Virus record (IMG/VR): IMGVR_UViG_3300009103_000001
Coordinates: 146,158 to 210,157 of that record
Length of the DNA stretch: 64,000 bases
Direction: 5' to 3' (one strand)
The position numbers and the translations under genes were made by a program. Below the pieces are notes generated by a model, which searched no databases, was not told the origin of the DNA, and saw only the letters and a list, made by a program, of their open reading frames with translations. Positions 1 to 64,000 of this stretch are shown one piece after another (the first letter of the stretch is position 1; each line of letters begins with the position of its first letter).

Positions 1-561
1 AGAACCACCTAACCAACCAAATCTTATTAATTTATTTGATTTTTCTGGGTTTGGTGTGAATTGTTTTTCTTCTGGGTCTATTGTATTAGGGAATACTACT
101 ACGTTTTTATTTAAATTTTTAATTTCTTCAGCGAATATTTTAGTGGTAGTACTAACATAGTTAACTTTTTTTATGTTTTCTCTTATTTTTTGACTTAATT
201 TTTCTTTAATTATTATCTGATAAGCAGGATGTTCTTTACTTGGTTGCCAATAATCATCTAAATCCATTATAGTCAAAATACCTAGTTTATGTATTTTATT
301 CAATATCTCAAACATATCTTCTAGATATACTTGTTGATATGCACCGTTTTTTAATGATGGTAGTGTTCTGTGAAAATGTATAATATCAAAATTTTTCAAA
401 TACTTTTCATCCCAACTAAAAGTATCTGTACCGGCTGGCACAATTTCAACATAGAAATCATCATTATACAATTCTTGTAATTTCATATGGGGTTCAATTG
501 AACGAAATTTTGAAACCCCTGTTCTATCTGAAGGGAATACTAAAACATTTATTTTACTCAT
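1..561 (-). CDS. Glycosyltransferase (GT-B/GT4-like), runs off the left edge (3' end missing)
   Basis: Not in the ORF track. Manual translation from ATG at 561 is open to base 1: MSKINVLVFPSDRTGVSKFRSIEPH...IMDLDDYW...VSTTT...VFPNTID...RFGWLGGS. The DxDD, PNxID and GWxGG motifs are typical of phage GT-B glycosyltransferases. Confidence 0.65.
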   Translation of the reverse strand, partial: MSKINVLVFPSDRTGVSKFRSIEPHMKLQELYNDDFYVEIVPAGTDTFSWDEKYLKNFDIIHFHRTLPSLKNGAYQQVYLEDMFEILNKIHKLGILTIMDLDDYWQPSKEHPAYQIIIKEKLSQKIRENIKKVNYVSTTTKIFAEEIKNLNKNVVVFPNTIDPEEKQFTPNPEKSNKLIRFGWLGGS

Positions 562-622
562 AATTTTTAATTTGTATTAATATAATACATTATGAGTACT
601 TAGTAAATAAAAAATTATTTTA

Positions 623-676
623 TTACTTTTTTACTTTTCCTTTGTTTCCTTTACAACCACATCCTTTTTGTGCCAT
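623..676 (-). CDS. 17-aa basic CxC micro-peptide MAQKGCGCKGNKGKVKK
   Basis: Manual translation: ATG at 676, TAA at 623-625. A-rich leader; fills the gap between two co-oriented genes. Confidence 0.5.
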   Translation of the reverse strand: MAQKGCGCKGNKGKVKK

Positions 677-702
677 TTTAATATTTCTTTTTTAGAATTT
701 AG

Positions 703-1227
703 TTATTTTTTCTTTACCGTTTTAATCTTTCTTAATAAACTGATATTTTCTTGTATCATTTTTTTATCAAAATACTTCTCAACGATAGAAGGTAAAGCTT
801 TAGCAATTTCTTCTGCTATCATTTTTCTTAAAATATTTGGATTTATAGTAGCAGCGTCTTGCTTTAAATTTTTTGGTGTGTGTCTTTGTTCAGTCATAAA
901 ATCAAAACCCATTTCATCATCATAATTTGGGTTAATATCTTTAATATCAGATTCATTAAATTCATTGACCATTGATGGTTGTGGTATTGGGTTATCCATC
1001 ATAGCTTTTTGTATTTCTGGTGGTAATTTTGATTTTTTTATCTGTTCTTTATATTGTGGTGAATCAATACTTATTTTAGGTTTTTCCATAACTTGTGTCT
1101 CACCCATTTGTTCATATAACCCATTAGTTTTTGTATTAGTTGTTGTAGTTGGGTTAGTGTCGTATTTTGTAGCAGCTTTATCTATAGCTTTTGCTTTTTG
1201 TAGTATTGCTTTTAATTTTGGGTCCAT
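703..1227 (-). CDS. Hypothetical phage protein
   Basis: 174-aa ORF starting 1 nt after the stop of the upstream WYL gene; no family recognised. Confidence 0.8.
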   Translation of the reverse strand: MDPKLKAILQKAKAIDKAATKYDTNPTTTTNTKTNGLYEQMGETQVMEKPKISIDSPQYKEQIKKSKLPPEIQKAMMDNPIPQPSMVNEFNESDIKDINPNYDDEMGFDFMTEQRHTPKNLKQDAATINPNILRKMIAEEIAKALPSIVEKYFDKKMIQENISLLRKIKTVKKK

Positions 1228-1228
1228 T

Positions 1229-1612
1229 TTAGAACTTTGCTTGTTTATAAATTTGTGTCATACTCCCATCACCTCTATCATTATACTTAGGAACCCTAGG
1301 GTCTCTATCTGATATTGGTGAATAAAAGATTTTTGGGGTTTTAACCCAAGATGTTATTCTATCTGCTCTAAATGTTTTCCATCCAGGTTGGTCAGTATCA
1401 GTAACACCCTCAACTTGGTAGACCCTAATTATTGGATTGCCAGCTTTAGATATACCATAAACATAGGGTTCAATCCATCTCCAACCCTTTTCCATAGTAT
1501 TATCACCCTCATAGTAACATCTTATTGTTCTATGTTTTTCTATGGCGTCCTCAATTTCAGACCTACTTGCATTTTCTAATATAAGATTTTCAAGTAGATA
1601 GTAAAGTTTCAT
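1229..1612 (-). CDS. Stand-alone WYL-like domain protein (start revised to 1612)
   Basis: IRCYY...WRWIEPY...IRVYQ...GWKTFRADRI matches the WYL pattern. ATG at 1612 (MKLYYLLENLILE) lies 1 nt after the upstream stop, so it is preferred to the track start at 1711. Confidence 0.7.
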   Translation of the reverse strand: MKLYYLLENLILENASRSEIEDAIEKHRTIRCYYEGDNTMEKGWRWIEPYVYGISKAGNPIIRVYQVEGVTDTDQPGWKTFRADRITSWVKTPKIFYSPISDRDPRVPKYNDRGDGSMTQIYKQAKF

Positions 1613-1613
1613 T

Positions 1614-1979
1614 TTACCAATATTGTTCACCGAAATTATATGTATAATAGTTAAACCCTGGTTTGTATTTATTACCAGATGAGTAAAGTAATACATCTTT
1701 TCTTTGTTCATCTATAAGTGTTCCAACACCTTGACCAGGACCAACCTCACCCCTACCATGGTCATCACCATCGTGTTGAGCGTTTGGATGTTGTGAACTA
1801 TATCCTTGGTTTGGCACATTCTTATATTCATTAAACGAGGTTTGCTGTGCTCTTTGTACATTACCCTCAACTTTAAGTGATGGTAATTGATTTGTTACAG
1901 CTCCACCATTTGGGTTTAATTCTTGTACTGAAGCAGCGTCTGTTAATATTGGTGCTATAGAAGTTAAATGATGTGACAT
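1614..1979 (-). CDS. Hypothetical protein
   Basis: 121-aa ORF in a tightly packed operon; GTATTTAT motif about 53 nt upstream. Confidence 0.7.
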   Translation of the reverse strand: MSHHLTSIAPILTDAASVQELNPNGGAVTNQLPSLKVEGNVQRAQQTSFNEYKNVPNQGYSSQHPNAQHDGDDHGRGEVGPGQGVGTLIDEQRKDVLLYSSGNKYKPGFNYYTYNFGEQYW

Positions 1980-2455
1980 AATTTTTTATTTTTATTAATT
2001 ATTGTTATAAAGTCTTCCATGACTCTTATATTATAAATACCTTCTTGTCTTAAAATTTTTTTAACATCAGAATCATTATTGTTTATTTTAACATTATCTA
2101 TGTTAATTTCATCTTTTTGATATTGGTTGGGCATCCCAACATTCTTCATGCTACTTTTTTTAGAGTCAATATTATTTCTCATATTACTTAAACTCATATT
2201 TACCCAATCTTTCATTTTTGTTCCACCATTCAAAAGATATGGTGTATCACTTTTTTTACCAGAAAAGTTATCAAAAAAGTTTTTAATTCTTTTTAATTGT
2301 TCATATGATATATTTTTATTATCACACAAATTTTTTAATCTGTTATAACCTTCAACTGTTTTATCACCACAATAAGCATTAAAAATTTTACTTAAATGTT
2401 TATTAACATCCTTATCTATAGTTATTTCTATGCCAACTAATTCACTATTAGCCAT
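1964..2455 (-). CDS. Hypothetical protein
   Basis: 163-aa ORF, start overlaps the stop of the upstream gene. Confidence 0.75.
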   Translation of the reverse strand: MANSELVGIEITIDKDVNKHLSKIFNAYCGDKTVEGYNRLKNLCDNKNISYEQLKRIKNFFDNFSGKKSDTPYLLNGGTKMKDWVNMSLSNMRNNIDSKKSSMKNVGMPNQYQKDEINIDNVKINNNDSDVKKILRQEGIYNIRVMEDFITIINKNKKLCHII

Positions 2456-3036
2456 TATTTAAATTTTTTTTTAAGTTCTTCTTTATACTCTACTGGTATA
2501 TCTGACATATCCATATCTAATAAAAAATTTAATAATATAGCTTTTTCTTCTCCAGTTGCGTTATTTTTTTCTATTAATTCTTTTAGTGAAGAAACTTTTC
2601 TAATTAAAATGGGGTTGGTATCTCTAATAGCATCTATATTTTGTATACCATTTAATCTTAAATCTTTTACTTTGTCTATAAATTCCCTATCAAAATCTTT
2701 TTTTGTAAAAATATCTTCTATTAAAGAATTCATTTTTATTCTAGAATTTTCTTTAATTTTATTTTTAGATTTTTTAGATTTTTTAGGTTTTTTAGGTTTT
2801 TTAAATTCTTTTTCTGGTGTTTCTAAATCATCATTAGTATCATCGTTCTCACCATAATATACCCTATAACCTAAACCATATTCATTATCAGCATTTTTAG
2901 GTTGTCTAGACATTCTTATAAAATCATCTGTAGTTAATTTAGATGTGGTCATGTTATCTATTTGATTTATAGGCATGTCCCCACCAATTCTACTACCATC
3001 TTTATCTATTAATTCTGAAAGAAATAAAATACTCAT
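2455..3036 (-). CDS. Hypothetical protein
   Basis: 193-aa ORF; ATATTTAT motif 14 nt upstream on the coding strand. Confidence 0.75.
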   Translation of the reverse strand: MSILFLSELIDKDGSRIGGDMPINQIDNMTTSKLTTDDFIRMSRQPKNADNEYGLGYRVYYGENDDTNDDLETPEKEFKKPKKPKKSKKSKNKIKENSRIKMNSLIEDIFTKKDFDREFIDKVKDLRLNGIQNIDAIRDTNPILIRKVSSLKELIEKNNATGEEKAILLNFLLDMDMSDIPVEYKEELKKKFK

Positions 3037-3065
3037 AATTACTTTTATATATAAATATTAGGTAA

Positions 3066-5984
3066 TTATGATAATTTTACTTTATTTTCTACAATATTAG
3101 ATGTTTTATAAACTAAATTAGAATCTTTAGAGTCTATTGAATCTATTGGGCCATTAAACCTATCTTTAATCATATATGTTGGTAATATTCTTTTCTTCTC
3201 CCAAAATTTAAATTCCTCTGGACTTGGTGTCATCAATTCTTTTAAATCGTCTTGGTCTCCAATATTAGTTGGTATACCAGAAACTAATTCTAATTCTGTT
3301 CTTGTAAAATATTGTTTTTCTGATGGGTCTGTTAATAATAAAGATTCTCTGATATGTGTATTAAATACTACTAAAAGTGGTTCTACTTTTTTATTAAAAG
3401 CATCAATATATCTAGGTACATTGTAATCACCTTTCATTTCTGGATTTTTTTCTATATCATCAGCACTAATTAAATAAGAATTAAAGATTAATGTACCCTC
3501 TGGTGGGTCTTTTTTTGTTTTTCTAACTTGTATATCTCCATGTGATTTTCTTGTCCCATTATTAACATAATACACATTATCACCTAATTGTGGGTTAATT
3601 TTATTTTCTATTAACAACTCCATATGTGCTTGTCTAGGTAATGGTTGACCGTTTTTATTTAAACCACGATTTCTATATTGTTTTATTGTTTTTTTAACTT
3701 TAGAGTTATTAGCTATTTCAGCTAATGGTATGTCCATATTATAAATTCTTTCTAAGTAATTATTATAATAATCTACAAACTCTTTACCATTACCATTCAA
3801 TAACATTTTTATACCATTATTTAAAAATGTTTTAATATATTTTTGTATTGTTTTACCTTTTATTGTATTACCAGTTAATTTAATTTTACCGTTTGGTTTT
3901 AATGTTGCGTAATTTTTACGAGATAAGTTAATAGTTGCTGGCCAAACTTCATCTATATCTAACCCCATAACCCCATGCATAAACCTATCATTATATTCAG
4001 CAACATCTGCGTCAATACCATTATATTCTTTACCCTCTTCAACAAACCTATGATAACCACGACCAATATATTTATGGTCATTAACTTTTTTGTCATAAGA
4101 AAAATTAACACCATCAGTATCTAACACTAAAGGTTTATAATTTCTTTCCATAAAAAACCCAATCATATGTCTCAAATATTGTCTACCAGTACAAGTAATC
4201 ATTTCACCCGAATCAATGTCACCCCAAGGGAATATGTATGGAGCGGATATAGAACCAAAAGCAGAGTTATTAAATATTTTAATCGGTAGTTGTTTTTTAT
4301 CGAATTTACTACCTAATTTTTCATTACCTTCTTTATAATATTTTCCAGATAGAAATTTATATTCATTACGAGTATCTAAAAGATATTGTAACATAGCTTC
4401 TAAAGCCCCAGAAACATCAACATCAGGGAATACATTATGTGTTAATTGTATCGATGGATAAAGTGAAGCGTAATCAAATTTAGCTATATTAATACTATAC
4501 CCTAAATTTAACAACCTAGATAAACCACCAACAAAATCTCTTTTAGGTTGTACATCTGGTAACGCTAAATCATTCTCATATGACCAAGCCATCATAAGTG
4601 TTTTCCACATTGTAGCGGTACCCATAGTGATTGAACGATTAAAATTTGTTGGTACTAAAGCCGCGGTTAAAAACCCAGCTTGAGCATAGATGTCATCCAC
4701 TTGTTCAGTTTCTAAAAGGTCGTCATTTAGATATTCTTTTAATAAGAACCTACCATTTACGGTTTCCCACTTATCTTCATAACCTTCAACAACCTTTGCT
4801 AATGGTTTATCATCACCCAAACCATACCATTGACCTGAAGTTGGATTATAGTTAAATTCTTTATTTTCTTTCCAAATCTCACCTAATTTAGTACCATCTA
4901 TATAAACTCTATTAGGTCTTTCCAAACCAGCTTCTTGAGCGATATACTTTAACTTACCAAATTGTAAATTTGAATTTAAAGCCATAGCTTGTCTAACCCT
5001 ATGATATGTATCCATAACATTATGTCCCCACAATAGTGTTTGGTCATAATCTTCAATTTCTGCACCCAATTTTAAAGTAGACTTTTTTCTTGTCATTTTT
5101 ATCATTGGATGTTTTGTTTTAGCGATTTCATCTAAATTCATGCCCAATAACTGTACTCTACCTGGTATTAGTTTTTTCTCTATTTTAGGTCTTCTACGAC
5201 CAGTAGTAACCTTAGTTTCTTCATTTTTACCAATTAAATAAGTCCAGTCAAAGTTTTCTGAGTTATAACCAATAATAATTGTTGGTTCCAACTCGTGTAT
5301 AATTTGGAAAAAGTCTTTTATCATTTGTCTTTCACCTTCCTCACTATAGTTACCGTCACCATCGTAAGCTGTTAATAATTTTTTAAAACCACGATTATCT
5401 TTAACCCCAATCATAAATGCATGACCATCAGATGGGCTAAGGCTAGTTGTTTCAATATCAAATGTTAGTTTATGGACTTCAGTATAATCTTCATAACCTT
5501 TAAAAAGTCTTTTACCAGTTTGAATCATAAATTGTTCTACTGGTGGTAATATTTGCACTAGTCTTCTATCTCTATCCCAAGGATTTACACCACCTTTTTT
5601 AAAAAAGTTAACTAAATCACGATAAGTACCACTAGTTTTAACAATATATTTAAAACCGTCTTCTAATCTTTTATTATTACCTGTTTTTAGTTTTTGTGTG
5701 TATATTCCGTATTTTCTGGCTTCTCTTCTAATAACCTCTAAATCGTCATTATAAAAACCACTACCTCTAAGTGATTTAGTCCAGCAAAATGGTGTGAATT
5801 TTTGTATTTTTATTTTTTTACCCTTAACTGGGTCATCTATGATAATATAAACTTTATTGGTTTCATCTATTGACCAATCATTCGTTTGGTCCAATTCAAT
5901 TGAAACTATGTACTTTTCTTCATCATAACCTTCTAGGAATTTTTTTATATCTTCTGGTGTCGCCTTTTTTATTTCTTCATTCAT
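3066..5984 (-). CDS. Family B DNA polymerase with 3'-5' exonuclease domain
   Basis: Exo motifs FDIETT and GYNSENFD; polymerase motifs DYASLYPSI, KIFNNSAFG and LDTDG. Confidence 0.95.
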   Translation of the reverse strand: MNEEIKKATPEDIKKFLEGYDEEKYIVSIELDQTNDWSIDETNKVYIIIDDPVKGKKIKIQKFTPFCWTKSLRGSGFYNDDLEVIRREARKYGIYTQKLKTGNNKRLEDGFKYIVKTSGTYRDLVNFFKKGGVNPWDRDRRLVQILPPVEQFMIQTGKRLFKGYEDYTEVHKLTFDIETTSLSPSDGHAFMIGVKDNRGFKKLLTAYDGDGNYSEEGERQMIKDFFQIIHELEPTIIIGYNSENFDWTYLIGKNEETKVTTGRRRPKIEKKLIPGRVQLLGMNLDEIAKTKHPMIKMTRKKSTLKLGAEIEDYDQTLLWGHNVMDTYHRVRQAMALNSNLQFGKLKYIAQEAGLERPNRVYIDGTKLGEIWKENKEFNYNPTSGQWYGLGDDKPLAKVVEGYEDKWETVNGRFLLKEYLNDDLLETEQVDDIYAQAGFLTAALVPTNFNRSITMGTATMWKTLMMAWSYENDLALPDVQPKRDFVGGLSRLLNLGYSINIAKFDYASLYPSIQLTHNVFPDVDVSGALEAMLQYLLDTRNEYKFLSGKYYKEGNEKLGSKFDKKQLPIKIFNNSAFGSISAPYIFPWGDIDSGEMITCTGRQYLRHMIGFFMERNYKPLVLDTDGVNFSYDKKVNDHKYIGRGYHRFVEEGKEYNGIDADVAEYNDRFMHGVMGLDIDEVWPATINLSRKNYATLKPNGKIKLTGNTIKGKTIQKYIKTFLNNGIKMLLNGNGKEFVDYYNNYLERIYNMDIPLAEIANNSKVKKTIKQYRNRGLNKNGQPLPRQAHMELLIENKINPQLGDNVYYVNNGTRKSHGDIQVRKTKKDPPEGTLIFNSYLISADDIEKNPEMKGDYNVPRYIDAFNKKVEPLLVVFNTHIRESLLLTDPSEKQYFTRTELELVSGIPTNIGDQDDLKELMTPSPEEFKFWEKKRILPTYMIKDRFNGPIDSIDSKDSNLVYKTSNIVENKVKLS

Positions 5985-6073
5985 ATATTTAGATTTTTGG
6001 TACGGGTTAATCTTTAACCACTCGTTATTAGTTAATAATAAAAATAAAAAAATACAATCTAAATAGATTTAGA

Positions 6074-7498
6074 TTATTTCTTACTAGAGTCGATTTTTTC
6101 TTTTAGTTTCTTTACGAAGGTTTGAGCAAATGCTTTCAAAAATCTATTACCATCTTTACCAAAATACATTAAACCAGATATATTAGTAATACATTTATGT
6201 CCGCCACTATTTGCCTGTAACATATCCCAACCAGTTACAGATAATAATTTTAAAGCCTTTTTTTCATTATTACTTAATGAAGTATATGGTTTAGACATTA
6301 CTGTTTTTAGTGCTTTTTGCCATCTTTCTATTGTATAATCTTTTGGGGCCTTTTTAGGCATACTATTTAAACCTATTATGCCGTCATCAGTATCTTCAAA
6401 CATGGCAATCATATCAGTATAATTAAACCCAACAGATTCATCATCAAAAGATTTATGTTTTTCAGCAAAATATTTTATAGTATCTACAGTTATTTTTTTA
6501 CTTTTTAATCTAGATTTATACACATCTAAAACTTCTTGAGCTATTTCACCCAAATTGACACCCTTTAATTCTCTATTAGCTTTGAACGGATTACAAGAAG
6601 ATTGTAATAACCCTAAAGGCCAAGCAATAACTAAAAAATTAGCATCAGGATAATTTTTAAAAGGAACATATCTATCGTAAGAACCGGGTTTAAATAGATT
6701 ACCACCACCATATTGAGCTATAATACCGTAATCTTCTAGGTAAGTCACTTTATCACTGTCTTTTTGTGATTGGATATAATTAGCAATATTTTTTTTCATA
6801 ATATCAGGAGAAACATACCCTTCTTCTTTAGCTAATCTAACTATGTTTAAATAAATGTTTAATAGAGATGGTGTTGATTCTAAAACTAGTCTTTCTAAGA
6901 ATCTTGGTTTATTTTTATAGGCTAATAAAAGTTTATTTGTTACTAAGGCCATTATTTTTTTATTTTTAGATAATTCTTTTTCTTTATCTAATTCAAAAAT
7001 ATAAGTCATAACATCTTCTGGTTTAATACCCATTTTAACAAAATCAGCAGAATCAACTGTTGATATCATTTTAATATCAAAATCTGGAAATATATCTGTT
7101 GGTGAAACTATTTGTGAAATAGTTTCTACGTTAGACCTAGATTGTCTAAAAGATTTTGAAGCTTGTTTTTCAGCACCAACTTGTTTATCGTGATGGTCGG
7201 TATGGACTACAAACATTGGTTTACCGTGAGCAAAGTCAACTAACACAGGCATTATATCACCCTTAGCCGAGGGTTTTTTTATGGCAAACTCTTTATCACC
7301 ATATTGTATAACTTCCGCATCAACAACTTTAATACCATTATTTTCTAAATAATTTTTCATAGCTAAAGCTGTTGTAACACCATCTAAATCTTGGTGAAAG
7401 TATATTTTAGCTTTATCATATCTATTAGATAAATTACGCATATTACGTAAACCACTTTCACTTAATATACTACTTAACATGTTTTCTTTTAATATCAT
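6074..7498 (-). CDS. DHH/DHHA1-family phosphoesterase
   Basis: FHQDLDG, LVDF, TDHH, TVDSAD and C-terminal SGGH motifs. Confidence 0.75.
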   Translation of the reverse strand: MILKENMLSSILSESGLRNMRNLSNRYDKAKIYFHQDLDGVTTALAMKNYLENNGIKVVDAEVIQYGDKEFAIKKPSAKGDIMPVLVDFAHGKPMFVVHTDHHDKQVGAEKQASKSFRQSRSNVETISQIVSPTDIFPDFDIKMISTVDSADFVKMGIKPEDVMTYIFELDKEKELSKNKKIMALVTNKLLLAYKNKPRFLERLVLESTPSLLNIYLNIVRLAKEEGYVSPDIMKKNIANYIQSQKDSDKVTYLEDYGIIAQYGGGNLFKPGSYDRYVPFKNYPDANFLVIAWPLGLLQSSCNPFKANRELKGVNLGEIAQEVLDVYKSRLKSKKITVDTIKYFAEKHKSFDDESVGFNYTDMIAMFEDTDDGIIGLNSMPKKAPKDYTIERWQKALKTVMSKPYTSLSNNEKKALKLLSVTGWDMLQANSGGHKCITNISGLMYFGKDGNRFLKAFAQTFVKKLKEKIDSSKK

Positions 7499-7680
7499 TT
7501 ATTATAAATATTTCATTATATAGTAAATAAAAAATTACGTTAAAAAAATAACTGTATACGTTGGGAAAGTATAGGTAACTTTTATATTATTTTAATACTA
7601 TATATGTATAAAAAATTAACTATGGAAAATAATATAAATACACTAATTGTTGAATTGATAATCGATATAAATAATAAATC

Positions 7681-8100
7681 ATGAGAAAACTAAAATTAAT
7701 TATATTACTATTATTAATACCATTTTTTAGTATTAAAACACAAAATGTAACAAAGTATAGAGTTGTTGCCGTAAGTTTTAATAAAAACGTTATTAGTGTC
7801 TCAAATACAATATCTGTAGTAAAACCATTGAGATTATACGCTCCAAATGTTTTTTCACCCGATGGTGATGGGATAAATGACCATTTTGAGGTTAAAGGTG
7901 TTGGTATAGAAGAGTTTGATTTAGAAATTTATAATAGATGGGGACAATTAGTGTATAAATCTGACACACTTTTAGCTTGGAATGGTGAATATAGAAACAG
8001 ACCAGTACCAATGGGTACTTATGTTTATCAAGTAAGGGCTAGAAATTATGATGGTTCTGATATAATAGTTAAAGATGGTACTGTAACATTAGTACGTTAA
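7681..8100 (+). CDS. Signal peptide plus gliding-motility/T9SS type-B C-terminal sorting domain
   Basis: N-terminal MRKLKLIILLLLIPFF, then PNVFSPDGDGINDHF...IYNRWGQLVY...WNG...GTYVY, the type-B CTD consensus. Confidence 0.85.
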   Translation: MRKLKLIILLLLIPFFSIKTQNVTKYRVVAVSFNKNVISVSNTISVVKPLRLYAPNVFSPDGDGINDHFEVKGVGIEEFDLEIYNRWGQLVYKSDTLLAWNGEYRNRPVPMGTYVYQVRARNYDGSDIIVKDGTVTLVR

Positions 8101-8300
8101 CAATCTTCAGATAATTCAATTAATTTATCTAAATATTCTTTAGCTTTATATAAATCTTGTTTTCCATTTTTATGTTTCCATCTAGTAACATATTTAACAA
8201 TATTACCCTCAAAAAAATCAAGATTATGTGAGTAGGCATAATCCCACATTTCAATACCAACATTATAATGATTTGGGTGTTTTACTTTTTCTTTTGACAT
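8097..8300 (-). CDS. DUF3310 / SaV-like small phage protein
   Basis: VKHPNHY...FFEGNIVKYVTRWKHKNG..DL.KA..YL pattern. Confidence 0.8.
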   Translation of the reverse strand: MSKEKVKHPNHYNVGIEMWDYAYSHNLDFFEGNIVKYVTRWKHKNGKQDLYKAKEYLDKLIELSEDC

Positions 8301-8338
8301 ATTTTTAAAAATAACTTTTTTATTATTAATAAATTTAA

Positions 8339-8346
8339 TATATTTG
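8339..8346 (+). promoter_or_regulatory. Bacteroidota-type -7 element TATATTTG upstream of the receiver-like gene
   Basis: Exact TAnnTTTG 22 nt before the ATG; no clear TTTG at -33. Confidence 0.45.
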
Positions 8347-8368
8347 TGAATAATAAATAAAATAAATA

Positions 8369-8722
8369 ATGAAAAAATTATTATGGTTAGACGATGTTAG
8401 GGACCCATTTGTGATGTCACAATGGTTATTACAATGGGCGCCAGAATATTACTACGAAAAGGATGAAGGAACCCATGAAGTTATTTGGGTTAAACATTAT
8501 GATGGATTTGTAGATTGGATACAAGAAAATGGTTTACCAACTGAAATTGGATTTGACCATGACCTTGGTAGAACATTAAGTGGTATGGATTGTGCTAAGT
8601 GGTTGGTCGACTATTGTATCCACCATAATAAAGAAATACCACAATTTTTCGTACAAAGTGCAAACCCTGTTGGTAAACAAAATATAATAACATTACTTAA
8701 TAACGCTAAAAAACATATATAA
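8369..8722 (+). CDS. Cyclic-phosphate-processing receiver-like domain protein
   Basis: LWLDD.RDP, FDHDLG, GMDCAKWL and SANPVG motifs. Confidence 0.7.
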   Translation: MKKLLWLDDVRDPFVMSQWLLQWAPEYYYEKDEGTHEVIWVKHYDGFVDWIQENGLPTEIGFDHDLGRTLSGMDCAKWLVDYCIHHNKEIPQFFVQSANPVGKQNIITLLNNAKKHI

Positions 8723-8727
8723 AAATA

Positions 8728-10548
8728 TTAACCAATAATTTTATTAAATAACTCATTTGTTATATCTAATGTTTCATGTTCATCACCCATTACAGTATCG
8801 ATAATTTTCCTTTTCTTTTCTAAAACACTATAAATCATCTCATCTATAGTTCCAACAGCGATTGGGTAATACACATTAACGGTTTTATTAGTACCGATTC
8901 TCCAAGCTCTATCTTCTGCTTGAGCATGGTTTGATGGGACAAAATCTAAATCATTCATTATAACAATTTCAGCTTTAGTTAATGTTATTGCGGTACCAGC
9001 TGAAATTAAATTACCTATAAAAATTTTTATATCGTCATTTTCTTGGAATTGGTCTATTGACCTTTGTTTTTGTTTATCATTCATTTTACCGTTATGACCA
9101 ACAGCAATTTTTCCAAAGTGGTCTATTAAAGCGTCAAATGAATGTGTAAAAGTGGTAAATATTATAACTTTTTTTCCATTTTCTATAGCTTGTTCAGCTA
9201 GTTCAATACTTTGTTTTGTTTTTTCTAAAGCCAAATATTTTCTTAAAACAACTAATTCAACCATATGCCTACCAGCTCCTAAATTTTTACCCTCACTTTT
9301 AGCCCACTCTAAATACTCATTAAAAACATTATTATATTCTTTCATATCATCAATTTCCATATAATATGGTGCAACAATTTTTGGGGGTAAGTCTAAATGG
9401 TCTTCTTTCTTTCTTCTTAATATTAATGATTTCGTTCTTTCATGTAACTCTTCTAGATTAGAAGCCCCATCAGTAATCCAAATATCTTTATAAAAACCAT
9501 TTTTGGTTTTTTTACGAAACTTTTTAGCGGCACAATACCTAAAAGCATAATATTTCCAACTATTAGTTATTGGAGATTCACATAAATATAGTAAATTATA
9601 AAAATCCATTGGTCTATTGGCTATTGGCGTTCCTGTTAATAACCATTTTCTTTCAATAACCTTACTTAATTGATTAATTACTTTAGTTCGTTGTGATTTT
9701 GGGTTTTTAGCCATATGACACTCATCTACTATCATTAACTCAAAACCTTCATTAGCTAAGTGACGATTTATCTCATGGTCCTTATATTTTTTTCTACCAT
9801 CCACAAGAGTGTGAAAATTTTTTAAAATATCATAATTGATTATAGTAAATTTTTTAGGGTTCCAATGTCCGGTTTTAATTATTGAAATATCCTCTTCTGG
9901 TACAAAATTAGATATTTCTCTAAACCAATTAATTTTAGCGTTAGCAGGACAAATAACTAATATTTTATCTACACCACATTCTAATGCGGCTATTATTGAC
10001 ATATAGGTTTTACCTAACCCCATATCATCACCCAAGATACATTTATTTTTACTTAATAAAAACTTTACACCTTTTTCTTGGTGTTTAAAAGCTTTCCACC
10101 CTCTTTTATCTATTTTAGTGTATTTTTCGAAATCAACATTAACATTAACATCTTTTTCATATAAATTTTCAAAAACTTGTGTTTTTGGTACATAAAACAT
10201 TGGTGAGTATTTTTGGTTTTTAAATACTTTACCTTTAACGTGGTAACTTTTTTCTGTATCACCTAAAACTACCTCAACTAATATTTTTTCTGGAATATGA
10301 TTTAAATCAAATTTTTCTTGTAGTTGTTTACCTAAAAACTCAGTAATACCAACCACTCTGTTTAAATTAAAAGGTTCTTTATTGAAATTATTATTTATAT
10401 ATTCTGATAAACTAGGGGTTATTGGGAATGGCCCCTTTTTTTCTAATTTTTCTTTTAATGATAAAATATATTCATTATTTCCATTATATTTTTCTAATTT
10501 AAATAATGTTTTTCTATTTTTTAATTTATTAATATCTAACATAATCAA
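8728..10548 (-). CDS. SNF2-family helicase/translocase
   Basis: GDDMGLGKT (Walker A), VDECH, LTGTP and QAEDRAWRIG motifs. Confidence 0.92.
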   Translation of the reverse strand: MIMLDINKLKNRKTLFKLEKYNGNNEYILSLKEKLEKKGPFPITPSLSEYINNNFNKEPFNLNRVVGITEFLGKQLQEKFDLNHIPEKILVEVVLGDTEKSYHVKGKVFKNQKYSPMFYVPKTQVFENLYEKDVNVNVDFEKYTKIDKRGWKAFKHQEKGVKFLLSKNKCILGDDMGLGKTYMSIIAALECGVDKILVICPANAKINWFREISNFVPEEDISIIKTGHWNPKKFTIINYDILKNFHTLVDGRKKYKDHEINRHLANEGFELMIVDECHMAKNPKSQRTKVINQLSKVIERKWLLTGTPIANRPMDFYNLLYLCESPITNSWKYYAFRYCAAKKFRKKTKNGFYKDIWITDGASNLEELHERTKSLILRRKKEDHLDLPPKIVAPYYMEIDDMKEYNNVFNEYLEWAKSEGKNLGAGRHMVELVVLRKYLALEKTKQSIELAEQAIENGKKVIIFTTFTHSFDALIDHFGKIAVGHNGKMNDKQKQRSIDQFQENDDIKIFIGNLISAGTAITLTKAEIVIMNDLDFVPSNHAQAEDRAWRIGTNKTVNVYYPIAVGTIDEMIYSVLEKKRKIIDTVMGDEHETLDITNELFNKIIG

Positions 10549-10598
10549 TTAAATATAAAAACAAATGAAATAAAATAAACTAAATAGGGAATAACTAA

Positions 10599-10606
10599 AT
10601 ATTTAT
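10599..10606 (+). promoter_or_regulatory. Putative phage late-promoter motif ATATTTAT
   Basis: Same motif at 24290, 26767, 34509, 37386, 39072, 43375, 46425, 49278 and 53764 (+), and at 3051 and 7504 (-), each 5-50 nt upstream of a start codon. Confidence 0.55.
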
Positions 10607-10620
10607 AAAAAAAAAGAATT

Positions 10621-11136
10621 ATGCCTAATAAAAAAAAGTGGCCAATAACTCGTGTAAGTAAATTTTATGATAAAACAGATTTTAGTCTAGAAAATGATAT
10701 GGCTAGAGAATTTGTTGAGGGTGACCTTAATTTTATTGTGGTTTTGTTTAAGGTTGATAGAATTAAAAGTCAAACCGATGATACATATGGTGAAGCTGAT
10801 GCTGAAGAAATACAATTTCACCCACCATTAGAGATTAAAGTTAGACCAGTATTAAACCCATCTGAACAAAAATCATATTCAGAAGGTTATGGTAGATATG
10901 AAGATTATGGTAATTTAGTTTTTACTGTATTTGTAGACCAATTAAAAGAATTAGATACCGATATAGATTATGGTGATTATATTGGTTATCCAGATTTTGA
11001 AGATAATATAAAATATTTTACAGTTGTTAATGATGGTAAAATATACTCAGATAATGAACATACAAGATTAGGGTATGAGGGGTATTATAGAACAATAACT
11101 TGTGTTACAGCAGATGAAGATGAATTTAATGGTTAA
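10621..11136 (+). CDS. Probable neck/head-tail connector protein (T4 gp14-like)
   Basis: First gene of the structural block; D..YGE motif and size fit neck proteins. Assignment is from memory of the family. Confidence 0.45.
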   Translation: MPNKKKWPITRVSKFYDKTDFSLENDMAREFVEGDLNFIVVLFKVDRIKSQTDDTYGEADAEEIQFHPPLEIKVRPVLNPSEQKSYSEGYGRYEDYGNLVFTVFVDQLKELDTDIDYGDYIGYPDFEDNIKYFTVVNDGKIYSDNEHTRLGYEGYYRTITCVTADEDEFNG

Positions 11137-11138
11137 TT

Positions 11139-12176
11139 ATGGCTTTACCTAAAAAAAGAAAAAAAAATATAGATATAAAAGTTGTTGACCCTAACAGTGG
11201 TCCAGAAAAATGGGTAAGTCAGTTTTTAGAAAAAAATAAACAATTTTTACCTAGGTCAGTAGATTTTGCTGATTTAGATGGTGGGTTTATTGATTTTGTA
11301 AATAATGATTTAGGTATAGTATTAAAGGGAAAAAGAGTACCAACACACTTTTTAACACTACAGAGATGGAATGAATTCGCTAAAATTTGGCCACACACAG
11401 ACAAGTATAAAAACATGAAAATACCATTTATTTCTATTGTTAGAAGACCTAATCCGGAAACAGGTACTAACCCTGCCGACTTTAAAATACCGATAAGAAA
11501 AAATTTCCCTTATATGCAAATACCTGTTTGGGACGGTAACCGTAAGGGGGCGGATATATACGGTATACCAAACCCAGTAGGGGTGGATATGTTCTATACT
11601 GTTAGATTTTTTTGTTATAGAATGCGTGAATTAAATAAATTAAGCCAAAAAGTCTTACAAACATTTGCGTCAGCACAAGCATATATTAACATAAAAGGAC
11701 ATTATTTCCCTATTATGTTAGAATCTATTGGAGATGAAAGTCAAATAGACGATTTAGAGGGTAAAAGATTTTATGTACAAACATATGAGATGAAGTTAAT
11801 GGGTTATATTGTAGATGAGGAAGAATTTGAAGTTAAACCAGCTGTTAGTAGAATTTTTGTCACACAAGAAGTGGATGATAAAAAACCAAAACCAATTGTT
11901 AACTTTATGAATGATGAAGATAATGATAAATCATTAAAATGTATAATACAATTTTTACCAAATGCTCCAACACAAATTAAATTTAAAGCAGACAATAAAA
12001 CTAATTTTTCTAGTATTGAGGTAGATAATATAACTACTTATGATATATATAAAAATGGTGTGTTAGTAACTGTACCTTTCACTGTAGAAGATACTGACCT
12101 TATAACTATTAATATTGTTAAAACAGATTCAACTAAAATTAGTGAAATAATACTTAGAGGATTAATTATAGTATAA
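11139..12176 (+). CDS. Probable tail terminator / sheath completion protein (T4 gp15-like)
   Basis: Follows the neck-like gene; YTVRFF...ELNKL..KVLQTF...FPIMLESI pattern. Confidence 0.45.
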   Translation: MALPKKRKKNIDIKVVDPNSGPEKWVSQFLEKNKQFLPRSVDFADLDGGFIDFVNNDLGIVLKGKRVPTHFLTLQRWNEFAKIWPHTDKYKNMKIPFISIVRRPNPETGTNPADFKIPIRKNFPYMQIPVWDGNRKGADIYGIPNPVGVDMFYTVRFFCYRMRELNKLSQKVLQTFASAQAYINIKGHYFPIMLESIGDESQIDDLEGKRFYVQTYEMKLMGYIVDEEEFEVKPAVSRIFVTQEVDDKKPKPIVNFMNDEDNDKSLKCIIQFLPNAPTQIKFKADNKTNFSSIEVDNITTYDIYKNGVLVTVPFTVEDTDLITINIVKTDSTKISEIILRGLIIV

Positions 12177-15100
12177 TGAGTGACGGATGTGGACCTGACA
12201 TAGTAAAATATTTTATTGTAGAACCTGGTGGTAGTGGTTCTGCAACGTTAACTGGGGTTACTGGTAATTTTAGTGTTTGTTCTGGAACAACATTTTTAAA
12301 CACCATATCTGGTTGTACAGATAATGTTAATTTTAATAATAATATTTTTTATAATAATGGAGAAGTATTATTTGATTCCACTTTAACCGCCTGTACGGGA
12401 ATATACACATCAAACATATATGGTTGTTCACCAATAACAGTTCAGGACGATTTAATATTAAATAGTGGTTTAACTTTTAATACGATAACTAATAATAATA
12501 TTTTAGATAGGGTATTAGTTGTTAATAGTGGTGGTACTGTGGAATATAGAGATGTTAGTTCTATTGCACCAGAAGCGAAACTACAAAACACATATTTTGT
12601 TTCCTCATTAAGTGGTGACAATTCTACGGCTTTGGTTGGGGACATAAATAAGCCTTGGAAAACGATAACGGGTGCTAGAGATGCATTATTAACTGATGCG
12701 TTAAGTGGGCAAACTTTAATATATGTATACCCAGGTATATATGATGAAGAAGAGATACAATATGAAAATGGTAATATGTATCTATCTCCAGGGGTTTTAA
12801 TAAAACCACCAAGAAGGTTTCATAGTTTAGATATTATTGGGGTAAACACGGGAACTAAAACTTTTACTGTTAATGGTAATTGGGCAACTTATATTACAGT
12901 AGGTTCCCAATTTAAAATGATAGGAAGTACAGGAAATGATGGTATTTATACCGTTTTTAGTGTTTCTGATGTTGCGGCTACAACCGAAATAATAACTGTA
13001 GAACCTATTCCAGATGCTACGGTTGATGGATATATTACTTCTAATAGATATATTATTCCTCTAGGTATTGCCCCAACATATGCACCACTATCTTCATCTG
13101 CAACAACATTTAATTTGTTTGGTGAAGGTGAAATTTATATTGATAAAACCATTGACGATGATTGGGCCAATGGCTTTATTAGTGCCAATAATGATAGTCA
13201 GTTATATTGTGATATAAATAAAGCAACTATAGTTAAGGGGATTATTTGTGGCTTGGGAGGTGATAGTAATGTTATATTTAAAGGTAATGTTTTATCTGTA
13301 ACAGAAGATGGTTATGCAATGTCACCCAGAGGAAGCTCTAATTCTGTATTTGATTTTCAAAAAATTATAAGTTCTGGAACTACTTGGACGTATCGTATTA
13401 ATGGTTTTAATGGTACAACCGTTCTTAATGCAGGTACATTACAAAATTATGGTGGTGGTGGATTATATGATGCTCCAATATCGATATCATATATGAGTGG
13501 TGGTAGGGCGACTATAAATTGTCCTGAAATAATTGCTGGTGATAGTGCTAAATATGGTGTGGTTACAACATTTAATAGTGGTGGTAGATTTGAAGTTAAT
13601 GGAAATATAATAGCTGGTACTGGAGTTCAGGGCGTTAGTATTAGTAGAGATACTGGTTGTGAAACAATAATAAATGGTAACATTACGACATATGATTCAT
13701 ATGCGTATATTAACGATAATATTTTAGGTGGTAGTAGTTCTAATTCTAAAACTTATATTAATGGTGATATAATTGTAACAAATGGTACAGCAAATGCGAT
13801 ACGACACAATTCCCAAACACTTAGATTAAATGGTGAAATACTAAATGTTGACCCCTCTGGTACAGGAACAACTTATAACGGTATTAATATTGCTAATTCT
13901 GGAAATCTTATAATAGATAATCTTAAAATAAAAACAGATAATGAATCAATTACCGCAAGTGCTCCTAGAACAGTAAATATAGAAAATGCTTTATATATTG
14001 ATAAACCATTACATTCCAACATAACAACAACTGGTTTATATAATTTTACAGGGACTACAAATGTGGGTGATTTAGTAATATATAATACTCCGACAAATGA
14101 CAATTCTTTAACTCAGATATTAGGTAGAAATTCTACAACTGGTGCTATAGAATATGTAGATGTTAATTCTATTATAACTGGAGCAACTTCACAAGATACA
14201 TTTGTTACAGGATTCACATTTAATAATTCAACTTACGATTTAACAATTAAACAAAATGAAGGACAACCTGATTTAGTCTCTAACTTAGCTGTTTTAGCTT
14301 CAGACGTATATGTTCTTAGTGGTGTATATAACCCTTCAACAGGTATTGTAACTTATACAAATTCAACAGGTGGTACATTCCAAGTTAGTGGCTTTACAAC
14401 AGGTATGACCGATTCTTATACGACTGACGCGTACATAAGTGGTACAGAGATACGATTTGATAATAATATTCAGGGGATTAATTTTTATAGTGTAGATTTA
14501 TTACCATTATTAAGTGGTAAAACCGATAATACAACATTCAATAGTTATACCGCGATTACCCAAATGCAACTTGATACTAAAGTAGATTCTGCTAATAATG
14601 TTGGTGGTGCGAATGAATTTTTTAAAGATAAAAGTGGCACAACATTAAACTTTAGAACCCTTTCAGGTGGTTCAAATACAACAGTTTCTACAGTAGGTGA
14701 TGTGGTTAAGGTGGACGTTACTATTCCAGCTGATACAAACACATTTGTCACAGGATTCACTTATAACGACTCTAATACATTCACTATATCTAGAAATGAT
14801 GGCGTAGATTTATCGGCCTCTATTAACACAATGACAGGTTTAACTGTTAATGGTTCTGTATCAGCAACAACTTATTTTGGTGATGGGTCTAACTTAACAG
14901 GCATCTCTACCGATGATAACTTTGTTACAGGTGGTACTTTTAGTACTGGAACACTTACTTTAGAAAGACAAAACGGTATTGTAACTGTTACAGGGTTTAC
15001 TAATGATATTGATACATTTAGTACTGGTGGTACTGTAACACAAGCCGCGACAAGTGGTAGTAGTGAGGTAATAGTACAGATAACTGGAAACGATGGTTTT

Positions 15101-17122
15101 ACACCATATAATATAACAGGATTAACAGATACTTTTGTTAGTGATTTTTCTTTTAGCTCCAATACATTTACAATAACCCAAAATGACGGCTCCACTTTTG
15201 ATAGTAATTTAAATACGATTGAATTAGGTAATATATTAAGTGCTGTTACATTTAATATAGCAACATCAGGTACTATTTCAGCCACAACATTTAATGGCGG
15301 TACATTTAATGGAACCTTTATTGGTGATGGTAGTGGTTTAACAGGTATAACAGACAACGATACTTTTGTAACAGGGTTTACATATAATAACGCAAATACA
15401 TTAACAATAGAAAGAAATGATGGTATTAATTTAAGTACTTCGATTAATACAATGACAGGTTTAACTGTTAATGGAACATTATCAGCAACAACTTATTATG
15501 GTGACGGAAGTAATTTAACTGGTATTGGTGGGACATTTACAGGAAACACATCCGCTACTTGTATTACAGATTTATGGGTAACAAACATTAGTGGGTGTAG
15601 TCCGGTTACTATAGGTACAGAAGCAATATTTAACCAAGATGTAAGTGGCGCTACATCTTATTGGACAACCCCAAATACTGGTGGTGGTGGGCCAGGTTCA
15701 ATGACTCCAGCGATAACGATAACACAACAAGGTAGTAGTCAAAATTATTCGGGTCCAGCCATAAAACTTCATAATACAGTTAATAATGAAAATGCTTATT
15801 TATTTTATCAAGATGGTGGTAGTGGTGCAGATAATGGTAACGCATTTAACTTTATAAGTGACGGTGGTTTTAATTTTGAGGCATCTGGTGACTTTGGAAC
15901 TGGCGGTACAGGATTTTTCAAAATCGCTAAAGGGCAATCAAGTTTTATAATAGATGATAATGGGTCAGCACCAAGAACAGATATTAAAATACATAATGCT
16001 AATGGTGGTACGGCATACGCAAGATTAAATTTAGGGGCAACTAATGATTATTGGTATTTTGAGGCAGATGACATTACTACACCAATGCATATTGGGTGGG
16101 ATGACGGTGTTACAGAAAAAAATGTTTTTATATTTACTACAGATTCAGGAACTATAGATACACCACTTTTCATAACAAGTGGGGCAAGTACAAACCAAGA
16201 CCTTTTAACTGTTAGTGGAAGAACAAGAACAATAAATTTCCAAATGATAAGTGGCGCAACTGATGGTTATATTTTAACTTCAGACGCAGATGGTAACGGT
16301 ATATGGTTACCAAATATTTTTGTTACAGGAACAACTTTCGCTAGTAATCAATCAATAACATCAAGAAATGATGGTACAGAGATTTTTAAATTAAGTGGTG
16401 GTACGAATGTAACCTTATCAAACCCATCATCAAATCAAATTAAGATAGATGTAACAGATACCAATACAACAATAACTGGGTTTACTTATGATGACGCTAA
16501 CACATTCACAATAAGTGATAGTGATGGGTCAAATTATTCTGCTTCTATTAACACAATGACAGGATTAACCATTAATGGTGATTTAAATGTTAATGGAGAA
16601 TCAGTATTTAGTGGAAATAGTACAGATGTTGTACAAATATATGGTTCTGGGTCAACATCTCCAATATTTAGAATTCAAGGTTCAAGTGGTGAGTTGTTTA
16701 GTGTAACAGATAGTCTTGTTGGTGAATTATTCGCTGTTAATGATATTTCTGGGATACCTATTTTACAAGTATATTCTGATAATAGAATAATATTGGGCGA
16801 TAATTTAGCCCCATCATTATATACAACCGCTAAAGTAACCGCCTCATCTGGTTCATCGACATCTATTTATTCAGTACCAGTTAGTGCATATACGGGTGCG
16901 TGGTTTGAGTATACGGCTAATGATGGAACAAATTTAAGGGCGGGTAACATAGCTTCAATATTTACTGCTTCAGATGTTAATCATAATGAAACAACAACCA
17001 CAGATATTGGGAATACAAACGATTTAATAATGGATGTTTCGGTTTCTGGTGGTAATGCAACACTAACAGCGTCAGCAACTACGAGTAATTGGGAAATAAA
17101 AACAATTATAAGGAGTATTTAA
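12176..17122 (+). CDS. Large tail fibre/spike protein with beta-helix-like domain and T/G-rich repeats
   Basis: 1648 aa. FVS...G.NS.AL...KPWKTI...YVYPGIY precedes a beta-helix-like region; multiple DTFVTGFTY.D.NTFTI repeats. Confidence 0.75.
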   Translation: MSDGCGPDIVKYFIVEPGGSGSATLTGVTGNFSVCSGTTFLNTISGCTDNVNFNNNIFYNNGEVLFDSTLTACTGIYTSNIYGCSPITVQDDLILNSGLTFNTITNNNILDRVLVVNSGGTVEYRDVSSIAPEAKLQNTYFVSSLSGDNSTALVGDINKPWKTITGARDALLTDALSGQTLIYVYPGIYDEEEIQYENGNMYLSPGVLIKPPRRFHSLDIIGVNTGTKTFTVNGNWATYITVGSQFKMIGSTGNDGIYTVFSVSDVAATTEIITVEPIPDATVDGYITSNRYIIPLGIAPTYAPLSSSATTFNLFGEGEIYIDKTIDDDWANGFISANNDSQLYCDINKATIVKGIICGLGGDSNVIFKGNVLSVTEDGYAMSPRGSSNSVFDFQKIISSGTTWTYRINGFNGTTVLNAGTLQNYGGGGLYDAPISISYMSGGRATINCPEIIAGDSAKYGVVTTFNSGGRFEVNGNIIAGTGVQGVSISRDTGCETIINGNITTYDSYAYINDNILGGSSSNSKTYINGDIIVTNGTANAIRHNSQTLRLNGEILNVDPSGTGTTYNGINIANSGNLIIDNLKIKTDNESITASAPRTVNIENALYIDKPLHSNITTTGLYNFTGTTNVGDLVIYNTPTNDNSLTQILGRNSTTGAIEYVDVNSIITGATSQDTFVTGFTFNNSTYDLTIKQNEGQPDLVSNLAVLASDVYVLSGVYNPSTGIVTYTNSTGGTFQVSGFTTGMTDSYTTDAYISGTEIRFDNNIQGINFYSVDLLPLLSGKTDNTTFNSYTAITQMQLDTKVDSANNVGGANEFFKDKSGTTLNFRTLSGGSNTTVSTVGDVVKVDVTIPADTNTFVTGFTYNDSNTFTISRNDGVDLSASINTMTGLTVNGSVSATTYFGDGSNLTGISTDDNFVTGGTFSTGTLTLERQNGIVTVTGFTNDIDTFSTGGTVTQAATSGSSEVIVQITGNDGFTPYNITGLTDTFVSDFSFSSNTFTITQNDGSTFDSNLNTIELGNILSAVTFNIATSGTISATTFNGGTFNGTFIGDGSGLTGITDNDTFVTGFTYNNANTLTIERNDGINLSTSINTMTGLTVNGTLSATTYYGDGSNLTGIGGTFTGNTSATCITDLWVTNISGCSPVTIGTEAIFNQDVSGATSYWTTPNTGGGGPGSMTPAITITQQGSSQNYSGPAIKLHNTVNNENAYLFYQDGGSGADNGNAFNFISDGGFNFEASGDFGTGGTGFFKIAKGQSSFIIDDNGSAPRTDIKIHNANGGTAYARLNLGATNDYWYFEADDITTPMHIGWDDGVTEKNVFIFTTDSGTIDTPLFITSGASTNQDLLTVSGRTRTINFQMISGATDGYILTSDADGNGIWLPNIFVTGTTFASNQSITSRNDGTEIFKLSGGTNVTLSNPSSNQIKIDVTDTNTTITGFTYDDANTFTISDSDGSNYSASINTMTGLTINGDLNVNGESVFSGNSTDVVQIYGSGSTSPIFRIQGSSGELFSVTDSLVGELFAVNDISGIPILQVYSDNRIILGDNLAPSLYTTAKVTASSGSSTSIYSVPVSAYTGAWFEYTANDGTNLRAGNIASIFTASDVNHNETTTTDIGNTNDLIMDVSVSGGNATLTASATTSNWEIKTIIRSI

Positions 17123-17123
17123 A

Positions 17124-17816
17124 ATGAGTTTTGGAGATAAGAATTTTACATATGGTCCTAGAATAATAAAGGGTGGTTTGGTATTCTATGTAGATGCAGC
17201 AAATCCTAAATCTTATGTTAGTGGAGATACAACAACTAATGACTTAATTTCAAATATTACTGGAACGCTAGAAAATGGTGTAGGTTACTCAATTGATAAT
17301 AACGGTAGTTGGTCATTTGACGGTAGTGATGATAATATATCTTGTGAACCAATAAATGAAATAAATAATGTAACATCATTAACATTTTCGTTTTGGGGTA
17401 AAAAGAATGGGTCAGGAGAGGTATTAGGGTTCAACACGATTCAAGATGTCACCACAGATAAAGTAGTTCTTTACTGGTGGTCAAATGGAATTGTTTATTT
17501 TGCTTGTAGAAATGGGGCATCAAATGTAAGTCCTAGCATTTCATTATCATATGATACTAATTGGCATCATTTTGTGGGTGTTTATGTTGGTGGGGGTAAT
17601 TTAAAATTATATGTTGATGGGGAATTATCTGATACTGAAAGCGGTGCACCAGCATCCCTAAGTTCAAATATTGGTGATAATTTAACCATTGGTTATGTTA
17701 ATAATAGTAACTATTCAAAAGGAAACATATCAAATGTTAAAATATATAATAGGGCGCTTTCACAAACAGAAATAACACAAAACTATAACGCACTAAAAGT
17801 AAGATTCGGATTATAA
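17124..17816 (+). CDS. LamG/concanavalin-A-like domain protein (1 module)
   Basis: GLVFYVDAAN.KSY, SFDGSDD, WHHFVGVY, LYVDG and ISNVKIYNRALS motifs. Confidence 0.85.
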   Translation: MSFGDKNFTYGPRIIKGGLVFYVDAANPKSYVSGDTTTNDLISNITGTLENGVGYSIDNNGSWSFDGSDDNISCEPINEINNVTSLTFSFWGKKNGSGEVLGFNTIQDVTTDKVVLYWWSNGIVYFACRNGASNVSPSISLSYDTNWHHFVGVYVGGGNLKLYVDGELSDTESGAPASLSSNIGDNLTIGYVNNSNYSKGNISNVKIYNRALSQTEITQNYNALKVRFGL

Positions 17817-20614
17817 TGGGGACGACAAGTGGATATATAACTAGAAATCAAGACTTAATCATTAATATGGATGCAGCTAACTCTCGTTCATATACTAGTG
17901 GTAGTACAACTTGTGAATGTTTGGTATCTACAGTATCGGGTACTTTTGAGAACGGAACTAGTTTTTCACCAGAATTTGGTGGGGGATGGACATTTGATGG
18001 GACAAATGATTATTTAAATTTAGGAAACAGACCAAATATAAATCCAGAATTAGATAGTTTTACGTGTAATATTTTTTTTAAGATAGACCCATCTTCTACA
18101 AGTAGTAATATTATTGCTAGTAAGGGTAATAATATAACCTCAGATATTGGTTGGATGATATATTATTCTAGTACTAATGAGGTTTTAACTGTTAGGTGTA
18201 ATGGAAACAATACTACATCTCAAAGAGCAGCACAATATATTCCAATAAATAAGGGTCAAAACTATATGGTTACAATGGTAATTAATAGAACCGATAACAC
18301 GATTAAAGGTTATTTAAATGGTAGTAATGTTGGTTGGGTAAATGGTAATTATAGTCAATCATTTACAGGAAATTCAATATCTGGTTTTGGTTCAATAACA
18401 AATAGTGATGACTTTTTAATAGGTGAAAGACCAAATCTAAATTTACCAATGTTTGGAACTATATATTTTTTTCAAACATATAATTTTGCACTATCTGAAG
18501 CACAGGTGTATAGAAATTTTAGTTTTTTTGGTGGTAGGTATGATTTATCAGTTCCACCTCCACCTCCAACATTTTTTGATGATTATTCATTTAAATTTGA
18601 TGGTGTGGATGAGTGGATAAGTTTAGGCGTAATAGATGATTTAAATGGCGGTATAAGTGATTTTAGTACCTCAACTTGGTTTAAATACGATGGTACTTTA
18701 GGTACATTAAGTCATATGATTTTAAGTGGTGGTATAGGTGTTACTGATAGATTTTATATTCAATTAATAGCAAACAATACTTTAAGGTATGCTATGGGTG
18801 GTGGTTTTGATGATGTCACAATTACCACATTAAGTACTGGAACTTGGTATAATTTAATAACTGTACAAAACGGAGCAGATGTAGATATTTATTTAAATGG
18901 AAGTTTACAAGGTAGTTTTACCGACCAAATACCTACAAGCAACATTGGTACTATAGTAAAGATTGGAAACTATATAAGTGGCAGTTATTATTGGGATGGT
19001 AACATAGATGAGGTGGCAATTTGGAATAGTGTTTTAACAACCGACAATATTAACGATATCTACAATAGTGGTACACCCACTGATTTAACAAGTTTAAATC
19101 CAGTTGCTTGGTATAGAATGGGAGATAATGCCGTTTACAAATCACCACAATGGTTATTACCATCAAATGAAAATAAGGATAAATTCAGTAATTATTCGAT
19201 GAGTTTTGATGGTACTAATGATTATATTGATTGCGGTGTTCCAACTTATTTAGATGGTAGTGAAACGGTAAGTGTTTCAATGTGGGTTAAATTTACAGAT
19301 GTAACTACCGCTAGTTATACTACACTATTAACTTTAGGTTCTTCTTCACCAAGAGATTTATTTATGAGAATTAGACCATATGGAACCTCAAGAAGGATTG
19401 AGTTTGGTGTGTCTAATAATTTCGCAAGAGCAACAAGTACGGAATTTTCTGATTTTTCTTCAGGAGTTTGGTACCACGTAATGGGGTTTTTTAATAGAAA
19501 TCTTAATGATGGTACTGATTGTGAAATATGGTTAAATGGTTCAAAAATATTTGATATTGATGTTAATACATCTTTACCCGCAACCATTACAGATAATATG
19601 TATTTAGCTGCATTAGGAGAATGGGCACCACTTGAGGGTAGCTTGTGTGAAGTCGCTGTATGGAATACTGATGAAAGGGCTAACGCGTCAACAATATATA
19701 ATGGAGGTGTTCCTTCAGACCTTTCAAGTCTTAATCCAAATTCATATTATAGATTGGGTGAAAACGCAACATTCAAAGACCCACAATGGCTATTACCAAA
19801 TAACGAAAATAAAGATAAGGCATCAAATTATTCAATGAGTTTTGATGGCGCTGATGATTATATAACGGTTCCTAATTTCACAACAAGTGGTGATGATGTA
19901 ACTATTTCTTTTTGGTTTAAATCTGTAAATTTATCTGGTAGTGACCCACATACTACATCTGCATTTGTTTGGGGTGATAGTAATAACTTTGTGTATTATA
20001 ATGTCAATGAAGTAATTTATGCAAAAATAAATGGAAGTACCTCAATAATAGTTGCGAATTCTGGTGGTGTACCTCAATTGTTTGGGTTAGGTAATTGGCA
20101 TCATTTAGCTGTTGTTAAAAACAGTTCTACTGTTACTTGGTGGATAGATGGAATTTCTTACTCAGACTTAGGTTCTGGTGGTTCTGGTGGGTTTACAATG
20201 AATACAATAGGTTCAGCAACTGCGGGAGCATATTACTTCTTAAATGGAAGTATGGATGATGTTGCAATTTTTGATACTGCTTTAAGTAGTGGTGATATAG
20301 CAACAGTTTATAATAATGGAACACCATCTGACTTATCTTCCTTAAATCCATTATGTTATTGGAAACTTGGAGATGACGCAACATTTAACACAAACTGGAG
20401 TATCACTGACCTAGGAAATGGTGGGTATTCTGGTGGTACAAGTAGTAATATGGATATAAATGATAGAGTAGGTGAAGCGCCAAGTAGTTCAGGAAATACA
20501 GTTAGTATCAACATGGATATAAACGATAGAGATGGAAATGCACCAAATAGTGAAAATAACGCATTAAGTTATAATATGGTATTAAGTGGAAGAACAACTG
20601 ATGTACCAACATAA
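17816..20614 (+). CDS. Multi-LamG adhesin/fibre protein (4 modules)
   Basis: Four FDG.(N/D)D-initiated modules with IDEVAIW-type ends. Confidence 0.85.
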   Translation: MGTTSGYITRNQDLIINMDAANSRSYTSGSTTCECLVSTVSGTFENGTSFSPEFGGGWTFDGTNDYLNLGNRPNINPELDSFTCNIFFKIDPSSTSSNIIASKGNNITSDIGWMIYYSSTNEVLTVRCNGNNTTSQRAAQYIPINKGQNYMVTMVINRTDNTIKGYLNGSNVGWVNGNYSQSFTGNSISGFGSITNSDDFLIGERPNLNLPMFGTIYFFQTYNFALSEAQVYRNFSFFGGRYDLSVPPPPPTFFDDYSFKFDGVDEWISLGVIDDLNGGISDFSTSTWFKYDGTLGTLSHMILSGGIGVTDRFYIQLIANNTLRYAMGGGFDDVTITTLSTGTWYNLITVQNGADVDIYLNGSLQGSFTDQIPTSNIGTIVKIGNYISGSYYWDGNIDEVAIWNSVLTTDNINDIYNSGTPTDLTSLNPVAWYRMGDNAVYKSPQWLLPSNENKDKFSNYSMSFDGTNDYIDCGVPTYLDGSETVSVSMWVKFTDVTTASYTTLLTLGSSSPRDLFMRIRPYGTSRRIEFGVSNNFARATSTEFSDFSSGVWYHVMGFFNRNLNDGTDCEIWLNGSKIFDIDVNTSLPATITDNMYLAALGEWAPLEGSLCEVAVWNTDERANASTIYNGGVPSDLSSLNPNSYYRLGENATFKDPQWLLPNNENKDKASNYSMSFDGADDYITVPNFTTSGDDVTISFWFKSVNLSGSDPHTTSAFVWGDSNNFVYYNVNEVIYAKINGSTSIIVANSGGVPQLFGLGNWHHLAVVKNSSTVTWWIDGISYSDLGSGGSGGFTMNTIGSATAGAYYFLNGSMDDVAIFDTALSSGDIATVYNNGTPSDLSSLNPLCYWKLGDDATFNTNWSITDLGNGGYSGGTSSNMDINDRVGEAPSSSGNTVSINMDINDRDGNAPNSENNALSYNMVLSGRTTDVPT

Positions 20615-20626
20615 TATTTAAATGAT

Positions 20627-23600
20627 ATGATAATAACACATAACGGAATAATTGTAATGAATAATGGGACTATCCTAAGTAAGGTGTCAGGTGATGGACC
20701 AGGTCCAGGCCCATTCACACCGTTTTCTAACGATTATTCATTTGAATTTGATGGTACGGATGACTACGTTTCGATTTATAACGGTGCGTCAGGAAGTGGC
20801 CCAATACAGTTTACTGCTTCAGATGATTTTTCTATTTCTGCATGGATAAAAACATCAAGTCTATCATTAACTAATTATATCTTATCATTTAGGGGTACAG
20901 CTTTAATATGGTTAAATACTTTTGCATCAAGTGGAAATATAAGGGCAAGATTATATTTGAGGGATAATAGCTCAAATGTTGTAACTATATCAACCTTTAA
21001 TAATTCAACTGGTTGGATTGCTGCAGATACTTGGACTAATGTAATAGTCACAAGAAATGGGACAACAAAAGAATTAAATATTTATTTAAATGGACAATCA
21101 GCACAACTAACAACATCAGACACCACAACTGATGATTTTACTTTATACGATAAAATAAGTATAGGAAATGATAATTATACAACTGGTCGCTATTGGTTTG
21201 ATGGTAAAATAGATGAGGTTTCTATTTTTAATACTGAATTATCGTCTGGTAATATCTCAACAATCTATAATAATGGTACACCCTCTGATTTAACAAGTTT
21301 AAACCCAGTTGTTTGGTATAGAATGGGAGATAATGCCGTTTACAAATCACCACAATGGTTACTACCAAATAATGAAAATAAGGATAAGATATCAAATTAT
21401 TCAATGTCGTTTGATGGTACTAATGATTATGTAGAGACATCTAACACTTTTTCATTGTTAGATGGTCAGACAACCGCTACCTTTTCAATGTGGATTAAAC
21501 CAGATGCCATTGGAGCTTATCAGTATTTGTTTTCAGTAGTTAGGAGTGCAACGAGTACAGAATTTCAAGTTTCATGTTATTTGGATAATGTAGGTAGGAT
21601 TAGAGTGTTTGGAGATAGTACAGCAAGATATGTTTATTCAAATACAGGGGTAGTGAGTGCAGGGGTTTGGACTCATCTTTGCGTTACTTTTGATTTATCA
21701 CAATCACTTGCAGACAGGGTAGCAATCTACGTTGATGGGGTTGATGAAGTAGCGGTGGGATTTGCCCAGATGCACCAAACTCAATTCGCAACCTCAACAA
21801 GTGGGTTAGCAATAGGAAGAAATCAAAATGGGCATTTACCAAATTTTGCAGGATTGATAGACGATGTATCTGTTTGGGATTCTGACCAATCCGCTAATGT
21901 TTCTACAATTTATAATGGAGGTGTTCCTTCGGACCTTTCAAGTCTTAACCCTATTAATTATTGGAGAATGAGTGAAAACGCAACATTCAAAGACCCGCAA
22001 TGGTTATTGCCAAATAACGAAAATAAAGATAAATTCAGTAATTATTCAATGAGTTTTGATGGGACGGATGATTATATAAGTTTAAATTCATTAAATTCAA
22101 CTTTACAACCTTTATCAGTTGGTACTATATCAATGTGGTGGAAACCAACTAACTCAACCCCATCACCTGGTGAGTGTTTATTTAGTGTGGCAAGTACAAC
22201 AGTTACAAATGATTATTTCGCCATGTATAATACCTCAAGTGGTAAATTTTATGCCCAATTAAAAGATAACAATACAAATTATTGGGTATTAGAAACTGAT
22301 ACTGCTGTATTTTTAAATGATGCTTGGGCACACGTTGTAATAAGACATAATGGTACTGAACCAGAATTATATGTTAATGGAAGTAAACCATCACAAACTT
22401 TTACAATATCCATAAATAAAACTAAGTGGTGGGATGATATTACAATAGAACTAATAAATATAGGTTCTTTAATTTGGTCTGGTGGTCATTCAGGCAAAGC
22501 AACTGGTAATATAGATGAAGTTTCTGTTTTTGATTCTGCGTTATCGTCTGGTGATATTTCTGCAATTTACAATAATGGTACACCCACTGATTTAACAAGT
22601 TTAAATCCCATAGCTTATTATAAAATGGGAGATGACGCAACCTTCTCTACAAACTGGACCATACCTGACCAAACTGGAAGTAATGATGGCACAAGTGCTA
22701 ACATGGATATTAATGATAGGGCTGGAGATGCTCCAAGCAGCTCAGGAAACACAGTTAGTTATAACATGGACATTAATGATAGGGTAGGAGAAGCACCAGG
22801 TAGTGAAAACAACGCATTAAGTTATAATATGGTATTAAGTGGAAGAACCATAGATGTACCAAAAGAACCATTTTCAAAAAATTCAATGAGTTTTGATGGT
22901 ACGGATGATTATATAGACTTATCACAACAAAATTTAGGAACAACAAACACTATTAGTTTATGGTTAAAAAACCCATCAGTTAAAGGTGTAGTACAAGAAA
23001 CTTTATTAGGTAACCCACTAAACACATTTAATCAATTTTTAAATGTTGATTGGAATACCGGTAAAATGTTTTATAAAGACAATTCTAATAATAGAGTTGA
23101 ATGGAATACTTTATCCAATATTAATAACACTAATTGGAATAATATTATAATTACAAGAGTCGGTGCAACAGTAACTTTATATTTTAATGGGGTAAGTCAA
23201 GGAACTGGTACATCTTTTGGTACGTTAGGAGATAGTGAATTTAGATATTTAGGTATTAATTTTAATAGTAATACACAAGCGTTTGAGGGTAATATTGATG
23301 AAATGGCCGTTTGGGATACCGACCAAACATCAAATATCTCAACAATATATAATAATGGTGAACCTACTGACTTAACAAGTTTATCTCCACATTTGTGGTT
23401 TAGGTTGGGTGAAAACGCAACATTTAAAGACCCACAATGGTTAATTCCAAATAACGAAAATAAAGATAAATTCAGTAATTATTCGATGAGTTTTGATGGT
23501 ACAAATGATTATATTGATTGTGGTGATAGTAATGATTTTAGTTTTGGTAATGGGACAACTGACAGTCCTTTTAGTGTTTCATTTTGGTTAAACGCTAGTA

Positions 23601-24277
23601 CTTTCGCAACTAATCTTGGGATTATATCAAAAGATTATGATGGTTCTAATAGAGAGTGGACTATTGGTCAATTTTCATCATCTAATAAAATAAGATTTTT
23701 ATTAAAAAATAATGGTGGTGGTAATCAACAAAGTATTGACAGTACAAATACATTATCAACAGGACAGTGGTATCACATAGTTTGTACATATGATGGGAGT
23801 GGCGGTAATAATGCAGCTGATGGATTAACAATTTATATTGATGGAACCGCTGAAACACCAACAAACATTACCAAACAAACTTATACTGCTATGGCTAACA
23901 CCATTGCCCCGTTAACATTTGGGGCATACCAAACAGGTGCGAGTCAATTAGGTATAAGCGGTAAAATTGATGACGTTTCAATATTTTCAGTAGAACTATC
24001 AAGTTCAGAAGTATCCACCATTTGGAATAATGGTATACCTAAAGATGAAAGTGGTACACCTAATTTGGTTGGTTACTGGAGAATGGGAGAAGAATCCATT
24101 GTGGGATATATTGGTGGTGTTCCAGCATACTGGACCATACCTGACCAAGTAGGTGGTAATGACGGAATAAGTACCAATATGACTATTGATGACAGAGTTG
24201 GAGACGCTCCAGATAGTTCAGGAAATACAGTTAGTTTTAACATGGATATTAATGATAAAACTACTGACGTACCATAA
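20627..24277 (+). CDS. Multi-LamG adhesin/fibre protein (5 modules)
   Basis: Five FDGT.DY-initiated modules; one internal and one terminal cap block. Confidence 0.85.
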   Translation: MIITHNGIIVMNNGTILSKVSGDGPGPGPFTPFSNDYSFEFDGTDDYVSIYNGASGSGPIQFTASDDFSISAWIKTSSLSLTNYILSFRGTALIWLNTFASSGNIRARLYLRDNSSNVVTISTFNNSTGWIAADTWTNVIVTRNGTTKELNIYLNGQSAQLTTSDTTTDDFTLYDKISIGNDNYTTGRYWFDGKIDEVSIFNTELSSGNISTIYNNGTPSDLTSLNPVVWYRMGDNAVYKSPQWLLPNNENKDKISNYSMSFDGTNDYVETSNTFSLLDGQTTATFSMWIKPDAIGAYQYLFSVVRSATSTEFQVSCYLDNVGRIRVFGDSTARYVYSNTGVVSAGVWTHLCVTFDLSQSLADRVAIYVDGVDEVAVGFAQMHQTQFATSTSGLAIGRNQNGHLPNFAGLIDDVSVWDSDQSANVSTIYNGGVPSDLSSLNPINYWRMSENATFKDPQWLLPNNENKDKFSNYSMSFDGTDDYISLNSLNSTLQPLSVGTISMWWKPTNSTPSPGECLFSVASTTVTNDYFAMYNTSSGKFYAQLKDNNTNYWVLETDTAVFLNDAWAHVVIRHNGTEPELYVNGSKPSQTFTISINKTKWWDDITIELINIGSLIWSGGHSGKATGNIDEVSVFDSALSSGDISAIYNNGTPTDLTSLNPIAYYKMGDDATFSTNWTIPDQTGSNDGTSANMDINDRAGDAPSSSGNTVSYNMDINDRVGEAPGSENNALSYNMVLSGRTIDVPKEPFSKNSMSFDGTDDYIDLSQQNLGTTNTISLWLKNPSVKGVVQETLLGNPLNTFNQFLNVDWNTGKMFYKDNSNNRVEWNTLSNINNTNWNNIIITRVGATVTLYFNGVSQGTGTSFGTLGDSEFRYLGINFNSNTQAFEGNIDEMAVWDTDQTSNISTIYNNGEPTDLTSLSPHLWFRLGENATFKDPQWLIPNNENKDKFSNYSMSFDGTNDYIDCGDSNDFSFGNGTTDSPFSVSFWLNASTFATNLGIISKDYDGSNREWTIGQFSSSNKIRFLLKNNGGGNQQSIDSTNTLSTGQWYHIVCTYDGSGGNNAADGLTIYIDGTAETPTNITKQTYTAMANTIAPLTFGAYQTGASQLGISGKIDDVSIFSVELSSSEVSTIWNNGIPKDESGTPNLVGYWRMGEESIVGYIGGVPAYWTIPDQVGGNDGISTNMTIDDRVGDAPDSSGNTVSFNMDINDKTTDVP

Positions 24278-24326
24278 AAATAAAATAATATATTTATAAT
24301 AATAACAATAAAAAAAACAATAAATT

Positions 24327-24590
24327 ATGTCACATAAATATGAACACAGAAATTTTATGATTTTCAATGTAAGTGAATTGGGTTCTGTTAACTTTTCAGA
24401 AGTTTTGGAATCTTCAATTAATACAGTTAGAAAATCCATAGATGGAACACAAACATTCGTTAAATGGGATGATGAAACAATACCACCTTCGGTTGATGCT
24501 TTAACAACAAAAGATGGTCCACATCTTTACGAAGATATGTTAGCAATATTATCAACTTCTGGTTGGACAAATACAGAAATAGTTGAGTAG
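24327..24590 (+). CDS. Small LamG-cluster-associated protein (possible fibre chaperone)
   Basis: 87-aa ORF with its own ATATTTAT motif; VRKSIDGTQTFVKW motif. Function inferred from context only. Confidence 0.6.
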   Translation: MSHKYEHRNFMIFNVSELGSVNFSEVLESSINTVRKSIDGTQTFVKWDDETIPPSVDALTTKDGPHLYEDMLAILSTSGWTNTEIVE

Positions 24591-24592
24591 TT

Positions 24593-26740
24593 ATGAGTGG
24601 AGTAGTCGGACCAAGATTATCGACCATACCACCAACATTTTTTGATGATTATTCATTTAAATTTGATGGGTCAGATGATAATATACCTATTGGTACAGCA
24701 TCACTTGGTATAACATCATCAATATCTGTTTCTGCTTGGGTTAAAATACCCACCACAAACACAGGTGGACCAGCACCAAATATTCAAGAAATAATATGTG
24801 AGGATACAACAGGTGGAACACAAAGAAATTGGGGTTTATTTTGGAGACATATAAGTGTAGCAAACAAGTATTTTCAATTTAGCGTTTTTCACACCGATGG
24901 TACGGCTACAGGAATTCAATCGACAGGAATAGTCCCTAATGATGGTAATTGGCATCACGTTATGGGAACTTTTGATGGAACAACAAATGCAAATGGATTA
25001 AAATTATATGTCGATGGTACTTTATTTCAAACTACTGCTGGAAGTACAGGAATAAGAAGTACATCAACTGTAGAACCTTCAATTGGTAGTTTAACTAATG
25101 CAGGAAATTGGTTTTTTGAAGGTAACATTGATGAGGTATCGGTTTGGGATAGCGTACAAGATATTAGTAATGTTTGGGATGGTAATGGTAAACCGATAGA
25201 TATAACTTCCACAAATCCAATGGTTTGGTACAGAATGGGAGACAATGCAACATATAGGGACCCTCAATGGTTACTTCCAAATAACGAAAATAAAGATAAG
25301 GCATCAAATTATTCAATGTCGTTTGATGGCACTAATGATTATATTGATTGTGGTAATATCCCAGAAATAAAAAATAATACTGAAATGACACTTTCATTTT
25401 GGGCAAAAATTGAAGATATGGCTTTCAGGATTTTATTTGGTCAAAATTTAGTGGCGGGTAATGATATTTTTCAATTATATCTATGGGGAGCAACACCTGT
25501 TTTGTATATGTGGATAAAAAATGGTGGTACGGGAACGGTTAGTTATGTAGACAACGCAACATTAACTTCTTTAGTTAGTGTTGGGGTTTGGAATCATTTT
25601 ACATTAGTGTTTAATGGTTCTTTAACTAATGACGATAGATGTAAATTATTTATTAATGGTGGTGGTGATGCAATTACAAATAGAGGTACAATGCCAACAG
25701 CATTTACTAATAGTGATGAACCATTTTTAATAGGTAGAGGAACAAATGGTTATTTTCAAGGAAATATAGACAATGTTGCAGTTTGGGATTCTGACCAATC
25801 CGCTAATGTTTCTACAATATATAATGGTGGCATTCCTTCAGACCTTTCAAGTCTTAATCCTATTAATTATTATAAAATGGGAGAAAACGCAACATATAGG
25901 GGTCAATGGTTATTACTTTCAAATGAGAATAAAGATAAATTTAGTAATTATTCAATGAGTTTTGATGGGACGGATGATTATATTACAATGGGTAACCCTT
26001 CAGAACTACAAATTACAGGAAATCTTACTTTATCTGCGTGGATAAAACATCCTAACCCAATTACAAATAATAATTTTATTTGTGGTAGGGATAACGGCTC
26101 TGCTAGTCGTAACTATTCTATTTGGAGTAGAAGTGGGACAGGAGTAGCGTTTGCTATATTTAAAAGTGGTGTATTTACATACATAGCAGATAGTGTCACA
26201 ACAGTAGATGATGGTGAATGGCATCATGTGATGGGGGTTAATGATGGCACTGACTTGAAACTATACATCGATGGGGCGTTAAAAGGGACTAATTCTGGAG
26301 GTGGAGGAACCATCGACAATGATGTTGTAGATTTTACGGTTGGGTCTTACGTGGTTTATAGTGGAGATGAGTTTGAGGGTCAGATTGATGGTGTGGCTGT
26401 TTTTAATAGTGATAAGAGTGGTAATATAAGTACAATCTACAATGGTGGTATTCCTACAGACCTATCGGGAGAATCTGGGTTGGTTGGCTATTGGAGAATG
26501 GGAGAAGATGCAACTTTCTCCACAAACTGGACAATACCAGACCAAGTAGGAGGTAATGATGGCACAAGTGTTAACATGGATATTAATGACAGAGTTGACG
26601 ACGCACCAAGTAGTTCAGGAAATACAGTTAGTTATAATATGGATATTAATGACCGAGTTGGGGATGCCCCAAATAGTCAAAATAATATATTAAGTGCAAA
26701 CATACCATTAAGCGGAAGAACAACTGATGTTCCCACGTAA
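24593..26740 (+). CDS. Multi-LamG adhesin/fibre protein (3 modules)
   Basis: Three LamG modules with the same linkers and terminal cap as the two paralogs. Confidence 0.85.
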   Translation: MSGVVGPRLSTIPPTFFDDYSFKFDGSDDNIPIGTASLGITSSISVSAWVKIPTTNTGGPAPNIQEIICEDTTGGTQRNWGLFWRHISVANKYFQFSVFHTDGTATGIQSTGIVPNDGNWHHVMGTFDGTTNANGLKLYVDGTLFQTTAGSTGIRSTSTVEPSIGSLTNAGNWFFEGNIDEVSVWDSVQDISNVWDGNGKPIDITSTNPMVWYRMGDNATYRDPQWLLPNNENKDKASNYSMSFDGTNDYIDCGNIPEIKNNTEMTLSFWAKIEDMAFRILFGQNLVAGNDIFQLYLWGATPVLYMWIKNGGTGTVSYVDNATLTSLVSVGVWNHFTLVFNGSLTNDDRCKLFINGGGDAITNRGTMPTAFTNSDEPFLIGRGTNGYFQGNIDNVAVWDSDQSANVSTIYNGGIPSDLSSLNPINYYKMGENATYRGQWLLLSNENKDKFSNYSMSFDGTDDYITMGNPSELQITGNLTLSAWIKHPNPITNNNFICGRDNGSASRNYSIWSRSGTGVAFAIFKSGVFTYIADSVTTVDDGEWHHVMGVNDGTDLKLYIDGALKGTNSGGGGTIDNDVVDFTVGSYVVYSGDEFEGQIDGVAVFNSDKSGNISTIYNGGIPTDLSGESGLVGYWRMGEDATFSTNWTIPDQVGGNDGTSVNMDINDRVDDAPSSSGNTVSYNMDINDRVGDAPNSQNNILSANIPLSGRTTDVPT

Positions 26741-26821
26741 TTTTTATTCATTTTAATTAATTCTACATATTTATTAATATAATAACATTTTAATCTACTG
26801 GATAGGGAAAGTAATTAAATA

Positions 26822-29800
26822 ATGGCGAACGAATTTGTAATAAAGAACGGTTTTATCTCCAAGGGAGATTCTATAGTTAATGGAACCATTTCTGGTGAAA
26901 CATTAAATCTTACAACAATACCGACAAACGATAATTCTCAAACACAAGTATTAGTTAGAAATAATACCACAGGTGTGGTAGAATATAGAGACGCATCATC
27001 ATTAAGTGGTGGGTCAGGGACAAATACATTTGTAACAGGAACAACTTTCGCTAGCAATCAATTTGTTACCACAAGAAATGATGGTGTAGATGTATTAAAA
27101 TTTAGTGGTGGGTCAAACGTAACTTTATCCAACCCATCTTCAAACCAAATTAAAATAGATGTTTCTTTACCACCATCTATGAATACGTATGTAACTGGTT
27201 TTACATACAACGATAATAACACATTTACAATATTTGATAACGTTGGTGGGGTATTCCCAGCAACAATTAATCAAGTAAGTGGTTTAACGGTTAATGGTGA
27301 TATTACAGTAACAGGTATATCTAATTTAAATACTGTAACCGCCACCACAATTGATTTTGATTTAAATTATACTGGTGCAACGGCAGAAGGTAGATTGTCT
27401 TGGAACGGAGATGATGGGACACTTGATTTAGGAATGGGTGGTGGAAATGTAACCCAACAAATTGGTCAAGAAATATATTATAAAATTAAAAATCAAAGTG
27501 GGGCAACAATATCTAATGGTAGGGTTATTAGAAATGCGGGTTCGCTTGGTGCATCAGGAAGAATATTAGGTGAGTATATGATTGCGGATGGTACATATCC
27601 TTTCGCAAAAACTTTAGGTATTGCAACAGAAGATATCGCAAATGGTGACGAAGGTTTTGTTACTGAATTTGGTGTTGTTAGAGGAATTGACACCACAGGT
27701 TCTATTTATGGTGAATCTTGGTCAGATGGTGATGTATTATATGTGTCTCCAACCATTGCTGGTGGATTAACAATCGTTGAACCAACCGCACCGAATCAAG
27801 TTTTAGAAATGGGCGTTGTATTAAATTCGGCTATTAATGGTTCTATATTTGTAGATAGACATCTTTCTACTAAGTTAGGTGATATTAGTGATGTAGAAAC
27901 CACAGGTTGTACAAATGGTGATTTAATTGTTTATAACTCCGCAACCACTGTTTGGGAATATAGTAAAGTATTAAATGGTGATTATGATATTAACGGGACA
28001 TTGTCTGCAACAACATATTATGGTGATGGTTCTAATTTAACTGGAATATCTACACAAATAGATACTGGAAATGTTCTTTGGGTTGATAATATATTTGGAA
28101 ACGATGGTACTGCATTAGTAGATAGACAAGATAGACCTTGGGCTAGTATCGCCACCGCTATTAGTAATGCATCTACAAATGATACTATATTAGTTAGACC
28201 AGGTGATTATGTTGAATCATCGTTTACGTTAAACCCAGCGACATCATTAGTAAGTCAAGGTGGGGCTAAAGTAACATCTATCAGTGCGTCAACTACTACA
28301 GGTAATTTTATTACTATTTCAGGTTCTTCTTATATGGAAGGATTTACAGTTTATACCCCCACAGATGATTCCGCAGCATTATATATGAACGACTCAACCG
28401 CTGGTATTGTAACCACTTTAAATGATGTACATTTTAAAGGTTCAAGTACAGTATCACCACCTTTAGGTAAGGGTGTTGTTATGGATACGGGATTAGCTGG
28501 TAATGGTAAAATTATATATAGAGAACTTAGATATGGTGGTGGTAATTTAAATATATTAGCTGAAGTTAATAAAGGTATTTTTGCATTAGATGGTATGCAT
28601 GTACCAGGTGGAGGAACAGTTAATAAAGCCATCCAAATGAATGGTGGTAGAGGTCAATTAATTAATGTTAATGTTGGTAACCCCTCTTGCGATACTGCAT
28701 TAAGTGTTAGTGGTACATCTTCAAACAAACCAGTTGTTGCGGGATTTGGTTTTAACATATTTAATGTTCCAATAGGGATAGAAATAACATCAGATGACTA
28801 TGATGTTGAGGTTCAACAAGGTAGATTAGATGCTGGAACTACAAACGTATTAGTGTCAAGTGGTGTTACAGGGTCAAATGGTAAATTAAATCTAACCTCA
28901 TTTTCAATGGATTCAACAAAGTTGTCTATTCCGTATGGTTGGGTTGATTCACCACACACATTTCAATTTTCAGATATTGGTAATTCACAAAATATTGAAC
29001 CTATTTTAAGAAGTTGGTCAAACTTTGAGGTTGGTCATGCAAATAAGGGGTTTGAAACCAATCTTGGTCGTGGTTCTGAATATCAGAATGGGTTACATGT
29101 TCATAGTAGTGGAACAACAGGTACAACACACCTTTCAATGTCTGCCAAAACAGAGGGTGTTACTTGGTCTTTTGAGTCATTAACCGCTGGAGAACAACTT
29201 TATATTGGTAGTGAAGAAAAATATTCTAATGGTGAATTTGTTAGATTTAACGGTTTTGAGGTTGGTTATACTGGTTCGACTGGTGGGACATATACAATAG
29301 AATATTATTCTGGTGGTACTTGGGTAGATGTAAAATATCAAGTAGTACACCATAATTTAGGTTATAATTACGCAAATACATTGTTTTCTAGGTCGGTTGA
29401 TTCTTTGGAGGATATTAGGATTGGTATAGATGAGAATAGTGGTTGGGAAAGTACAACACTTTTTGGTCATGAGGCAAAATGGATTAGAATTACAATGGTT
29501 ACACCTCCAGCATCCTTACCCCAATTTGATTTATTGTGGTTGGAACCATCACATACAGAAGTTAATGATAATGGTATATTAAATTTTTACGGTAATGCTC
29601 TATATAGGGACACATTAGTTTCTGCTGGTAATATATTTGGTTTAGATGGTGCGGTTACAGATGCATCAATAACGGTTGGTTCTACGGTAACTTGGGACCA
29701 TATTATGGAAAACTCACAATTTAATACTTCGGGTATGATGGGCACTCAACCAGGTGATGCAATAATGTTACAAAGTATTCTACCTAAAGGTACTTGCACA

Positions 29801-30211
29801 GCATACCCTTTAAGAGTAATTATACATTATATTTTAACAGGTAGTGGCCCATTAACTACTTTACCAGAAATAACTTTATCCGTTGTTGGGAAAGAGACTT
29901 ATAATAATTTTAACGCAGACCCAGCAGGTGGATTGGCACCAACAAGGAGAACTTTAACAAATACAAATGATTTAACTACTGGTGGTGAGGAAGTAAATAT
30001 AGAATTAGGAGAACTAGCTGATTTTTCATCAGAATATCTTTCTGTTACTGAAGAATATGATTTTGACATATCTTCATTATATGAAAGTGATGGGGTATTT
30101 ATAAGAATAGAATTTTTTGATGAGGGTGTACCCTCACAAACAATAACATTTCCCGCAATTGAAGCTTCAATTGTTAAATGGGCATTGGGTGATAGAATAA
30201 GAGTAGAATAA
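26822..30211 (+). CDS. Tail fibre/spike protein, paralog of the 12176-17122 protein
   Basis: Shares PTNDNS.TQ...EY, TFVTGTTFASNQ, SATTYYGDGSNLTGIST and the beta-helix entry motif (LWVDNIFGND...RPWASI...VRPGDY). Confidence 0.75.
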   Translation: MANEFVIKNGFISKGDSIVNGTISGETLNLTTIPTNDNSQTQVLVRNNTTGVVEYRDASSLSGGSGTNTFVTGTTFASNQFVTTRNDGVDVLKFSGGSNVTLSNPSSNQIKIDVSLPPSMNTYVTGFTYNDNNTFTIFDNVGGVFPATINQVSGLTVNGDITVTGISNLNTVTATTIDFDLNYTGATAEGRLSWNGDDGTLDLGMGGGNVTQQIGQEIYYKIKNQSGATISNGRVIRNAGSLGASGRILGEYMIADGTYPFAKTLGIATEDIANGDEGFVTEFGVVRGIDTTGSIYGESWSDGDVLYVSPTIAGGLTIVEPTAPNQVLEMGVVLNSAINGSIFVDRHLSTKLGDISDVETTGCTNGDLIVYNSATTVWEYSKVLNGDYDINGTLSATTYYGDGSNLTGISTQIDTGNVLWVDNIFGNDGTALVDRQDRPWASIATAISNASTNDTILVRPGDYVESSFTLNPATSLVSQGGAKVTSISASTTTGNFITISGSSYMEGFTVYTPTDDSAALYMNDSTAGIVTTLNDVHFKGSSTVSPPLGKGVVMDTGLAGNGKIIYRELRYGGGNLNILAEVNKGIFALDGMHVPGGGTVNKAIQMNGGRGQLINVNVGNPSCDTALSVSGTSSNKPVVAGFGFNIFNVPIGIEITSDDYDVEVQQGRLDAGTTNVLVSSGVTGSNGKLNLTSFSMDSTKLSIPYGWVDSPHTFQFSDIGNSQNIEPILRSWSNFEVGHANKGFETNLGRGSEYQNGLHVHSSGTTGTTHLSMSAKTEGVTWSFESLTAGEQLYIGSEEKYSNGEFVRFNGFEVGYTGSTGGTYTIEYYSGGTWVDVKYQVVHHNLGYNYANTLFSRSVDSLEDIRIGIDENSGWESTTLFGHEAKWIRITMVTPPASLPQFDLLWLEPSHTEVNDNGILNFYGNALYRDTLVSAGNIFGLDGAVTDASITVGSTVTWDHIMENSQFNTSGMMGTQPGDAIMLQSILPKGTCTAYPLRVIIHYILTGSGPLTTLPEITLSVVGKETYNNFNADPAGGLAPTRRTLTNTNDLTTGGEEVNIELGELADFSSEYLSVTEEYDFDISSLYESDGVFIRIEFFDEGVPSQTITFPAIEASIVKWALGDRIRVE

Positions 30212-30221
30212 ATATATTAAA

Positions 30222-31478
30222 ATGGCAACTACAAATCAATTATTATACACACAAGAGTTTACAGGAACAACATTTACTGTAACACATAATTTAGATAGAT
30301 TAAATTTAGATTATAGAGTTGTTTGTAGTGGTAGTAGTAGACCAGATTTAGTACAATCTATAGAATTTTCGACTGGAAATGAAAGAAATAGTTTTGATGT
30401 TTATTTAACTTCATCTAATGTTGGTGTATTACAAGTATTGGATACTACTAGATATCCAATTAATTTACCTTCACCTGAAAGAATTAATGTAGGTTCTCAA
30501 ATAGGGTTCATTAGTGGAACAACTCTTAATGGTGATATATTAGAATTAAATAGAACTGGTGGTCATCCAGCACTTACAACAGATTTATCTACAATTGATA
30601 CCGATAGATATGTGACTGGTGCAACATTAAATTCAACAACTTTAGAAATAGGAAGAAATGGTGGACTTTCAGCTGTAACGGCAGATTTATCAAGTATAGA
30701 TGGAACTGTTAAGCGGGTTGATGGTGTGGGGACAGTTAATGGGTTAACATTGACTGGTACTATAACTGATAATGGTGATTTAACTTTAGGTGGTACACTA
30801 GCTATAAATGATGGTGATTGGTCTGGAACTGATTTATCTATTACAAATGGTGGTACAGGACAAAGTAACGCACAAGATGCGATAAACGCATTAACTCAAG
30901 TTAGTAGTGCGACAAATGAACATGTATTAACAAAAGACACCTCCACAGGTAATGCGACATGGAAAGCTGGTGGTGGTGGAACAGATAAATTTGTTAGTGG
31001 TGGTACTTTTAATACGGGAACAACTAGTATAGATTTAGTTGGTAACTCTTCAGACACAACATTTAGTGTTGATATGGGAATCATACAACATGATAGACAA
31101 GTCGCTGACATACCTACATGGAGCCCTAGTGGTCCATCGTCATATACTGACATTACTGATGCTACTCTCGACACAGGTAATTTAGGCACAAATGGTGATT
31201 ATATTATAATATTTAACGCTAACTGGCAAGGTAGTGCTAAAAATGAAGAAGCTGATTTTCAGATACTTGTTGGTGGTTCTGTGGTATCAATTAGTGAAAG
31301 GGGTCATTCTAATCATAAAGCTGGTGAAGATTACACAATATCTTCATCTATTATGGTTGAAAATGTTGCTAGTGGTACAACAATTAAAGTACAAGGTAAG
31401 ATAAGTGGTGGTAATTTAACAGTGCAAAGGGGTACATTAATAATTGACGGAATAAGAACAACAAACAATATATCATAA
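30222..31478 (+). CDS. Fibre-like structural protein
   Basis: G/T-rich; contains GGTGQSNAQDAINAL and D.(F/Y)V(S/T)G.T repeats shared with the neighbouring fibres. Confidence 0.6.
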   Translation: MATTNQLLYTQEFTGTTFTVTHNLDRLNLDYRVVCSGSSRPDLVQSIEFSTGNERNSFDVYLTSSNVGVLQVLDTTRYPINLPSPERINVGSQIGFISGTTLNGDILELNRTGGHPALTTDLSTIDTDRYVTGATLNSTTLEIGRNGGLSAVTADLSSIDGTVKRVDGVGTVNGLTLTGTITDNGDLTLGGTLAINDGDWSGTDLSITNGGTGQSNAQDAINALTQVSSATNEHVLTKDTSTGNATWKAGGGGTDKFVSGGTFNTGTTSIDLVGNSSDTTFSVDMGIIQHDRQVADIPTWSPSGPSSYTDITDATLDTGNLGTNGDYIIIFNANWQGSAKNEEADFQILVGGSVVSISERGHSNHKAGEDYTISSSIMVENVASGTTIKVQGKISGGNLTVQRGTLIIDGIRTTNNIS

Positions 31479-31479
31479 T

Positions 31480-32214
31480 ATGAATTATAATTTATTTGCA
31501 TATAATATTAGTGGACAAACAGTAGGGGTAGATATAAATTCTTGGTGGCCCGAAGAATTAAATGGTAACGAACCATTTGTTTTAGTTAGTGGTCAAACAT
31601 TTAATGGGTATGATAATATAACCTCAATTGAGGATATGTATAATTGGGGGTCTAACCCTTGCGGTAGTTATCAAACTTGGCAAAAAGGTGTTAGATTATG
31701 TGGTTATGAAACTGGTTGGACAGCAATGACAGATACAGAAAAGGATATTATTATAGATATGTATGCATATCCAGAAGGTTCAACGGAAATAGTAACTTAT
31801 TTGGTAATAACAAAAGGGATGACAGTTAATGAAGCAGAAGATTATTTAATTGATAAGTGGCACATCTATTGGAATAGTTTCTTGGAAGATTGTCCAGAAA
31901 GATGGAGTAATGCGGCTAAGGTTACTGTAGGTTATTTACCATTTAGTGCATCATCACAATTATTAGATACAGTAAATGTACTGGTTGACAAATATATTGT
32001 TGCTGGAAGATTGGGGATTGGTTATGGTGATACAAGTGATGGGTTAATGAATTTCATTATGTCATCAAGTGGTTACGTTGGAAATGGATTAGAAGAATAT
32101 TGTACTTCACAAGGGTTTACACTAAAGAAAGGTGATTATGATAATTTTAGATTGGATTTACAAAATACTATAATTGACCCTTATTTTTGGCCTGAGATAG
32201 AACAATATATTTAA
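31480..32214 (+). CDS. Hypothetical protein (possible fibre-associated)
   Basis: 244-aa ORF 1 nt after the previous stop. Confidence 0.7.
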   Translation: MNYNLFAYNISGQTVGVDINSWWPEELNGNEPFVLVSGQTFNGYDNITSIEDMYNWGSNPCGSYQTWQKGVRLCGYETGWTAMTDTEKDIIIDMYAYPEGSTEIVTYLVITKGMTVNEAEDYLIDKWHIYWNSFLEDCPERWSNAAKVTVGYLPFSASSQLLDTVNVLVDKYIVAGRLGIGYGDTSDGLMNFIMSSSGYVGNGLEEYCTSQGFTLKKGDYDNFRLDLQNTIIDPYFWPEIEQYI

Positions 32215-32261
32215 CCTTTATTTTTACTTTAAACTTACTATTTTAATATAAAATTTAAGTT

Positions 32262-32672
32262 TTGGATAGAGTTTTATTTAAATCTAATAAAATAGGTATT
32301 AAAAAATCACCCATACATGGTTGGGGTGTATTTGCATTGGAAGATATTGAAATTGGTGATTTGATTGAGGAATGTCTCTATGTTCCAATAGAAACCTATA
32401 ATGAGGGTGATGTGATAATACATTATTCATTTCCCTATCCAAGAATTTTTGGTGAGATTAAAGATAGTAATAAAAAAATAGATAAAATAATTCAAGTAAT
32501 AGTATTAGGGTATGGTTCATTATATAATCATTCTCTAACACCAAATATTGATTATGTAACTAATACTGAATTAGGTGTGTTTGAATTTATATCGTTTAAA
32601 AAAATAAAAAAAGGAGAAGAATTATTTATAAAATATCATAATAATCCAGATTTTATAAAAGAGAAAAAATAA
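32262..32672 (+). CDS. SET-domain protein (lysine methyltransferase)
   Basis: SPIHGWGVFA, YNHS..PN and IKKGEELFIKY motifs; TTG start. Confidence 0.88.
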   Translation: MDRVLFKSNKIGIKKSPIHGWGVFALEDIEIGDLIEECLYVPIETYNEGDVIIHYSFPYPRIFGEIKDSNKKIDKIIQVIVLGYGSLYNHSLTPNIDYVTNTELGVFEFISFKKIKKGEELFIKYHNNPDFIKEKK

Positions 32673-33322
32673 TGGAAGCAACATTTAAAATAAACATGGT
32701 GGATATTTGTGACATCCAATTAGGTGACCATTTTAATACATTAGTAAACAAATATTCTAATATTGCACAAACTTTAAATCCTGATAAATTTAATAAAGAA
32801 GAATTAGATTTAAACTTTCCTTATATAGAATCTAAACAACGTAAGTATTATGGTTTAGTAGAAACACTATGGAATAGTGGGTTATTAAAAGATAATATGA
32901 AAATTATAGATTTAGGTTGTGGTTTATGTACAACATTATATAATTTAAATTTACAATTTAAAAATTATAATATACCATCTAGTTTTTATGGTGTAGAATA
33001 TAATGAAGAGTTATTAAAAATATTTACCAAATATTTAAGTCCTCTTTGGGAAAATAATTTCCCTAAATTTGCTTTAGGCGATATTATGGACTGTGATTTG
33101 TCACAATACGATTTAATATTATCATATCAACCATTTAAAGATTTAGAATTATTAGAAAAAATGTATAATAAAGTTTTTAGTGAAATGAAATCTGGTTCTG
33201 TTTTTCACGAACACAATTATAAAGATAGAGAAGAAACTTTACTAAGAAGTGTCAATAATAACATTGAACCGAAAATATCTTTATTTGGTGGTGAAAAACA
33301 ACCTTTATTTATAAAAAAATGA
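32672..33322 (+). CDS. Class I SAM-dependent methyltransferase
   Basis: IDLGCG, YGVEYN, GDIMD and YDLILSY motifs. Confidence 0.8.
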   Translation: MEATFKINMVDICDIQLGDHFNTLVNKYSNIAQTLNPDKFNKEELDLNFPYIESKQRKYYGLVETLWNSGLLKDNMKIIDLGCGLCTTLYNLNLQFKNYNIPSSFYGVEYNEELLKIFTKYLSPLWENNFPKFALGDIMDCDLSQYDLILSYQPFKDLELLEKMYNKVFSEMKSGSVFHEHNYKDREETLLRSVNNNIEPKISLFGGEKQPLFIKK

Positions 33323-34266
33323 AAGCATTAGTAGTTTCAGGTGGTGGTAGCAAGGGCGCCTTTGGTGGTGGTGTTGCACAATACCTAATAGAAAAAGAAA
33401 AAAAAGAATACGATTTATTAATAGGGACTTCCACTGGTAGTTTACTTGTACCATTTATTGCCATAAAAAAAATGGATACATTAAAAGAGGCATACACAAC
33501 TGTTACCCAAAAAGATATTTTTAATGTTAACCCATTTAAAGTTAAAAGTGATGCAAATGGTGTAGTTAAAGTGGGGATTAATTTTAAAAATGTTTTATGG
33601 AATATATTGGTTAGGAGGAAGAAGTCATTTGGTGATGCAGATAATCTTAAAAAATTGATAAGGAGATTTATGAGTGAAAAAGATTATAGAAAAATAAAAG
33701 ATTCGGGTAGAGAAGTAATTTGTACCACCACAAACCTAACATTAGGTAAACCAGAATATAAATCAACAAAAGAATATGGGTATAAGGATTTTTGTGATTG
33801 GACATTAGCTTCAGCAACAGTACCACCATTTATGAGTGTGGTAGAAAAGGATGGTTATGAATATGCGGATGGAGCAATATTGGAACATGCTGCGATACAA
33901 GAAGCGATAAATAGAGGGGCGAAAGAAATAGATGTTATTATTCTTAGAAAGGAAGAAACTGAATTACCCCCAGAATTAATTAGAAATGCTTTTCACTATA
34001 TATTTAGAACAATAGATTTAATGATGTTGGAGATAGGTAGGTCTGATGTTCAGATTGGTAAATTAAAATCTAAAAAAAATGATGTTAAATTAAATTTTTA
34101 TTATACACCAAGAAAACTTACCAACAATTCTTTGATATTTAATAAAGAGAACATGTCGAGTTGGTGGGAAGAAGGTTATATGTCCGCAAGAAAGAGATTT
34201 TGTAAGTCATATAATTTATGTGGCAAGAAAAAGGCTAAGTTAACATATGATGGTACAATAGATTAA
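33319..34266 (+). CDS. Patatin-like phospholipase
   Basis: GGGSKG, GTSTG (catalytic Ser) and DGA (catalytic Asp). Confidence 0.92.
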   Translation: MKALVVSGGGSKGAFGGGVAQYLIEKEKKEYDLLIGTSTGSLLVPFIAIKKMDTLKEAYTTVTQKDIFNVNPFKVKSDANGVVKVGINFKNVLWNILVRRKKSFGDADNLKKLIRRFMSEKDYRKIKDSGREVICTTTNLTLGKPEYKSTKEYGYKDFCDWTLASATVPPFMSVVEKDGYEYADGAILEHAAIQEAINRGAKEIDVIILRKEETELPPELIRNAFHYIFRTIDLMMLEIGRSDVQIGKLKSKKNDVKLNFYYTPRKLTNNSLIFNKENMSSWWEEGYMSARKRFCKSYNLCGKKKAKLTYDGTID

Positions 34267-34415
34267 TATTCACCATAAATATCTTTCTTAGGGGTACATT
34301 TTTCTCTTATTAACTTCTCAACAAAGGAGAACATTTTAAGGCCGTTTTTTTCACAATAGTCTTTTAATAATTTATGTGAATGAGGTGTTATTTTTAGGTT
34401 TTTAGTTCTTTTCAT
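34263..34415 (-). CDS. 50-aa ribbon-helix-helix-like DNA-binding protein (not in ORF track)
   Basis: MKRTKNLKITPHSHKLLKDYCEKNGLKMFSFVEKLIREKCTPKKDIYGEY: strand, helix, Gly turn, helix. Stop interlocks (TTAA) with the patatin stop. Confidence 0.7.
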   Translation of the reverse strand: MKRTKNLKITPHSHKLLKDYCEKNGLKMFSFVEKLIREKCTPKKDIYGEY

Positions 34416-34459
34416 TAGCTTTTCTTTATAAGTATGACAAAAGTAAGACTTTTATCTCA

Positions 34460-34489
34460 TTTATTTTGTGGTATATACCACAAAATAAA
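34460..34489. promoter_or_regulatory. Perfect 30-bp palindrome TTTATTTTGTGGTAT-ATACCACAAAATAAA
   Basis: Checked base by base. Lies between the divergent RHH gene and the tail sheath gene; operator or hairpin role is inferred. Confidence 0.75.
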
Positions 34490-34553
34490 ATTTTTGGGTT
34501 TTTAAGTAATATTTATATAAAAAATAACTTAGAAACAAAAAAATAAAAATTAA

Positions 34554-37337
34554 ATGCCTGATAATAAGATATTCGTATCACCTGGTGTATTTACATCTGA
34601 AAAAGATTTAAGTTTTGTAGCCCAACAAGTTGGTGTTACCACATTAGGTGTGGCTGGAGAAACTGTAAAAGGACCAGCTTTTGAACCCATATTTATAACA
34701 AACTATGATGAATACACAACAATATTTGGTGGATTAAATCCAGCTAAATTTAGTGATAACAAACCAAAGTATGAAACATCGTATATAGCAAAAAGTTATT
34801 TATCACAATCAAATCAACTTTTTATTACAAGAATTTTAGGTCTTACTGGTTATGACGCTGGTTCGGCTTGGATGATTACAACGGACGCTAATTACGACCC
34901 AGATACAATAGTTACTGGTACTACATCAGCGTTTAGGGCTGATTTTAGTGGTGGAACAACATATTTTAATTTTACCGATACTTTTGGTCCAGGTGGAGCT
35001 GTTGACGCGATGTGGTTATATAGTTTAGGTTTATTCCCTAATGGACCAACCTTAACAACAGAAGCCGTACCTGGTATTACCACAACATACCCAGAAGGTA
35101 TTGTTTTCACAAAAACAGCACCAACAACATTTAGTGGTACTTCAGCGATAGTTACATTATTAAGTGGTTCTAGTTTAAGTGGTACTATAACTGGTACAAC
35201 TACAGATTATACAGCGACAGCATACACAGAATATGAAGGTATTGTATTAGCTATGTTAAGGTCAAGAGGTAGTGTTTCTAGTGATGTGTTATCATACGAT
35301 ACTTTACAAACAAGTGGTGGTGTTGAAATAAATATTAATGGAGCATCTACTGACCCAGAAGCTGATTTTGAATTATCCGCAACAACATCTAGTAGTGTTG
35401 TTAAATATGATGTGTCTTTAGATACTACAGCAAGAAATTATATAACTAGAGTATTGGGTACGGATTGTTTTGATAAAGACGCTTTAATATTTGTAGAAGA
35501 ACAATACCCAAATTTATTGGCAGATTTAATATCCAATAACTATATTTTAGGGTTAAATGGTACTTTAGCTTTTACAACTGATTTTGACAACTATCAACAA
35601 CAATGGCAAACACCTGAAACACCATGGGTTGTTTCTGAACTACGTGGTAATGTTGTAGATAAATTATTTAAATTTATAACAATATCGGATGGTAATTCAG
35701 CAAATAAAGAAATTAAAATTTCTATTCAAAACATTAAACCAGATACTAAACAATTTGATGTTGTTGTTAGAGAATTTTATGATACAGATTCTAGACCTTC
35801 AATTGTTGAAAGGTTTGCTAAATGTGTTATGGACCCAACTGATGACAATTATGTAGCTAGAAGAATAGGTACAGCAGATGGTGAATTTAGTTTAAGAAGT
35901 CAATATATAATGGCGGTTATGAATGAGGACGCACCAATAGACGCTTTCCCAGCAGGATTTGAAGGTTACATTGTTAGAGATTATGACGCTGGTGTTTTAC
36001 CACCTAGTTTAGTTTATAAAAACACTTATGACCCAACAAATGAAAGAATTAAAAAGGTTTATTTAGGACTTTCTAATACTGTAGGTATAGACCAAAATAT
36101 GTTTAACTGGAAAGGTTATACTAATGACAGTACACCAAATCAATGGACGGCAACAACTAGTGGTTTCCATATGGATAGTGGGGCAACTATAGCCGGTGAT
36201 TTTGTTGTTGGGTGTTGTCCTTTTAGAACTACAGCTGGAATTGAAGGTACTAATTATGAATCTATTTTCTCTAGAAAATTTACTTTCGCACCTTACTTAG
36301 GGTTTGATGGTTGGAATTGTTATAGACAATCAAGAACAAATACTGATAGGTATAAGGTTGGTAAAGCAGGGTTTACAGCAGGTTTAGCTTCAACTGAATT
36401 TACACAGTATGGTTCTGATTTAGGTAATTCAGATTATTACGCTTACTTAGAGGGTATAGAAACTTATCAAAATCCAGAAGCGGTTAATATAAACGTATTA
36501 GCAACACCTGGTATAGATTACTCAGAAAATGAAGACCTTGTAGCATTAACAATCGATATGGTGGAAGAAGATAGAGCTGATTCAGTGTATATTTTGACAT
36601 CACCAGAAGGTGTAACTTATGATAATAGTGCTCAACTAACTGGTATAGGGTTTACTACAGCAGATGTTCTAGCACCAGAAGATATTGTTGACTTATTAGA
36701 TGTGGCAGATATTGATTCTAATTATACAGCAACATATTGGCCTTGGATTCAAGAAAGAGATACAGAAAATAGTTTAAATGTTTGGTTACCACCAACATTA
36801 GAAGTTGTTAGAAATATAGCTTTAACAGATAACGTATCTTTCCCTTGGTTCGCTTCAGCTGGTTATACAAGAGGTCTTACAGAAGCTCTTCAAGCTAGAC
36901 TTAAACTTACTGAGGAAATGAGAGATACATTATATGAAGGAAGAATTAACCCAATGGCAACATTCTCAGACCAAGGGGTTGTGATTTGGGGTAATAAAAA
37001 CCTACAAATTAAAGATTCTTCTTTAGATAGACTTAACATTAGAAGATTGTTATTACAAACAAGAAAATTAATTTCAGCAGTAGCTGTTAGATTATTGTTC
37101 GAACAAAATGACCAAATAGTTAGAAATCAATTCCAAAACTTGGTTAACCCAATATTGGAAAATATTAAAAGAGAAAGAGGTTTAGCTGATTTTAGAATTC
37201 AACTATCTGATGACCCAGAAGAAATTGATAGAAATGAGTTAAGAGGTAAAATATTCTTAAAACCAGTACCTTCATTAGAATTTATTATATTAGAGTTTAA
37301 TGTAACTTCTACTGGGGCTTCTTTTGATGATGTATAA
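34554..37337 (+). CDS. Contractile tail sheath protein
   Basis: FVSPGVFTSEKDLS N-terminus; YWPWI, WFASAGYTRG, INPMATF, VIWGNKNL and LNIRRLLL. Confidence 0.95.
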   Translation: MPDNKIFVSPGVFTSEKDLSFVAQQVGVTTLGVAGETVKGPAFEPIFITNYDEYTTIFGGLNPAKFSDNKPKYETSYIAKSYLSQSNQLFITRILGLTGYDAGSAWMITTDANYDPDTIVTGTTSAFRADFSGGTTYFNFTDTFGPGGAVDAMWLYSLGLFPNGPTLTTEAVPGITTTYPEGIVFTKTAPTTFSGTSAIVTLLSGSSLSGTITGTTTDYTATAYTEYEGIVLAMLRSRGSVSSDVLSYDTLQTSGGVEININGASTDPEADFELSATTSSSVVKYDVSLDTTARNYITRVLGTDCFDKDALIFVEEQYPNLLADLISNNYILGLNGTLAFTTDFDNYQQQWQTPETPWVVSELRGNVVDKLFKFITISDGNSANKEIKISIQNIKPDTKQFDVVVREFYDTDSRPSIVERFAKCVMDPTDDNYVARRIGTADGEFSLRSQYIMAVMNEDAPIDAFPAGFEGYIVRDYDAGVLPPSLVYKNTYDPTNERIKKVYLGLSNTVGIDQNMFNWKGYTNDSTPNQWTATTSGFHMDSGATIAGDFVVGCCPFRTTAGIEGTNYESIFSRKFTFAPYLGFDGWNCYRQSRTNTDRYKVGKAGFTAGLASTEFTQYGSDLGNSDYYAYLEGIETYQNPEAVNINVLATPGIDYSENEDLVALTIDMVEEDRADSVYILTSPEGVTYDNSAQLTGIGFTTADVLAPEDIVDLLDVADIDSNYTATYWPWIQERDTENSLNVWLPPTLEVVRNIALTDNVSFPWFASAGYTRGLTEALQARLKLTEEMRDTLYEGRINPMATFSDQGVVIWGNKNLQIKDSSLDRLNIRRLLLQTRKLISAVAVRLLFEQNDQIVRNQFQNLVNPILENIKRERGLADFRIQLSDDPEEIDRNELRGKIFLKPVPSLEFIILEFNVTSTGASFDDV

Positions 37338-37346
37338 TAAAAACAA

Positions 37347-37382
37347 TAAAAAGGGGATTAAATTAATTTTTTTCCCTTTTTT
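37347..37382 (+). terminator. Possible intrinsic terminator after the sheath gene
   Basis: AAAAAGGGGA...TCCCTTTTTT, an imperfect stem with a long loop. Confidence 0.4.
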
Positions 37383-37409
37383 AATATATTTATAGTAAAA
37401 TAGAATATT

Positions 37410-37922
37410 ATGTCAAAAATTATAAAAAAAGGTGAATTAGATTTAGTTATTGAATCAACACTAAAAGAAGTAAAATTAAATGTAGATAGTGGCATTGAAG
37501 TTGAGTTAGACTCAAACTTAGAAGTTAATGAGGCTAAAACATATAATACTTCAAAAAATAATTCTTCTACTAAAGTAGAGGCTAAAACATATAATACTTC
37601 AAAAAATAATTCCTCAAGTAAAACCGAATCTGAAGATGTTATTGGTACTGGTGATACTGGTGATTCTGATGAAGCTGGTGCACCTGAGTCTGAAAAGGGT
37701 GAAAAAGAGTTTGATAAAGATGAAGATAAAACAAATATCTCAGAAAAAGAAAATACTTGTGATGATTGTGGTAAGTCTAATGAAGATTGTGAATGTGAAA
37801 AAGAAGATATCGTTGAGGTATCAGTAAGTGATTTGGCAGAATCAGTTGTTAAAACAACACAAAACGACATATTAAAAGAAAGTCTTGAAAACTTTAATAA
37901 ACTAATAAATTATAGAAAATAA
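37410..37922 (+). CDS. Acidic low-complexity protein, probable internal head/core protein
   Basis: Leader ending TLKE; C-terminal ILKESLENFNKLINY; internal tandem duplication. Confidence 0.7.
   Translation: MSKIIKKGELDLVIESTLKEVKLNVDSGIEVELDSNLEVNEAKTYNTSKNNSSTKVEAKTYNTSKNNSSSKTESEDVIGTGDTGDSDEAGAPESEKGEKEFDKDEDKTNISEKENTCDDCGKSNEDCECEKEDIVEVSVSDLAESVVKTTQNDILKESLENFNKLINYRK
37530..37612 (+). repeat. 35-nt exact direct repeat with 48-nt period (EAKTYNTSKNNS x2)
   Basis: GAGGCTAAAACATATAATACTTCAAAAAATAATTC at 37530-37564 and 37578-37612. Confidence 0.95.
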
Positions 37923-37929
37923 TTAAAAA

Positions 37930-38640
37930 ATGACTAAAAGATATAAAATCAGAAAAGAACAATTAGAAAGAGTAGTAGAGTCTTTCGTAATGGAGTCAGC
38001 AGCACCTGAAGCTAAAAAACATGTACAGGGATATAATGATAAAGAAGATGAGTCTTTAGGTATGAGAACTGGTAAGGAATCTACTAAAAAACAATCTGAT
38101 AAAGCTCGTAGAGATGATTCATATGGTAAATGGGGTAAAAGAGGTAAATATGGACCTGAAGCTAAAAAACATAAAATGTCAATGGGAGCTGAACAAACTG
38201 ATGATTCTGGTGAAGGTATGAAAAAACCTTCAGTTGCGAAATCTATGAAGATGAAACACGCTCCTGAAGCTAAAAAACATGTTAAAGGTGGTTCACTTTC
38301 TGAAGCTAAAAAAAAAGAAATAACTAAACTTTTAGAGAATGGTGACATTTCTGAAGCAGAATTACAAGAATTTTTCGGTATTGGTTCTAAAATGAGAAAG
38401 AATAAAATCGAAAAGGAATTAAAAACTAGAGCATTTGCTTGGACAAAAAAGGGAGCAATATCAAAACCTAGTCAACAAGACTTAGATGATATAATGAAAA
38501 AAGCTGAAGAAGATGATTATAGTGGTACTATAAGAATACAAAACGGTAAAATCGCATATCAAACACAAGATGAATTTATGGCTTCTGGTGGTAAATACCA
38601 AGGTTCTGGAAATCCACAAGGAGGTGGTTTTGCTGGTTAA
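37930..38640 (+). CDS. Lys-rich low-complexity protein, probable internal head protein
   Basis: Leader ending FVME; PEAKKH x3 plus SEAKKK. Confidence 0.7.
   Translation: MTKRYKIRKEQLERVVESFVMESAAPEAKKHVQGYNDKEDESLGMRTGKESTKKQSDKARRDDSYGKWGKRGKYGPEAKKHKMSMGAEQTDDSGEGMKKPSVAKSMKMKHAPEAKKHVKGGSLSEAKKKEITKLLENGDISEAELQEFFGIGSKMRKNKIEKELKTRAFAWTKKGAISKPSQQDLDDIMKKAEEDDYSGTIRIQNGKIAYQTQDEFMASGGKYQGSGNPQGGGFAG
38005..38280 (+). repeat. 18-nt exact repeat CCTGAAGCTAAAAAACAT x3 (PEAKKH)
   Basis: At 38005-38022, 38155-38172 and 38263-38280; partial fourth copy at about 38300. Confidence 0.95.
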
Positions 38641-38658
38641 TACTAAATAAAACTAACT

Positions 38659-38690
38659 AAAAAAGGTGTCTAATAGACACCTTTTTTTTT
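38659..38690. terminator. Bidirectional intrinsic terminator
   Basis: AAAAAAGGTGTCT-AAT-AGACACCTTTTTTTTT between convergent genes. Confidence 0.85.
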
Positions 38691-39033
38691 ATAACCTTAT
38701 TTCATATTTTTGTAAAATATGTTTATTATTTTCTTTTAAAATACCACTTGATTCGTAGAACACTATTAAAGTTTTATATGATAAAAAAGCCGTATCTCTA
38801 TTAAATTTTGTTATCTTATGCCAACTATATGTTAAAAAAGACAGTATAAGTACTGGTAAATAAAACATATAACTATATCCTAATAAAAATATAAGTATAG
38901 ATATAATAAATTGTGACATAAAATGATTAAATCTAGTATTAGATTTATCGGTTAATTTATTAACATCATCAACAGATTCTTTTATTTGTGAATCCATTAA
39001 TTTTAATATTTCAATATCATTCATTTTAACCAT
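38689..39033 (-). CDS. Small membrane protein
   Basis: Hydrophobic segment QFIISILIFLLGYSYMFYLPVLILSFLTY; host-type promoter upstream. Confidence 0.65.
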   Translation of the reverse strand: MVKMNDIEILKLMDSQIKESVDDVNKLTDKSNTRFNHFMSQFIISILIFLLGYSYMFYLPVLILSFLTYSWHKITKFNRDTAFLSYKTLIVFYESSGILKENNKHILQKYEIRL

Positions 39034-39059
39034 TTTATTATAAGTATTTTAATATATTA

Positions 39060-39091
39060 CAAATATAGTGAATATTTATATAAAAAACAAA
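39060..39091 (-). promoter_or_regulatory. Bacteroidota-type housekeeping promoter TTTG-N20-TATATTTG
   Basis: CAAATATA at 39060-39067 and CAAA at 39088-39091 on the + strand; 20-nt spacer. Confidence 0.7.
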
Positions 39092-39096
39092 TTTTA

Positions 39097-39957
39097 ATGA
39101 ATAAAATTCTAATAACAGAGTCACAATATGGTAAATTAAGGTCTTTTTTATTGGAAATGAGATTGCGGTCTTATATTTTTGATTGGGACGATAATATACT
39201 TCATATGCCAACTGAGGTATTAATAGACAAAAAAGTTGACGGTGAATGGGTACCAATGTCTATGGCAACAGGTGATTACGCTAAATTTAGAGAAGACCCA
39301 AATTATAGATTAAGAAATAATAAACCTTCCCAAGCTTTTAAATGGTTCTCAGATAATGATGCTTTTATAAAAGATGTTAAAAAGGCAATACATCATGAAA
39401 GTTTTGCACCTAGTTTTAACAAATTTAAAGAAGCTTTAATAAATTCTAATCCATTCGCAATAAATACAGCAAGAGGACATCAACCAACTACAATTAAAAA
39501 AGGTGTAAGAATTTTTATTGATATGGTTTTAACAGATAGTGAAAAAAATGAGATGGTCAATAATATTAGGAAAAATTTAAAATTAGCTGAAGGGTTAAAT
39601 GACGAACAAACCATTGATTTATATTTGGATGAACTGGGTGAGTATTATCCAGTATCTTCAGGTGAGTTTGGCAAGAGATTTGGTTTAGATGTACACGGAA
39701 GTGCAGCTAGTCCTGAACACGCTAAAAAAGTTGCTATAGAACATTTTACTAAAAAAGTATTTGATAATATGGACAAACTTATAAATAGTGGTTATAAAAA
39801 AATGTCTGTTGGATTTTCTGATGACGATTTGGGTAATGTTAGAGCTGCTGAAGAATTTATAGAAAATGAATTAAATAAAATGTACCCTGAGTTACACTTT
39901 GTTGTTTATGATACATCAGATAAGGGTATAAATAAGTTGGTCATCGAAAAAGAGTGA
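39097..39957 (+). CDS. HAD-superfamily hydrolase with N-terminal leader
   Basis: FDWDDN (motif I), NTARG (II), KK (III) and GFSDDD (IV), after MNKILITESQYGKLRSFLLE. Confidence 0.7.
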   Translation: MNKILITESQYGKLRSFLLEMRLRSYIFDWDDNILHMPTEVLIDKKVDGEWVPMSMATGDYAKFREDPNYRLRNNKPSQAFKWFSDNDAFIKDVKKAIHHESFAPSFNKFKEALINSNPFAINTARGHQPTTIKKGVRIFIDMVLTDSEKNEMVNNIRKNLKLAEGLNDEQTIDLYLDELGEYYPVSSGEFGKRFGLDVHGSAASPEHAKKVAIEHFTKKVFDNMDKLINSGYKKMSVGFSDDDLGNVRAAEEFIENELNKMYPELHFVVYDTSDKGINKLVIEKE

Positions 39958-40469
39958 AAAAATTAATCAAAAAAATATTAAAAGAAGAGTCAAAAGATTT
40001 TGATTGGACAAAGTCTGTAGACCCATTAGATGATTTTAGTGATTATTTTTATGGTACTGGTAACTACATCTTTAGAAAAAATACTCCAGGTAGATATATT
40101 AGACGTGATAGTGGTTGGTGGCGTAATTGGATTGAAGACGTTGAAATGGCACACCCAGCTATTATGGAAGATGTGGCAGACCTAGAGGATATGGTTGGGG
40201 ATTTAGTTAATCCAAGAAGAGGAAAAACTAAAGAATATAAAAAGTTAGCTGTTGATGTTTATGAGTTTTTTAAGGGGGTAAGAGTATTGGGTGGTAAGAG
40301 TATTATTGAAGACTCTGCTTCAACAATATTAGATGCTTATAATATCTTTGGTTTATATGCTGAACAAAATAATTTAACAATATTTGAGGTTATGGACATT
40401 TTTACTAGTTGGTTGGATAAAATGGATAATGAAGGTATACCATTACATGACAAGAACAAAGATGGGTAA
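39954..40469 (+). CDS. Hypothetical protein with KKILKE leader
   Basis: GTG start overlaps the previous TGA (GTGA). Confidence 0.75.
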   Translation: MKKLIKKILKEESKDFDWTKSVDPLDDFSDYFYGTGNYIFRKNTPGRYIRRDSGWWRNWIEDVEMAHPAIMEDVADLEDMVGDLVNPRRGKTKEYKKLAVDVYEFFKGVRVLGGKSIIEDSASTILDAYNIFGLYAEQNNLTIFEVMDIFTSWLDKMDNEGIPLHDKNKDG

Positions 40470-42102
40470 ATTAAGTTACATATTAGAAGAGGTTATACTA
40501 GAATCTCGTAGAAAGGATGTTATTGAAAAACATAGAAAAATTTTAGATGGAGGTTTTGGTGATACTTTTGGTGAAAATCCGACACATTTAGACGGTAAAT
40601 GGGTAGATTCTTTTGATGATGTCGTGATTTGGGTGGAAAAGGAGTTATCGCACCCAAAATACTTAGATTTTGTTTTAGGTGGGTTATGTTGTGGCGGATA
40701 TGGTGCAGAACCAGATTATATGGTTGACTTAGTTAATGACTTTCATGAATTATCAGAAAGAAATTACATAGAAAATAAGGATATATACTCCAAGGAATAT
40801 CAATCATCACCTAGTTCTAATTACACAGATTTTAATAGATTAGAAGAAGTTATAGAAAACGCCAAAATAAATTTAGAAAAAAAAGAAACAGAAAAAAGAG
40901 TTAAAAAAGATAAAGTAGTAATATATGAAGATGATAGGTGGCGTGTTATAGTACCTAAAACACATGAAGCTTCTTGTCATTATGGGGCTGGAACAAAATG
41001 GTGTACAACTAGTAAAGACGAGGTTGGTCATTTTACTAATTATACTGATATAGGTATATTATATTATATATTAGATAAAACAAAAACATCTGACGTAGAT
41101 GATGTTATGTATAAAATAGCCTTATTTTTAAGGTATCGTGTAACAAAAGAAGATTTTGGTGATGTTTATACAGCTATACCATTTAATAGGGCGGCAGAAA
41201 TGTTTGATTCACAAGATAGAGAGGTTAATTTTGAACACGTATTACCACTTTTACCAGCTGAGTTAGAAAATAGTGTAATAGCATATTATTATAAGATAAT
41301 AAAAGAAAATAATAATAGATTTGAACATAACACCAAAAAAATGTTTGTAGATAATAATTATCTAAATATTTTTATTGATAAATTTAATACAAAAACACTA
41401 AATGATGACTTTTTTAGTGGTATGGGTACTTTAGATTGGGACGTAAAAAATACTCATGGTTTAGTTTTCTTTAATTTTGGTGACGCGACATATTATTTAT
41501 ATTTTTTACCCACAACCAAAAATAGTGAAAATTCATATTTATATGATTTGTATGTTCGCAAACACGGTAGTGAGGCTAATATTCGAATTGATAAAGAATT
41601 TTTACCAGAAAGACAAATATCTAAAAAACTTAAGTTAGGACAAGATGAAAAATCTATTGTAAATGATATGATGGATTATTCTGTGTATGAGGTTTTAGCG
41701 GCAATAAAAAGACACTATTTTAATAAAAAAATTGAATCTGGTGATTCTAAAACATATATTGAAAAGGATAATACTATATATTGGAAACCTTTAAATAGTG
41801 CCTCTTCTTATAAATTTAAATATCCACCTAAAGAGGGTTCATTAACTTATGAATTTATTAAAGCAGTAAAGGAAAATCCAGGTATAACACCAAAAGAATT
41901 TTATAAAGATAAGTATGATTTTGATTATTATTCTGGGTATAATACACAGTTCTTCGGTTCAATTAAAGATTCGGGTATACTTAGAGTTGAAAAAGGACCA
42001 TATGGAATATTAAAATATTATTTAGGGCCTAATTATGAAGCATGGACAAAGGGTAATATAAAAAGATTACATGGTAGACATAAACCAATACACTTGTGGT
42101 GA
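40462..42102 (+). CDS. Protein with PcfJ-like motif (start revised to 40462)
   Basis: MGKLSYILEEVILE leader; VPKTHEASCHYGAGTKWCTT motif. The track start at 40384 overlaps the upstream gene by 86 nt. Confidence 0.65.
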   Translation: MGKLSYILEEVILESRRKDVIEKHRKILDGGFGDTFGENPTHLDGKWVDSFDDVVIWVEKELSHPKYLDFVLGGLCCGGYGAEPDYMVDLVNDFHELSERNYIENKDIYSKEYQSSPSSNYTDFNRLEEVIENAKINLEKKETEKRVKKDKVVIYEDDRWRVIVPKTHEASCHYGAGTKWCTTSKDEVGHFTNYTDIGILYYILDKTKTSDVDDVMYKIALFLRYRVTKEDFGDVYTAIPFNRAAEMFDSQDREVNFEHVLPLLPAELENSVIAYYYKIIKENNNRFEHNTKKMFVDNNYLNIFIDKFNTKTLNDDFFSGMGTLDWDVKNTHGLVFFNFGDATYYLYFLPTTKNSENSYLYDLYVRKHGSEANIRIDKEFLPERQISKKLKLGQDEKSIVNDMMDYSVYEVLAAIKRHYFNKKIESGDSKTYIEKDNTIYWKPLNSASSYKFKYPPKEGSLTYEFIKAVKENPGITPKEFYKDKYDFDYYSGYNTQFFGSIKDSGILRVEKGPYGILKYYLGPNYEAWTKGNIKRLHGRHKPIHLW

Positions 42103-42638
42103 AAAAAATAATACTTAAAATATTAAATGAAGGTGATTGGGATTGGGTTACAAATATACCACCATTTTTAGAGGTTGGTGACCCAGTTAGTAATAAAAAC
42201 CCAAAAGATAGTTGGAGGGTTATATGGAAAAATGGTTTTGGTGAGGATTATGGTACTTGGACTGATGAGTGGGCCAATATTAATAATAATGTAGAGGGTA
42301 TTGAAAGGTTAGAGTGGTTAATTAAAATTTTAAGTTTTAGTATGAAACCTGAACATAGAGGTCACATACCTATAGAAATATTATCCGAATTAGCTGCCGG
42401 TGGTGAGTCTTGGGTTTTAGGTCCATGGGACACCCAATATCGTAATGAACTAGAAGGTGAGGATAAGGAAGAAGCTATATTTTTAGCTAAAGATTGGTTA
42501 GTAGATTTATTAGAGGATTGGCATATTTTAAATCGTGACGATTATCATGCTTATTATGCAACATTGGAGGCTTGGGAGGTTAGGTATTTTGATAAATATG
42601 GTATAGAACATTTTGTTAAGGTAAATAATCTATGGTAA
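42099..42638 (+). CDS. Hypothetical protein with KILNE-GDWDW leader
   Basis: GTG at 42099 overlaps the TGA of the upstream gene; leader resembles the KKILKEESKDFDW leader at 39954. Confidence 0.7.
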   Translation: MKKIILKILNEGDWDWVTNIPPFLEVGDPVSNKNPKDSWRVIWKNGFGEDYGTWTDEWANINNNVEGIERLEWLIKILSFSMKPEHRGHIPIEILSELAAGGESWVLGPWDTQYRNELEGEDKEEAIFLAKDWLVDLLEDWHILNRDDYHAYYATLEAWEVRYFDKYGIEHFVKVNNLW

Positions 42639-42648
42639 GTCCCTTATC

Positions 42649-43338
42649 TTATTTTTTGTTAGGTTTTCCAATAACCTCATCAATAATTCCATAGTCTAAA
42701 GCCTCATTAGCACTTAACCATAAATCTCTTTGAGCGTCTTTTTCAACTCTTTTAGCGGTTTTACCACAATAACCGGCTAATAATTCAAATAATTCCTTAT
42801 TTATTTTCTCCCACTCGTCAAACCCAATTCTAGCGTCTATTATGTTTCCGCCAACACCACCACTTGATTGGTGTAACATTGTTCTTGAGTGTTTTAGTGA
42901 ACTTCTCATACCCTTTGTACCCGCTCCAAGTAATAATGAACCCATTGAAGCGGCCATACCAGTATTAATTGTCTGTATGTCCGCGTCAATATAACTCATA
43001 ACATCTATCATAGATAATCCAGCTTTAACTGAACCACCTGGTGAGTCAATATGCATTGTTATTGTTTTGTTTGGGTCTTGTTGTGATAAGAATAGTAGTT
43101 GTGCTTGTACTATAATAGCCATCCTATCGTCTACTGGTCCAGCACACCATATAATTCTGTCCATCATTAGTCTGTCAAAAACAGACATTGCGGCCACATT
43201 TAATTGACGTTCTTCTATAATTGTAGGTGTTACTGAATATTCTATGTTTGGAACCTTGGATTGTAGGTTTTGATAACTGTGTAGTGTATTTGAATTTACA
43301 TTCAAATGTTTTGTTGCGTAATTATTAAATTCTGACAT
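42649..43338 (-). CDS. clpP: ATP-dependent Clp protease proteolytic subunit
   Basis: EERQ..VFDRLMMDRII, IDSPGGSV, AASMG (Ser), MLHQ (His), GG..G handle and RDLWLSA.EALDYG.ID. Confidence 0.93.
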   Translation of the reverse strand: MSEFNNYATKHLNVNSNTLHSYQNLQSKVPNIEYSVTPTIIEERQLNVAAMSVFDRLMMDRIIWCAGPVDDRMAIIVQAQLLFLSQQDPNKTITMHIDSPGGSVKAGLSMIDVMSYIDADIQTINTGMAASMGSLLLGAGTKGMRSSLKHSRTMLHQSSGGVGGNIIDARIGFDEWEKINKELFELLAGYCGKTAKRVEKDAQRDLWLSANEALDYGIIDEVIGKPNKK

Positions 43339-43369
43339 TTTTATATTGTTATTAAATTTTTAACTACAT

Positions 43370-43401
43370 CAAAGATATTTATTATTATATAATAAGTCAA
43401 A
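43370..43401 (-). promoter_or_regulatory. Bacteroidota-type promoter TTTG-N20-TATCTTTG upstream of clpP
   Basis: CAAAGATA at 43370-43377 and CAAA at 43398-43401; 20-nt spacer. Confidence 0.7.
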
Positions 43402-43416
43402 TAAAAAAACATTATA

Positions 43417-43806
43417 ATGGCACACGAAAAAAAAGTAGAAGAAATAACATTATACGAAACTGTTGATGGAAAGGTTTTTGAATCTAAGGATTCAGCTTTA
43501 GAACATGAAAATGATATATTAGGTGATGAAGAAGAAAGAGTAACAAAACTTAATATTACAAATGCTTTAGTATCAAATTATAGAAAATATTTAGGGTATA
43601 ACGGTAGTTACGCTGTTTTTGATAAAAGTTATTTAAAACATAAAATTTATTCAATTGCCGCAACATCAAACCCATCAGAAATACTATATAGTTTATTTGT
43701 TGATACACCAGAACACACATTAAAGTTACTTTTGGATATGAAAAGTAACGACCTTAAAGGCTATGAAGCAATAAGTGACGAAGAAGTAGAAGTAGTTGAA
43801 AAATAA
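43417..43806 (+). CDS. Hypothetical protein
   Basis: N-terminal Y.T.DG..F.....A..HE motif shared with the next gene. Confidence 0.7.
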   Translation: MAHEKKVEEITLYETVDGKVFESKDSALEHENDILGDEEERVTKLNITNALVSNYRKYLGYNGSYAVFDKSYLKHKIYSIAATSNPSEILYSLFVDTPEHTLKLLLDMKSNDLKGYEAISDEEVEVVEK

Positions 43807-43829
43807 TTTATAAATAAAAAAAATATAAA

Positions 43830-44168
43830 ATGAAATCTTACGTAAGATACAAAACATCGGATGGACAATATCATGATGATGAAAAATCGGCAAACACACA
43901 TCAAAATAATTTAAATAGAAAAAATTTAAAAACATATCGTGTAGAACAATATAACGCAATGTTAGATAGATTGTCTGGGAAAAATGATATATGGAAAAAT
44001 ATTAAAAATAATAAGTACGATTCTTCTGATTCTAATGAGATTATACTTAAAATTTTTACTGAGTATAATAGAGACTTAATATTATTAGCCACTAATAACG
44101 CACATGAAGCCGGTGAATTACCAATAGAGGGCCCTGGTCTTATTGCTAGACCCAAAATAGCCGAATAA
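43830..44168 (+). CDS. Hypothetical protein, paralog of 43417-43806
   Basis: YKTSDGQYHDDEKSANTHQ aligns with YETVDGKVFESKDSALEHE. Confidence 0.7.
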   Translation: MKSYVRYKTSDGQYHDDEKSANTHQNNLNRKNLKTYRVEQYNAMLDRLSGKNDIWKNIKNNKYDSSDSNEIILKIFTEYNRDLILLATNNAHEAGELPIEGPGLIARPKIAE

Positions 44169-44170
44169 AA

Positions 44171-46411
44171 ATGGATGAAAAAAAATATAATAACGCGTTA
44201 ACATTATTAGAAGAAAAAGAACTAGAAAAATTAAAACTAGACCTTTTAGAATGCTTAAAAGATATAGAATCTTTAAATGATAAAGTTTTCTTAACTGAAA
44301 GTGAAAAAATGTTAATGGAGGTTTCATTGTGGGATAAAGCTAAATATTATCTAGGTAAGATAGGTAGGTATAAAGCTGGGGGAAAAATATTTGGTAAGAA
44401 AAAGGTAGACCAAGAAGCGGCAGAAAAAATAGAAACAATATTAAATAAAAAGGGTAACGAATTTATTAAAAATCTTCACACAACAATCCAAAAAATGAAT
44501 AAAGGTGAAGATGGTAAAGGAAAGGGTGAATTTCCAAATAATATGGACCCTGAAATATTTTTAGAAATAGTTTTAACAATCGCAGCAACATATGACTCAA
44601 TTGTTGGGGCAACTAAAAAAGATGCTGAAGATGAAGGGTTTTTACCTGTTGATATGGCGAATAAAATAATTGCCGACCTTAGAGATTATGTTAAAAAATA
44701 TTTAGATGTAGATGTACAGTGGACACGTTCAATATTTGACCATGAAGAAGAATCTGATGGTGATTTATTAAATGAAAAATGGACTGACAAGGTTTGGAAT
44801 TTTGTTACTGGTGGTGGTAAAGATGATAAACATAAAGAAGTTAGAACAAAATTACAGGGTAAGGTAGGTAAGGATTCAGAAAAATTCGATTCTGAAAGAA
44901 TGAAAACACTATACTCTAATAAACTACCTTTAATACTTAGTGCTATAGGTGGTTCTTTAGGGGCTCTAGGTTGGTTAGCTCAAACAGATTGGTTAAAAAG
45001 TTTATTGGAGTCTTGGTTAAATACCGATGGTGTTCCAGGTCAAGATGCTGTAACACAATCTTTTGATGGTGGTAATGCAGACCCTGAAGGGATGGTTCAT
45101 TGGATGAGAGAAATTGACCCTAGTAATCCAGTTGAAACCGGTTCTGATATTAGTGATTTTATTAGTAAACATGGGGCGGAAAATGTTAGTCATATGTTTG
45201 ATGGTAATGGTGCTGGTGATTCTATGGAACAAATCGGTAAATTAAAAGACTTAATCGGTGGCGATGGAGCCAATCAAAGTGTTGGTGAGTTATTTAGGGG
45301 TGATACCTATGGTGACATGAAGGGGGGTAGAAATTTATTTGGTATTAGTAAGGCAGCCTCATTTGCGTCTAAGGTTATTGTTAAACAAGCGGTTAAAGCT
45401 ACGGCTGGTTCTGTTGCTGGAACAGTTTTAGCGGGTAAATTAGCCTTTTTAGGTTCTATACTGTTACCTATAGGTATAGGTATTTTAGGGACTGGTATTT
45501 TAGTTAAAACCATGAGGGTTAAGGGTAGAAACCAATCTAGAAGTAGGACATTGGATGATTTACTGCAATCATTACAGGATATTAAACCAACAAAAGTAAA
45601 CCCACCAATAATAGAACCAGACCCACCAGGACCAGGACCAGAGCCCGATGTAGACCCAGAGTTCTTAAAGGGAAATAGGAATATGCAATTAGCCCATTTA
45701 TCAAAATTATTTTTACCAATCGGTGAAGATTTTTGGTCACGATTGGGATTAAAAGATGGAACAAAAATACCTAGTGGATTTTTAGATGCAGCGTTAGCAC
45801 AAGGAAAACCAAACCAAGAAAAATATTTAAATGCCTATTATGACCATTTGGTTAAAAACAATTCTTTCACTAAGGAGGTCAGTAAAGATGATTGGATTAT
45901 GACAACACTAAAACAATCAGATAATTTAGCTTTAATAAGGTGGATTAGAAATACTAGAAAAGGTATAGGTAGTTTCTTAAATGCTTTAAGAAAGGCTTTT
46001 GATGATTTTAGTATTGGTGATAGAGCTAAGGCTAAACCATTAAGACCTGGAAAAGAAGGTGAAGCTATGGCTTTAGCTGGTGGTCAAACAGATGAGTCAA
46101 TAAAAAAAGAAGATAATTTACTCGTAGAAGTTGGTTTGGGGAAAATCGCTGGAGCGGCTGGTTTTGATGAAAATTTATTTATGAAAAATTTACCACAGTT
46201 TATGGCTATGTTAAGTGCTATGTATTATAGTACGAAAGGAGAACCATTACCATATGATGGTGAAGCTGTAATGAAAAGGTGTGAAAAGTATGGGTGTAAA
46301 GCCGGCTCTGATAAGACATATGAAAAAACAAAATCCGATGATTACCAATTTATGGAACAATCATCTAAATTAACAGAAGAAATTAAAAGAATTAAAAATT
46401 TAATGCAATAA
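44171..46411 (+). CDS. Large protein with two hydrophobic segments, candidate internal/ejection protein
   Basis: 746 aa; several L-x-E sites; Gly-rich hydrophobic helices; C-terminal LTEEIKRIKNLM. Confidence 0.6.
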   Translation: MDEKKYNNALTLLEEKELEKLKLDLLECLKDIESLNDKVFLTESEKMLMEVSLWDKAKYYLGKIGRYKAGGKIFGKKKVDQEAAEKIETILNKKGNEFIKNLHTTIQKMNKGEDGKGKGEFPNNMDPEIFLEIVLTIAATYDSIVGATKKDAEDEGFLPVDMANKIIADLRDYVKKYLDVDVQWTRSIFDHEEESDGDLLNEKWTDKVWNFVTGGGKDDKHKEVRTKLQGKVGKDSEKFDSERMKTLYSNKLPLILSAIGGSLGALGWLAQTDWLKSLLESWLNTDGVPGQDAVTQSFDGGNADPEGMVHWMREIDPSNPVETGSDISDFISKHGAENVSHMFDGNGAGDSMEQIGKLKDLIGGDGANQSVGELFRGDTYGDMKGGRNLFGISKAASFASKVIVKQAVKATAGSVAGTVLAGKLAFLGSILLPIGIGILGTGILVKTMRVKGRNQSRSRTLDDLLQSLQDIKPTKVNPPIIEPDPPGPGPEPDVDPEFLKGNRNMQLAHLSKLFLPIGEDFWSRLGLKDGTKIPSGFLDAALAQGKPNQEKYLNAYYDHLVKNNSFTKEVSKDDWIMTTLKQSDNLALIRWIRNTRKGIGSFLNALRKAFDDFSIGDRAKAKPLRPGKEGEAMALAGGQTDESIKKEDNLLVEVGLGKIAGAAGFDENLFMKNLPQFMAMLSAMYYSTKGEPLPYDGEAVMKRCEKYGCKAGSDKTYEKTKSDDYQFMEQSSKLTEEIKRIKNLMQ

Positions 46412-46467
46412 TTTAATTATTGGCATATTTATTATAAAAGATAACAATAAACTAAAAACAATATATT

Positions 46468-46956
46468 ATGGCAGATTTGCTGATGAGGATGCCCGTACCG
46501 TATGAACCAAAGAAAAAGAATAGGTTTATATTTAGATTTCCTACACCACTTGGTATTCAAGAATGGTTTGTGGCATCAGGTTCAAGACCTAGCGTCACTA
46601 TAGAAGAAACTGAAATACAGTTTTTAAATACCTCAACTTTTGTTGCTGGTAGATTTACATGGGAGACAATTGATGTTACATTCCGTGACCCAATTGGTCC
46701 TTCAGCAGCTCAAGCCCTTATGGAATGGGTTCGTTTACACGCTGAATCTGTTACTGGTAGAATGGGTTACGCAGCTGGTTATAAAAAAGATGTAGAATTA
46801 GAATTACTAGACCCAACAGGTGTTGTAATCGAGAAATGGATTTTACAAGGTACTTTCTTAACTGGTGTTAACTTCAACGATTTAGATTACTCTTCAAGTG
46901 ATATAGCTGATATTAACGCTACACTTAGATTTGATAGAGCAGTACACGTATTCTAG
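46468..46956 (+). CDS. Tail tube protein (T4 gp19-like)
   Basis: EPKKKNRFIF, FVAGRFTWETIDVTFRDPI, WVRLHAES.TGRMGYAAGYKK and EKWILQG.F. Confidence 0.92.
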   Translation: MADLLMRMPVPYEPKKKNRFIFRFPTPLGIQEWFVASGSRPSVTIEETEIQFLNTSTFVAGRFTWETIDVTFRDPIGPSAAQALMEWVRLHAESVTGRMGYAAGYKKDVELELLDPTGVVIEKWILQGTFLTGVNFNDLDYSSSDIADINATLRFDRAVHVF

Positions 46957-46978
46957 TCTAATAAAAATACTAAAAATT

Positions 46979-47006
46979 ATCCTCTTTTTTTAAGAGGATT
47001 TTTTTT
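46979..47006 (+). terminator. Intrinsic terminator after the tube gene
   Basis: ATCCTCTT-TTTTT-AAGAGGAT followed by a T run. Confidence 0.7.
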
Positions 47007-47014
47007 GCCCAGAT

Positions 47015-47110
47015 TTAAAATATTGTCATTATATAAAATAGTTGTAAAGCAACAATTAGACCTAATGTTGCAGTAACTAATAATATAAAAGTTTTATTAT
47101 TGTTTTTCAT
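47015..47110 (-). CDS. Possible 31-aa single-pass membrane peptide
   Basis: MKNNNKTFILLVTATLGLIVALQLFYIMTIF; fills the gap between two terminators. Confidence 0.4.
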   Translation of the reverse strand: MKNNNKTFILLVTATLGLIVALQLFYIMTIF

Positions 47111-47124
47111 TTTTTTTAAGAATT

Positions 47125-47147
47125 AAAAAAGGGGGATACACCCCCTT
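47125..47147 (-). terminator. Intrinsic terminator of the peptidase gene
   Basis: Minus strand reads GGGGG-TGTAT-CCCCC-TTTTTT immediately after the stop. Confidence 0.8.
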
Positions 47148-47150
47148 AAT

Positions 47151-48176
47151 TTACCAATCGAATTTTATGTCATTTGGTGAGTCATAGTACCTCACTGAAT
47201 AACCACCATTAAAATCGTCATAATCCCACATGTCATCGAAATCATCATTAGATTCAAACCTAGTGATATCCTCTACAGTTTCATCGTCTTCGTCATCACC
47301 CAACCACTCAAAATCATCAACATAGTGTTGTTCTTCCGAATGATTTTCAGATATAGGAGTACGACCAAACATAGAGGACCATAGGTTTTTCTTTGGTTTA
47401 TCGGACCTAACATATTTAGCTTCACCTAAAACATCAACTATTTTAAGACCCAATTCGAAAGCGTTTTCAACATCCTCAACAAGGACATATTCACTTTTGG
47501 TGTGATACCTATAGTACCCCGCCGCTAAGTTAAGACAAGAGAAATCGAATTTTTCGATTAACTGCCATATGTCAGTGTAAGGATGTTTAGCCCAATCATT
47601 AATACCGTGTTCAAGTATTAAAGGGCTCACTTTCTTACCAAAGTCGGTGTCAACACCAAACAAGTCCTTACTCATTAGAGACATACTCATAGAGTTTCCC
47701 TCTGGGGAGTCGTATTGAATGGCGTAACCGACATCTTTGAAGAATTGTGGGTCCGCGTAACGAGAACCCAAACACCCAATCTCTTCTGATACAAAAAAGG
47801 CAGCTTTAACGTTGTCCAATTTGTCCAACATCTCAAGACAAAGAAAGACACCACACTTATCGTCACCACCGATACCCGATGGCTCCTTAGTTTCACTGTC
47901 AATTCCAGTCAAGGTTAACCTACCTTGTTTGTCACTAGATTCTACAACTTTTAGATTATGGTTGATGTGATGAACGGTATCAGTATGAGAAACAAAACAA
48001 GGATAAAACTCTGCCTCACCTTTTGTAACATACACATTATTGTGTCCATCGATTGTATAATCGAAGCCTTTCTCTTCCAAAACGTCCTTTAGGTATTGAA
48101 CCATAAGGTCTTCTTCCCTTGAATGTGTCGGAACAGAAAGAACCTCTTTTAATCTATTTAATTTACTTTCAGTCAT
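47151..48176 (-). CDS. M20/M28-like zinc peptidase
   Basis: SHTDTVH, GGDDKCGV, VSEEIG and YTD motifs; final YH. Confidence 0.8.
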   Translation of the reverse strand: MTESKLNRLKEVLSVPTHSREEDLMVQYLKDVLEEKGFDYTIDGHNNVYVTKGEAEFYPCFVSHTDTVHHINHNLKVVESSDKQGRLTLTGIDSETKEPSGIGGDDKCGVFLCLEMLDKLDNVKAAFFVSEEIGCLGSRYADPQFFKDVGYAIQYDSPEGNSMSMSLMSKDLFGVDTDFGKKVSPLILEHGINDWAKHPYTDIWQLIEKFDFSCLNLAAGYYRYHTKSEYVLVEDVENAFELGLKIVDVLGEAKYVRSDKPKKNLWSSMFGRTPISENHSEEQHYVDDFEWLGDDEDDETVEDITRFESNDDFDDMWDYDDFNGGYSVRYYDSPNDIKFDW

Positions 48177-48195
48177 AGTTTTTTAATTTATAATA

Positions 48196-48227
48196 CAAAT
48201 ATAGACATAATTTTTTTAATGGCCAAA
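48196..48227 (-). promoter_or_regulatory. Bacteroidota-type promoter TTTG-N20-TATATTTG upstream of the peptidase
   Basis: CAAATATA at 48196-48203 and CAAA at 48224-48227; 20-nt spacer. Confidence 0.75.
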
Positions 48228-48336
48228 TAATTATACAAAAAAAATCATTTTTTTCCTATTTATTATCACAAGCTTTACTTTATACTTAATATCTATAAAG
48301 TTATATTAATAACAAATATAAAAAAAAGTTTTTATA

Positions 48337-49092
48337 ATGTCTACAGAAAAAAATGAAATAAGTTTTGAAACGCCCTTTGATGTATTAGAATTACCATCAA
48401 AAGGTCTGTTATATCCAGGTCGACCAGAAACAGTTAAAGTTGAATATCTTACGGCCGCAGATGAAAATATTTTAACATCCCCAAATTTAATTAGAAGTGG
48501 TAAAGTTTTAGATGTTCTTTTAGAAAAAAAGATTAAAAGTACCGAAATACCAATGAAAGATATGTTAGTTGGTGATAGAAATGCTATTATGATTTGGTTA
48601 AGAGCGACAGGATATGGTGAAATGTATCCAGTTAGAATGGCTGACCCTATTACTGGTGAGGAATTTGAAACGGAAATAGATTTATCGAACTTAAAAACTA
48701 AGGAGTTGACAGCTCAACCAGATGAAAATGGTGAATTTAGTTTTGATTTACCAAGAAGTAAAAAGAAAGTTAAATTTAAACTTTTGACCGTTGGTGATGA
48801 AACTAGTATTGCTAAAAAATCGGAAATTAGAGGTAAAAACACACAAATTAGTAACGCTTTAACATATAGACTACAAGCACAAATTAAGGAAATTGATGGG
48901 AATAGAGACCCTAATGTGATATCAAGATTTGTAAATGTAATGCCAGCCTACGATTCACTTAAATTTAGAGAATATTCGGATGATATTGAACCAGGAATAG
49001 ATTTAGAGGTGGACGTGGAGGGTCCATCTGGCCCCTTTCGTAGTCCCTTTACAATTGGACTCAACTTTTTTTGGCCTAACGCCAGAGTATAG
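48337..49092 (+). CDS. Tail assembly chaperone / baseplate hub assembly protein (T4 gp26-like)
   Basis: LELPSKG..Y, LTAADENIL, GDRNAIMIWLRATGYG; located between tube and tape measure. Confidence 0.75.
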   Translation: MSTEKNEISFETPFDVLELPSKGLLYPGRPETVKVEYLTAADENILTSPNLIRSGKVLDVLLEKKIKSTEIPMKDMLVGDRNAIMIWLRATGYGEMYPVRMADPITGEEFETEIDLSNLKTKELTAQPDENGEFSFDLPRSKKKVKFKLLTVGDETSIAKKSEIRGKNTQISNALTYRLQAQIKEIDGNRDPNVISRFVNVMPAYDSLKFREYSDDIEPGIDLEVDVEGPSGPFRSPFTIGLNFFWPNARV

Positions 49093-49270
49093 AAAAAATT
49101 TAATAGAACAAATTTATTATATGGTTAAACATATGAACTTCGGTTATATCGAAGTTCAATACATGCCTGTATATGAAAGACGTGTTTATTTAGATATGTG
49201 GCAAAAAGAGATGGAAGAACAACATAAACAACATAAACAAGCCCAAGCTAAAAGTAGGCGTAAAAGGTAA
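49055..49270 (+). CDS. Short chaperone partner (gp51/gpT-like), probably a frameshift extension of the upstream gene
   Basis: Only a TTG start, inside the upstream gene; YMVKHMNF...MPVYERRVYL..W..E pattern; T7 run at the overlap. Confidence 0.6.
   Translation: MDSTFFGLTPEYRKNLIEQIYYMVKHMNFGYIEVQYMPVYERRVYLDMWQKEMEEQHKQHKQAQAKSRRKR
49066..49072 (+). other. Candidate programmed frameshift slippery site (T7)
   Basis: AAC TTT TTT TGG in frame 0 versus ACT TTT TTT GGC in the +1 frame. Confidence 0.55.
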
Positions 49271-49300
49271 TTAATGGATATTTATTAATAAAAACTTTTT

Positions 49301-51073
49301 ATGACCAAAAAATTAATGGATATTATAAAAGAAGATGTTCCTTCAGAACTTCAACAATATAAGAAACCATATGATAAAATGATGAAATCTGCGTCAGATG
49401 ACACAGAAATGGTTCAGGCAAAACTAAGAGGTAGTGATGATGATTTGGACTCCGCCGCATCTAAATTTGGCATGGGGTCTGGTTTAGATTTTTATCCATT
49501 AGTTTCCATGGAAAAACCCTTCAATACAGCATTTGAGGTTAAATTTGTTGGTGCTAAAATACCTGTTCATTGGAAGGGTGAAAAATCAGAAATAGAAGGT
49601 GATTCAGAGGTAGATTCGTTTAATGCGGTAATTTGGTTAGACCCAGAGTCTTTTAAAAAAGTTAAAGGTGGTTCTACAGATGATGAATACAAATTCAAAA
49701 TTGTTAAAATTGATAACAAAGAGTTAAATGATAATTATTTAATTTTTAGAGGTAATGAAATAAACATTACAGATAAAAGAGTAGGTAAGGTTACACCACA
49801 ATTAAGTACTAGTAAAAAATATAATATAAATATATCTATCGGTGATGATGAGGTTACTGGTGGAGATGGTGGTGATACTGAAGGTGGTGACGTTGATGTA
49901 CCAGAAGAAATAGCTAACGGTAGGAATAGAAATGAGATATTTAGATTGTTATTAAATAGGTTTGGTGGTTTTAATGGTTATGTTGTTCATGGTGATGGAT
50001 TTAAAAATATTGAGGACGCTAGAGCCTATGGTAGGTTATTAAAAGCTATAAAAGCCGGAAAAGAAGATGAGTCAAAGGCAAAAGAATTTAGAGATAAAGT
50101 TAATAGAGATTCATATGCTATGATGATTTCTAATCTTAGAAAATCATTTCCTAGTAATTTTTTATCAAAACTATCAAAAGCTTTTCCAGAGTTTAACATA
50201 ACTTTCAATAAAGAAAGTATTGGAGAAAATATTGTTAAACAAAATTTATTAGAAGAAGAAAATTCAGACAAATATAAAAGGTGGAATATTGTATTTCCTG
50301 GTAAGGTTGTTGGTGGTAAGTCTATAGATGCTTTGGATAAAAATATTATTAATTTTATGAAAGCCGTTAAAAAATGGTTTGCTGTGCCAATAGATTATAG
50401 AGGAAAAAAACAATCATATACAATAAATTATGATGAAGATAAGGTTAATAAATATTTTTCAACTTTTTATAGTAAAAAGGAGAGTATGCTATCTATTGGT
50501 AATATCTTGAATGAAATAGTTAAAGATAGATTACATGAAGATGATGAAAATATTGGAACTGATACAGAAAAAAAACAGAAAATAGAACCAAAAATACAAT
50601 TAATTTTTAATAAAATAGAAGTTAAAGGTATGAAACGTGGTGAACAAAATTATAGTGATGATGATTTTGATAGAACAGCAAAATCTTTATCAGGTGGTGG
50701 TAAAGTAGAATTAAAGATTTCAAATTTTGAATTTAAAGATTCTTTAGATAAGATTAAGGAAAAAGCTGAAAAATCTAGTAAAAATTTCAGTTCAGGAGAG
50801 GTAGAATCTTTTATAGATGTATTAAAAAACATGAATAATAATACTGTTGGTTTAAAATCCGATAGAGAAAATTTAATGTTAAATATTGGTAAAACTAAAC
50901 TAAATAAAAATATATGGTTAAACATACCTATTAAAGATAATGGGGGTGATTTAAATGTTTTACTTAAAAAATTAGGTAATGGTGATACCTTTATTAAATG
51001 TAGTATAGCTTATGCTGACCCATACGACCCATTCATTAAGGATGATATTGTTATTAAATTAAAGTTAAAATAA
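49301..51073 (+). CDS. Hypothetical protein with DIIKE leader, candidate internal head protein
   Basis: 590 aa; internal LLEEE, ILNE and LHE sites; shares a domain with the 44171-46411 protein. Confidence 0.7.
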   Translation: MTKKLMDIIKEDVPSELQQYKKPYDKMMKSASDDTEMVQAKLRGSDDDLDSAASKFGMGSGLDFYPLVSMEKPFNTAFEVKFVGAKIPVHWKGEKSEIEGDSEVDSFNAVIWLDPESFKKVKGGSTDDEYKFKIVKIDNKELNDNYLIFRGNEINITDKRVGKVTPQLSTSKKYNINISIGDDEVTGGDGGDTEGGDVDVPEEIANGRNRNEIFRLLLNRFGGFNGYVVHGDGFKNIEDARAYGRLLKAIKAGKEDESKAKEFRDKVNRDSYAMMISNLRKSFPSNFLSKLSKAFPEFNITFNKESIGENIVKQNLLEEENSDKYKRWNIVFPGKVVGGKSIDALDKNIINFMKAVKKWFAVPIDYRGKKQSYTINYDEDKVNKYFSTFYSKKESMLSIGNILNEIVKDRLHEDDENIGTDTEKKQKIEPKIQLIFNKIEVKGMKRGEQNYSDDDFDRTAKSLSGGGKVELKISNFEFKDSLDKIKEKAEKSSKNFSSGEVESFIDVLKNMNNNTVGLKSDRENLMLNIGKTKLNKNIWLNIPIKDNGGDLNVLLKKLGNGDTFIKCSIAYADPYDPFIKDDIVIKLKLK

Positions 51074-51080
51074 TTAACTT

Positions 51081-53675
51081 ATGGCAGAAAATTTAGACCC
51101 AAAAAACTTAGATAAGTTTGTTAAAAATATGAAAGCCGCTCAAGAATACTCTAAGGAGGTTAATGAGAGTTTTGCGGCGTGGGGTAGGTCTGCAGCTAAA
51201 ATAAAAGAATATAGTGACGCGATAAAAAATAGACAAAAAATTATTGCTGAACTACAAAATCAGATTGCTGACGCTACTGAGGAAGAAAAAGAACAGTTAG
51301 AAGCTCAGATAGCCTATGAACAAGAGAAGATAAAACTTAATCAAGAACAATTAAAATTATTAAAAAAACAACGTAGTACTTTAAAAACTTTAGCCAATGA
51401 AACAATAAGTTTCTTAGGTAAACAAGGTGGTTTAGTTAATAAAGTTGTCGATGGTTTTACTAAGATGGATGGTTCTGCTAGAAGAATTTCAGTAGAAATG
51501 GGTATGGGTACCCTTAGAATGAGCCAATTTCAAATGGCTTCAGCTCAAGCAGCACAACAATTAGAGTTAATTGGTATTGAAGCGGCTGGAGCGGCTGAAA
51601 TGATGAGTTCATATGCTGACGAGACTGGTAGACAAGTTATACTTGGTAAAACACAGTTGGTACAAATGGGGGCTTTATCAAAAAGAACTGGTATGGCTCA
51701 CACAGAAATGGCTGGGTTAGCTGGTCAAATGGAAAGTTTTGGTATTGGTGCTGATGATTCTGTTGAACTGATTAGTGAAATAGCTGATATGTCTGACAAA
51801 ATGGGTGTGAATACTGCTAAAGTAATTAAGAAAGTACAAGGTAACTTAAAATTAGTAAATAAACTTAGTTTTAAGGGTGGTATTAGAGGTATGGCCCAAA
51901 TGGCAGCTCATGCTGAAAAATATAAGATAAACATGGAAGAGGTGGCTGGTTTCGCTGAAAAAGTATTTAGACCTGAAGGTGCTATTGATGCAGCAGCTAA
52001 TCTACAAGTGTTAGGTGGTAGTTTAGCTAATATGGGTGACCCTTTTCAATTAATGTATCAGGCTAGGCATGCTCCTGAAGAATTGGCCAAGTCATTAACC
52101 AAAGCGGCTGCTCAATCCGCGGTATTTAATAAAACTACTGGTGAGTTTGAAGTTAATGCTTTAGAATTAGACAGGTTGAGGGAGGCTTCTGAAGCTACAG
52201 GTATGAGTATGGAAATGCTTGTTGGTGTGGCTAAACAGAGTGCTAAAATGAATATGTTTGAAGATGTTTTAAAGGTTGGTGGTGAAGATAAGGAGTTTCT
52301 ATCTTCAATTGCTGAAATGAAAGATGGTAAAGCCCAAATAGCTATTGATGTAGACCCTAAGACTGGTGAAAAACAATATGCAAAACTATCAGAACTTTCT
52401 GCTAGTGAACAAATGGCTGCGGCCAAAAGACTAAAAAAGGAAAAAGAGTCAAATGAAGAGGCGGCTAGAAGAGCACAAGCTTCAATGGAGTTAATGAGAA
52501 ATAGTATGAACGCTTTATTAGCCTCATTTTATCCAGTATTAGTACGATTAGATAAAACACTTAGACCATGGATTGAATGGTTTGTCGACCAAACATTATG
52601 GTTAGGTAGTATGATTAAAAAATATTTTTCACCTTTGGGTGCAGTATTAACCGCTTTCGCACTTAAGTTTGGTATTAAGATGGCCACATGGATTATGCGT
52701 GGTAGGTGGTTAGGTATGGGGTTCAATATGACAGCCGGTAAGGGTGGTATGTTAAGTAGGATGTTTGGTGGTAAAGGTGGTGGTGGACCAGTAACAAAAT
52801 CTGGTAAACCCGATATGAGGTTTAAAGCTAATAAAACAGCGATGGGCGGTCAATCAGCGAAAGGTTTAGGTGCGACAGGTAAAGCCGTAGGTGGTTTTTC
52901 AAGTGCTGTTGGTAGTGCTGCACAAATTATCGCAATAGCCGGAGCTTTGTGGATTTTATCAGACGCGATAGTTAAATTAGCCGAAATACCTTGGCCAAAC
53001 TTATTAATGGCAACAGGTGTTCTTCTTGCTTTGGGCGTTGGTTTAGCTATTTTTATGAATTTTATGGCTGGTTTAGGACTTAATCCAGCTGTGTGGTTAG
53101 GTGTCGCTTTATTATTAGCGGTTGGTGCGGCATTTATGATGTTAGGTGCAGCAATTTACTTCATATCGGCGGGTGTTGCTTTAATTGTAGAATCCTTTAC
53201 TGGTTTATTCAGTGTTATAAATGCTGATAATATTGGTGCTTTATTATTACTAGGTCCAGCTTTAGCTGGTATTGGTTTAGGTATGATGGTTTTAACCGCT
53301 TCATTGATTGGTTTTGGTTTAGCGTGGCTCATTGGTGGTTGGGCTTTTGAAGACATGGCAGAGTCTATTGGGGCTTTAGGTAATACAGATTTATCTGGTT
53401 TAGGTACTGCTGTCCAAGCGATAAATAATGTTGACATGAATAAAATCGAGGCTCTTAGAGATTTAGCTAGTGCATTATCACTATTTAGTTTATTTAGTGG
53501 TGGAGGTATTAAAATTGATTTCGGTGATTTAGATGTTAAAGGTAAGATTGATTTAGAAGGAGAAGGTGGCGGAAGAACTTCAACTGATTGGGTAGAAGAC
53601 CCAATATTTGTATCTAAATTAAAAGATTTAATTTGGGAAACAATGGAAGCTGATAAAACTGGCGGCAAGCCTTAA
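51081..53675 (+). CDS. Tape measure protein
   Basis: Ala/Gly-rich helical protein with coiled-coil N-terminus and hydrophobic C-terminal half; canonical position after the chaperones. Confidence 0.85.
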   Translation: MAENLDPKNLDKFVKNMKAAQEYSKEVNESFAAWGRSAAKIKEYSDAIKNRQKIIAELQNQIADATEEEKEQLEAQIAYEQEKIKLNQEQLKLLKKQRSTLKTLANETISFLGKQGGLVNKVVDGFTKMDGSARRISVEMGMGTLRMSQFQMASAQAAQQLELIGIEAAGAAEMMSSYADETGRQVILGKTQLVQMGALSKRTGMAHTEMAGLAGQMESFGIGADDSVELISEIADMSDKMGVNTAKVIKKVQGNLKLVNKLSFKGGIRGMAQMAAHAEKYKINMEEVAGFAEKVFRPEGAIDAAANLQVLGGSLANMGDPFQLMYQARHAPEELAKSLTKAAAQSAVFNKTTGEFEVNALELDRLREASEATGMSMEMLVGVAKQSAKMNMFEDVLKVGGEDKEFLSSIAEMKDGKAQIAIDVDPKTGEKQYAKLSELSASEQMAAAKRLKKEKESNEEAARRAQASMELMRNSMNALLASFYPVLVRLDKTLRPWIEWFVDQTLWLGSMIKKYFSPLGAVLTAFALKFGIKMATWIMRGRWLGMGFNMTAGKGGMLSRMFGGKGGGGPVTKSGKPDMRFKANKTAMGGQSAKGLGATGKAVGGFSSAVGSAAQIIAIAGALWILSDAIVKLAEIPWPNLLMATGVLLALGVGLAIFMNFMAGLGLNPAVWLGVALLLAVGAAFMMLGAAIYFISAGVALIVESFTGLFSVINADNIGALLLLGPALAGIGLGMMVLTASLIGFGLAWLIGGWAFEDMAESIGALGNTDLSGLGTAVQAINNVDMNKIEALRDLASALSLFSLFSGGGIKIDFGDLDVKGKIDLEGEGGGRTSTDWVEDPIFVSKLKDLIWETMEADKTGGKP

Positions 53676-53786
53676 TTATTATTTATTATTTATATTTTAT
53701 TATTAATCTATTTATTTAAAGCTGTTATGCGCATAAATTTCGTAAGTAAATTTAAATATGTAAATATTTATTAAAAAAGTATTTTT

Positions 53787-56700
53787 ATGCCAAACGCAAT
53801 AAATCCAGATTCTTATAACATTGACTATTTCCCTTCATCTCTGTTGGGTGTAACAACCGCTGATGATTATAGAGAACATCTTTTTCTTAAAAACCTTGGT
53901 GGTGCTATAGCACCAGAATTAGTGAGTTCTCCAGCTGGTTCATTTTCAGTACCTTTTCAAGATAGAGGTGATTTTAAATCGATTAATTATGGTGGCATTG
54001 GTAATCCAGGTAATATTGAAGAATGGTTATCTGAAGGTGGTTTTCCTACTACAGTACATGAGGTTAGGGACATTGGTTTATTACAAGCACAAAATAAATA
54101 CGGACCACCAACAATATCAGCATATAATTGTCCAGAGTTAATACCAGAAGATACGGGATTCATACAATACCCAACGTCAAGTGGTGGTGATGATTATAAA
54201 ACAATTTTAATTAATGACGCAATTGATAGTAATGTTGGTTTGGGACCTGGAGCAACAATTAATTTCCCTTCAGAATTAAATGATATAGCAAAAGAGAGAA
54301 GAAAAGAGGAAGCGATTAATAGGGTTAAACTAAACGTAGAAGATAATGTATTAGGCAAGTTAAATTTGGACCCATTCGGTTTATTAGCAGGACAAGATTT
54401 AATTTTAAGAGATTATAAAATAACAACAAGAAGAAATATTGTTGGTAAAATATTTGATACTGTCGCTGATTCAGCTGGTTTTAACATACCAACAAGTCCT
54501 ATTAAAAAGGGTGCCTTTGGTAGATATGGTGATTTAGATAACGCTGAAACATATAAAGATTTATTAAAAGCTACTGGTTCAGGTACAAAAAGTTTATTAT
54601 TTGATTCTGTTGGAAAAAATAAATATGGACCACAATTACAAGAACCAAAAGGATTTATCGCTAATACAGTTGGTGCTGGACAGGCTCCACAACAAAATAC
54701 ATATTTAACAGACCCAACAGAACAAATACAAGAAGAGAAAAAGGCGAAAAGAAATAAACCATTAGTTGATAAAGTTAATCAAGCGATTGGTAAAGCTATT
54801 GATGCTGTCGCTGGTTCACAAGCGATAGGTAAAGAAGACGACCAACCACCTAGTGAATTTAAAAACCCAACGGTTGAACCAGAACTTAATAGTGAAGATT
54901 ATGGTTTTGATGGGTTACCAAATAGGTCTAAAGATACATGGGAATTGGCTGGACCTACTACTGAATTTGATATAGATGAAGGTAGTATAGGGACTAGAGC
55001 TCCATTTGGTCAACAAACTGATTTAGGTTTCTTTTCGTTAAAACAAGAAATGTTTTGGGGCTCCACACCTAAAGGTTCAACAAACCCATTTAAAAGAGGT
55101 ATTTTAAAATATACACAGGATTTAATAAACAACACAAATGATAACACAGATATAATAAGTAAAGCTAGATTTATTGGTGTGGTTAATGATGATAGTAATT
55201 TCGATTCAAAAACTAGAAAACATAAAAACTATTCAATGGGTAATACTGTATCTTCTGATGGAACTTATTGTCGTTCATGGTCTGTTAGAAACCCATATTT
55301 AAAAGTAGGTGATTTAATTAGACATGGGGCTAGTGATGGTGCTGGTGGTTTTAATAGTTTAACACGACCAGATAGGGATTTAAGTGTACTAGGAAACAAT
55401 GGTTTTGTTAAGGTTGCACCATATGTTGGTGAAAAACAAGGTGGTTATGATAGTGGTGGTAAGGTTTTAAACTTAGGTGACCCAACCATACAAAAATATA
55501 TGTTATCAATTGAAAATTTAGCTTGGCAAAATACAGAACATATATTAAAAGTACCACCATGTGAAGTTGGACCAAACGGTGGTAGAATAATGTGGTTTCC
55601 ACCATATGATATTAATTTTACAGATAACTCAAGTGTTAGTTGGGATACAACAAATTTTATTGGTAGAGGTGAGCCAATATATACATATAATAATACTGAA
55701 AGAATGGGTACATTAGCTTTTAAATTGGTTATTGACCATCCATTAGCAATTTCAGAACTAAGAGAACAAGGTGAACAGGCACTATTTCAATTTTTTGCAG
55801 GATGTAAAAACCCATTAGAAGAGGCAAGTGCTTTAATATCTGTGTCAGATATAGAAGAAGTTAAAATACAAAATACACAAACAAAGTTGTTCCCAAACCC
55901 AAAATACCAAGAAATTCAAACACAACCAGCAGGAGACCCACCATCACCAGTTAGTTTTTATTTTAGAAATGCGAGAAAAGGAGCTAAAGATACTGTTGGT
56001 ACACAACCAGACACAGAAATTAATGCTGGTTATTTATATGGTGACCCACCAACAGTATTACCATATATTGAAGAACAAACACCACAGGGACCAATAGGAG
56101 TATATAATCCAGCATTTTCTGGTGATGTGGCTGCAAACTATGAACAAAATCTTGATGACGCTAGAAATAAACTGGCTGTAGAAAGAATAACAGATGAAAT
56201 AATACCGTTTTTATTATCACCAAGAGGTAAAAGATTTACTATTAATATTGTTGGTAAAACTAGTGATGCAAATACATCAAGTTTTAATGAAAAATTAGGT
56301 GAAGCTAGAGCTAAAAATACCGAAGAATGGTTTTATCAACTTCTAAAAGGTAGTGAGTTGGGTACCGACCCAATAAAGGCTGAAAATCTCGGTTCAGAAG
56401 AAACATACCCAACAGAAACAACGTGGAAAGGCAGTAAGTTAAGATGGAATGTTTATTCGACAGGTGAAAAGGGGTCTTCTGATTCTGTAATAATAAACGA
56501 GGATGGTTCAACATCAATTGGCAGAGATGATAATAAAGTATATGGTGATACAGATTATAATGACCCAGGTGCGGTTAACGATAGAAGAGTAGATATAACA
56601 TTTACACATAACCCAGAAATAGATGATTCAATGATTGGACCTGCATCTGGAGAAAAAGAGTTTATATCTGTAACTACAACATCTGAAATAATACAACAAA

Positions 56701-58106
56701 GAGAAATTGACGCTGAAAGAAAAAAAGAATTGGAACAAATTGAACAAGCTAAAGTATTAGCGAGAAAGGCGTCACAATATATGGCTTGGGAATGTTCTTA
56801 TTTTGAGAAAATGAAACAAGATGACCCATTTGTGTATGATACACTAACACAAAAATTAAAATATTTTCATCCCGCATTCCACTCAATGACACCTGAAGGC
56901 TTTAATTCAAGGTTAACATTTTTAAAACAATGTACAAGACAAGGTCCTAATATTGCATCAAATGAACCAAATAATTTAGCATTTGGTAAACCACCTATAT
57001 GTGTATTAAGGGTTGGTGATTTTTATCATACAAAAATAGTTATTGACACAGTTAACTTAACATTTGACCCACTTATTTGGGATTTAAATCCAGAAGGAAT
57101 TGGGGTACAACCAATGGTTTGTAGTGTTGACCTTAACTTTAAGTTTATTGGTGGTTCATCATTAGGTGGACCAATAGCACAATTACAGAACGCCGTTGGG
57201 TTTAACTTTTTTGCTAACACAGGGTTATATAACCCAAGAACAATATATGAATCTGTGGGTGAATATAAGGCTAAAGAGGTGGACCCATCAACAGGTAAAG
57301 AAACAGAAACAAAAATAGATACACCAAATGAATCTAAACAACCATTTGGTTATGGAGCATTTATTGTACCAGGTGAGTCAATTCAAGATGGTGAGTTTAG
57401 TACTGAGGACCCAGTTAATGATTTTTATGAACAAAAACAAATACAAGCAGAAGCTGATAGAGCTAAAAAGGCTAAAATGGCACAAGCCGAAAGGGATAGA
57501 ATTGCGGCAAAAGAAGCGAAAGAGGCTAAAGAAGCCGCTATAGAGTCTGAAAAAGAAATAGCTAAAACATTTGGTAGTGTAACAAAGGCTACACTTAGGA
57601 ATTTAGGTGCCGGAAGTTGGTCCGAAACTGGTGTTTTATCTTTAGAGGTAGAAACAAGTGACCCATTTATAGTTTGGGATTCAGCACAACCAACAGACGT
57701 AAGTGGTACAGATAGTCCATTTAACTCTAATAATAAATATGGTACTGGTATTACGGCTTTAGTTGGTGAAGGTTTGAATGATGTTTTCTATTATTATCAA
57801 GACTTTGATAGTTGGGTTTCTTTTAATGGTACAAGTACTAAAAAAATTACTATTGTGTTTAAAAATTCATATAAAGCTTTAGATACCACGGGTAAAGGTA
57901 AAAATAGAAACTCAGAAAAAGTAGGAACTACACAATCTGTTAATGGTAAAACAATTTCGTTCACAATATTTGGTAAATTAATTGGTGATAGTGGTGAGGA
58001 TATAAAAGTTTCTACAAATATAACTTTTATAATGTCAGCAGAAGATAACGGTAAAACAAAAACATCATTTAATAATGAAAGCGAGATAATACCAACTACA
58101 ACATAA
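53787..58106 (+). CDS. Tail tube initiator / baseplate protein (gpU/gp48-54-like) with inserted OmpA-like domain
   Basis: WFPPYD..F.DNS.VSW..T.FIGRGEP.YTY and PP.C.LR.GDFY.TKI.I half-motifs flank an IVGKTS...FNEKLGEARA...NDRRVDI segment. Confidence 0.65.
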   Translation: MPNAINPDSYNIDYFPSSLLGVTTADDYREHLFLKNLGGAIAPELVSSPAGSFSVPFQDRGDFKSINYGGIGNPGNIEEWLSEGGFPTTVHEVRDIGLLQAQNKYGPPTISAYNCPELIPEDTGFIQYPTSSGGDDYKTILINDAIDSNVGLGPGATINFPSELNDIAKERRKEEAINRVKLNVEDNVLGKLNLDPFGLLAGQDLILRDYKITTRRNIVGKIFDTVADSAGFNIPTSPIKKGAFGRYGDLDNAETYKDLLKATGSGTKSLLFDSVGKNKYGPQLQEPKGFIANTVGAGQAPQQNTYLTDPTEQIQEEKKAKRNKPLVDKVNQAIGKAIDAVAGSQAIGKEDDQPPSEFKNPTVEPELNSEDYGFDGLPNRSKDTWELAGPTTEFDIDEGSIGTRAPFGQQTDLGFFSLKQEMFWGSTPKGSTNPFKRGILKYTQDLINNTNDNTDIISKARFIGVVNDDSNFDSKTRKHKNYSMGNTVSSDGTYCRSWSVRNPYLKVGDLIRHGASDGAGGFNSLTRPDRDLSVLGNNGFVKVAPYVGEKQGGYDSGGKVLNLGDPTIQKYMLSIENLAWQNTEHILKVPPCEVGPNGGRIMWFPPYDINFTDNSSVSWDTTNFIGRGEPIYTYNNTERMGTLAFKLVIDHPLAISELREQGEQALFQFFAGCKNPLEEASALISVSDIEEVKIQNTQTKLFPNPKYQEIQTQPAGDPPSPVSFYFRNARKGAKDTVGTQPDTEINAGYLYGDPPTVLPYIEEQTPQGPIGVYNPAFSGDVAANYEQNLDDARNKLAVERITDEIIPFLLSPRGKRFTINIVGKTSDANTSSFNEKLGEARAKNTEEWFYQLLKGSELGTDPIKAENLGSEETYPTETTWKGSKLRWNVYSTGEKGSSDSVIINEDGSTSIGRDDNKVYGDTDYNDPGAVNDRRVDITFTHNPEIDDSMIGPASGEKEFISVTTTSEIIQQREIDAERKKELEQIEQAKVLARKASQYMAWECSYFEKMKQDDPFVYDTLTQKLKYFHPAFHSMTPEGFNSRLTFLKQCTRQGPNIASNEPNNLAFGKPPICVLRVGDFYHTKIVIDTVNLTFDPLIWDLNPEGIGVQPMVCSVDLNFKFIGGSSLGGPIAQLQNAVGFNFFANTGLYNPRTIYESVGEYKAKEVDPSTGKETETKIDTPNESKQPFGYGAFIVPGESIQDGEFSTEDPVNDFYEQKQIQAEADRAKKAKMAQAERDRIAAKEAKEAKEAAIESEKEIAKTFGSVTKATLRNLGAGSWSETGVLSLEVETSDPFIVWDSAQPTDVSGTDSPFNSNNKYGTGITALVGEGLNDVFYYYQDFDSWVSFNGTSTKKITIVFKNSYKALDTTGKGKNRNSEKVGTTQSVNGKTISFTIFGKLIGDSGEDIKVSTNITFIMSAEDNGKTKTSFNNESEIIPTTT

Positions 58107-58112
58107 AAAATA

Positions 58113-58430
58113 ATGGCAAGAAGATATTACGATAGATACCAAGATTTTAAGGAAAATGGAAAAAGTACAACATTACCATTTTTAAAATTACCAGTGAAGA
58201 AAACAGATAAAAGAACTGTTACTGATAGCAGAACTAGATTTGACAAGATTAGTCAACAATATTATGGTACACCATACTATGGATGGTTAATTTTACAAGC
58301 TAACCCAGAATATGGTGGACTTGAGTTTGACATTCCTGAAAATACAATTATAATAGTACCATATCCTTTAAATACTTCTTTACAGGATTATCAGGCAGCA
58401 ATAACAAGATATAAGAGATTATATGACTAA
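58113..58430 (+). CDS. LysM-like baseplate protein (P2 gpX / T4 gp53-like)
   Basis: RFDKISQQYYG..YYGWLILQANP...IP..T.I.VP pattern and position. Confidence 0.75.
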   Translation: MARRYYDRYQDFKENGKSTTLPFLKLPVKKTDKRTVTDSRTRFDKISQQYYGTPYYGWLILQANPEYGGLEFDIPENTIIIVPYPLNTSLQDYQAAITRYKRLYD

Positions 58431-58441
58431 AAGTTTTTAAA

Positions 58442-61400
58442 ATGGGAGTATTAGATGGTCCAGAACCAAGAGTTTATTCAGATAATGGCATTAGATATAT
58501 TGACCCTAACCCTACTGATGAAATTATAAACCAAGAAGACTTAGTTATTTACGTTAATTTAAAGGCTAGGACAAAGGGTAGAAGTATAGTAACAAATACA
58601 GATGCTTCAATAATAGAAATAGAGGGTTTTAATTCTAATGTAGCAAAAGAAACAAATTTCACTTATCCTACCGGACAAAGTGAATTAACAACAGATTGGA
58701 CAAATATTGGTGGTGGTACATTATTACCTGGTGAAGACACTGGTGGTTTTGGTATTACAAATGTTAACATCGAATTTAAGTCTAGTTTCATGCCAAAGAT
58801 TGTAATAGATTTTGTGGACATTAGAGGTGCAACACTTTTTGAACAAGGGCCATGTTCACCTTACGCAGCATTTTTTCATTTACCATACCCAGTGTTTGAA
58901 TTAACAATAAAAGGTTATTATGGAAAACCAGTTAAATATACCTTAGCTTTAGTTAAGTTTAACACAAAGTTTAATGCTGATACTGGTAATTTCGAATCAA
59001 GGGGTGAATTTGTAGGGTATACATATGCTTTTTTAGCAGACATACCAATGGGGTATGTTATGGCAGCAACCTATATGACAAAACCACTTAATGGTAAAGA
59101 AGTTTTAAAAGAAAAATGGGACAAATTAAAACAAGAACACCCAGAATTAGCCAACACAACAGATGGATTACCAAACGAACCACTAACAATACAAGATTTA
59201 ATATTAAAATCACAAAAGTTAGAAAAATTAGCACCATCAATAAGAAGTAGTCCAGAAGTTAATACGTTAAATAAAATTAACGCAATTAAAGATGACTTCC
59301 AAAAGGTGATAGCATTAATTACAGAATACCAACGAAAATTTAAAGAAATGGGTGGTAAAAGTAAAAAAGGTGGTGATGGTTTAGGTAATAAAATGGTGAC
59401 AGAACTAAGTAATTTAACAAAACTAAATCAAGGTACTGAGGGTGACCCAGGATTATCGTTAATATATTTTGGTGATGGTACTGAAACATCATTTAAAACA
59501 AGCCTTATTGGTACAAAATTAACTTTATTAATTTCTGAATTACAGGCGGGCGGTGTAATAAATGATATTAATTTAACAAGTTTTATACCTGATATTACTA
59601 TAGAAAAAATAAATAATAATTGTGTAAATTTTTTGGGGGGAACTGATGATAGAACTCAGGAATCTTATATTGATATTGGTGAATCTGTTTTAGTACCATT
59701 AAATATACAATTAAAGAGTTTAGATGAGTTTAATAAAAAAATAAAAGACAATGTAAAAGATGAGATAAATAGAGTGGTTAAAAGTGAAGCAGGTTTAGGT
59801 TTTAACCCAAGTGTTAGAAATGTTTTTGCTATAATTTTAATAAATGTTGAAGTATTTTTAGAGTTAATGGTGGTAACATCTGAAAACGCTGAAAATGAAC
59901 ATAAAACTAACTCTGAAAATATTAAAGGTAGTTTAAGTAGTACTAATAATATTTTAAATAATAAAAATAAAGATTCAGTAATATACCCATGGCCAACTTA
60001 TTATGAAGTTACAACTGGTACTCTTAAGGGTGAAAAAGAAACATACCCAGGTGAAAATATAAATTTTATTGCTTGGCCAGAAGTTATTTTTGTTGAAGAT
60101 TTTGTTAACGCTTTAACAAAACTTAGAATAGAATTAGATATTATAGCTGGTGATTTTGAAGATATGGCGGGCTTCGATAATTATAGACCAATATCACCAT
60201 TTGAAACACAAGCTTTTGGTGATGAAAGGGCACCAAATAGATGGTTTAATTTTGAACAATCTGGTGAACAGTTTATTAATGAGATTTGGAGAATTTTAGG
60301 TGAAAATGCTTTTTTAGTTGGTGACTATACTATGATTAATAGTCTTACTTTATGGAAGTCACAATTAGGTTTAAGAGATACATGGGGATATAATACACAA
60401 ACACAAACACCAGCAGGGATACCAAACCCATCAATGGGTGGGCCACCGAGATTCAAAGACTTAGATTTAGGTATTTCAAATGGTAAAATAACAAATAGAT
60501 ATAAATATACAGAACAAGAAGGTTGGGGTAAAAGAGGTGCAAGAGGTAAGATTACTACAACAAATAAAGAAAGAATGAAACAGTGGGGATATGTAGATGG
60601 TTTAAATTTCATCAACATATGTAAAGACGATGTTATATTAACATATGTAAAGAATTTAACAAATACAGAAGGTGGTGGCATAACAGATGAAGATGTGGAT
60701 TCAATAACAGAAAGTATAATAAGTTATATGTCAAAAAATAGTGATTTTACTGAACAAACATTTGACGAATGGAGAAACACAGCTTCAGCTGAAATAAATA
60801 ATGGTGTAGCTAATTCAGATTTTATACCAGACCCAGCAGTAGAACCCGAATATTGGAAAAATGCTTCACAGGGAGAAGATGGTGGTGAGGGTATGTACAA
60901 AGATAATCCAGACCCATTACCAGATAGTGCCGGAAACTCAGTATTAACACTAAAGGGTCCTATTAAGTTAAATGAGAACCTTGAAGTATCAGAAACATAT
61001 ATTTCAGCTAACCCACACAGAAATGCAATGTCTGGTGTTAGACTATTAGAACCAACGTCTAGTGAGTTAGATGGTAGAAATATTGATTTAAATATTGATA
61101 CCATTCCTGGTGGACAAGCCATGATTAGTGCTTATGAAGAAAATTATAGTGACACAACAGAATCAGACACAGATTCAGAAGAAACAAAAACAGGCGCTGT
61201 AAAAGGAAATTTATGTAGAATACTTTTAGATGGTAGAGGAAAAGGTGAATTAGGGTCTGTACAAAAAAGAAAAGAGCCAATAGCTTATCATAGTGAGATA
61301 AAAAAAACAAGTTTTACTAGCCCATATGATGTTCAAATTAGTTGTAGTTCCAATGCGAATTGTGGGTTCGCTAGAGATGAGTATAGGTTAAATGCAGACC

Positions 61401-63880
61401 CAAAAACAGGTTTATTATCATACGGTAAAGATTATAAATCAAACTTTTTTGTACAGGCCTATGAAAAAGGTTCAGGAAGTGATGAAGGTAGAGCGTTTTG
61501 GCATTTAGGTTCATCTAGAACTGTTTGGTATAACGCCCCAACAACCATTGGAAACGGTTTACAAGCTAATGCTGTTTGGGCAGATTTTATTGGAGCTACC
61601 GCTTGGTCAACAGATGGTTTAGCAGATTTATTATGGCAAACACCGTTATGGACACTTAATTACCCTTTATATAAGAGACCAGCATACACCATTACACTTG
61701 GATTTAAAACAGGTGGTGGGCCTAAGAATTATGTCTCACTATCTGAGAGACTCAATGCTGGAAATAAAGATGACCCACAAACATCTATTTCTACAGAAGA
61801 AAACTATAGTAGAAATTTTGATACTTGGTGGGGTTTAAATCAATATACAGTTAAAAGATTTGACCCAAATAACCCAGATGCGGCTGGCGGTCAGTTTGAT
61901 AAAACCTATAGAAATTATGGTAAACTAAAAGACCAAATTAAACCCTTAGCTTATTTATTTATAATGTCACAGGGTTTAAATGACCCAAATGATAGTTTTG
62001 GTTATTTTCCACCATACGATGGAATTTCTTTTAACCATATTGGTTGTTTTTCTAGTTTTGGTAGTTCTACTTGTATGGCAGACGTACCAAAATCTTGGGT
62101 TTTAGTTATTGGAGCAATTTTATGGAGAGCAAAGGAAAGTGGTAATTTAAATTGGTATTTAAGTTCAAATAATGATAACATAGAACCATCAAAAGCTTTA
62201 CCAAATGGGTGGAATAATGCGAATAAATCAGTTGGTATAGATGATTTAAATGACCCTGTTTGGTTTTTCCATAATTCCATCTCAAAACCATGGCATTGGG
62301 GTGGTTGTGTTTTTGATAACTGGGGAGCTACTCAAACTGGTGGAGGAATAATAGAGTGGAATGGTGGTGCTACTAGGTGGTCTAGAAAGTATTTAGGACA
62401 AACAGATACTGGTGTTGATAGGTGGGCTGGCACAGAATATTATGACCCAGATTCTACCTCCCCAAACACCCCAAAGGGTACCGATGACAATAAATGGCGT
62501 CGTACTAATTTTGCCATAGGACCTGACGTAGATTTTAGTTCACTTCATGGTGAGGATACGGGTAGTGTTAAGGAATTTACTAAAACTGAGCCAAGTTATA
62601 GAGGATGGACAAAATCACATGTTGGGGGTCAAATAGGGAGTGTAAAACGTTCAGACCAAAGTCTTGGAACATTACCAAAAAGGGAAGCGGAAGGGATTTT
62701 TGTTAAAGTTAATAGTAACATGCGTGGAGAACATAATATAAATAAAGGGTTATTCGATGTTTGTAGACCAGACCAAATACCAGTAATATATTATACACCA
62801 GGAGCAAACTATACGAATAAAAGAGATTCATGGGTTGGACAAGGACAAAATGACGGACCATATAGATTTCCATATAGACCAAAAACATTAGTTATTAGTG
62901 ATATTTCTGGTCAAGAAAAAAATCAAGACATTAAGGGGACAACTTATTCTTGGCCTAGTGGGGGTAACTCTAATTGGGTTAAAAATGCGACATATGATAA
63001 TAGATATCTTGATTTGAAGAGAGATGTTAAGGAATTAATGTATTTACCATCTAGTATAAAAAAAGATTTTATAAAAGCTTTTGAAGATTTCGCTAATGAT
63101 GCTCAGAGTTGGTTACCAGTTGTAGACCCATTAAATTGGGCAGCTAGTAGTAAAATGTTAGGTGAATATGAGGGAATAGATGGTACTGTCGCAGCATACC
63201 AAGGCATTAAGGGATTTCTTAGTGAAACAGAAAGAAATAATTTGAGTTGGGGTAAGGGTACTACCAAATCAACAGGATTTCAATTAGCTTATAGATTGGA
63301 CGTTAAACCGACATTGAGGACTTATAGTGTTGGTACATTAGGTAAAAGTGCGGCTAAGTCAACAGAGACCAACGCAAGAAGTGAGGCTGAAAGTGATGCC
63401 ATTACTAGTGGTGCTGTCTGTTTTACTTATGGACATAAAGTTAGACAAACATTTAATAAAGTTAAAAATATAGAAGATATAAATATTGGGGACACGGTTT
63501 TAAGTTATGACTTAGAGGAAAATGAATTTTTAGAAAAAGTGGTTAAAGATATTAAAATTAATTATATGGATAAATTAATTAAAATAATATTAAAAAATGG
63601 TATACATATAACCACCACAACACAACACCCATTTTTTATAAAAAATAAAGGATTAGCTTCTTATGATAATAGTGGGGTATCAACAGAAATGGGTGGAACT
63701 ATAAAAAAATTAAATATTAACGATATTTTATACTATTATAATGATAATGAGTTTATTGAAGTAGAAATTAAAAATATAATATTAATAAATAAACAAAAAA
63801 AGGTTTTTGATTTAGAGATAGAAGGTGGTAGTTCTTATATTGTAAATAATGTTTATACACATCAGGGTACTAAAAATTAA
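58442..63880 (+). CDS. Baseplate hub-like protein with C-terminal Hint domain
   Basis: 1812 aa; follows the LysM-like gene; N-terminal GFGI..V.I.F...F.P.I.I.FVD.RG region is hub-like. Confidence 0.6.
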   Translation: MGVLDGPEPRVYSDNGIRYIDPNPTDEIINQEDLVIYVNLKARTKGRSIVTNTDASIIEIEGFNSNVAKETNFTYPTGQSELTTDWTNIGGGTLLPGEDTGGFGITNVNIEFKSSFMPKIVIDFVDIRGATLFEQGPCSPYAAFFHLPYPVFELTIKGYYGKPVKYTLALVKFNTKFNADTGNFESRGEFVGYTYAFLADIPMGYVMAATYMTKPLNGKEVLKEKWDKLKQEHPELANTTDGLPNEPLTIQDLILKSQKLEKLAPSIRSSPEVNTLNKINAIKDDFQKVIALITEYQRKFKEMGGKSKKGGDGLGNKMVTELSNLTKLNQGTEGDPGLSLIYFGDGTETSFKTSLIGTKLTLLISELQAGGVINDINLTSFIPDITIEKINNNCVNFLGGTDDRTQESYIDIGESVLVPLNIQLKSLDEFNKKIKDNVKDEINRVVKSEAGLGFNPSVRNVFAIILINVEVFLELMVVTSENAENEHKTNSENIKGSLSSTNNILNNKNKDSVIYPWPTYYEVTTGTLKGEKETYPGENINFIAWPEVIFVEDFVNALTKLRIELDIIAGDFEDMAGFDNYRPISPFETQAFGDERAPNRWFNFEQSGEQFINEIWRILGENAFLVGDYTMINSLTLWKSQLGLRDTWGYNTQTQTPAGIPNPSMGGPPRFKDLDLGISNGKITNRYKYTEQEGWGKRGARGKITTTNKERMKQWGYVDGLNFINICKDDVILTYVKNLTNTEGGGITDEDVDSITESIISYMSKNSDFTEQTFDEWRNTASAEINNGVANSDFIPDPAVEPEYWKNASQGEDGGEGMYKDNPDPLPDSAGNSVLTLKGPIKLNENLEVSETYISANPHRNAMSGVRLLEPTSSELDGRNIDLNIDTIPGGQAMISAYEENYSDTTESDTDSEETKTGAVKGNLCRILLDGRGKGELGSVQKRKEPIAYHSEIKKTSFTSPYDVQISCSSNANCGFARDEYRLNADPKTGLLSYGKDYKSNFFVQAYEKGSGSDEGRAFWHLGSSRTVWYNAPTTIGNGLQANAVWADFIGATAWSTDGLADLLWQTPLWTLNYPLYKRPAYTITLGFKTGGGPKNYVSLSERLNAGNKDDPQTSISTEENYSRNFDTWWGLNQYTVKRFDPNNPDAAGGQFDKTYRNYGKLKDQIKPLAYLFIMSQGLNDPNDSFGYFPPYDGISFNHIGCFSSFGSSTCMADVPKSWVLVIGAILWRAKESGNLNWYLSSNNDNIEPSKALPNGWNNANKSVGIDDLNDPVWFFHNSISKPWHWGGCVFDNWGATQTGGGIIEWNGGATRWSRKYLGQTDTGVDRWAGTEYYDPDSTSPNTPKGTDDNKWRRTNFAIGPDVDFSSLHGEDTGSVKEFTKTEPSYRGWTKSHVGGQIGSVKRSDQSLGTLPKREAEGIFVKVNSNMRGEHNINKGLFDVCRPDQIPVIYYTPGANYTNKRDSWVGQGQNDGPYRFPYRPKTLVISDISGQEKNQDIKGTTYSWPSGGNSNWVKNATYDNRYLDLKRDVKELMYLPSSIKKDFIKAFEDFANDAQSWLPVVDPLNWAASSKMLGEYEGIDGTVAAYQGIKGFLSETERNNLSWGKGTTKSTGFQLAYRLDVKPTLRTYSVGTLGKSAAKSTETNARSEAESDAITSGAVCFTYGHKVRQTFNKVKNIEDINIGDTVLSYDLEENEFLEKVVKDIKINYMDKLIKIILKNGIHITTTTQHPFFIKNKGLASYDNSGVSTEMGGTIKKLNINDILYYYNDNEFIEVEIKNIILINKQKKVFDLEIEGGSSYIVNNVYTHQGTKN
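63419..63865 (+). other. Hint (intein-like) domain, 149 aa, no endonuclease, ends HQ followed by G
   Basis: Block A CFTYGHKV (Cys1660), IEDINIGD.V, block B TTQHPF, block F KVFDLEIEG..SY and block G VYTHQ, then GTKN-stop. Confidence 0.9.
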
Positions 63881-63884
63881 CTAA

Positions 63885-64000
63885 ATGACTTACCAGACAA
63901 GAATATCAGCACTAAAAATAGGTGGTAAAACAGTAGAACAGGAACAGGATGAAGTTGATGTAAATAATCCTAAAGCTGATGCTGCTATAGGGGATTTAAA
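63885..64000 (+). CDS. Start of next ORF, runs off the right edge (3' end missing)
   Basis: ATG 4 nt after the hub stop; MTYQTRISALKIGGKTVEQEQDEVDVNNPKADAAIGDL is open to the window edge. Confidence 0.6.
   Translation, partial: MTYQTRISALKIGGKTVEQEQDEVDVNNPKADAAIGDL

What the first reader, a model, noticed from the sequence alone, without database searches (positions are those of the whole stretch)
55948..56610. OmpA-like peptidoglycan-binding domain inserted inside a tail tube-initiator protein
Seen: SFYF...INIVGKTSDANTSSFNEKLGEARAKNT...NDRRVDITF mirrors the OmpA C-terminal consensus (G.TD..G...YN..LS..RA..V...NRRVEI). It sits between the two halves of the tube-initiator-like fold. Known: OmpA-C domains bind peptidoglycan non-covalently. 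Inference: the tail tip may anchor to the cell wall during penetration, next to a LysM-like protein.
Basis: partly seen in the sequence, partly recalled or inferred. Interest (0 to 1): 0.6.

Follow-up and report, generated by a model that had tools for sequence, protein, structure and literature searches.

The report
OmpA-like domain inside phage tube initiator
A giant baseplate protein of a large uncultured contractile-tailed phage really does carry a cell-wall-binding-type (OmpA-like) domain spliced into the middle of its tail-tube fold, but one key wall-binding residue is replaced throughout the family, so wall anchoring is plausible and unproven.

Summary
ORF 53787-58106 (+, 1439 aa) follows the putative tape-measure gene of a 210-kb IMG/VR myovirus record. 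Residues about 706-943 (window 55902-56615) form an OmpA_C-like domain.

- **Sequence evidence:** on this sequence alone Pfam is sub-threshold (15.8 bits against a cut-off of 27.2). However, 103 of 111 homologous segments hit PF00691, and the family profile finds OmpA, Pal and YfiB structures (best E 9e-7).
- **Fold evidence:** the AlphaFold model (pLDDT above 90 in the domain) superposes on A. baumannii OmpA (Z 11.8, 2.5 Å, 122 of 123 residues).
- **Flanks:** residues about 568-672 and 1036-1130 together align to tail-tube and tube-initiator proteins of solved contractile systems (Z 7-8.4). The "inserted inside a tube-like fold" claim is therefore supported at model level.

The architecture is ancient and widespread, with more than 582 viral contigs.

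The functional inference is only partly supported. Of the motif TD(x)7NxxLSxxRA, Asn, Leu and Arg are nearly universal. The Asp that holds the diaminopimelate amine is Ser in at least 93% of members. An Asp-to-Ala change abolishes DAP binding in Tp0624. Wall-binding-type domains on tube initiators (LysM) are known to act as structural connectors.

My reading is a peripheral connector domain with a conserved, non-canonical pocket that may grip the wall after firing. I rate it a new variant of a known kind.

The parts
53787..58106 (+). Whole ORF, 1439 aa (P0001): giant baseplate-core protein in the tube-initiator/tube-cap position
   Evidence: ORF list and translation. There are 836+ homologues, many carrying precomputed PF00691. 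Synteny is conserved in a relative of about 33% identity.
53787..55469 (+). N-terminal region, aa 1-561: conserved in the family (for example invariant C495-R-S-W498), fold unknown
   Evidence: Alignment A4. No Pfam, PHROG or PDB match. The AF2 model has mean pLDDT 57.7, too low for a fold call.
55488..55802 (+). First half of the tail-tube-type fold, aa ~568-672: strands, a long beta-hairpin and a helix
   Evidence: Model m2263089306e2 secondary structure. VIA matches to tube and initiator chains span model 7..569. BFVD gives hits to 'contractile injection system tube protein N-terminal domain' proteins.
55902..56615 (+). OmpA_C-like domain, aa ~706-943, about 110 residues longer than the canonical domain because of enlarged loops
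   Evidence: pLDDT is mostly above 90.
56253..56312 (+). Ligand-pocket motif GKTSDANTSSFNEKLGEARA: S826 replaces the canonical Asp; N834, L837 and R841 are kept
   Evidence: HMM alignment to PDB OmpA domains. Spacing of 8, 3 and 4 residues equals TagL D486, N494, L497, R501.
56616..56891 (+). Helical linker, aa ~944-1035, Lys/Glu-rich, returning the chain to the tube fold
   Evidence: Model helices 406-489, partly low pLDDT.
56892..57176 (+). Second half of the tail-tube-type fold, aa ~1036-1130; the most conserved stretch of the family
   Evidence: Invariant columns in A1 and A3. Model strands 511-559. VIA ranges end at model residues 562-572.
57276..58103 (+). C-terminal variable region, aa ~1164-1439: Lys/Glu/Ala-rich coil, then a beta-rich tail; not conserved across the family
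   Evidence: Consensus is lost after aa ~1150. The only hit is a weak one to a 'transglycosylase' PHROG that falls on the low-complexity coil; I judge it spurious.
58113..58430 (+). 105-aa LysM-like baseplate protein (P2 gpX / T4 gp53 type), conserved neighbour
   Evidence: PHROG baseplate wedge E 0.0014 and baseplate hub E 0.0038. No Pfam hit. A gene of 103-106 aa sits in the same position in L001 and L002. Weak predicted docking on aa 700-960: 0.58 against a best control of 0.00.
51081..53675 (+). 864-aa putative tape measure protein, assigned by position and composition only
   Evidence: Coiled N-terminal part and Gly/hydrophobic C-terminal part. No family hit. Large genes of 968 and 901 aa sit in the same position in L001 and L002.
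58442..63880 (+). 1812-aa downstream baseplate protein with a C-terminal Hint/intein-like module
   Evidence: In relative L002 the gene in this position carries Peptidase_M15.
48337..49092 (+). T4 gp26-like baseplate hub protein (context)
   Evidence: PF12322 E 5.8e-9; phrog_150.
46468..46956 (+). Tail tube protein (context; shows P0001 is not the main tube subunit)
   Evidence: phrog_4542 E 2.5e-29; PF06841 E 2e-4.
34554..37337 (+). Tail sheath protein (context: contractile tail)
   Evidence: phrog_23 E 2.3e-53; PF04984 and PF17482. The nearest named phages by tblastn are Microcystis phage Mel-JY01 and Flavobacterium 'immuto' phages, at about 31-34% identity.

Best explanation
**What it is (shown).** P0001 is the baseplate-core protein that occupies the tube-initiator/tube-cap position of a large contractile-tailed phage. 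Its tube-type beta-barrel is interrupted, just after the helix that follows the long beta-hairpin, by a complete OmpA_C-like alpha/beta domain (aa ~706-943). A helical linker then returns the chain to finish the barrel.

**How it most likely works (inferred).** In solved tails the equivalent face of tube proteins points away from the lumen. The six inserted domains would therefore decorate the outside of the first tube ring.
- In the resting virion they would act as the peripheral connector domain that other tube initiators also have: LysM in Pvc7/Afp7/AlgoCIS, an alpha/beta domain in A-1(L) gp18. They would dock the small LysM-like 'glue' protein and the wedge/sheath-initiator ring.
- The ligand pocket is under strong selection. 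Ser-Asn-Leu-Arg plus the last-strand Arg are kept in at least 93% of members, in a domain that is otherwise about 15-25% identical.
- When the sheath contracts and the tube tip, with its initiator ring, is driven through the outer membrane, the freed pockets probably hold the peptidoglycan layer in a non-canonical way, because the Asp that binds the DAP amine is Ser. This would steady the tip beside the wall-degrading hub.

The wall-binding step is the least certain part.
For: - **Fold and homology of the insert:**
- **Split tube fold:** 17 non-OmpA rows are tube, initiator or Hcp chains spanning model 7..569. Examples are P1 9ay5_G (Z 8.4, 130 aligned), phi812 9euf_M (Z 8.3, 145), Pvc7 9qgl_7A (Z 8.0, 142) and A-1(L) initiators 8kea_P (Z 7.2, 147). 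BFVD gives hits to CIS tube N-terminal domain proteins (E ~1e-3, prob 1.0) and to cyanophage gp48.
- **Gene order mirrors T4:** gp26-like, 590 aa, tape-measure-like, P0001, LysM-like, giant protein. The order is conserved in L001.
- **The insert is universal in the family**.
- **Pocket residues:** S 85/91, N 86/91, L 89/91, R 90/91, last-strand R 90/91; all invariant in 111 closer homologues. They correspond to the DAP-contacting Asp486, Asn494, Leu497, Arg501 of TagL.
- **Geometry:** in phage 812 the tube initiator travels through the wall on the tube tip.
- **Hub enzyme:** a relative's downstream giant protein carries Peptidase_M15.
- **Connector precedents:**
- **Docking test:** the LysM-like neighbour docks on aa 700-960 with weak support. 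The score was 0.58 against a best control of 0.00. The mark was reached by 51 of 78 solved complexes and 2 of 108 mismatched pairs, but scores of 0.60 or under were seen in only 5 of those 78 and in all 4 passing mismatches. The runs agree in at least 50% of contacts, and partner pLDDT is at least 65.
Against: - The canonical Asp of TD(x)7NxxLSxxRA is missing family-wide. In Tp0624 an Asp-to-Ala change goes with no DAP binding by ITC or crystal soaks.
- Two of the three loops that frame the crevice are much enlarged (read).
- One clade (L036, L059) has lost Ser, Asn and Arg yet keeps the insert, so the domain can persist without the pocket.
- Asn, Leu and Arg are also the generic signature of the fold, so their conservation is not proof of ligand binding.
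- Tube-fold matches are in the middling Z range, on a part of the model with pLDDT 50-88. No sequence family for tube initiators matches.
- Six copies of a 1439-aa protein make a very bulky ring to push through an envelope.
- No binding experiment exists.
Confidence: 0.45

Rival explanations
1. Purely structural connector. The OmpA-like domain has been co-opted as a protein-protein module inside the baseplate and never touches the wall. It would be the functional equivalent of the LysM or alpha/beta domain of other tube initiators. Its conserved crevice would bind a phage partner, for instance a tail or carboxylate of the LysM-like protein, much as TolB occupies Pal's peptidoglycan site.
For: - LysM-type domains on or beside tube initiators are structural in Pvc7, A-1(L) and phage 812.
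- The canonical Asp is lost.
- Docking of the LysM-like neighbour has weak support: 0.58 against a best control of 0.00, with the caveats.
- The insert is retained in a clade that lost the pocket residues.
- TolB/Pal complexes are among the structural neighbours (2hqs).
Against: - Ser, Asn, Leu and Arg are kept in about 93-99% of very divergent members from contigs labelled with many host phyla. A universal external ligand such as peptidoglycan explains this more simply, although a co-evolving internal partner could also do it.
- The complex score falls in the band the tool calls more often wrong than right.
Confidence: 0.35
2. Canonical OmpA-type anchoring, exactly. The domain binds the meso-DAP of uncross-linked stem peptides non-covalently, as OmpA, Pal and MotB do.
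For: Full OmpA fold. Asn, Leu and Arg are in register with the DAP contacts of TagL and AbOmpA.
Against: The Asp that coordinates the DAP amine is Ser throughout. Published precedent ties loss of this Asp to loss of DAP binding. The crevice loops are enlarged.
Confidence: 0.1
3. The flanks are not a tube initiator. P0001 is some other baseplate or hub component whose beta-rich flanks merely resemble tube proteins in a moderate-confidence model.
For: Z is only 7-8.4, in the tool's 'middling' range. There is no Pfam or PHROG match for tube cap, tube initiator or CIS tube. The protein is four to five times longer than known initiators.
Against: - Non-OmpA matches are almost all tube, initiator or Hcp chains that use both flanks together.
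- Independent BFVD hits point to the same fold.
- The position after the tape-measure-like gene is conserved.
- A separate 162-aa tube gene exists.
Confidence: 0.1

Closest known systems
OmpA_C-like peptidoglycan-binding domains (A. baumannii OmpA 3TD3-5, Pal, TagL, MotB; Pfam PF00691)
   Same: Same beta-alpha-beta-alpha-beta-beta fold: Z 11.8, 2.5 Å, 122 of 123 residues. Same NxxLxxxR core and last-strand Arg, in register with the DAP contacts.
   Different: - Asp of the TD motif is Ser.
- The domain is about 110 residues longer through enlarged loops.
- It is embedded in a virion protein rather than a periplasmic or envelope protein.
- This copy is below Pfam's gathering score.
Treponema pallidum Tp0624 divergent OmpA-like domain (5JIR)
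   Same: OmpA fold with Arg kept and the critical Asp replaced; a structural neighbour (Z 8.6).
   Different: Tp0624 has Ala and a shifted motif, is a bacterial envelope protein, and was shown not to bind DAP. Here the replacement is Ser, Asn is kept, and nothing has been measured.
Tube initiators with an accessory wall-binding-type domain: Pvc7/Afp7/AlgoCIS Alg7 (LysM), A-1(L) gp18 (alpha/beta domain), T4 gp48/gp54
   Same: Tube-type barrel at the base of the tube. An extra alpha/beta domain lies on the outside, beside a LysM 'glue' protein. The gene sits after the tape measure.
   Different: - In those proteins the accessory domain is C-terminal and LysM-like or small. Here it is an OmpA-like domain inserted mid-fold.
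- The protein also has a 561-aa N-terminal extension and a ~275-aa C-terminal extension.
- There is no detectable sequence similarity.
T6SS wall anchors TagL/TssL with OmpA-like domains
   Same: An OmpA-like domain attached to a contractile injection machine; structural neighbour 7bba/5m38 (Z 11.5 and 11.1).
   Different: TagL anchors the membrane complex of the attacker cell to its own wall. It keeps the Asp, and mutagenesis shows it binds the wall. Here the domain is on the projectile end of a virion.

Membership tests
OmpA_C-like domain (PF00691 / OmpA-MotB-Pal fold) | Beta/alpha/beta/alpha/beta/beta fold with a four-stranded sheet | tested here: met
   AF2 model with pLDDT mostly above 90 in this part. 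Z 11.8, rmsd 2.5 Å, 122 of 123 residues of 3td4_B. 88 chains score Z of 8 or more, and the listed top matches are all OmpA-like. Foldseek top 50 are nearly all OmpA-like.
OmpA_C-like domain (PF00691 / OmpA-MotB-Pal fold) | Score above Pfam's gathering cut-off | tested here: not met
   This sequence scores 15.8 bits, E 0.018, against a cut-off of 27.2. Homology is rescued by relatives: 103 of 111 segments hit at E <= 0.01, best 1.5e-11, and the family profile against the PDB gives best E 9e-7.
OmpA_C-like domain (PF00691 / OmpA-MotB-Pal fold) | Binding motif TD(x)7NxxLSxxRA: critical Asn and Arg (and Leu) | tested here: met
   N834, L837 and R841 are invariant in 111 homologues and present in 86, 89 and 90 of 91 distant ones. 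The motif definition comes from PMC5104382 and the TagL contacts.
OmpA_C-like domain (PF00691 / OmpA-MotB-Pal fold) | Binding motif: critical Asp that holds the DAP amine | tested here: not met
   S826 aligns to the Asp of GHTD. It is Ser in 111 of 111 and 85 of 91; only 1 of 91 has Asp.
OmpA_C-like domain (PF00691 / OmpA-MotB-Pal fold) | Non-covalent binding of peptidoglycan | not testable with these tools
   Needs a sacculus pull-down, or ITC with DAP or muropeptides.
Contractile-tail tube initiator / tube cap (T4 gp48/gp54, Pvc7, A-1(L) gp18) | Tube-type beta-barrel fold | tested here: met
   Z 6.5-8.4 with 113-147 aligned residues to P1, phi812, PVC, diffocin, pyocin R2, A-1(L), AlgoCIS, Streptomyces CIS and Hcp chains, all spanning model 7..569. 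Caveats: Z is middling and pLDDT is 50-88 in these parts.
Contractile-tail tube initiator / tube cap (T4 gp48/gp54, Pvc7, A-1(L) gp18) | Gene placed after the tape measure and next to hub and LysM genes, separate from the main tube gene | tested here: met
   The same order is seen in L001 and L002. The tape measure itself is assigned by position and composition only.
Contractile-tail tube initiator / tube cap (T4 gp48/gp54, Pvc7, A-1(L) gp18) | Sequence membership in a described family (PF11091 T4_tail_cap, PF19266 CIS_tube, PF06841, PHROG tube-initiator families) | tested here: not met
   No hit at E <= 10 for the flanks. No PF11091 or PF19266 match anywhere in the 210-kb record.
Contractile-tail tube initiator / tube cap (T4 gp48/gp54, Pvc7, A-1(L) gp18) | Hexameric ring between hub and first tube disc | not testable with these tools
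   The size limit of the complex tool (1000 residues) excludes a hexamer. It needs cryo-EM or a larger multimer prediction.
LysM baseplate 'glue' protein (P2 gpX / T4 gp53 LysM) - the neighbour gene | LysM-type domain recognised by a family model | tested here: inconclusive
   PHROG 'baseplate wedge subunit' E 0.0014 and 'baseplate hub' E 0.0038. No Pfam hit and no PDB sequence hit. Size and position are conserved.

The most novel reading that the evidence does not exclude
A two-state wall-binding switch on the tube tip. In the resting baseplate the Ser-variant OmpA pocket is plugged by a phage partner, the LysM-like glue protein, analogous to TolB occluding Pal. Firing strips the partner away and exposes six pockets. 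These recognise a peptidoglycan feature that canonical OmpA domains do not, for example DAP whose amine is acylated in cross-links. That would clamp the tube tip to the sacculus while the hub enzyme cuts it. It would amount to a new peptidoglycan-recognition specificity shared by hundreds of large phages.
Probability: 0.12. Interest if true: 0.75.

Novelty: new variant of a known kind. Interest (0 to 1): 0.5.

Why it matters
It is still poorly understood how the tip of a contractile tail behaves inside the periplasm: what steadies it, and how it finds and crosses the wall.

Tube initiators with LysM-type accessory domains are known, and those domains are treated as structural. This family is widespread (more than 582 viral contigs from many environments). 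It carries a different wall-binding fold, inserted mid-barrel, with a pocket that is strongly conserved but altered at one key residue.

If the pocket binds the wall, this would be a directly testable case of a virion tube-tip wall anchor, and of a Ser-variant OmpA specificity. If it does not, it is a clean example of a peptidoglycan-binding fold recruited as baseplate cement. Either way it annotates a large 'hypothetical protein' family and defines a soluble domain that can be expressed and assayed without culturing the phage.

Tried and rejected
- **tblastn of the whole protein against 50,697 phage records:** no match.
- **phmmer against PDB:** only chance hits in the C-terminal tail.
- **Pfam and PHROG on the flanks and on the N- and C-terminal regions at E <= 10:** nothing. 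The one exception is a 'transglycosylase' PHROG hit (E 0.0097) that falls on the Lys/Glu/Ala coil; I reject it as low-complexity.
- **PF11091 and PF19266 across the whole 210-kb record:** none.
- **Profiles of the core and N-terminal region against PDB:** only OmpA hits, or nothing.
- **AF2 of aa 1-561:** pLDDT 57.7, not searched further because low-confidence models give meaningless matches.
- **ESM Atlas feature search of aa 1-561:** best score 0.81, within the noise band.
- **Search for insert-less relatives with the C-half:** the 227 short hits are mostly fragments on short contigs. The one I opened (L002) is split by a run of N in a scaffold, and the apparent 143-aa gene between the pieces is spurious. 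I found no evidence for a natural insert-less version.
- **Inserts that seemed to lack OmpA by HMM:** most still carry the motif by eye and in the alignment. Pfam detects only some of them.
- **Complex prediction of aa 700-960 with the LysM-like protein:** 'weak support' only (0.58 against a best control of 0.00). I use it as a hint, not as a finding.
- **The look-up of encoding contigs for P0018:** not on record.
- **Literature searches for an OmpA-like domain in a phage tail, baseplate or tube:** only T6SS papers.
- **Not used:** the reads tools, any alternative genetic code, and the large representative-protein search. The family was already well populated and no claim here rests on absence of relatives.
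Full report
**Setting**

The window is the last 64 kb of a 210,157-bp IMG/VR virus record. The record is linear, about 64% complete by CheckV, and 30% G+C.

The + strand from about 34 kb onward is a contractile-tail module:
- sheath, 34554-37337 (phrog_23, E 2.3e-53)
- tube, 46468-46956 (phrog_4542, E 2.5e-29)
- a T4 gp26-like hub protein, 48337-49092 (PF12322, E 5.8e-9)
- an unassigned 590-aa gene
- an 864-aa gene that I call the tape measure from position and composition only
- the 1439-aa target ORF, 53787-58106
- a 105-aa LysM-like gene
- an 1812-aa gene that ends in a Hint module

This order parallels T4 (26, 27, 29, 48/54 ... 53, 5). The sheath is only about 31-34% identical to its nearest named relatives, Microcystis phage Mel-JY01 and the Flavobacterium 'immuto' phages.

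**Check of the observation**

The quoted peptides are present: SFYF at aa 723-726, GKTSDANTSSFNEKLGEARA at aa 823-842, and NDRRVDITF at aa 931-939. The given start is one base out of phase. In frame the span is aa 721-941.

On this sequence alone the OmpA call is marginal. PF00691 scores E 0.018 and 15.8 bits, against a cut-off of 27.2. It becomes solid with relatives:
- The word search returned 836+ homologues, all metagenomic, many with precomputed PF00691 and some named 'OmpA-like peptidoglycan-associated protein' by JGI.
- Of the 120 listed homologues, all but one contig-end fragment contain the segment.
- Of 111 aligned segments, 103 hit PF00691 individually, best E 1.5e-11.
- The profile of the 111 segments finds 46 PDB sequences, almost all OmpA, Pal, YfiB, MotB or TagL-type, best E 9e-7.

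**Structure**

An AlphaFold2 model of aa 562-1163 was built on 115 homologues. Mean pLDDT is 76, and mostly above 90 across the insert.

Foldseek against the PDB returns almost only OmpA-like domains. VIA-align gives Z 11.8, rmsd 2.5 Å, with 122 of 123 residues of A. baumannii OmpA (3td4_B) aligned to model 145-382, which is aa 706-943. The fold is therefore complete. The extra ~110 residues lie in loops.

**The flanks**

An exhaustive alignment to 48,161 PDB representatives gives a second class of matches. These span model residues about 7 to 569, so they use both flanks and skip the insert:
- P1 tail-baseplate 9ay5_G: Z 8.4, 130 residues aligned
- phage 812 baseplate 9euf_M: Z 8.3, 145 aligned
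- Photorhabdus Pvc7 9qgl_7A: Z 8.0, 142 aligned
- diffocin 8v3w_G: Z 8.0
- pyocin R2 6u5b_h: Z 7.5
- Streptomyces CIS 9gtp_P: Z 7.3
- cyanophage A-1(L) 'baseplate-initiators' 8kea_P: Z 7.2, 147 aligned
- AlgoCIS 7aeb_M: Z 6.8
- Hcp1: Z 6.7, plus several tail-tube proteins

BFVD independently gives hits to 'contractile injection system tube protein N-terminal domain' proteins (E ~1e-3, probability 1.0) and to the cyanophage 'baseplate tail tube cap' (E 0.04-0.06).

These Z values are in the range the tool calls middling, and the flanks have pLDDT 50-88. No sequence model of tube caps or initiators matches. The uniform identity of the matches, the use of both halves together, the separate main tube gene and the gene position make a tube-type barrel in the initiator/cap position the best reading. 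I put this at about 0.85.

The insertion point is after the helix that follows the long beta-hairpin. By analogy with solved tubes this is on the outer face. That last point is inference.

**Spread and age**

Patterns from the core find more than 582 loci in IMG/VR. They also find 14 in species-representative genomes. The bin labels of those 14 include Bacteroidales, Flavobacteriaceae, Prevotella, Paludibacteraceae, Gammaproteobacteria and a Prochlorococcus single-cell assembly. A few labels are implausible (Methanobacterium, Mycoplasmatota), so I do not trust the labels as host calls.

A relative with about 33% identity, on a 292-kb contig, has the same gene order.

In the 90 loci where both half-barrels could be placed, an insert of 181-541 aa lies between the two halves. 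The shortest (L010) is a minimal OmpA-like domain. The insertion therefore predates the radiation of the family. I found no natural insert-less member. The short hits are fragments, and the one I opened is split by a scaffold gap.

**The pocket**

Published work defines the binding motif as TD(x)7NxxLSxxRA, with Asp, Asn and Arg most critical (PMC5104382). In TagL the DAP contacts are Asp486, Asn494, Leu497 and Arg501 (PMC8253398).

The HMM alignment and the identical 8-3-4 spacing place S826, N834, L837 and R841 at these positions. Their conservation is as follows:

| Position | 111 closer homologues | 91 more distant sequences |
|---|---|---|
| S826 | invariant | 85 |
| N834 | invariant | 86 |
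| L837 | invariant | 89 |
| R841 | invariant | 90 |
| R933 (last strand) | invariant | 90 |

Mean column identity across the 111 aligned segments is only 15%.

Two conclusions follow:
- The pocket is under selection, so it probably binds something.
- It is not the canonical pocket. The residue that holds the DAP amine is systematically Ser. In Tp0624 an Asp-to-Ala change goes with no DAP binding by ITC or crystal soaks.

One clade (L036, L059) has lost Ser, Asn and Arg but keeps the domain. At least part of the domain's value is therefore independent of the pocket.

**Mechanism**

Solved baseplates show that tube initiators usually carry a peripheral accessory element:
- In Pvc7, Afp7 and Alg7 it is a LysM-like domain. 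It binds the wedge and sheath initiator and stabilises the baseplate-trunk interface (PMC12546770).
- In A-1(L), gp18 has an alpha/beta domain that pairs with the tail of the separate LysM protein gp16 (PMC10966104).

A 230-residue domain on the outside of the first tube ring must contact such neighbours. A connector role in the resting virion is therefore close to unavoidable; this is inference.

A co-fold of aa 700-960 with the 105-aa LysM-like neighbour gave weak support:
- The score was 0.58 against a best control of 0.00.
- The mark was reached by 51 of 78 solved complexes and 2 of 108 mismatched pairs.
- Scores of 0.60 or under were seen in only 5 of those 78, and in all 4 mismatches that passed.
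- The runs agree in at least 50% of contacts, and partner pLDDT is at least 65.

I take this as a hint only.

[quoted passage not shown] In one relative here the downstream giant protein carries Peptidase_M15. The OmpA-like domains would thus arrive exactly where peptidoglycan is.

| Reading | Probability |
|---|---|
| Connector in the resting state, with the conserved non-canonical pocket gripping the wall after firing | 0.45 |
| Purely structural reading | 0.35 |
| Strictly canonical DAP binding | 0.10 |
| The flanks are not a tube initiator at all | 0.10 |

**Comparison and novelty**

- **As a fold:** this is a member of the OmpA_C-like superfamily. Two membership features are not met, namely the Pfam cut-off on this copy and the critical Asp.
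- **As a tail part:** it works like a tube initiator with an accessory wall-binding-type domain. It differs in three respects: the domain is OmpA-like rather than LysM, it is inserted mid-barrel rather than appended, and the protein is four to five times larger than known initiators.

Full-text searches found no description of an OmpA-like domain in a phage tail or baseplate protein. Automatic pipelines have tagged some homologues with PF00691. I rate it a new variant of a known kind, of moderate interest.

**Limits**

- No binding data exist.
- The tube fold rests on a moderate-confidence model.
- The stoichiometry, the orientation of the insert and the fate of the protein after contraction are all inferred by analogy.
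- The host is unknown.
- The N-terminal 561 aa and the C-terminal ~275 aa remain unassigned.
- The reads tools and alternative genetic codes were not used.

Noticed in passing
window 58442-63880 (+), aa ~1650-1807 = nt ~63389-63862: The 1812-aa baseplate protein downstream ends in a Hint/intein-like module: Intein_splicing E 2.4e-7, Hint E 2.2e-5, PT-HINT E 1.5e-4, all under their Pfam cut-offs. No domain follows it, and the contig ends 120 nt later. A C-terminal autoprocessing module on a hub or spike-position protein is unusual.
   Followed up: no
window 33319-34266 (+): A patatin-like phospholipase (PF01734, E 3.6e-24) is encoded just upstream of the tail sheath gene, inside the structural block.
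   Followed up: no
window 47151-48176 (-): An M42-like peptidase gene (phrog_4191 E 7.8e-43; PF05343 E 4.5e-4, below cut-off) lies on the opposite strand between the tube gene and the gp26-like hub gene.
   Followed up: no
L002:9089-14239: In a relative on a 233-kb scaffold, the giant gene after the LysM-like gene carries Peptidase_M15, a cell-wall peptidase family. No such domain was detected in the window's 1812-aa counterpart.
   Followed up: partly
L002:7184-8000: The homologue looks split into 820-aa and 254-aa genes with a 143-aa gene between them. The gap is a run of N in a scaffold, and the 143-aa ORF is a low-complexity artefact.
   Followed up: yes
L010:3334-3876 (contig labelled Prochlorococcus sp. 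AG-409-L21, single-cell assembly): This homologue has a minimal 181-aa insert that still reads GYAS...N..LA..RA...RRVDL, although Pfam finds nothing in it. It may mark an infected cell, and it gives the smallest natural version of the domain.
   Followed up: partly
L036:6352-7260 and L059:6352-7185: A clade in which the inserted domain is kept but the Ser, Asn and Arg pocket residues are lost. Pfam finds no OmpA there.
   Followed up: partly
window 53787-55469 (aa 1-561 of the target ORF): A large conserved N-terminal region with invariant residues, including C495-R496-S497-W498 and the N-terminal MPNAINP. It has no family, PDB or confident fold assignment.
   Followed up: partly
window 17816-26740 (+): Three consecutive large genes (932, 1216 and 715 aa) share repeated matches to the same PHROGs: phrog_347 'tail terminator', and phrog_24074. 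Two of them also match phrog_8510. This suggests paralogous virion proteins built from a shared module.
   Followed up: no

What the first reader, a model, noticed from the sequence alone, without database searches (positions are those of the whole stretch)
63419..63880. Baseplate hub capped by a splicing-incompetent Hint domain (C1...HQ/G + 3 residues): possible self-cleaving or self-ligating tail protein
Seen: a 149-aa Hint with Cys1, TxxH and penultimate His, ending in Gln rather than Asn. It is followed by Gly instead of Cys/Ser/Thr, and the protein stops 4 residues later. No endonuclease is present, and the DNA is visibly more AT-rich than the rest of the gene. Known: canonical splicing needs a +1 nucleophile. 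Hedgehog and bacterial intein-like Hints instead cleave at their N-terminus through a thioester that can be captured by an external nucleophile. Inference: the hub's new C-terminus (...AITSGAV) is autocatalytically exposed or ligated to another baseplate protein, small molecule or host target. This would be an undescribed maturation or covalent-attachment step in a phage tail.
Basis: partly seen in the sequence, partly recalled or inferred. Interest (0 to 1): 0.82.

Follow-up and report, generated by a model that had tools for sequence, protein, structure and literature searches.

The report
Self-cleaving intein-like cap on phage hub
A giant tail (baseplate-hub-like) protein of an uncultivated marine phage ends in a small intein-like (BIL-type Hint) domain that most likely cuts itself off. 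It sits at the seam where related phages continue, in one chain, into a cell-wall-degrading module, so this is a new setting for a known self-processing domain.

Summary
ORF 58442-63880 (1812 aa) ends in a 149-aa Hint domain (63419-63865: Cys1, T-x-x-H, His-Gln), then Gly-Thr-Lys-Asn and a stop. There is no endonuclease, and GC is 21.5% against 33.7% for the rest of the gene.

It is not a broken or mis-assembled intein. Two independent assemblies and contigs from four metagenomes agree. 24 distinct relatives also stop 0-15 residues after the Hint.

In sequence and predicted fold it is closest to bacterial intein-like (BIL) domains: Tetrahymena BIL2 and Clostridium thermocellum BIL.

Across relatives the N-terminal cleavage residues are kept (Cys/Ser1 24/24, block-B His 24/24). 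The C-terminal Asn is kept in only 14/24.

New context: the next gene (starts 63886) encodes a ~450-aa adapter plus a tail lysozyme. In more distant relatives this adapter is fused in frame to the hub, with no Hint. The Hint therefore marks a fusion/fission seam. Relatives carry 1-3 alternative lysin modules after it, and some split relatives have no Hint.

Best reading: a self-removing BIL cap, acting through a thioester that is then hydrolysed. Transfer of the hub onto the lysin module is possible but unproven.

The parts
58113..58430 (+). Small (105 aa) LysM-like baseplate protein gene just upstream of the hub gene
   Evidence: Weak PHROG hits to baseplate wedge and hub families (E 1.4e-3 and 3.8e-3). 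The same 104-106-aa gene precedes the hub gene in relatives.
58442..63880 (+). Giant tail protein gene (1812 aa, hub-like N-part plus Hint). The identical protein occurs on two independent assemblies.
   Evidence: The N-terminal ~650 aa are conserved in 62 homologues (A1). The fold model has weak similarity to baseplate hub and tube proteins.
63125..63139 (+). D-P-L-N-W motif (residues 1562-1566), the last conserved motif of the hub body and shared with fused homologues
63140..63418 (+). 93-aa variable linker, which would be the C-terminal tail of the processed hub (ends ...S-G-A-V). 63206-63418 is a strain-variable patch.
   Evidence: In a cold-seep strain (run X3), 34 of 36 substitutions and all 14 gap positions fall in 63206-63418 and stop at the codon before Cys1. 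The region is also variable between relatives.
63419..63865 (+). BIL-type Hint domain, 149 aa. Cys1 at 63419-63421; block-B Thr at 63617-63619 and His at 63626-63628; penultimate His at 63860-63862; terminal Gln at 63863-63865.
63866..63880 (+). Four-residue C-flank (G-T-K-N) and TAA stop. It is not conserved in length or sequence among relatives.
63886..64000 (+). Start of the next gene, cut by the window end. The full product is 868 aa in L001:13081-15687: a ~450-aa adapter ('DOWN' domain) plus a Phage_lysozyme2 domain. The adapter is homologous to the C-terminal half of fused hub proteins.
   Evidence: From 63882 onward the sequence also occurs in a second context in three metagenomes.

Best explanation
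The last 149 residues of the 1812-aa hub-like tail protein are a bacterial-intein-like (BIL, type-A-like) Hint domain that works as a single-turnover self-cleaving cap.

Proposed mechanism:
1. After folding, Cys1660, assisted by the block-B Thr/His, attacks the Val1659-Cys1660 peptide bond (N-S acyl shift). This converts the bond into a thioester.
2. The thioester is then resolved mainly by water or a small thiol.
3. This releases the mature hub (residues 1-1659, ending ...SGAV) and a free 153-residue Hint-GTKN fragment.
4. Cyclisation of the terminal Gln, which would trim the four-residue tail, is optional and is not under selection in the family.

The domain sits in the variable linker where more distant homologues continue, as one polypeptide, into the adapter-plus-peptidoglycan-hydrolase module. 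Here that module is a separate downstream gene. The Hint therefore marks a gene-fission and module-exchange seam. The processed hub tail is the surface that meets the separately made lysin module or modules.

Shown: domain identity, conserved catalytic residues, absence of an extein, position at the seam, and dispensability in some lineages.
Inferred: that cleavage happens, that hydrolysis is the main outcome, and any role in assembly.
For: - Hint identity and BIL affinity. Pfam. PDB profile hits to BIL2 (6tmm/6y75, E 2e-16) and Cth BIL (2lwy, 1.4e-13), against >= 7e-9 for inteins. Model pLDDT 83.9 with best Foldseek matches BIL2 (TM 0.81-0.88) and 2lwy, ahead of inteins and Hedgehog.
- Selective conservation of step-1 residues in 24 distinct hub Hints: position 1 is Cys in 21 and Ser in 3; block-B His 24/24; Thr 20/24. 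The terminal Asn is kept in only 14/24, and C-flanks of 0-15 residues are unrelated to each other.
- Known chemistry. BILs lack the +1 nucleophile and give mainly cleavage products (PMC7664689; PMC4031507).
- The gene end is real. The identical protein is on an ENA contig and a JGI contig. Contigs from marine and cold-seep metagenomes cover the junction, and brine-metagenome fragments cover parts of it, with no joint or frameshift. Stops close two frames.
- Seam position. The downstream 868-aa protein aligns at 39-41% identity (E ~1e-90) to the C-terminal part of single-ORF homologues that have no Hint. Alignment A3 places the Hint in the linker between the D-P-L-N-F/W motif and the adapter's N-terminal motif.
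- Vertical retention. 15 of 17 hub Hints form one clade (SH-aLRT 97), and the Hint is kept across hubs only 33-42% identical.
- BIL hallmark of sitting in a hypervariable region. The strain-variable patch 63206-63418 ends at the codon before Cys1.
Against: - There is no biochemical or proteomic evidence. Cleavage is inferred from residue conservation only.
- The window's copy has Gln instead of Asn, and Pfam scores are only just above the gathering cut-offs.
- The Hint is dispensable. Split relatives without a Hint exist (L025, L059-L064). One of them (L088) keeps a relic of the Hint's last ~10 codons after a deletion. Any role in assembly therefore cannot be essential. The same conservation pattern fits a harmless passenger that merely has to remove itself.
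- Hydrolysis and transfer cannot be told apart in silico.
- The 'hub' assignment of the host protein is weak.
Confidence: 0.6

Rival explanations
1. Trans-ligation or conjugation. The Hint-generated thioester at the hub C-terminus is captured by an amine of the separately translated downstream lysin module. The amine would be its N-terminal alpha-amine after Met removal (Thr here), or a Lys side chain. This would covalently re-create the hub-adapter-lysin chain that fused homologues encode directly. In relatives it would let one hub be joined to 2-3 alternative lysin modules.
For: - Rosetta-stone evidence. The downstream protein is homologous to the part that follows, in frame, in fused relatives, and the Hint sits at that junction.
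- Hint-bearing loci carry 1-3 tandem paralogues. They have near-identical N-termini but different hydrolase domains: VanY, Phage_lysozyme2, Amidase_2.
- Precedent. Type A BILs ligate through attack of a free alpha-amine on the thioester (PMC4031507). The closest solved relative, BIL2, conjugates its N-flank to Lys of other proteins (PMC8616854).
- Every downstream protein has a small second residue (T, S, G, A or V), so Met removal would expose the amine. In 4 independent sister pairs, Hint presence goes with G/S/T and absence with A/V.
Against: - Split relatives without any Hint carry the same module genes, so a covalent link is not needed.
- The residue-2 association is not significant (p 0.125). 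It is weakened further by two Hint-bearing loci with Ala (L086, L087).
- A small second residue is common in any proteome.
- BILs mostly yield cleavage products.
- Nothing here shows the two proteins even touch at these ends.
Confidence: 0.17
2. Inactive or decaying relic. The Hint no longer cleaves and stays on the hub as a structural appendage, or it is on its way to being lost.
For: - The terminal Asn is replaced by Gln here and is lost in 10 of 24 relatives.
- There are repeated losses and a deletion relic.
- Composition is AT-rich and K/N/I-rich.
- Pfam scores are marginal.
Against: - The Cys/Ser1 nucleophile and the block-B His are invariant in 24 distinct copies, across hubs that are only 33-42% identical. 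Drift would have removed them.
- The Hint DNA is almost invariant between strains, while the adjoining linker is highly diverged.
- The predicted fold is confident and complete.
Confidence: 0.12
3. Hedgehog-like transfer. The thioester is resolved by a small molecule or an envelope component (lipid, sterol-like compound or peptidoglycan amine), leaving a modified hub C-terminus.
For: Same first-step chemistry. Hedgehog Hint is a structural match (1at0, E 2.3e-7).
Against: - There is no adduct-recognition region after the Hint; only 4 residues follow.
- BILs are clearly closer than Hog domains.
- Processing would occur in the infected cell's cytoplasm during assembly.
Confidence: 0.05
4. An ordinary intein broken by mis-assembly, sequencing error, read-through or frameshift, with the next gene as its true C-extein.
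For: The next gene is homologous to what follows in fused relatives and starts only 5 nt after the stop. One relative (L087) does have a frameshifted hub gene.
Against: - The sequence is identical in independent assemblies and metagenomes, with no indel or joint at 63860-63890.
- Stops close two frames, and the third frame only opens at the ATG.
- All 24 distinct Hint-bearing relatives also terminate right after the Hint. Their intergenic geometries differ, including TAATG stop/start overlaps.
- Fused relatives have no Hint at all.
Confidence: 0.02

Closest known systems
Type A bacterial intein-like (BIL) domains (Amitai 2003; Dassa 2004; Cth BIL4 structure 2lwy; Tetrahymena BUBL BIL2, 6tmm/6y75)
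   Same: These are the best sequence and structure matches. Shared features are Cys1, T-x-x-H, a penultimate His, no +1 nucleophile, no endonuclease, location in a hypervariable part of a non-housekeeping protein, and in most relatives a C-terminal His-Asn.
   Different: - It lies at the extreme C-terminus with only 0-15 residues after it, so there is no C-flank to release or splice.
- The window's copy ends His-Gln.
- The host is a phage contractile-tail protein.
- It lies at a seam where homologues are fused to the next gene's product.
Pre-toxin HINT (PT-HINT) of polymorphic toxin systems (Zhang et al. 2012, PMC3482391)
   Same: A Hint autopeptidase stands between a constant N-terminal 'stalk' and variable C-terminal effector modules, with alternative cassettes encoded downstream. 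Recombination appears to occur around the Hint.
   Different: - Here the effector modules are separate genes with their own start codons, not the C-terminus of the same polypeptide.
- The Pfam PT-HINT score is below its cut-off (27.0 vs 27.7).
- Zhang et al. report the HINT peptidase never with the contractile T6SS or PVC systems, whereas this is a contractile-tail component.
- The effectors are peptidoglycan hydrolases, not toxins with immunity genes.
Class 1 mini-inteins
   Same: Same fold and same step-1 residues, and no endonuclease. Some inteins also end in Gln (PMC4031507).
   Different: There is no C-extein and no +1 Cys/Ser/Thr. It is not inserted in a conserved site of an essential protein. 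Homologous 'empty' alleles are either fused without a scar or simply end.
Hedgehog C-terminal autoprocessing (Hog) domain
   Same: It is a C-terminally located Hint that uses only the N-S acyl shift to free, and possibly modify, the N-terminal part.
   Different: There is no sterol-recognition region. The sequence and structure similarity is more distant than to BILs.
C-terminal intramolecular chaperone domains of phage tail spikes and fibres (Peptidase_S74), and T4 gp5 self-cleavage (recalled from general knowledge, not tested here)
   Same: The concept is shared: a phage tail protein matures by autocatalytic removal or cleavage of a C-terminal part during assembly.
   Different: The fold and chemistry are unrelated. 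No homology was detected in the Pfam scan.

Membership tests
HINT superfamily | Hint fold (horseshoe beta structure) | tested here: met
   AlphaFold model pLDDT 83.9. Foldseek gives 66 PDB matches at E <= 1e-3; the 50 best listed are all Hint-fold proteins, with TM up to 0.88.
HINT superfamily | N-terminal Cys/Ser nucleophile and block-B T-x-x-H | tested here: met
   Cys1660 and T-T-Q-H. Conserved in 24/24 (nucleophile and His) and 20/24 (Thr) relatives.
HINT superfamily | Pfam family score above the gathering cut-off | tested here: met
   On the 193-aa piece: Intein_splicing 36.0 vs 35.8, AXH 33.3 vs 33, Hint 30.2 vs 29.7. All are marginal. On the whole protein the scores fall below the cut-offs.
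Canonical (class 1) intein | Cys/Ser/Thr at +1 of a real C-extein | tested here: not met
   The +1 residue is Gly and the protein ends 4 residues later. Relatives have 0-15 unrelated residues.
Canonical (class 1) intein | C-terminal Asn after the penultimate His | tested here: not met
   It is His-Gln here. Gln is tolerated in a few inteins (PMC4031507).
Canonical (class 1) intein | Insertion inside a conserved host protein whose intein-less alleles are colinear across the site | tested here: inconclusive
   Fused homologues are colinear across the seam without a Hint. The site is a variable linker, though, and no allele has a Hint with both flanks in frame.
Type A BIL domain | Closer to BIL domains than to inteins or Hog domains | tested here: met
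   PDB profile search: BIL2 at 2e-16 and Cth BIL at 1.4e-13, against the best intein at 6.9e-9. Foldseek gives the same order.
Type A BIL domain | C-terminal His-Asn without a +1 nucleophile | tested here: inconclusive
   The window's copy is His-Gln followed by Gly. 13 of 24 relatives have His-Asn, mostly followed by K, V, A or M; three have S or T followed at once by the stop.
Type A BIL domain | Located in a hypervariable region of a non-conserved protein | tested here: met
   The strain-variable patch 63206-63418 abuts Cys1. The linker is also variable between relatives.
Type A BIL domain | Autocleavage or splicing activity | not testable with these tools
   This needs expression and MS. 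It is inferred only from residue conservation.
PT-HINT of polymorphic toxins | Hint directly upstream of a C-terminal toxin domain in the same polypeptide | tested here: not met
   There is a stop 4 residues after the Hint. The Pfam PT-HINT score is 27.0, below the 27.7 cut-off.
Hedgehog Hog domain | Adduct (sterol) recognition region after the Hint | tested here: not met
   Only G-T-K-N follows.
Baseplate hub protein (gp27 / gpD / Mu gp43-44-like) | Hub or tube-type beta-barrel fold at the N-terminus and position in the baseplate gene block | tested here: inconclusive
   Gene order is consistent. The N-terminal model has pLDDT 64. Its top Foldseek hits are baseplate proteins of phages Milano, Mu and 7-7-1, but at E 8e-3 to 2e-2 and low TM. 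There is no sequence hit in PDB, Pfam or PHROGs.

The most novel reading that the evidence does not exclude
The Hint is a natural protein ligase handle. It converts the hub's C-terminus into a thioester, which is captured by the N-terminus (or a Lys) of the separately encoded adapter-lysin protein or proteins. This would post-translationally rebuild the single-chain hub-lysin found in fused relatives. In phages with 2-3 downstream paralogues it would allow one hub to be armed with different cell-wall hydrolases.
Probability: 0.17. Interest if true: 0.9.

Novelty: new variant of a known kind. Interest (0 to 1): 0.62.

Why it matters
BIL domains have been known since 2003, but their biological roles are largely unsettled. 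Here a BIL sits at a defined seam in a conserved phage machine, and nature supplies all three controls:
- fused homologues without a Hint;
- split homologues with a Hint;
- split homologues without a Hint.

That makes the question 'what does a terminal BIL do?' directly testable. If it only cleaves, it is a new autocatalytic maturation step for a contractile-tail hub. It would also contrast with the reported absence of HINT peptidases from contractile (T6SS/PVC) systems in the polymorphic-toxin survey. If it ligates, it would be a natural ATP-independent trans-ligation system that assembles a virion component from modules. That would interest both phage biology and protein engineering.

The survey also shows that terminal BILs ending ...HNK-stop, and tandem BIL arrays, are very abundant in metagenomic proteins. 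The question therefore reaches well beyond this phage.

Tried and rejected
- tblastn of the 1812-aa protein against GenBank phages found nothing.
- PHROGs and Pfam on the neighbouring giant proteins, and on hub residues 650-1660, found nothing.
- PDB profile searches with the hub N-terminus (A1) and the adapter domain (A4) gave only noise or nothing.
- An ESM Atlas search on residues 1-240 returned a chance hit (rhabdovirus nucleoprotein) and only vague phage leads.
- I searched for the alternate upstream context seen joined at 63882 in runs X2-X4. It was not in the window, not in the fetched loci, and not in the viral or metagenome collections.
- I tested whether the downstream protein's second residue (the exposed N-terminal residue after Met removal) tracks Hint presence. 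Four of four independent pairs went the same way (p 0.125). Two further Hint-bearing loci then turned out to have Ala, so I treat this as unproven.
- P0024 was first counted as Hint-less. L087 shows it is a frameshifted gene with the Hint still present, so I corrected the count.
- Contexts of other terminal-Hint proteins (Rhs protein P0184, double-Hint protein P0095) were uninformative.
- Read-through or frameshift into the next gene is rejected from the sequence.
- Recent horizontal acquisition as the cause of the AT-richness is not supported. The bias lies mainly in codon positions 1+2 and is shared by relatives.
Full report
**1. The observation**

The + strand ORF 58442-63880 encodes an 1812-aa protein. 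Its last 153 residues read Cys-Phe-Thr-Tyr-Gly-His ... Thr-Thr-Thr-Thr-Gln-His-Pro ... Val-Tyr-Thr-His-Gln, followed by Gly-Thr-Lys-Asn and TAA.
- Cys1 codon 63419-63421
- block-B His 63626-63628
- His-Gln 63860-63865
- stop 63878-63880

A second TAA (63883-63885) closes the frame of the next gene just before its ATG at 63886. Read-through or a frameshift therefore cannot extend the protein.

Pfam recognises the piece as a Hint (Intein_splicing, AXH and Hint, each just above its gathering score; PT-HINT just below) and finds no endonuclease. The segment is the most AT-rich 447-nt window of the gene, with GC 0.215 against 0.337. The bias lies mainly in codon positions 1 and 2 and recurs in six relatives. 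It reflects a Lys/Asn/Ile-rich composition rather than recent import.

**2. It is real, not an assembly artefact**

The identical protein is encoded on an 18.8-kb ENA contig and on the 210-kb JGI contig whose end is this window. Near-identical DNA occurs in marine, cold-seep and brine metagenomes. The contigs laid on 62800-64000 show no joint, insertion or deletion around the stop.

**3. What kind of Hint**

A profile of 17 related C-termini (A2) matches solved BIL domains best:
- Tetrahymena BUBL BIL2 (6tmm/6y75), E 2e-16
- Clostridium thermocellum BIL (2lwy), E 1.4e-13
- the best intein, 6.9e-9

The AlphaFold model (pLDDT 83.9) gives the same ranking by Foldseek. BIL2 comes first (TM 0.81-0.88), then 2lwy, then mini-inteins, then Hedgehog. 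It is therefore a BIL-type Hint.

BILs lack the +1 nucleophile and mostly give N- and C-cleavage products (PMC7664689). Type A BILs can still splice, through attack of the freed alpha-amine on the thioester. C-terminal Gln can replace Asn in some inteins (PMC4031507).

**4. Relatives**

A whole-length search found 62 homologues. Together with loci fetched from viral and metagenome collections, this gives 24 distinct hub proteins ending in a Hint.
- All stop 0-15 residues after the Hint, and these tails are unrelated to each other.
- Position 1 is Cys in 21 and Ser in 3.
- The block-B His is invariant, and the Thr is present in 20.
- The terminal Asn is present in only 14. The window has Gln; others have Ser, Thr or no recognisable block G.

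Selection has therefore kept the first step (acyl shift and thioester) but not C-terminal cleavage. Fifteen of 17 hub Hints form one clade (SH-aLRT 97) together with four short proteins, at least three of which are hub C-terminal fragments. Two divergent Hints (P0016, P0023) fall elsewhere, by replacement or as a long-branch artefact.

**5. The seam**

The window ends 115 nt into the next gene. The ENA contig shows that this gene encodes 868 aa, with a Phage_lysozyme2 domain at residues 491-657. Its first ~450 residues (here called the adapter or DOWN domain) match residues ~1600-2070 of longer homologues (2357-2566 aa) at 39-41% identity and E ~1e-90. They also match P0028.

In more than 30 fetched loci, one ORF of 1500-2800 aa holds the hub N-terminus, the adapter and usually a peptidoglycan hydrolase (VanY, Amidase_2, M23 and others). 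None of these has a Hint.

Alignment A3 shows that in fused proteins the last hub motif (D-P-x-N-F) is followed, after a short variable linker, by the adapter's N-terminal motif. In the fused protein P0028 that linker is only 9 residues. In the window the same interval holds, in order:
1. a 93-aa linker;
2. the Hint;
3. the stop;
4. the start of the next gene.

The Hint therefore sits at a fusion/fission seam.

**6. Locus architecture**

In Hint-bearing relatives the hub gene is followed by one to three tandem adapter genes. Their N-termini are almost identical within a genome, but they carry different hydrolase domains: VanY, Phage_lysozyme2 or Amidase_2. Split loci without a Hint also exist and have the same adapter genes (L025, L059-L064).

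On a hub tree rooted with fused forms, the fused state is outside. Two Hint-less split forms branch first, then the window's protein. The Hint pattern needed five changes as first scored, which fits one gain and several losses.

Two corrections came later:
- One apparent loss (P0024) is a frameshifted gene that still has its Hint.
- One real loss (P0019, locus L088) left the last ~10 Hint codons behind the new stop.

The Hint is therefore long-lived but dispensable, and the region recombines.

**7. Strain-level variation**

In the cold-seep run X3 a 3.2-kb contig covers 62800-63911. It carries 36 substitutions and 14 gap positions. Thirty-four substitutions and all the gaps lie in 63206-63418, which is the last 71 codons of the linker, and they stop at the codon before Cys1. 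The Hint itself has one synonymous change. This matches the description of BILs as residents of hypervariable regions (PMC7765530). It means the tail that would be exposed by cleavage exists as diverged alleles.

**8. Mechanism**

The best-supported account is self-removal. Cys1660 and the block-B Thr/His convert the Val1659-Cys1660 bond into a thioester. The thioester is then hydrolysed, freeing a 1659-residue hub and a 153-residue Hint fragment.

The same conservation pattern is expected in either case:
- the Hint helps assembly, for example by holding the tail until the lysin module docks; or
- it is a harmless passenger that must leave for the hub to work.

The existence of Hint-less relatives favours a non-essential role.

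The main rival is transfer of the hub onto the adapter protein. Three things make it attractive:
- the fused homologues;
- the multiple alternative modules;
- the documented conjugating activity of BIL2 (PMC8616854).

I found no decisive support for it. All adapter proteins have a small second residue. A G/S/T-versus-A/V association with Hint presence held in four independent pairs (p 0.125), but two more Hint-bearing loci broke it.

**9. Wider distribution**

The Hint profile finds 25,260 cluster representatives at E <= 1e-3, and 345 at <= 1e-30. Among the top 147:
- 79 carry a complete Hint ending within 20 residues of the C-terminus, typically ...L-V-H-N-K-stop;
- many have 2-7 Hints in tandem;
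- two are Rhs-repeat proteins ending in a Hint.

Terminal BILs are therefore common but uncharacterised.

Full-text searches found no paper describing a Hint or BIL on a phage tail or baseplate protein. The survey of polymorphic toxins states that HINT peptidases are never found with the contractile T6SS and PVC systems (PMC3482391).

**10. Verdict**

This is a BIL-type Hint (a known kind) in a new setting: the extreme C-terminus of a contractile-tail hub-like protein, at a gene-fission seam in front of lysin modules. Autocleavage is likely but untested, and ligation is possible. The 'hub' label for the host protein rests on gene order and weak fold similarity only.

Noticed in passing
window 63206-63418: In a cold-seep metagenome strain that is otherwise ~99.7% identical, this 213-nt stretch carries 34 substitutions and 14 gap positions. 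The divergence stops at the codon before the Hint's Cys1, and the Hint DNA has one synonymous change. It looks like a swapped linker allele with the Hint as one recombination boundary.
   Followed up: partly
window 63882-64000: In three metagenomes (runs X2-X4) the 5' end of the downstream gene is also joined to a different upstream sequence. That sequence ends in AAAGGAGAT, a Shine-Dalgarno-like motif, and has higher depth. This suggests a second copy or allele of the adapter gene start. It probably explains why the JGI contig ends here. The other context was not found in any collection searched.
   Followed up: partly
L088:5336-5565: The Hint-less relative P0019 keeps, about 60 nt after its stop, a relic encoding the last ~10 residues of a Hint (...W-F-A-N-G-T-L-V-K-E-stop). 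A short chimeric ORF follows. This is a footprint of Hint deletion or recombination.
   Followed up: partly
L087:8900-9830: The relative P0024 looked Hint-less, but its hub gene is interrupted by a frameshift. A complete Hint (ending H-N-K-P-A-Y-L) is still encoded in another frame, followed by two adapter genes. This may be a sequencing error or a pseudogene.
   Followed up: partly
L019:7956-14507; L023:7908-13315; L004:2708-7586: Relatives carry two or three tandem adapter genes with nearly identical first ~45 residues but different cell-wall hydrolase domains (VanY, Phage_lysozyme2, Amidase_2). This is a cassette-like arsenal behind the hub gene.
   Followed up: yes
proteins P0063-P0209: Hundreds of metagenomic proteins carry this BIL subtype as tandem arrays of 2-7 adjoining copies, or as one or two copies at the extreme C-terminus ending ...H-N-K-stop. 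These include a common ~750-790-aa architecture and two Rhs-repeat proteins (P0184, P0190) that end in the Hint with no toxin domain after it.
   Followed up: partly
window 17816-26740: Three consecutive large ORFs (932, 1216 and 715 aa) are packed with Laminin_G_3 / ConA-like lectin repeats. One also has Sialidase-N and BppU_N-like hits. They are probably tail fibre or receptor-binding proteins.
   Followed up: no
window 12176-17122, 26822-30211, 53787-58106: Giant ORFs (1648, 1129 and 1439 aa) have no Pfam or PHROG match. The 1439-aa one directly precedes the LysM-like gene and has a Lys/Ala/Glu-rich coiled-coil-like stretch. A same-sized gene (1447-1496 aa) holds this position in relatives, so it may be a tape-measure-like protein.
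   Followed up: no
window 47151-48176 (-): A peptidase-family gene (phrog_4191, E 8e-43) lies on the opposite strand, in the middle of the tail gene block between the tube gene and a hub-like gene.
   Followed up: no
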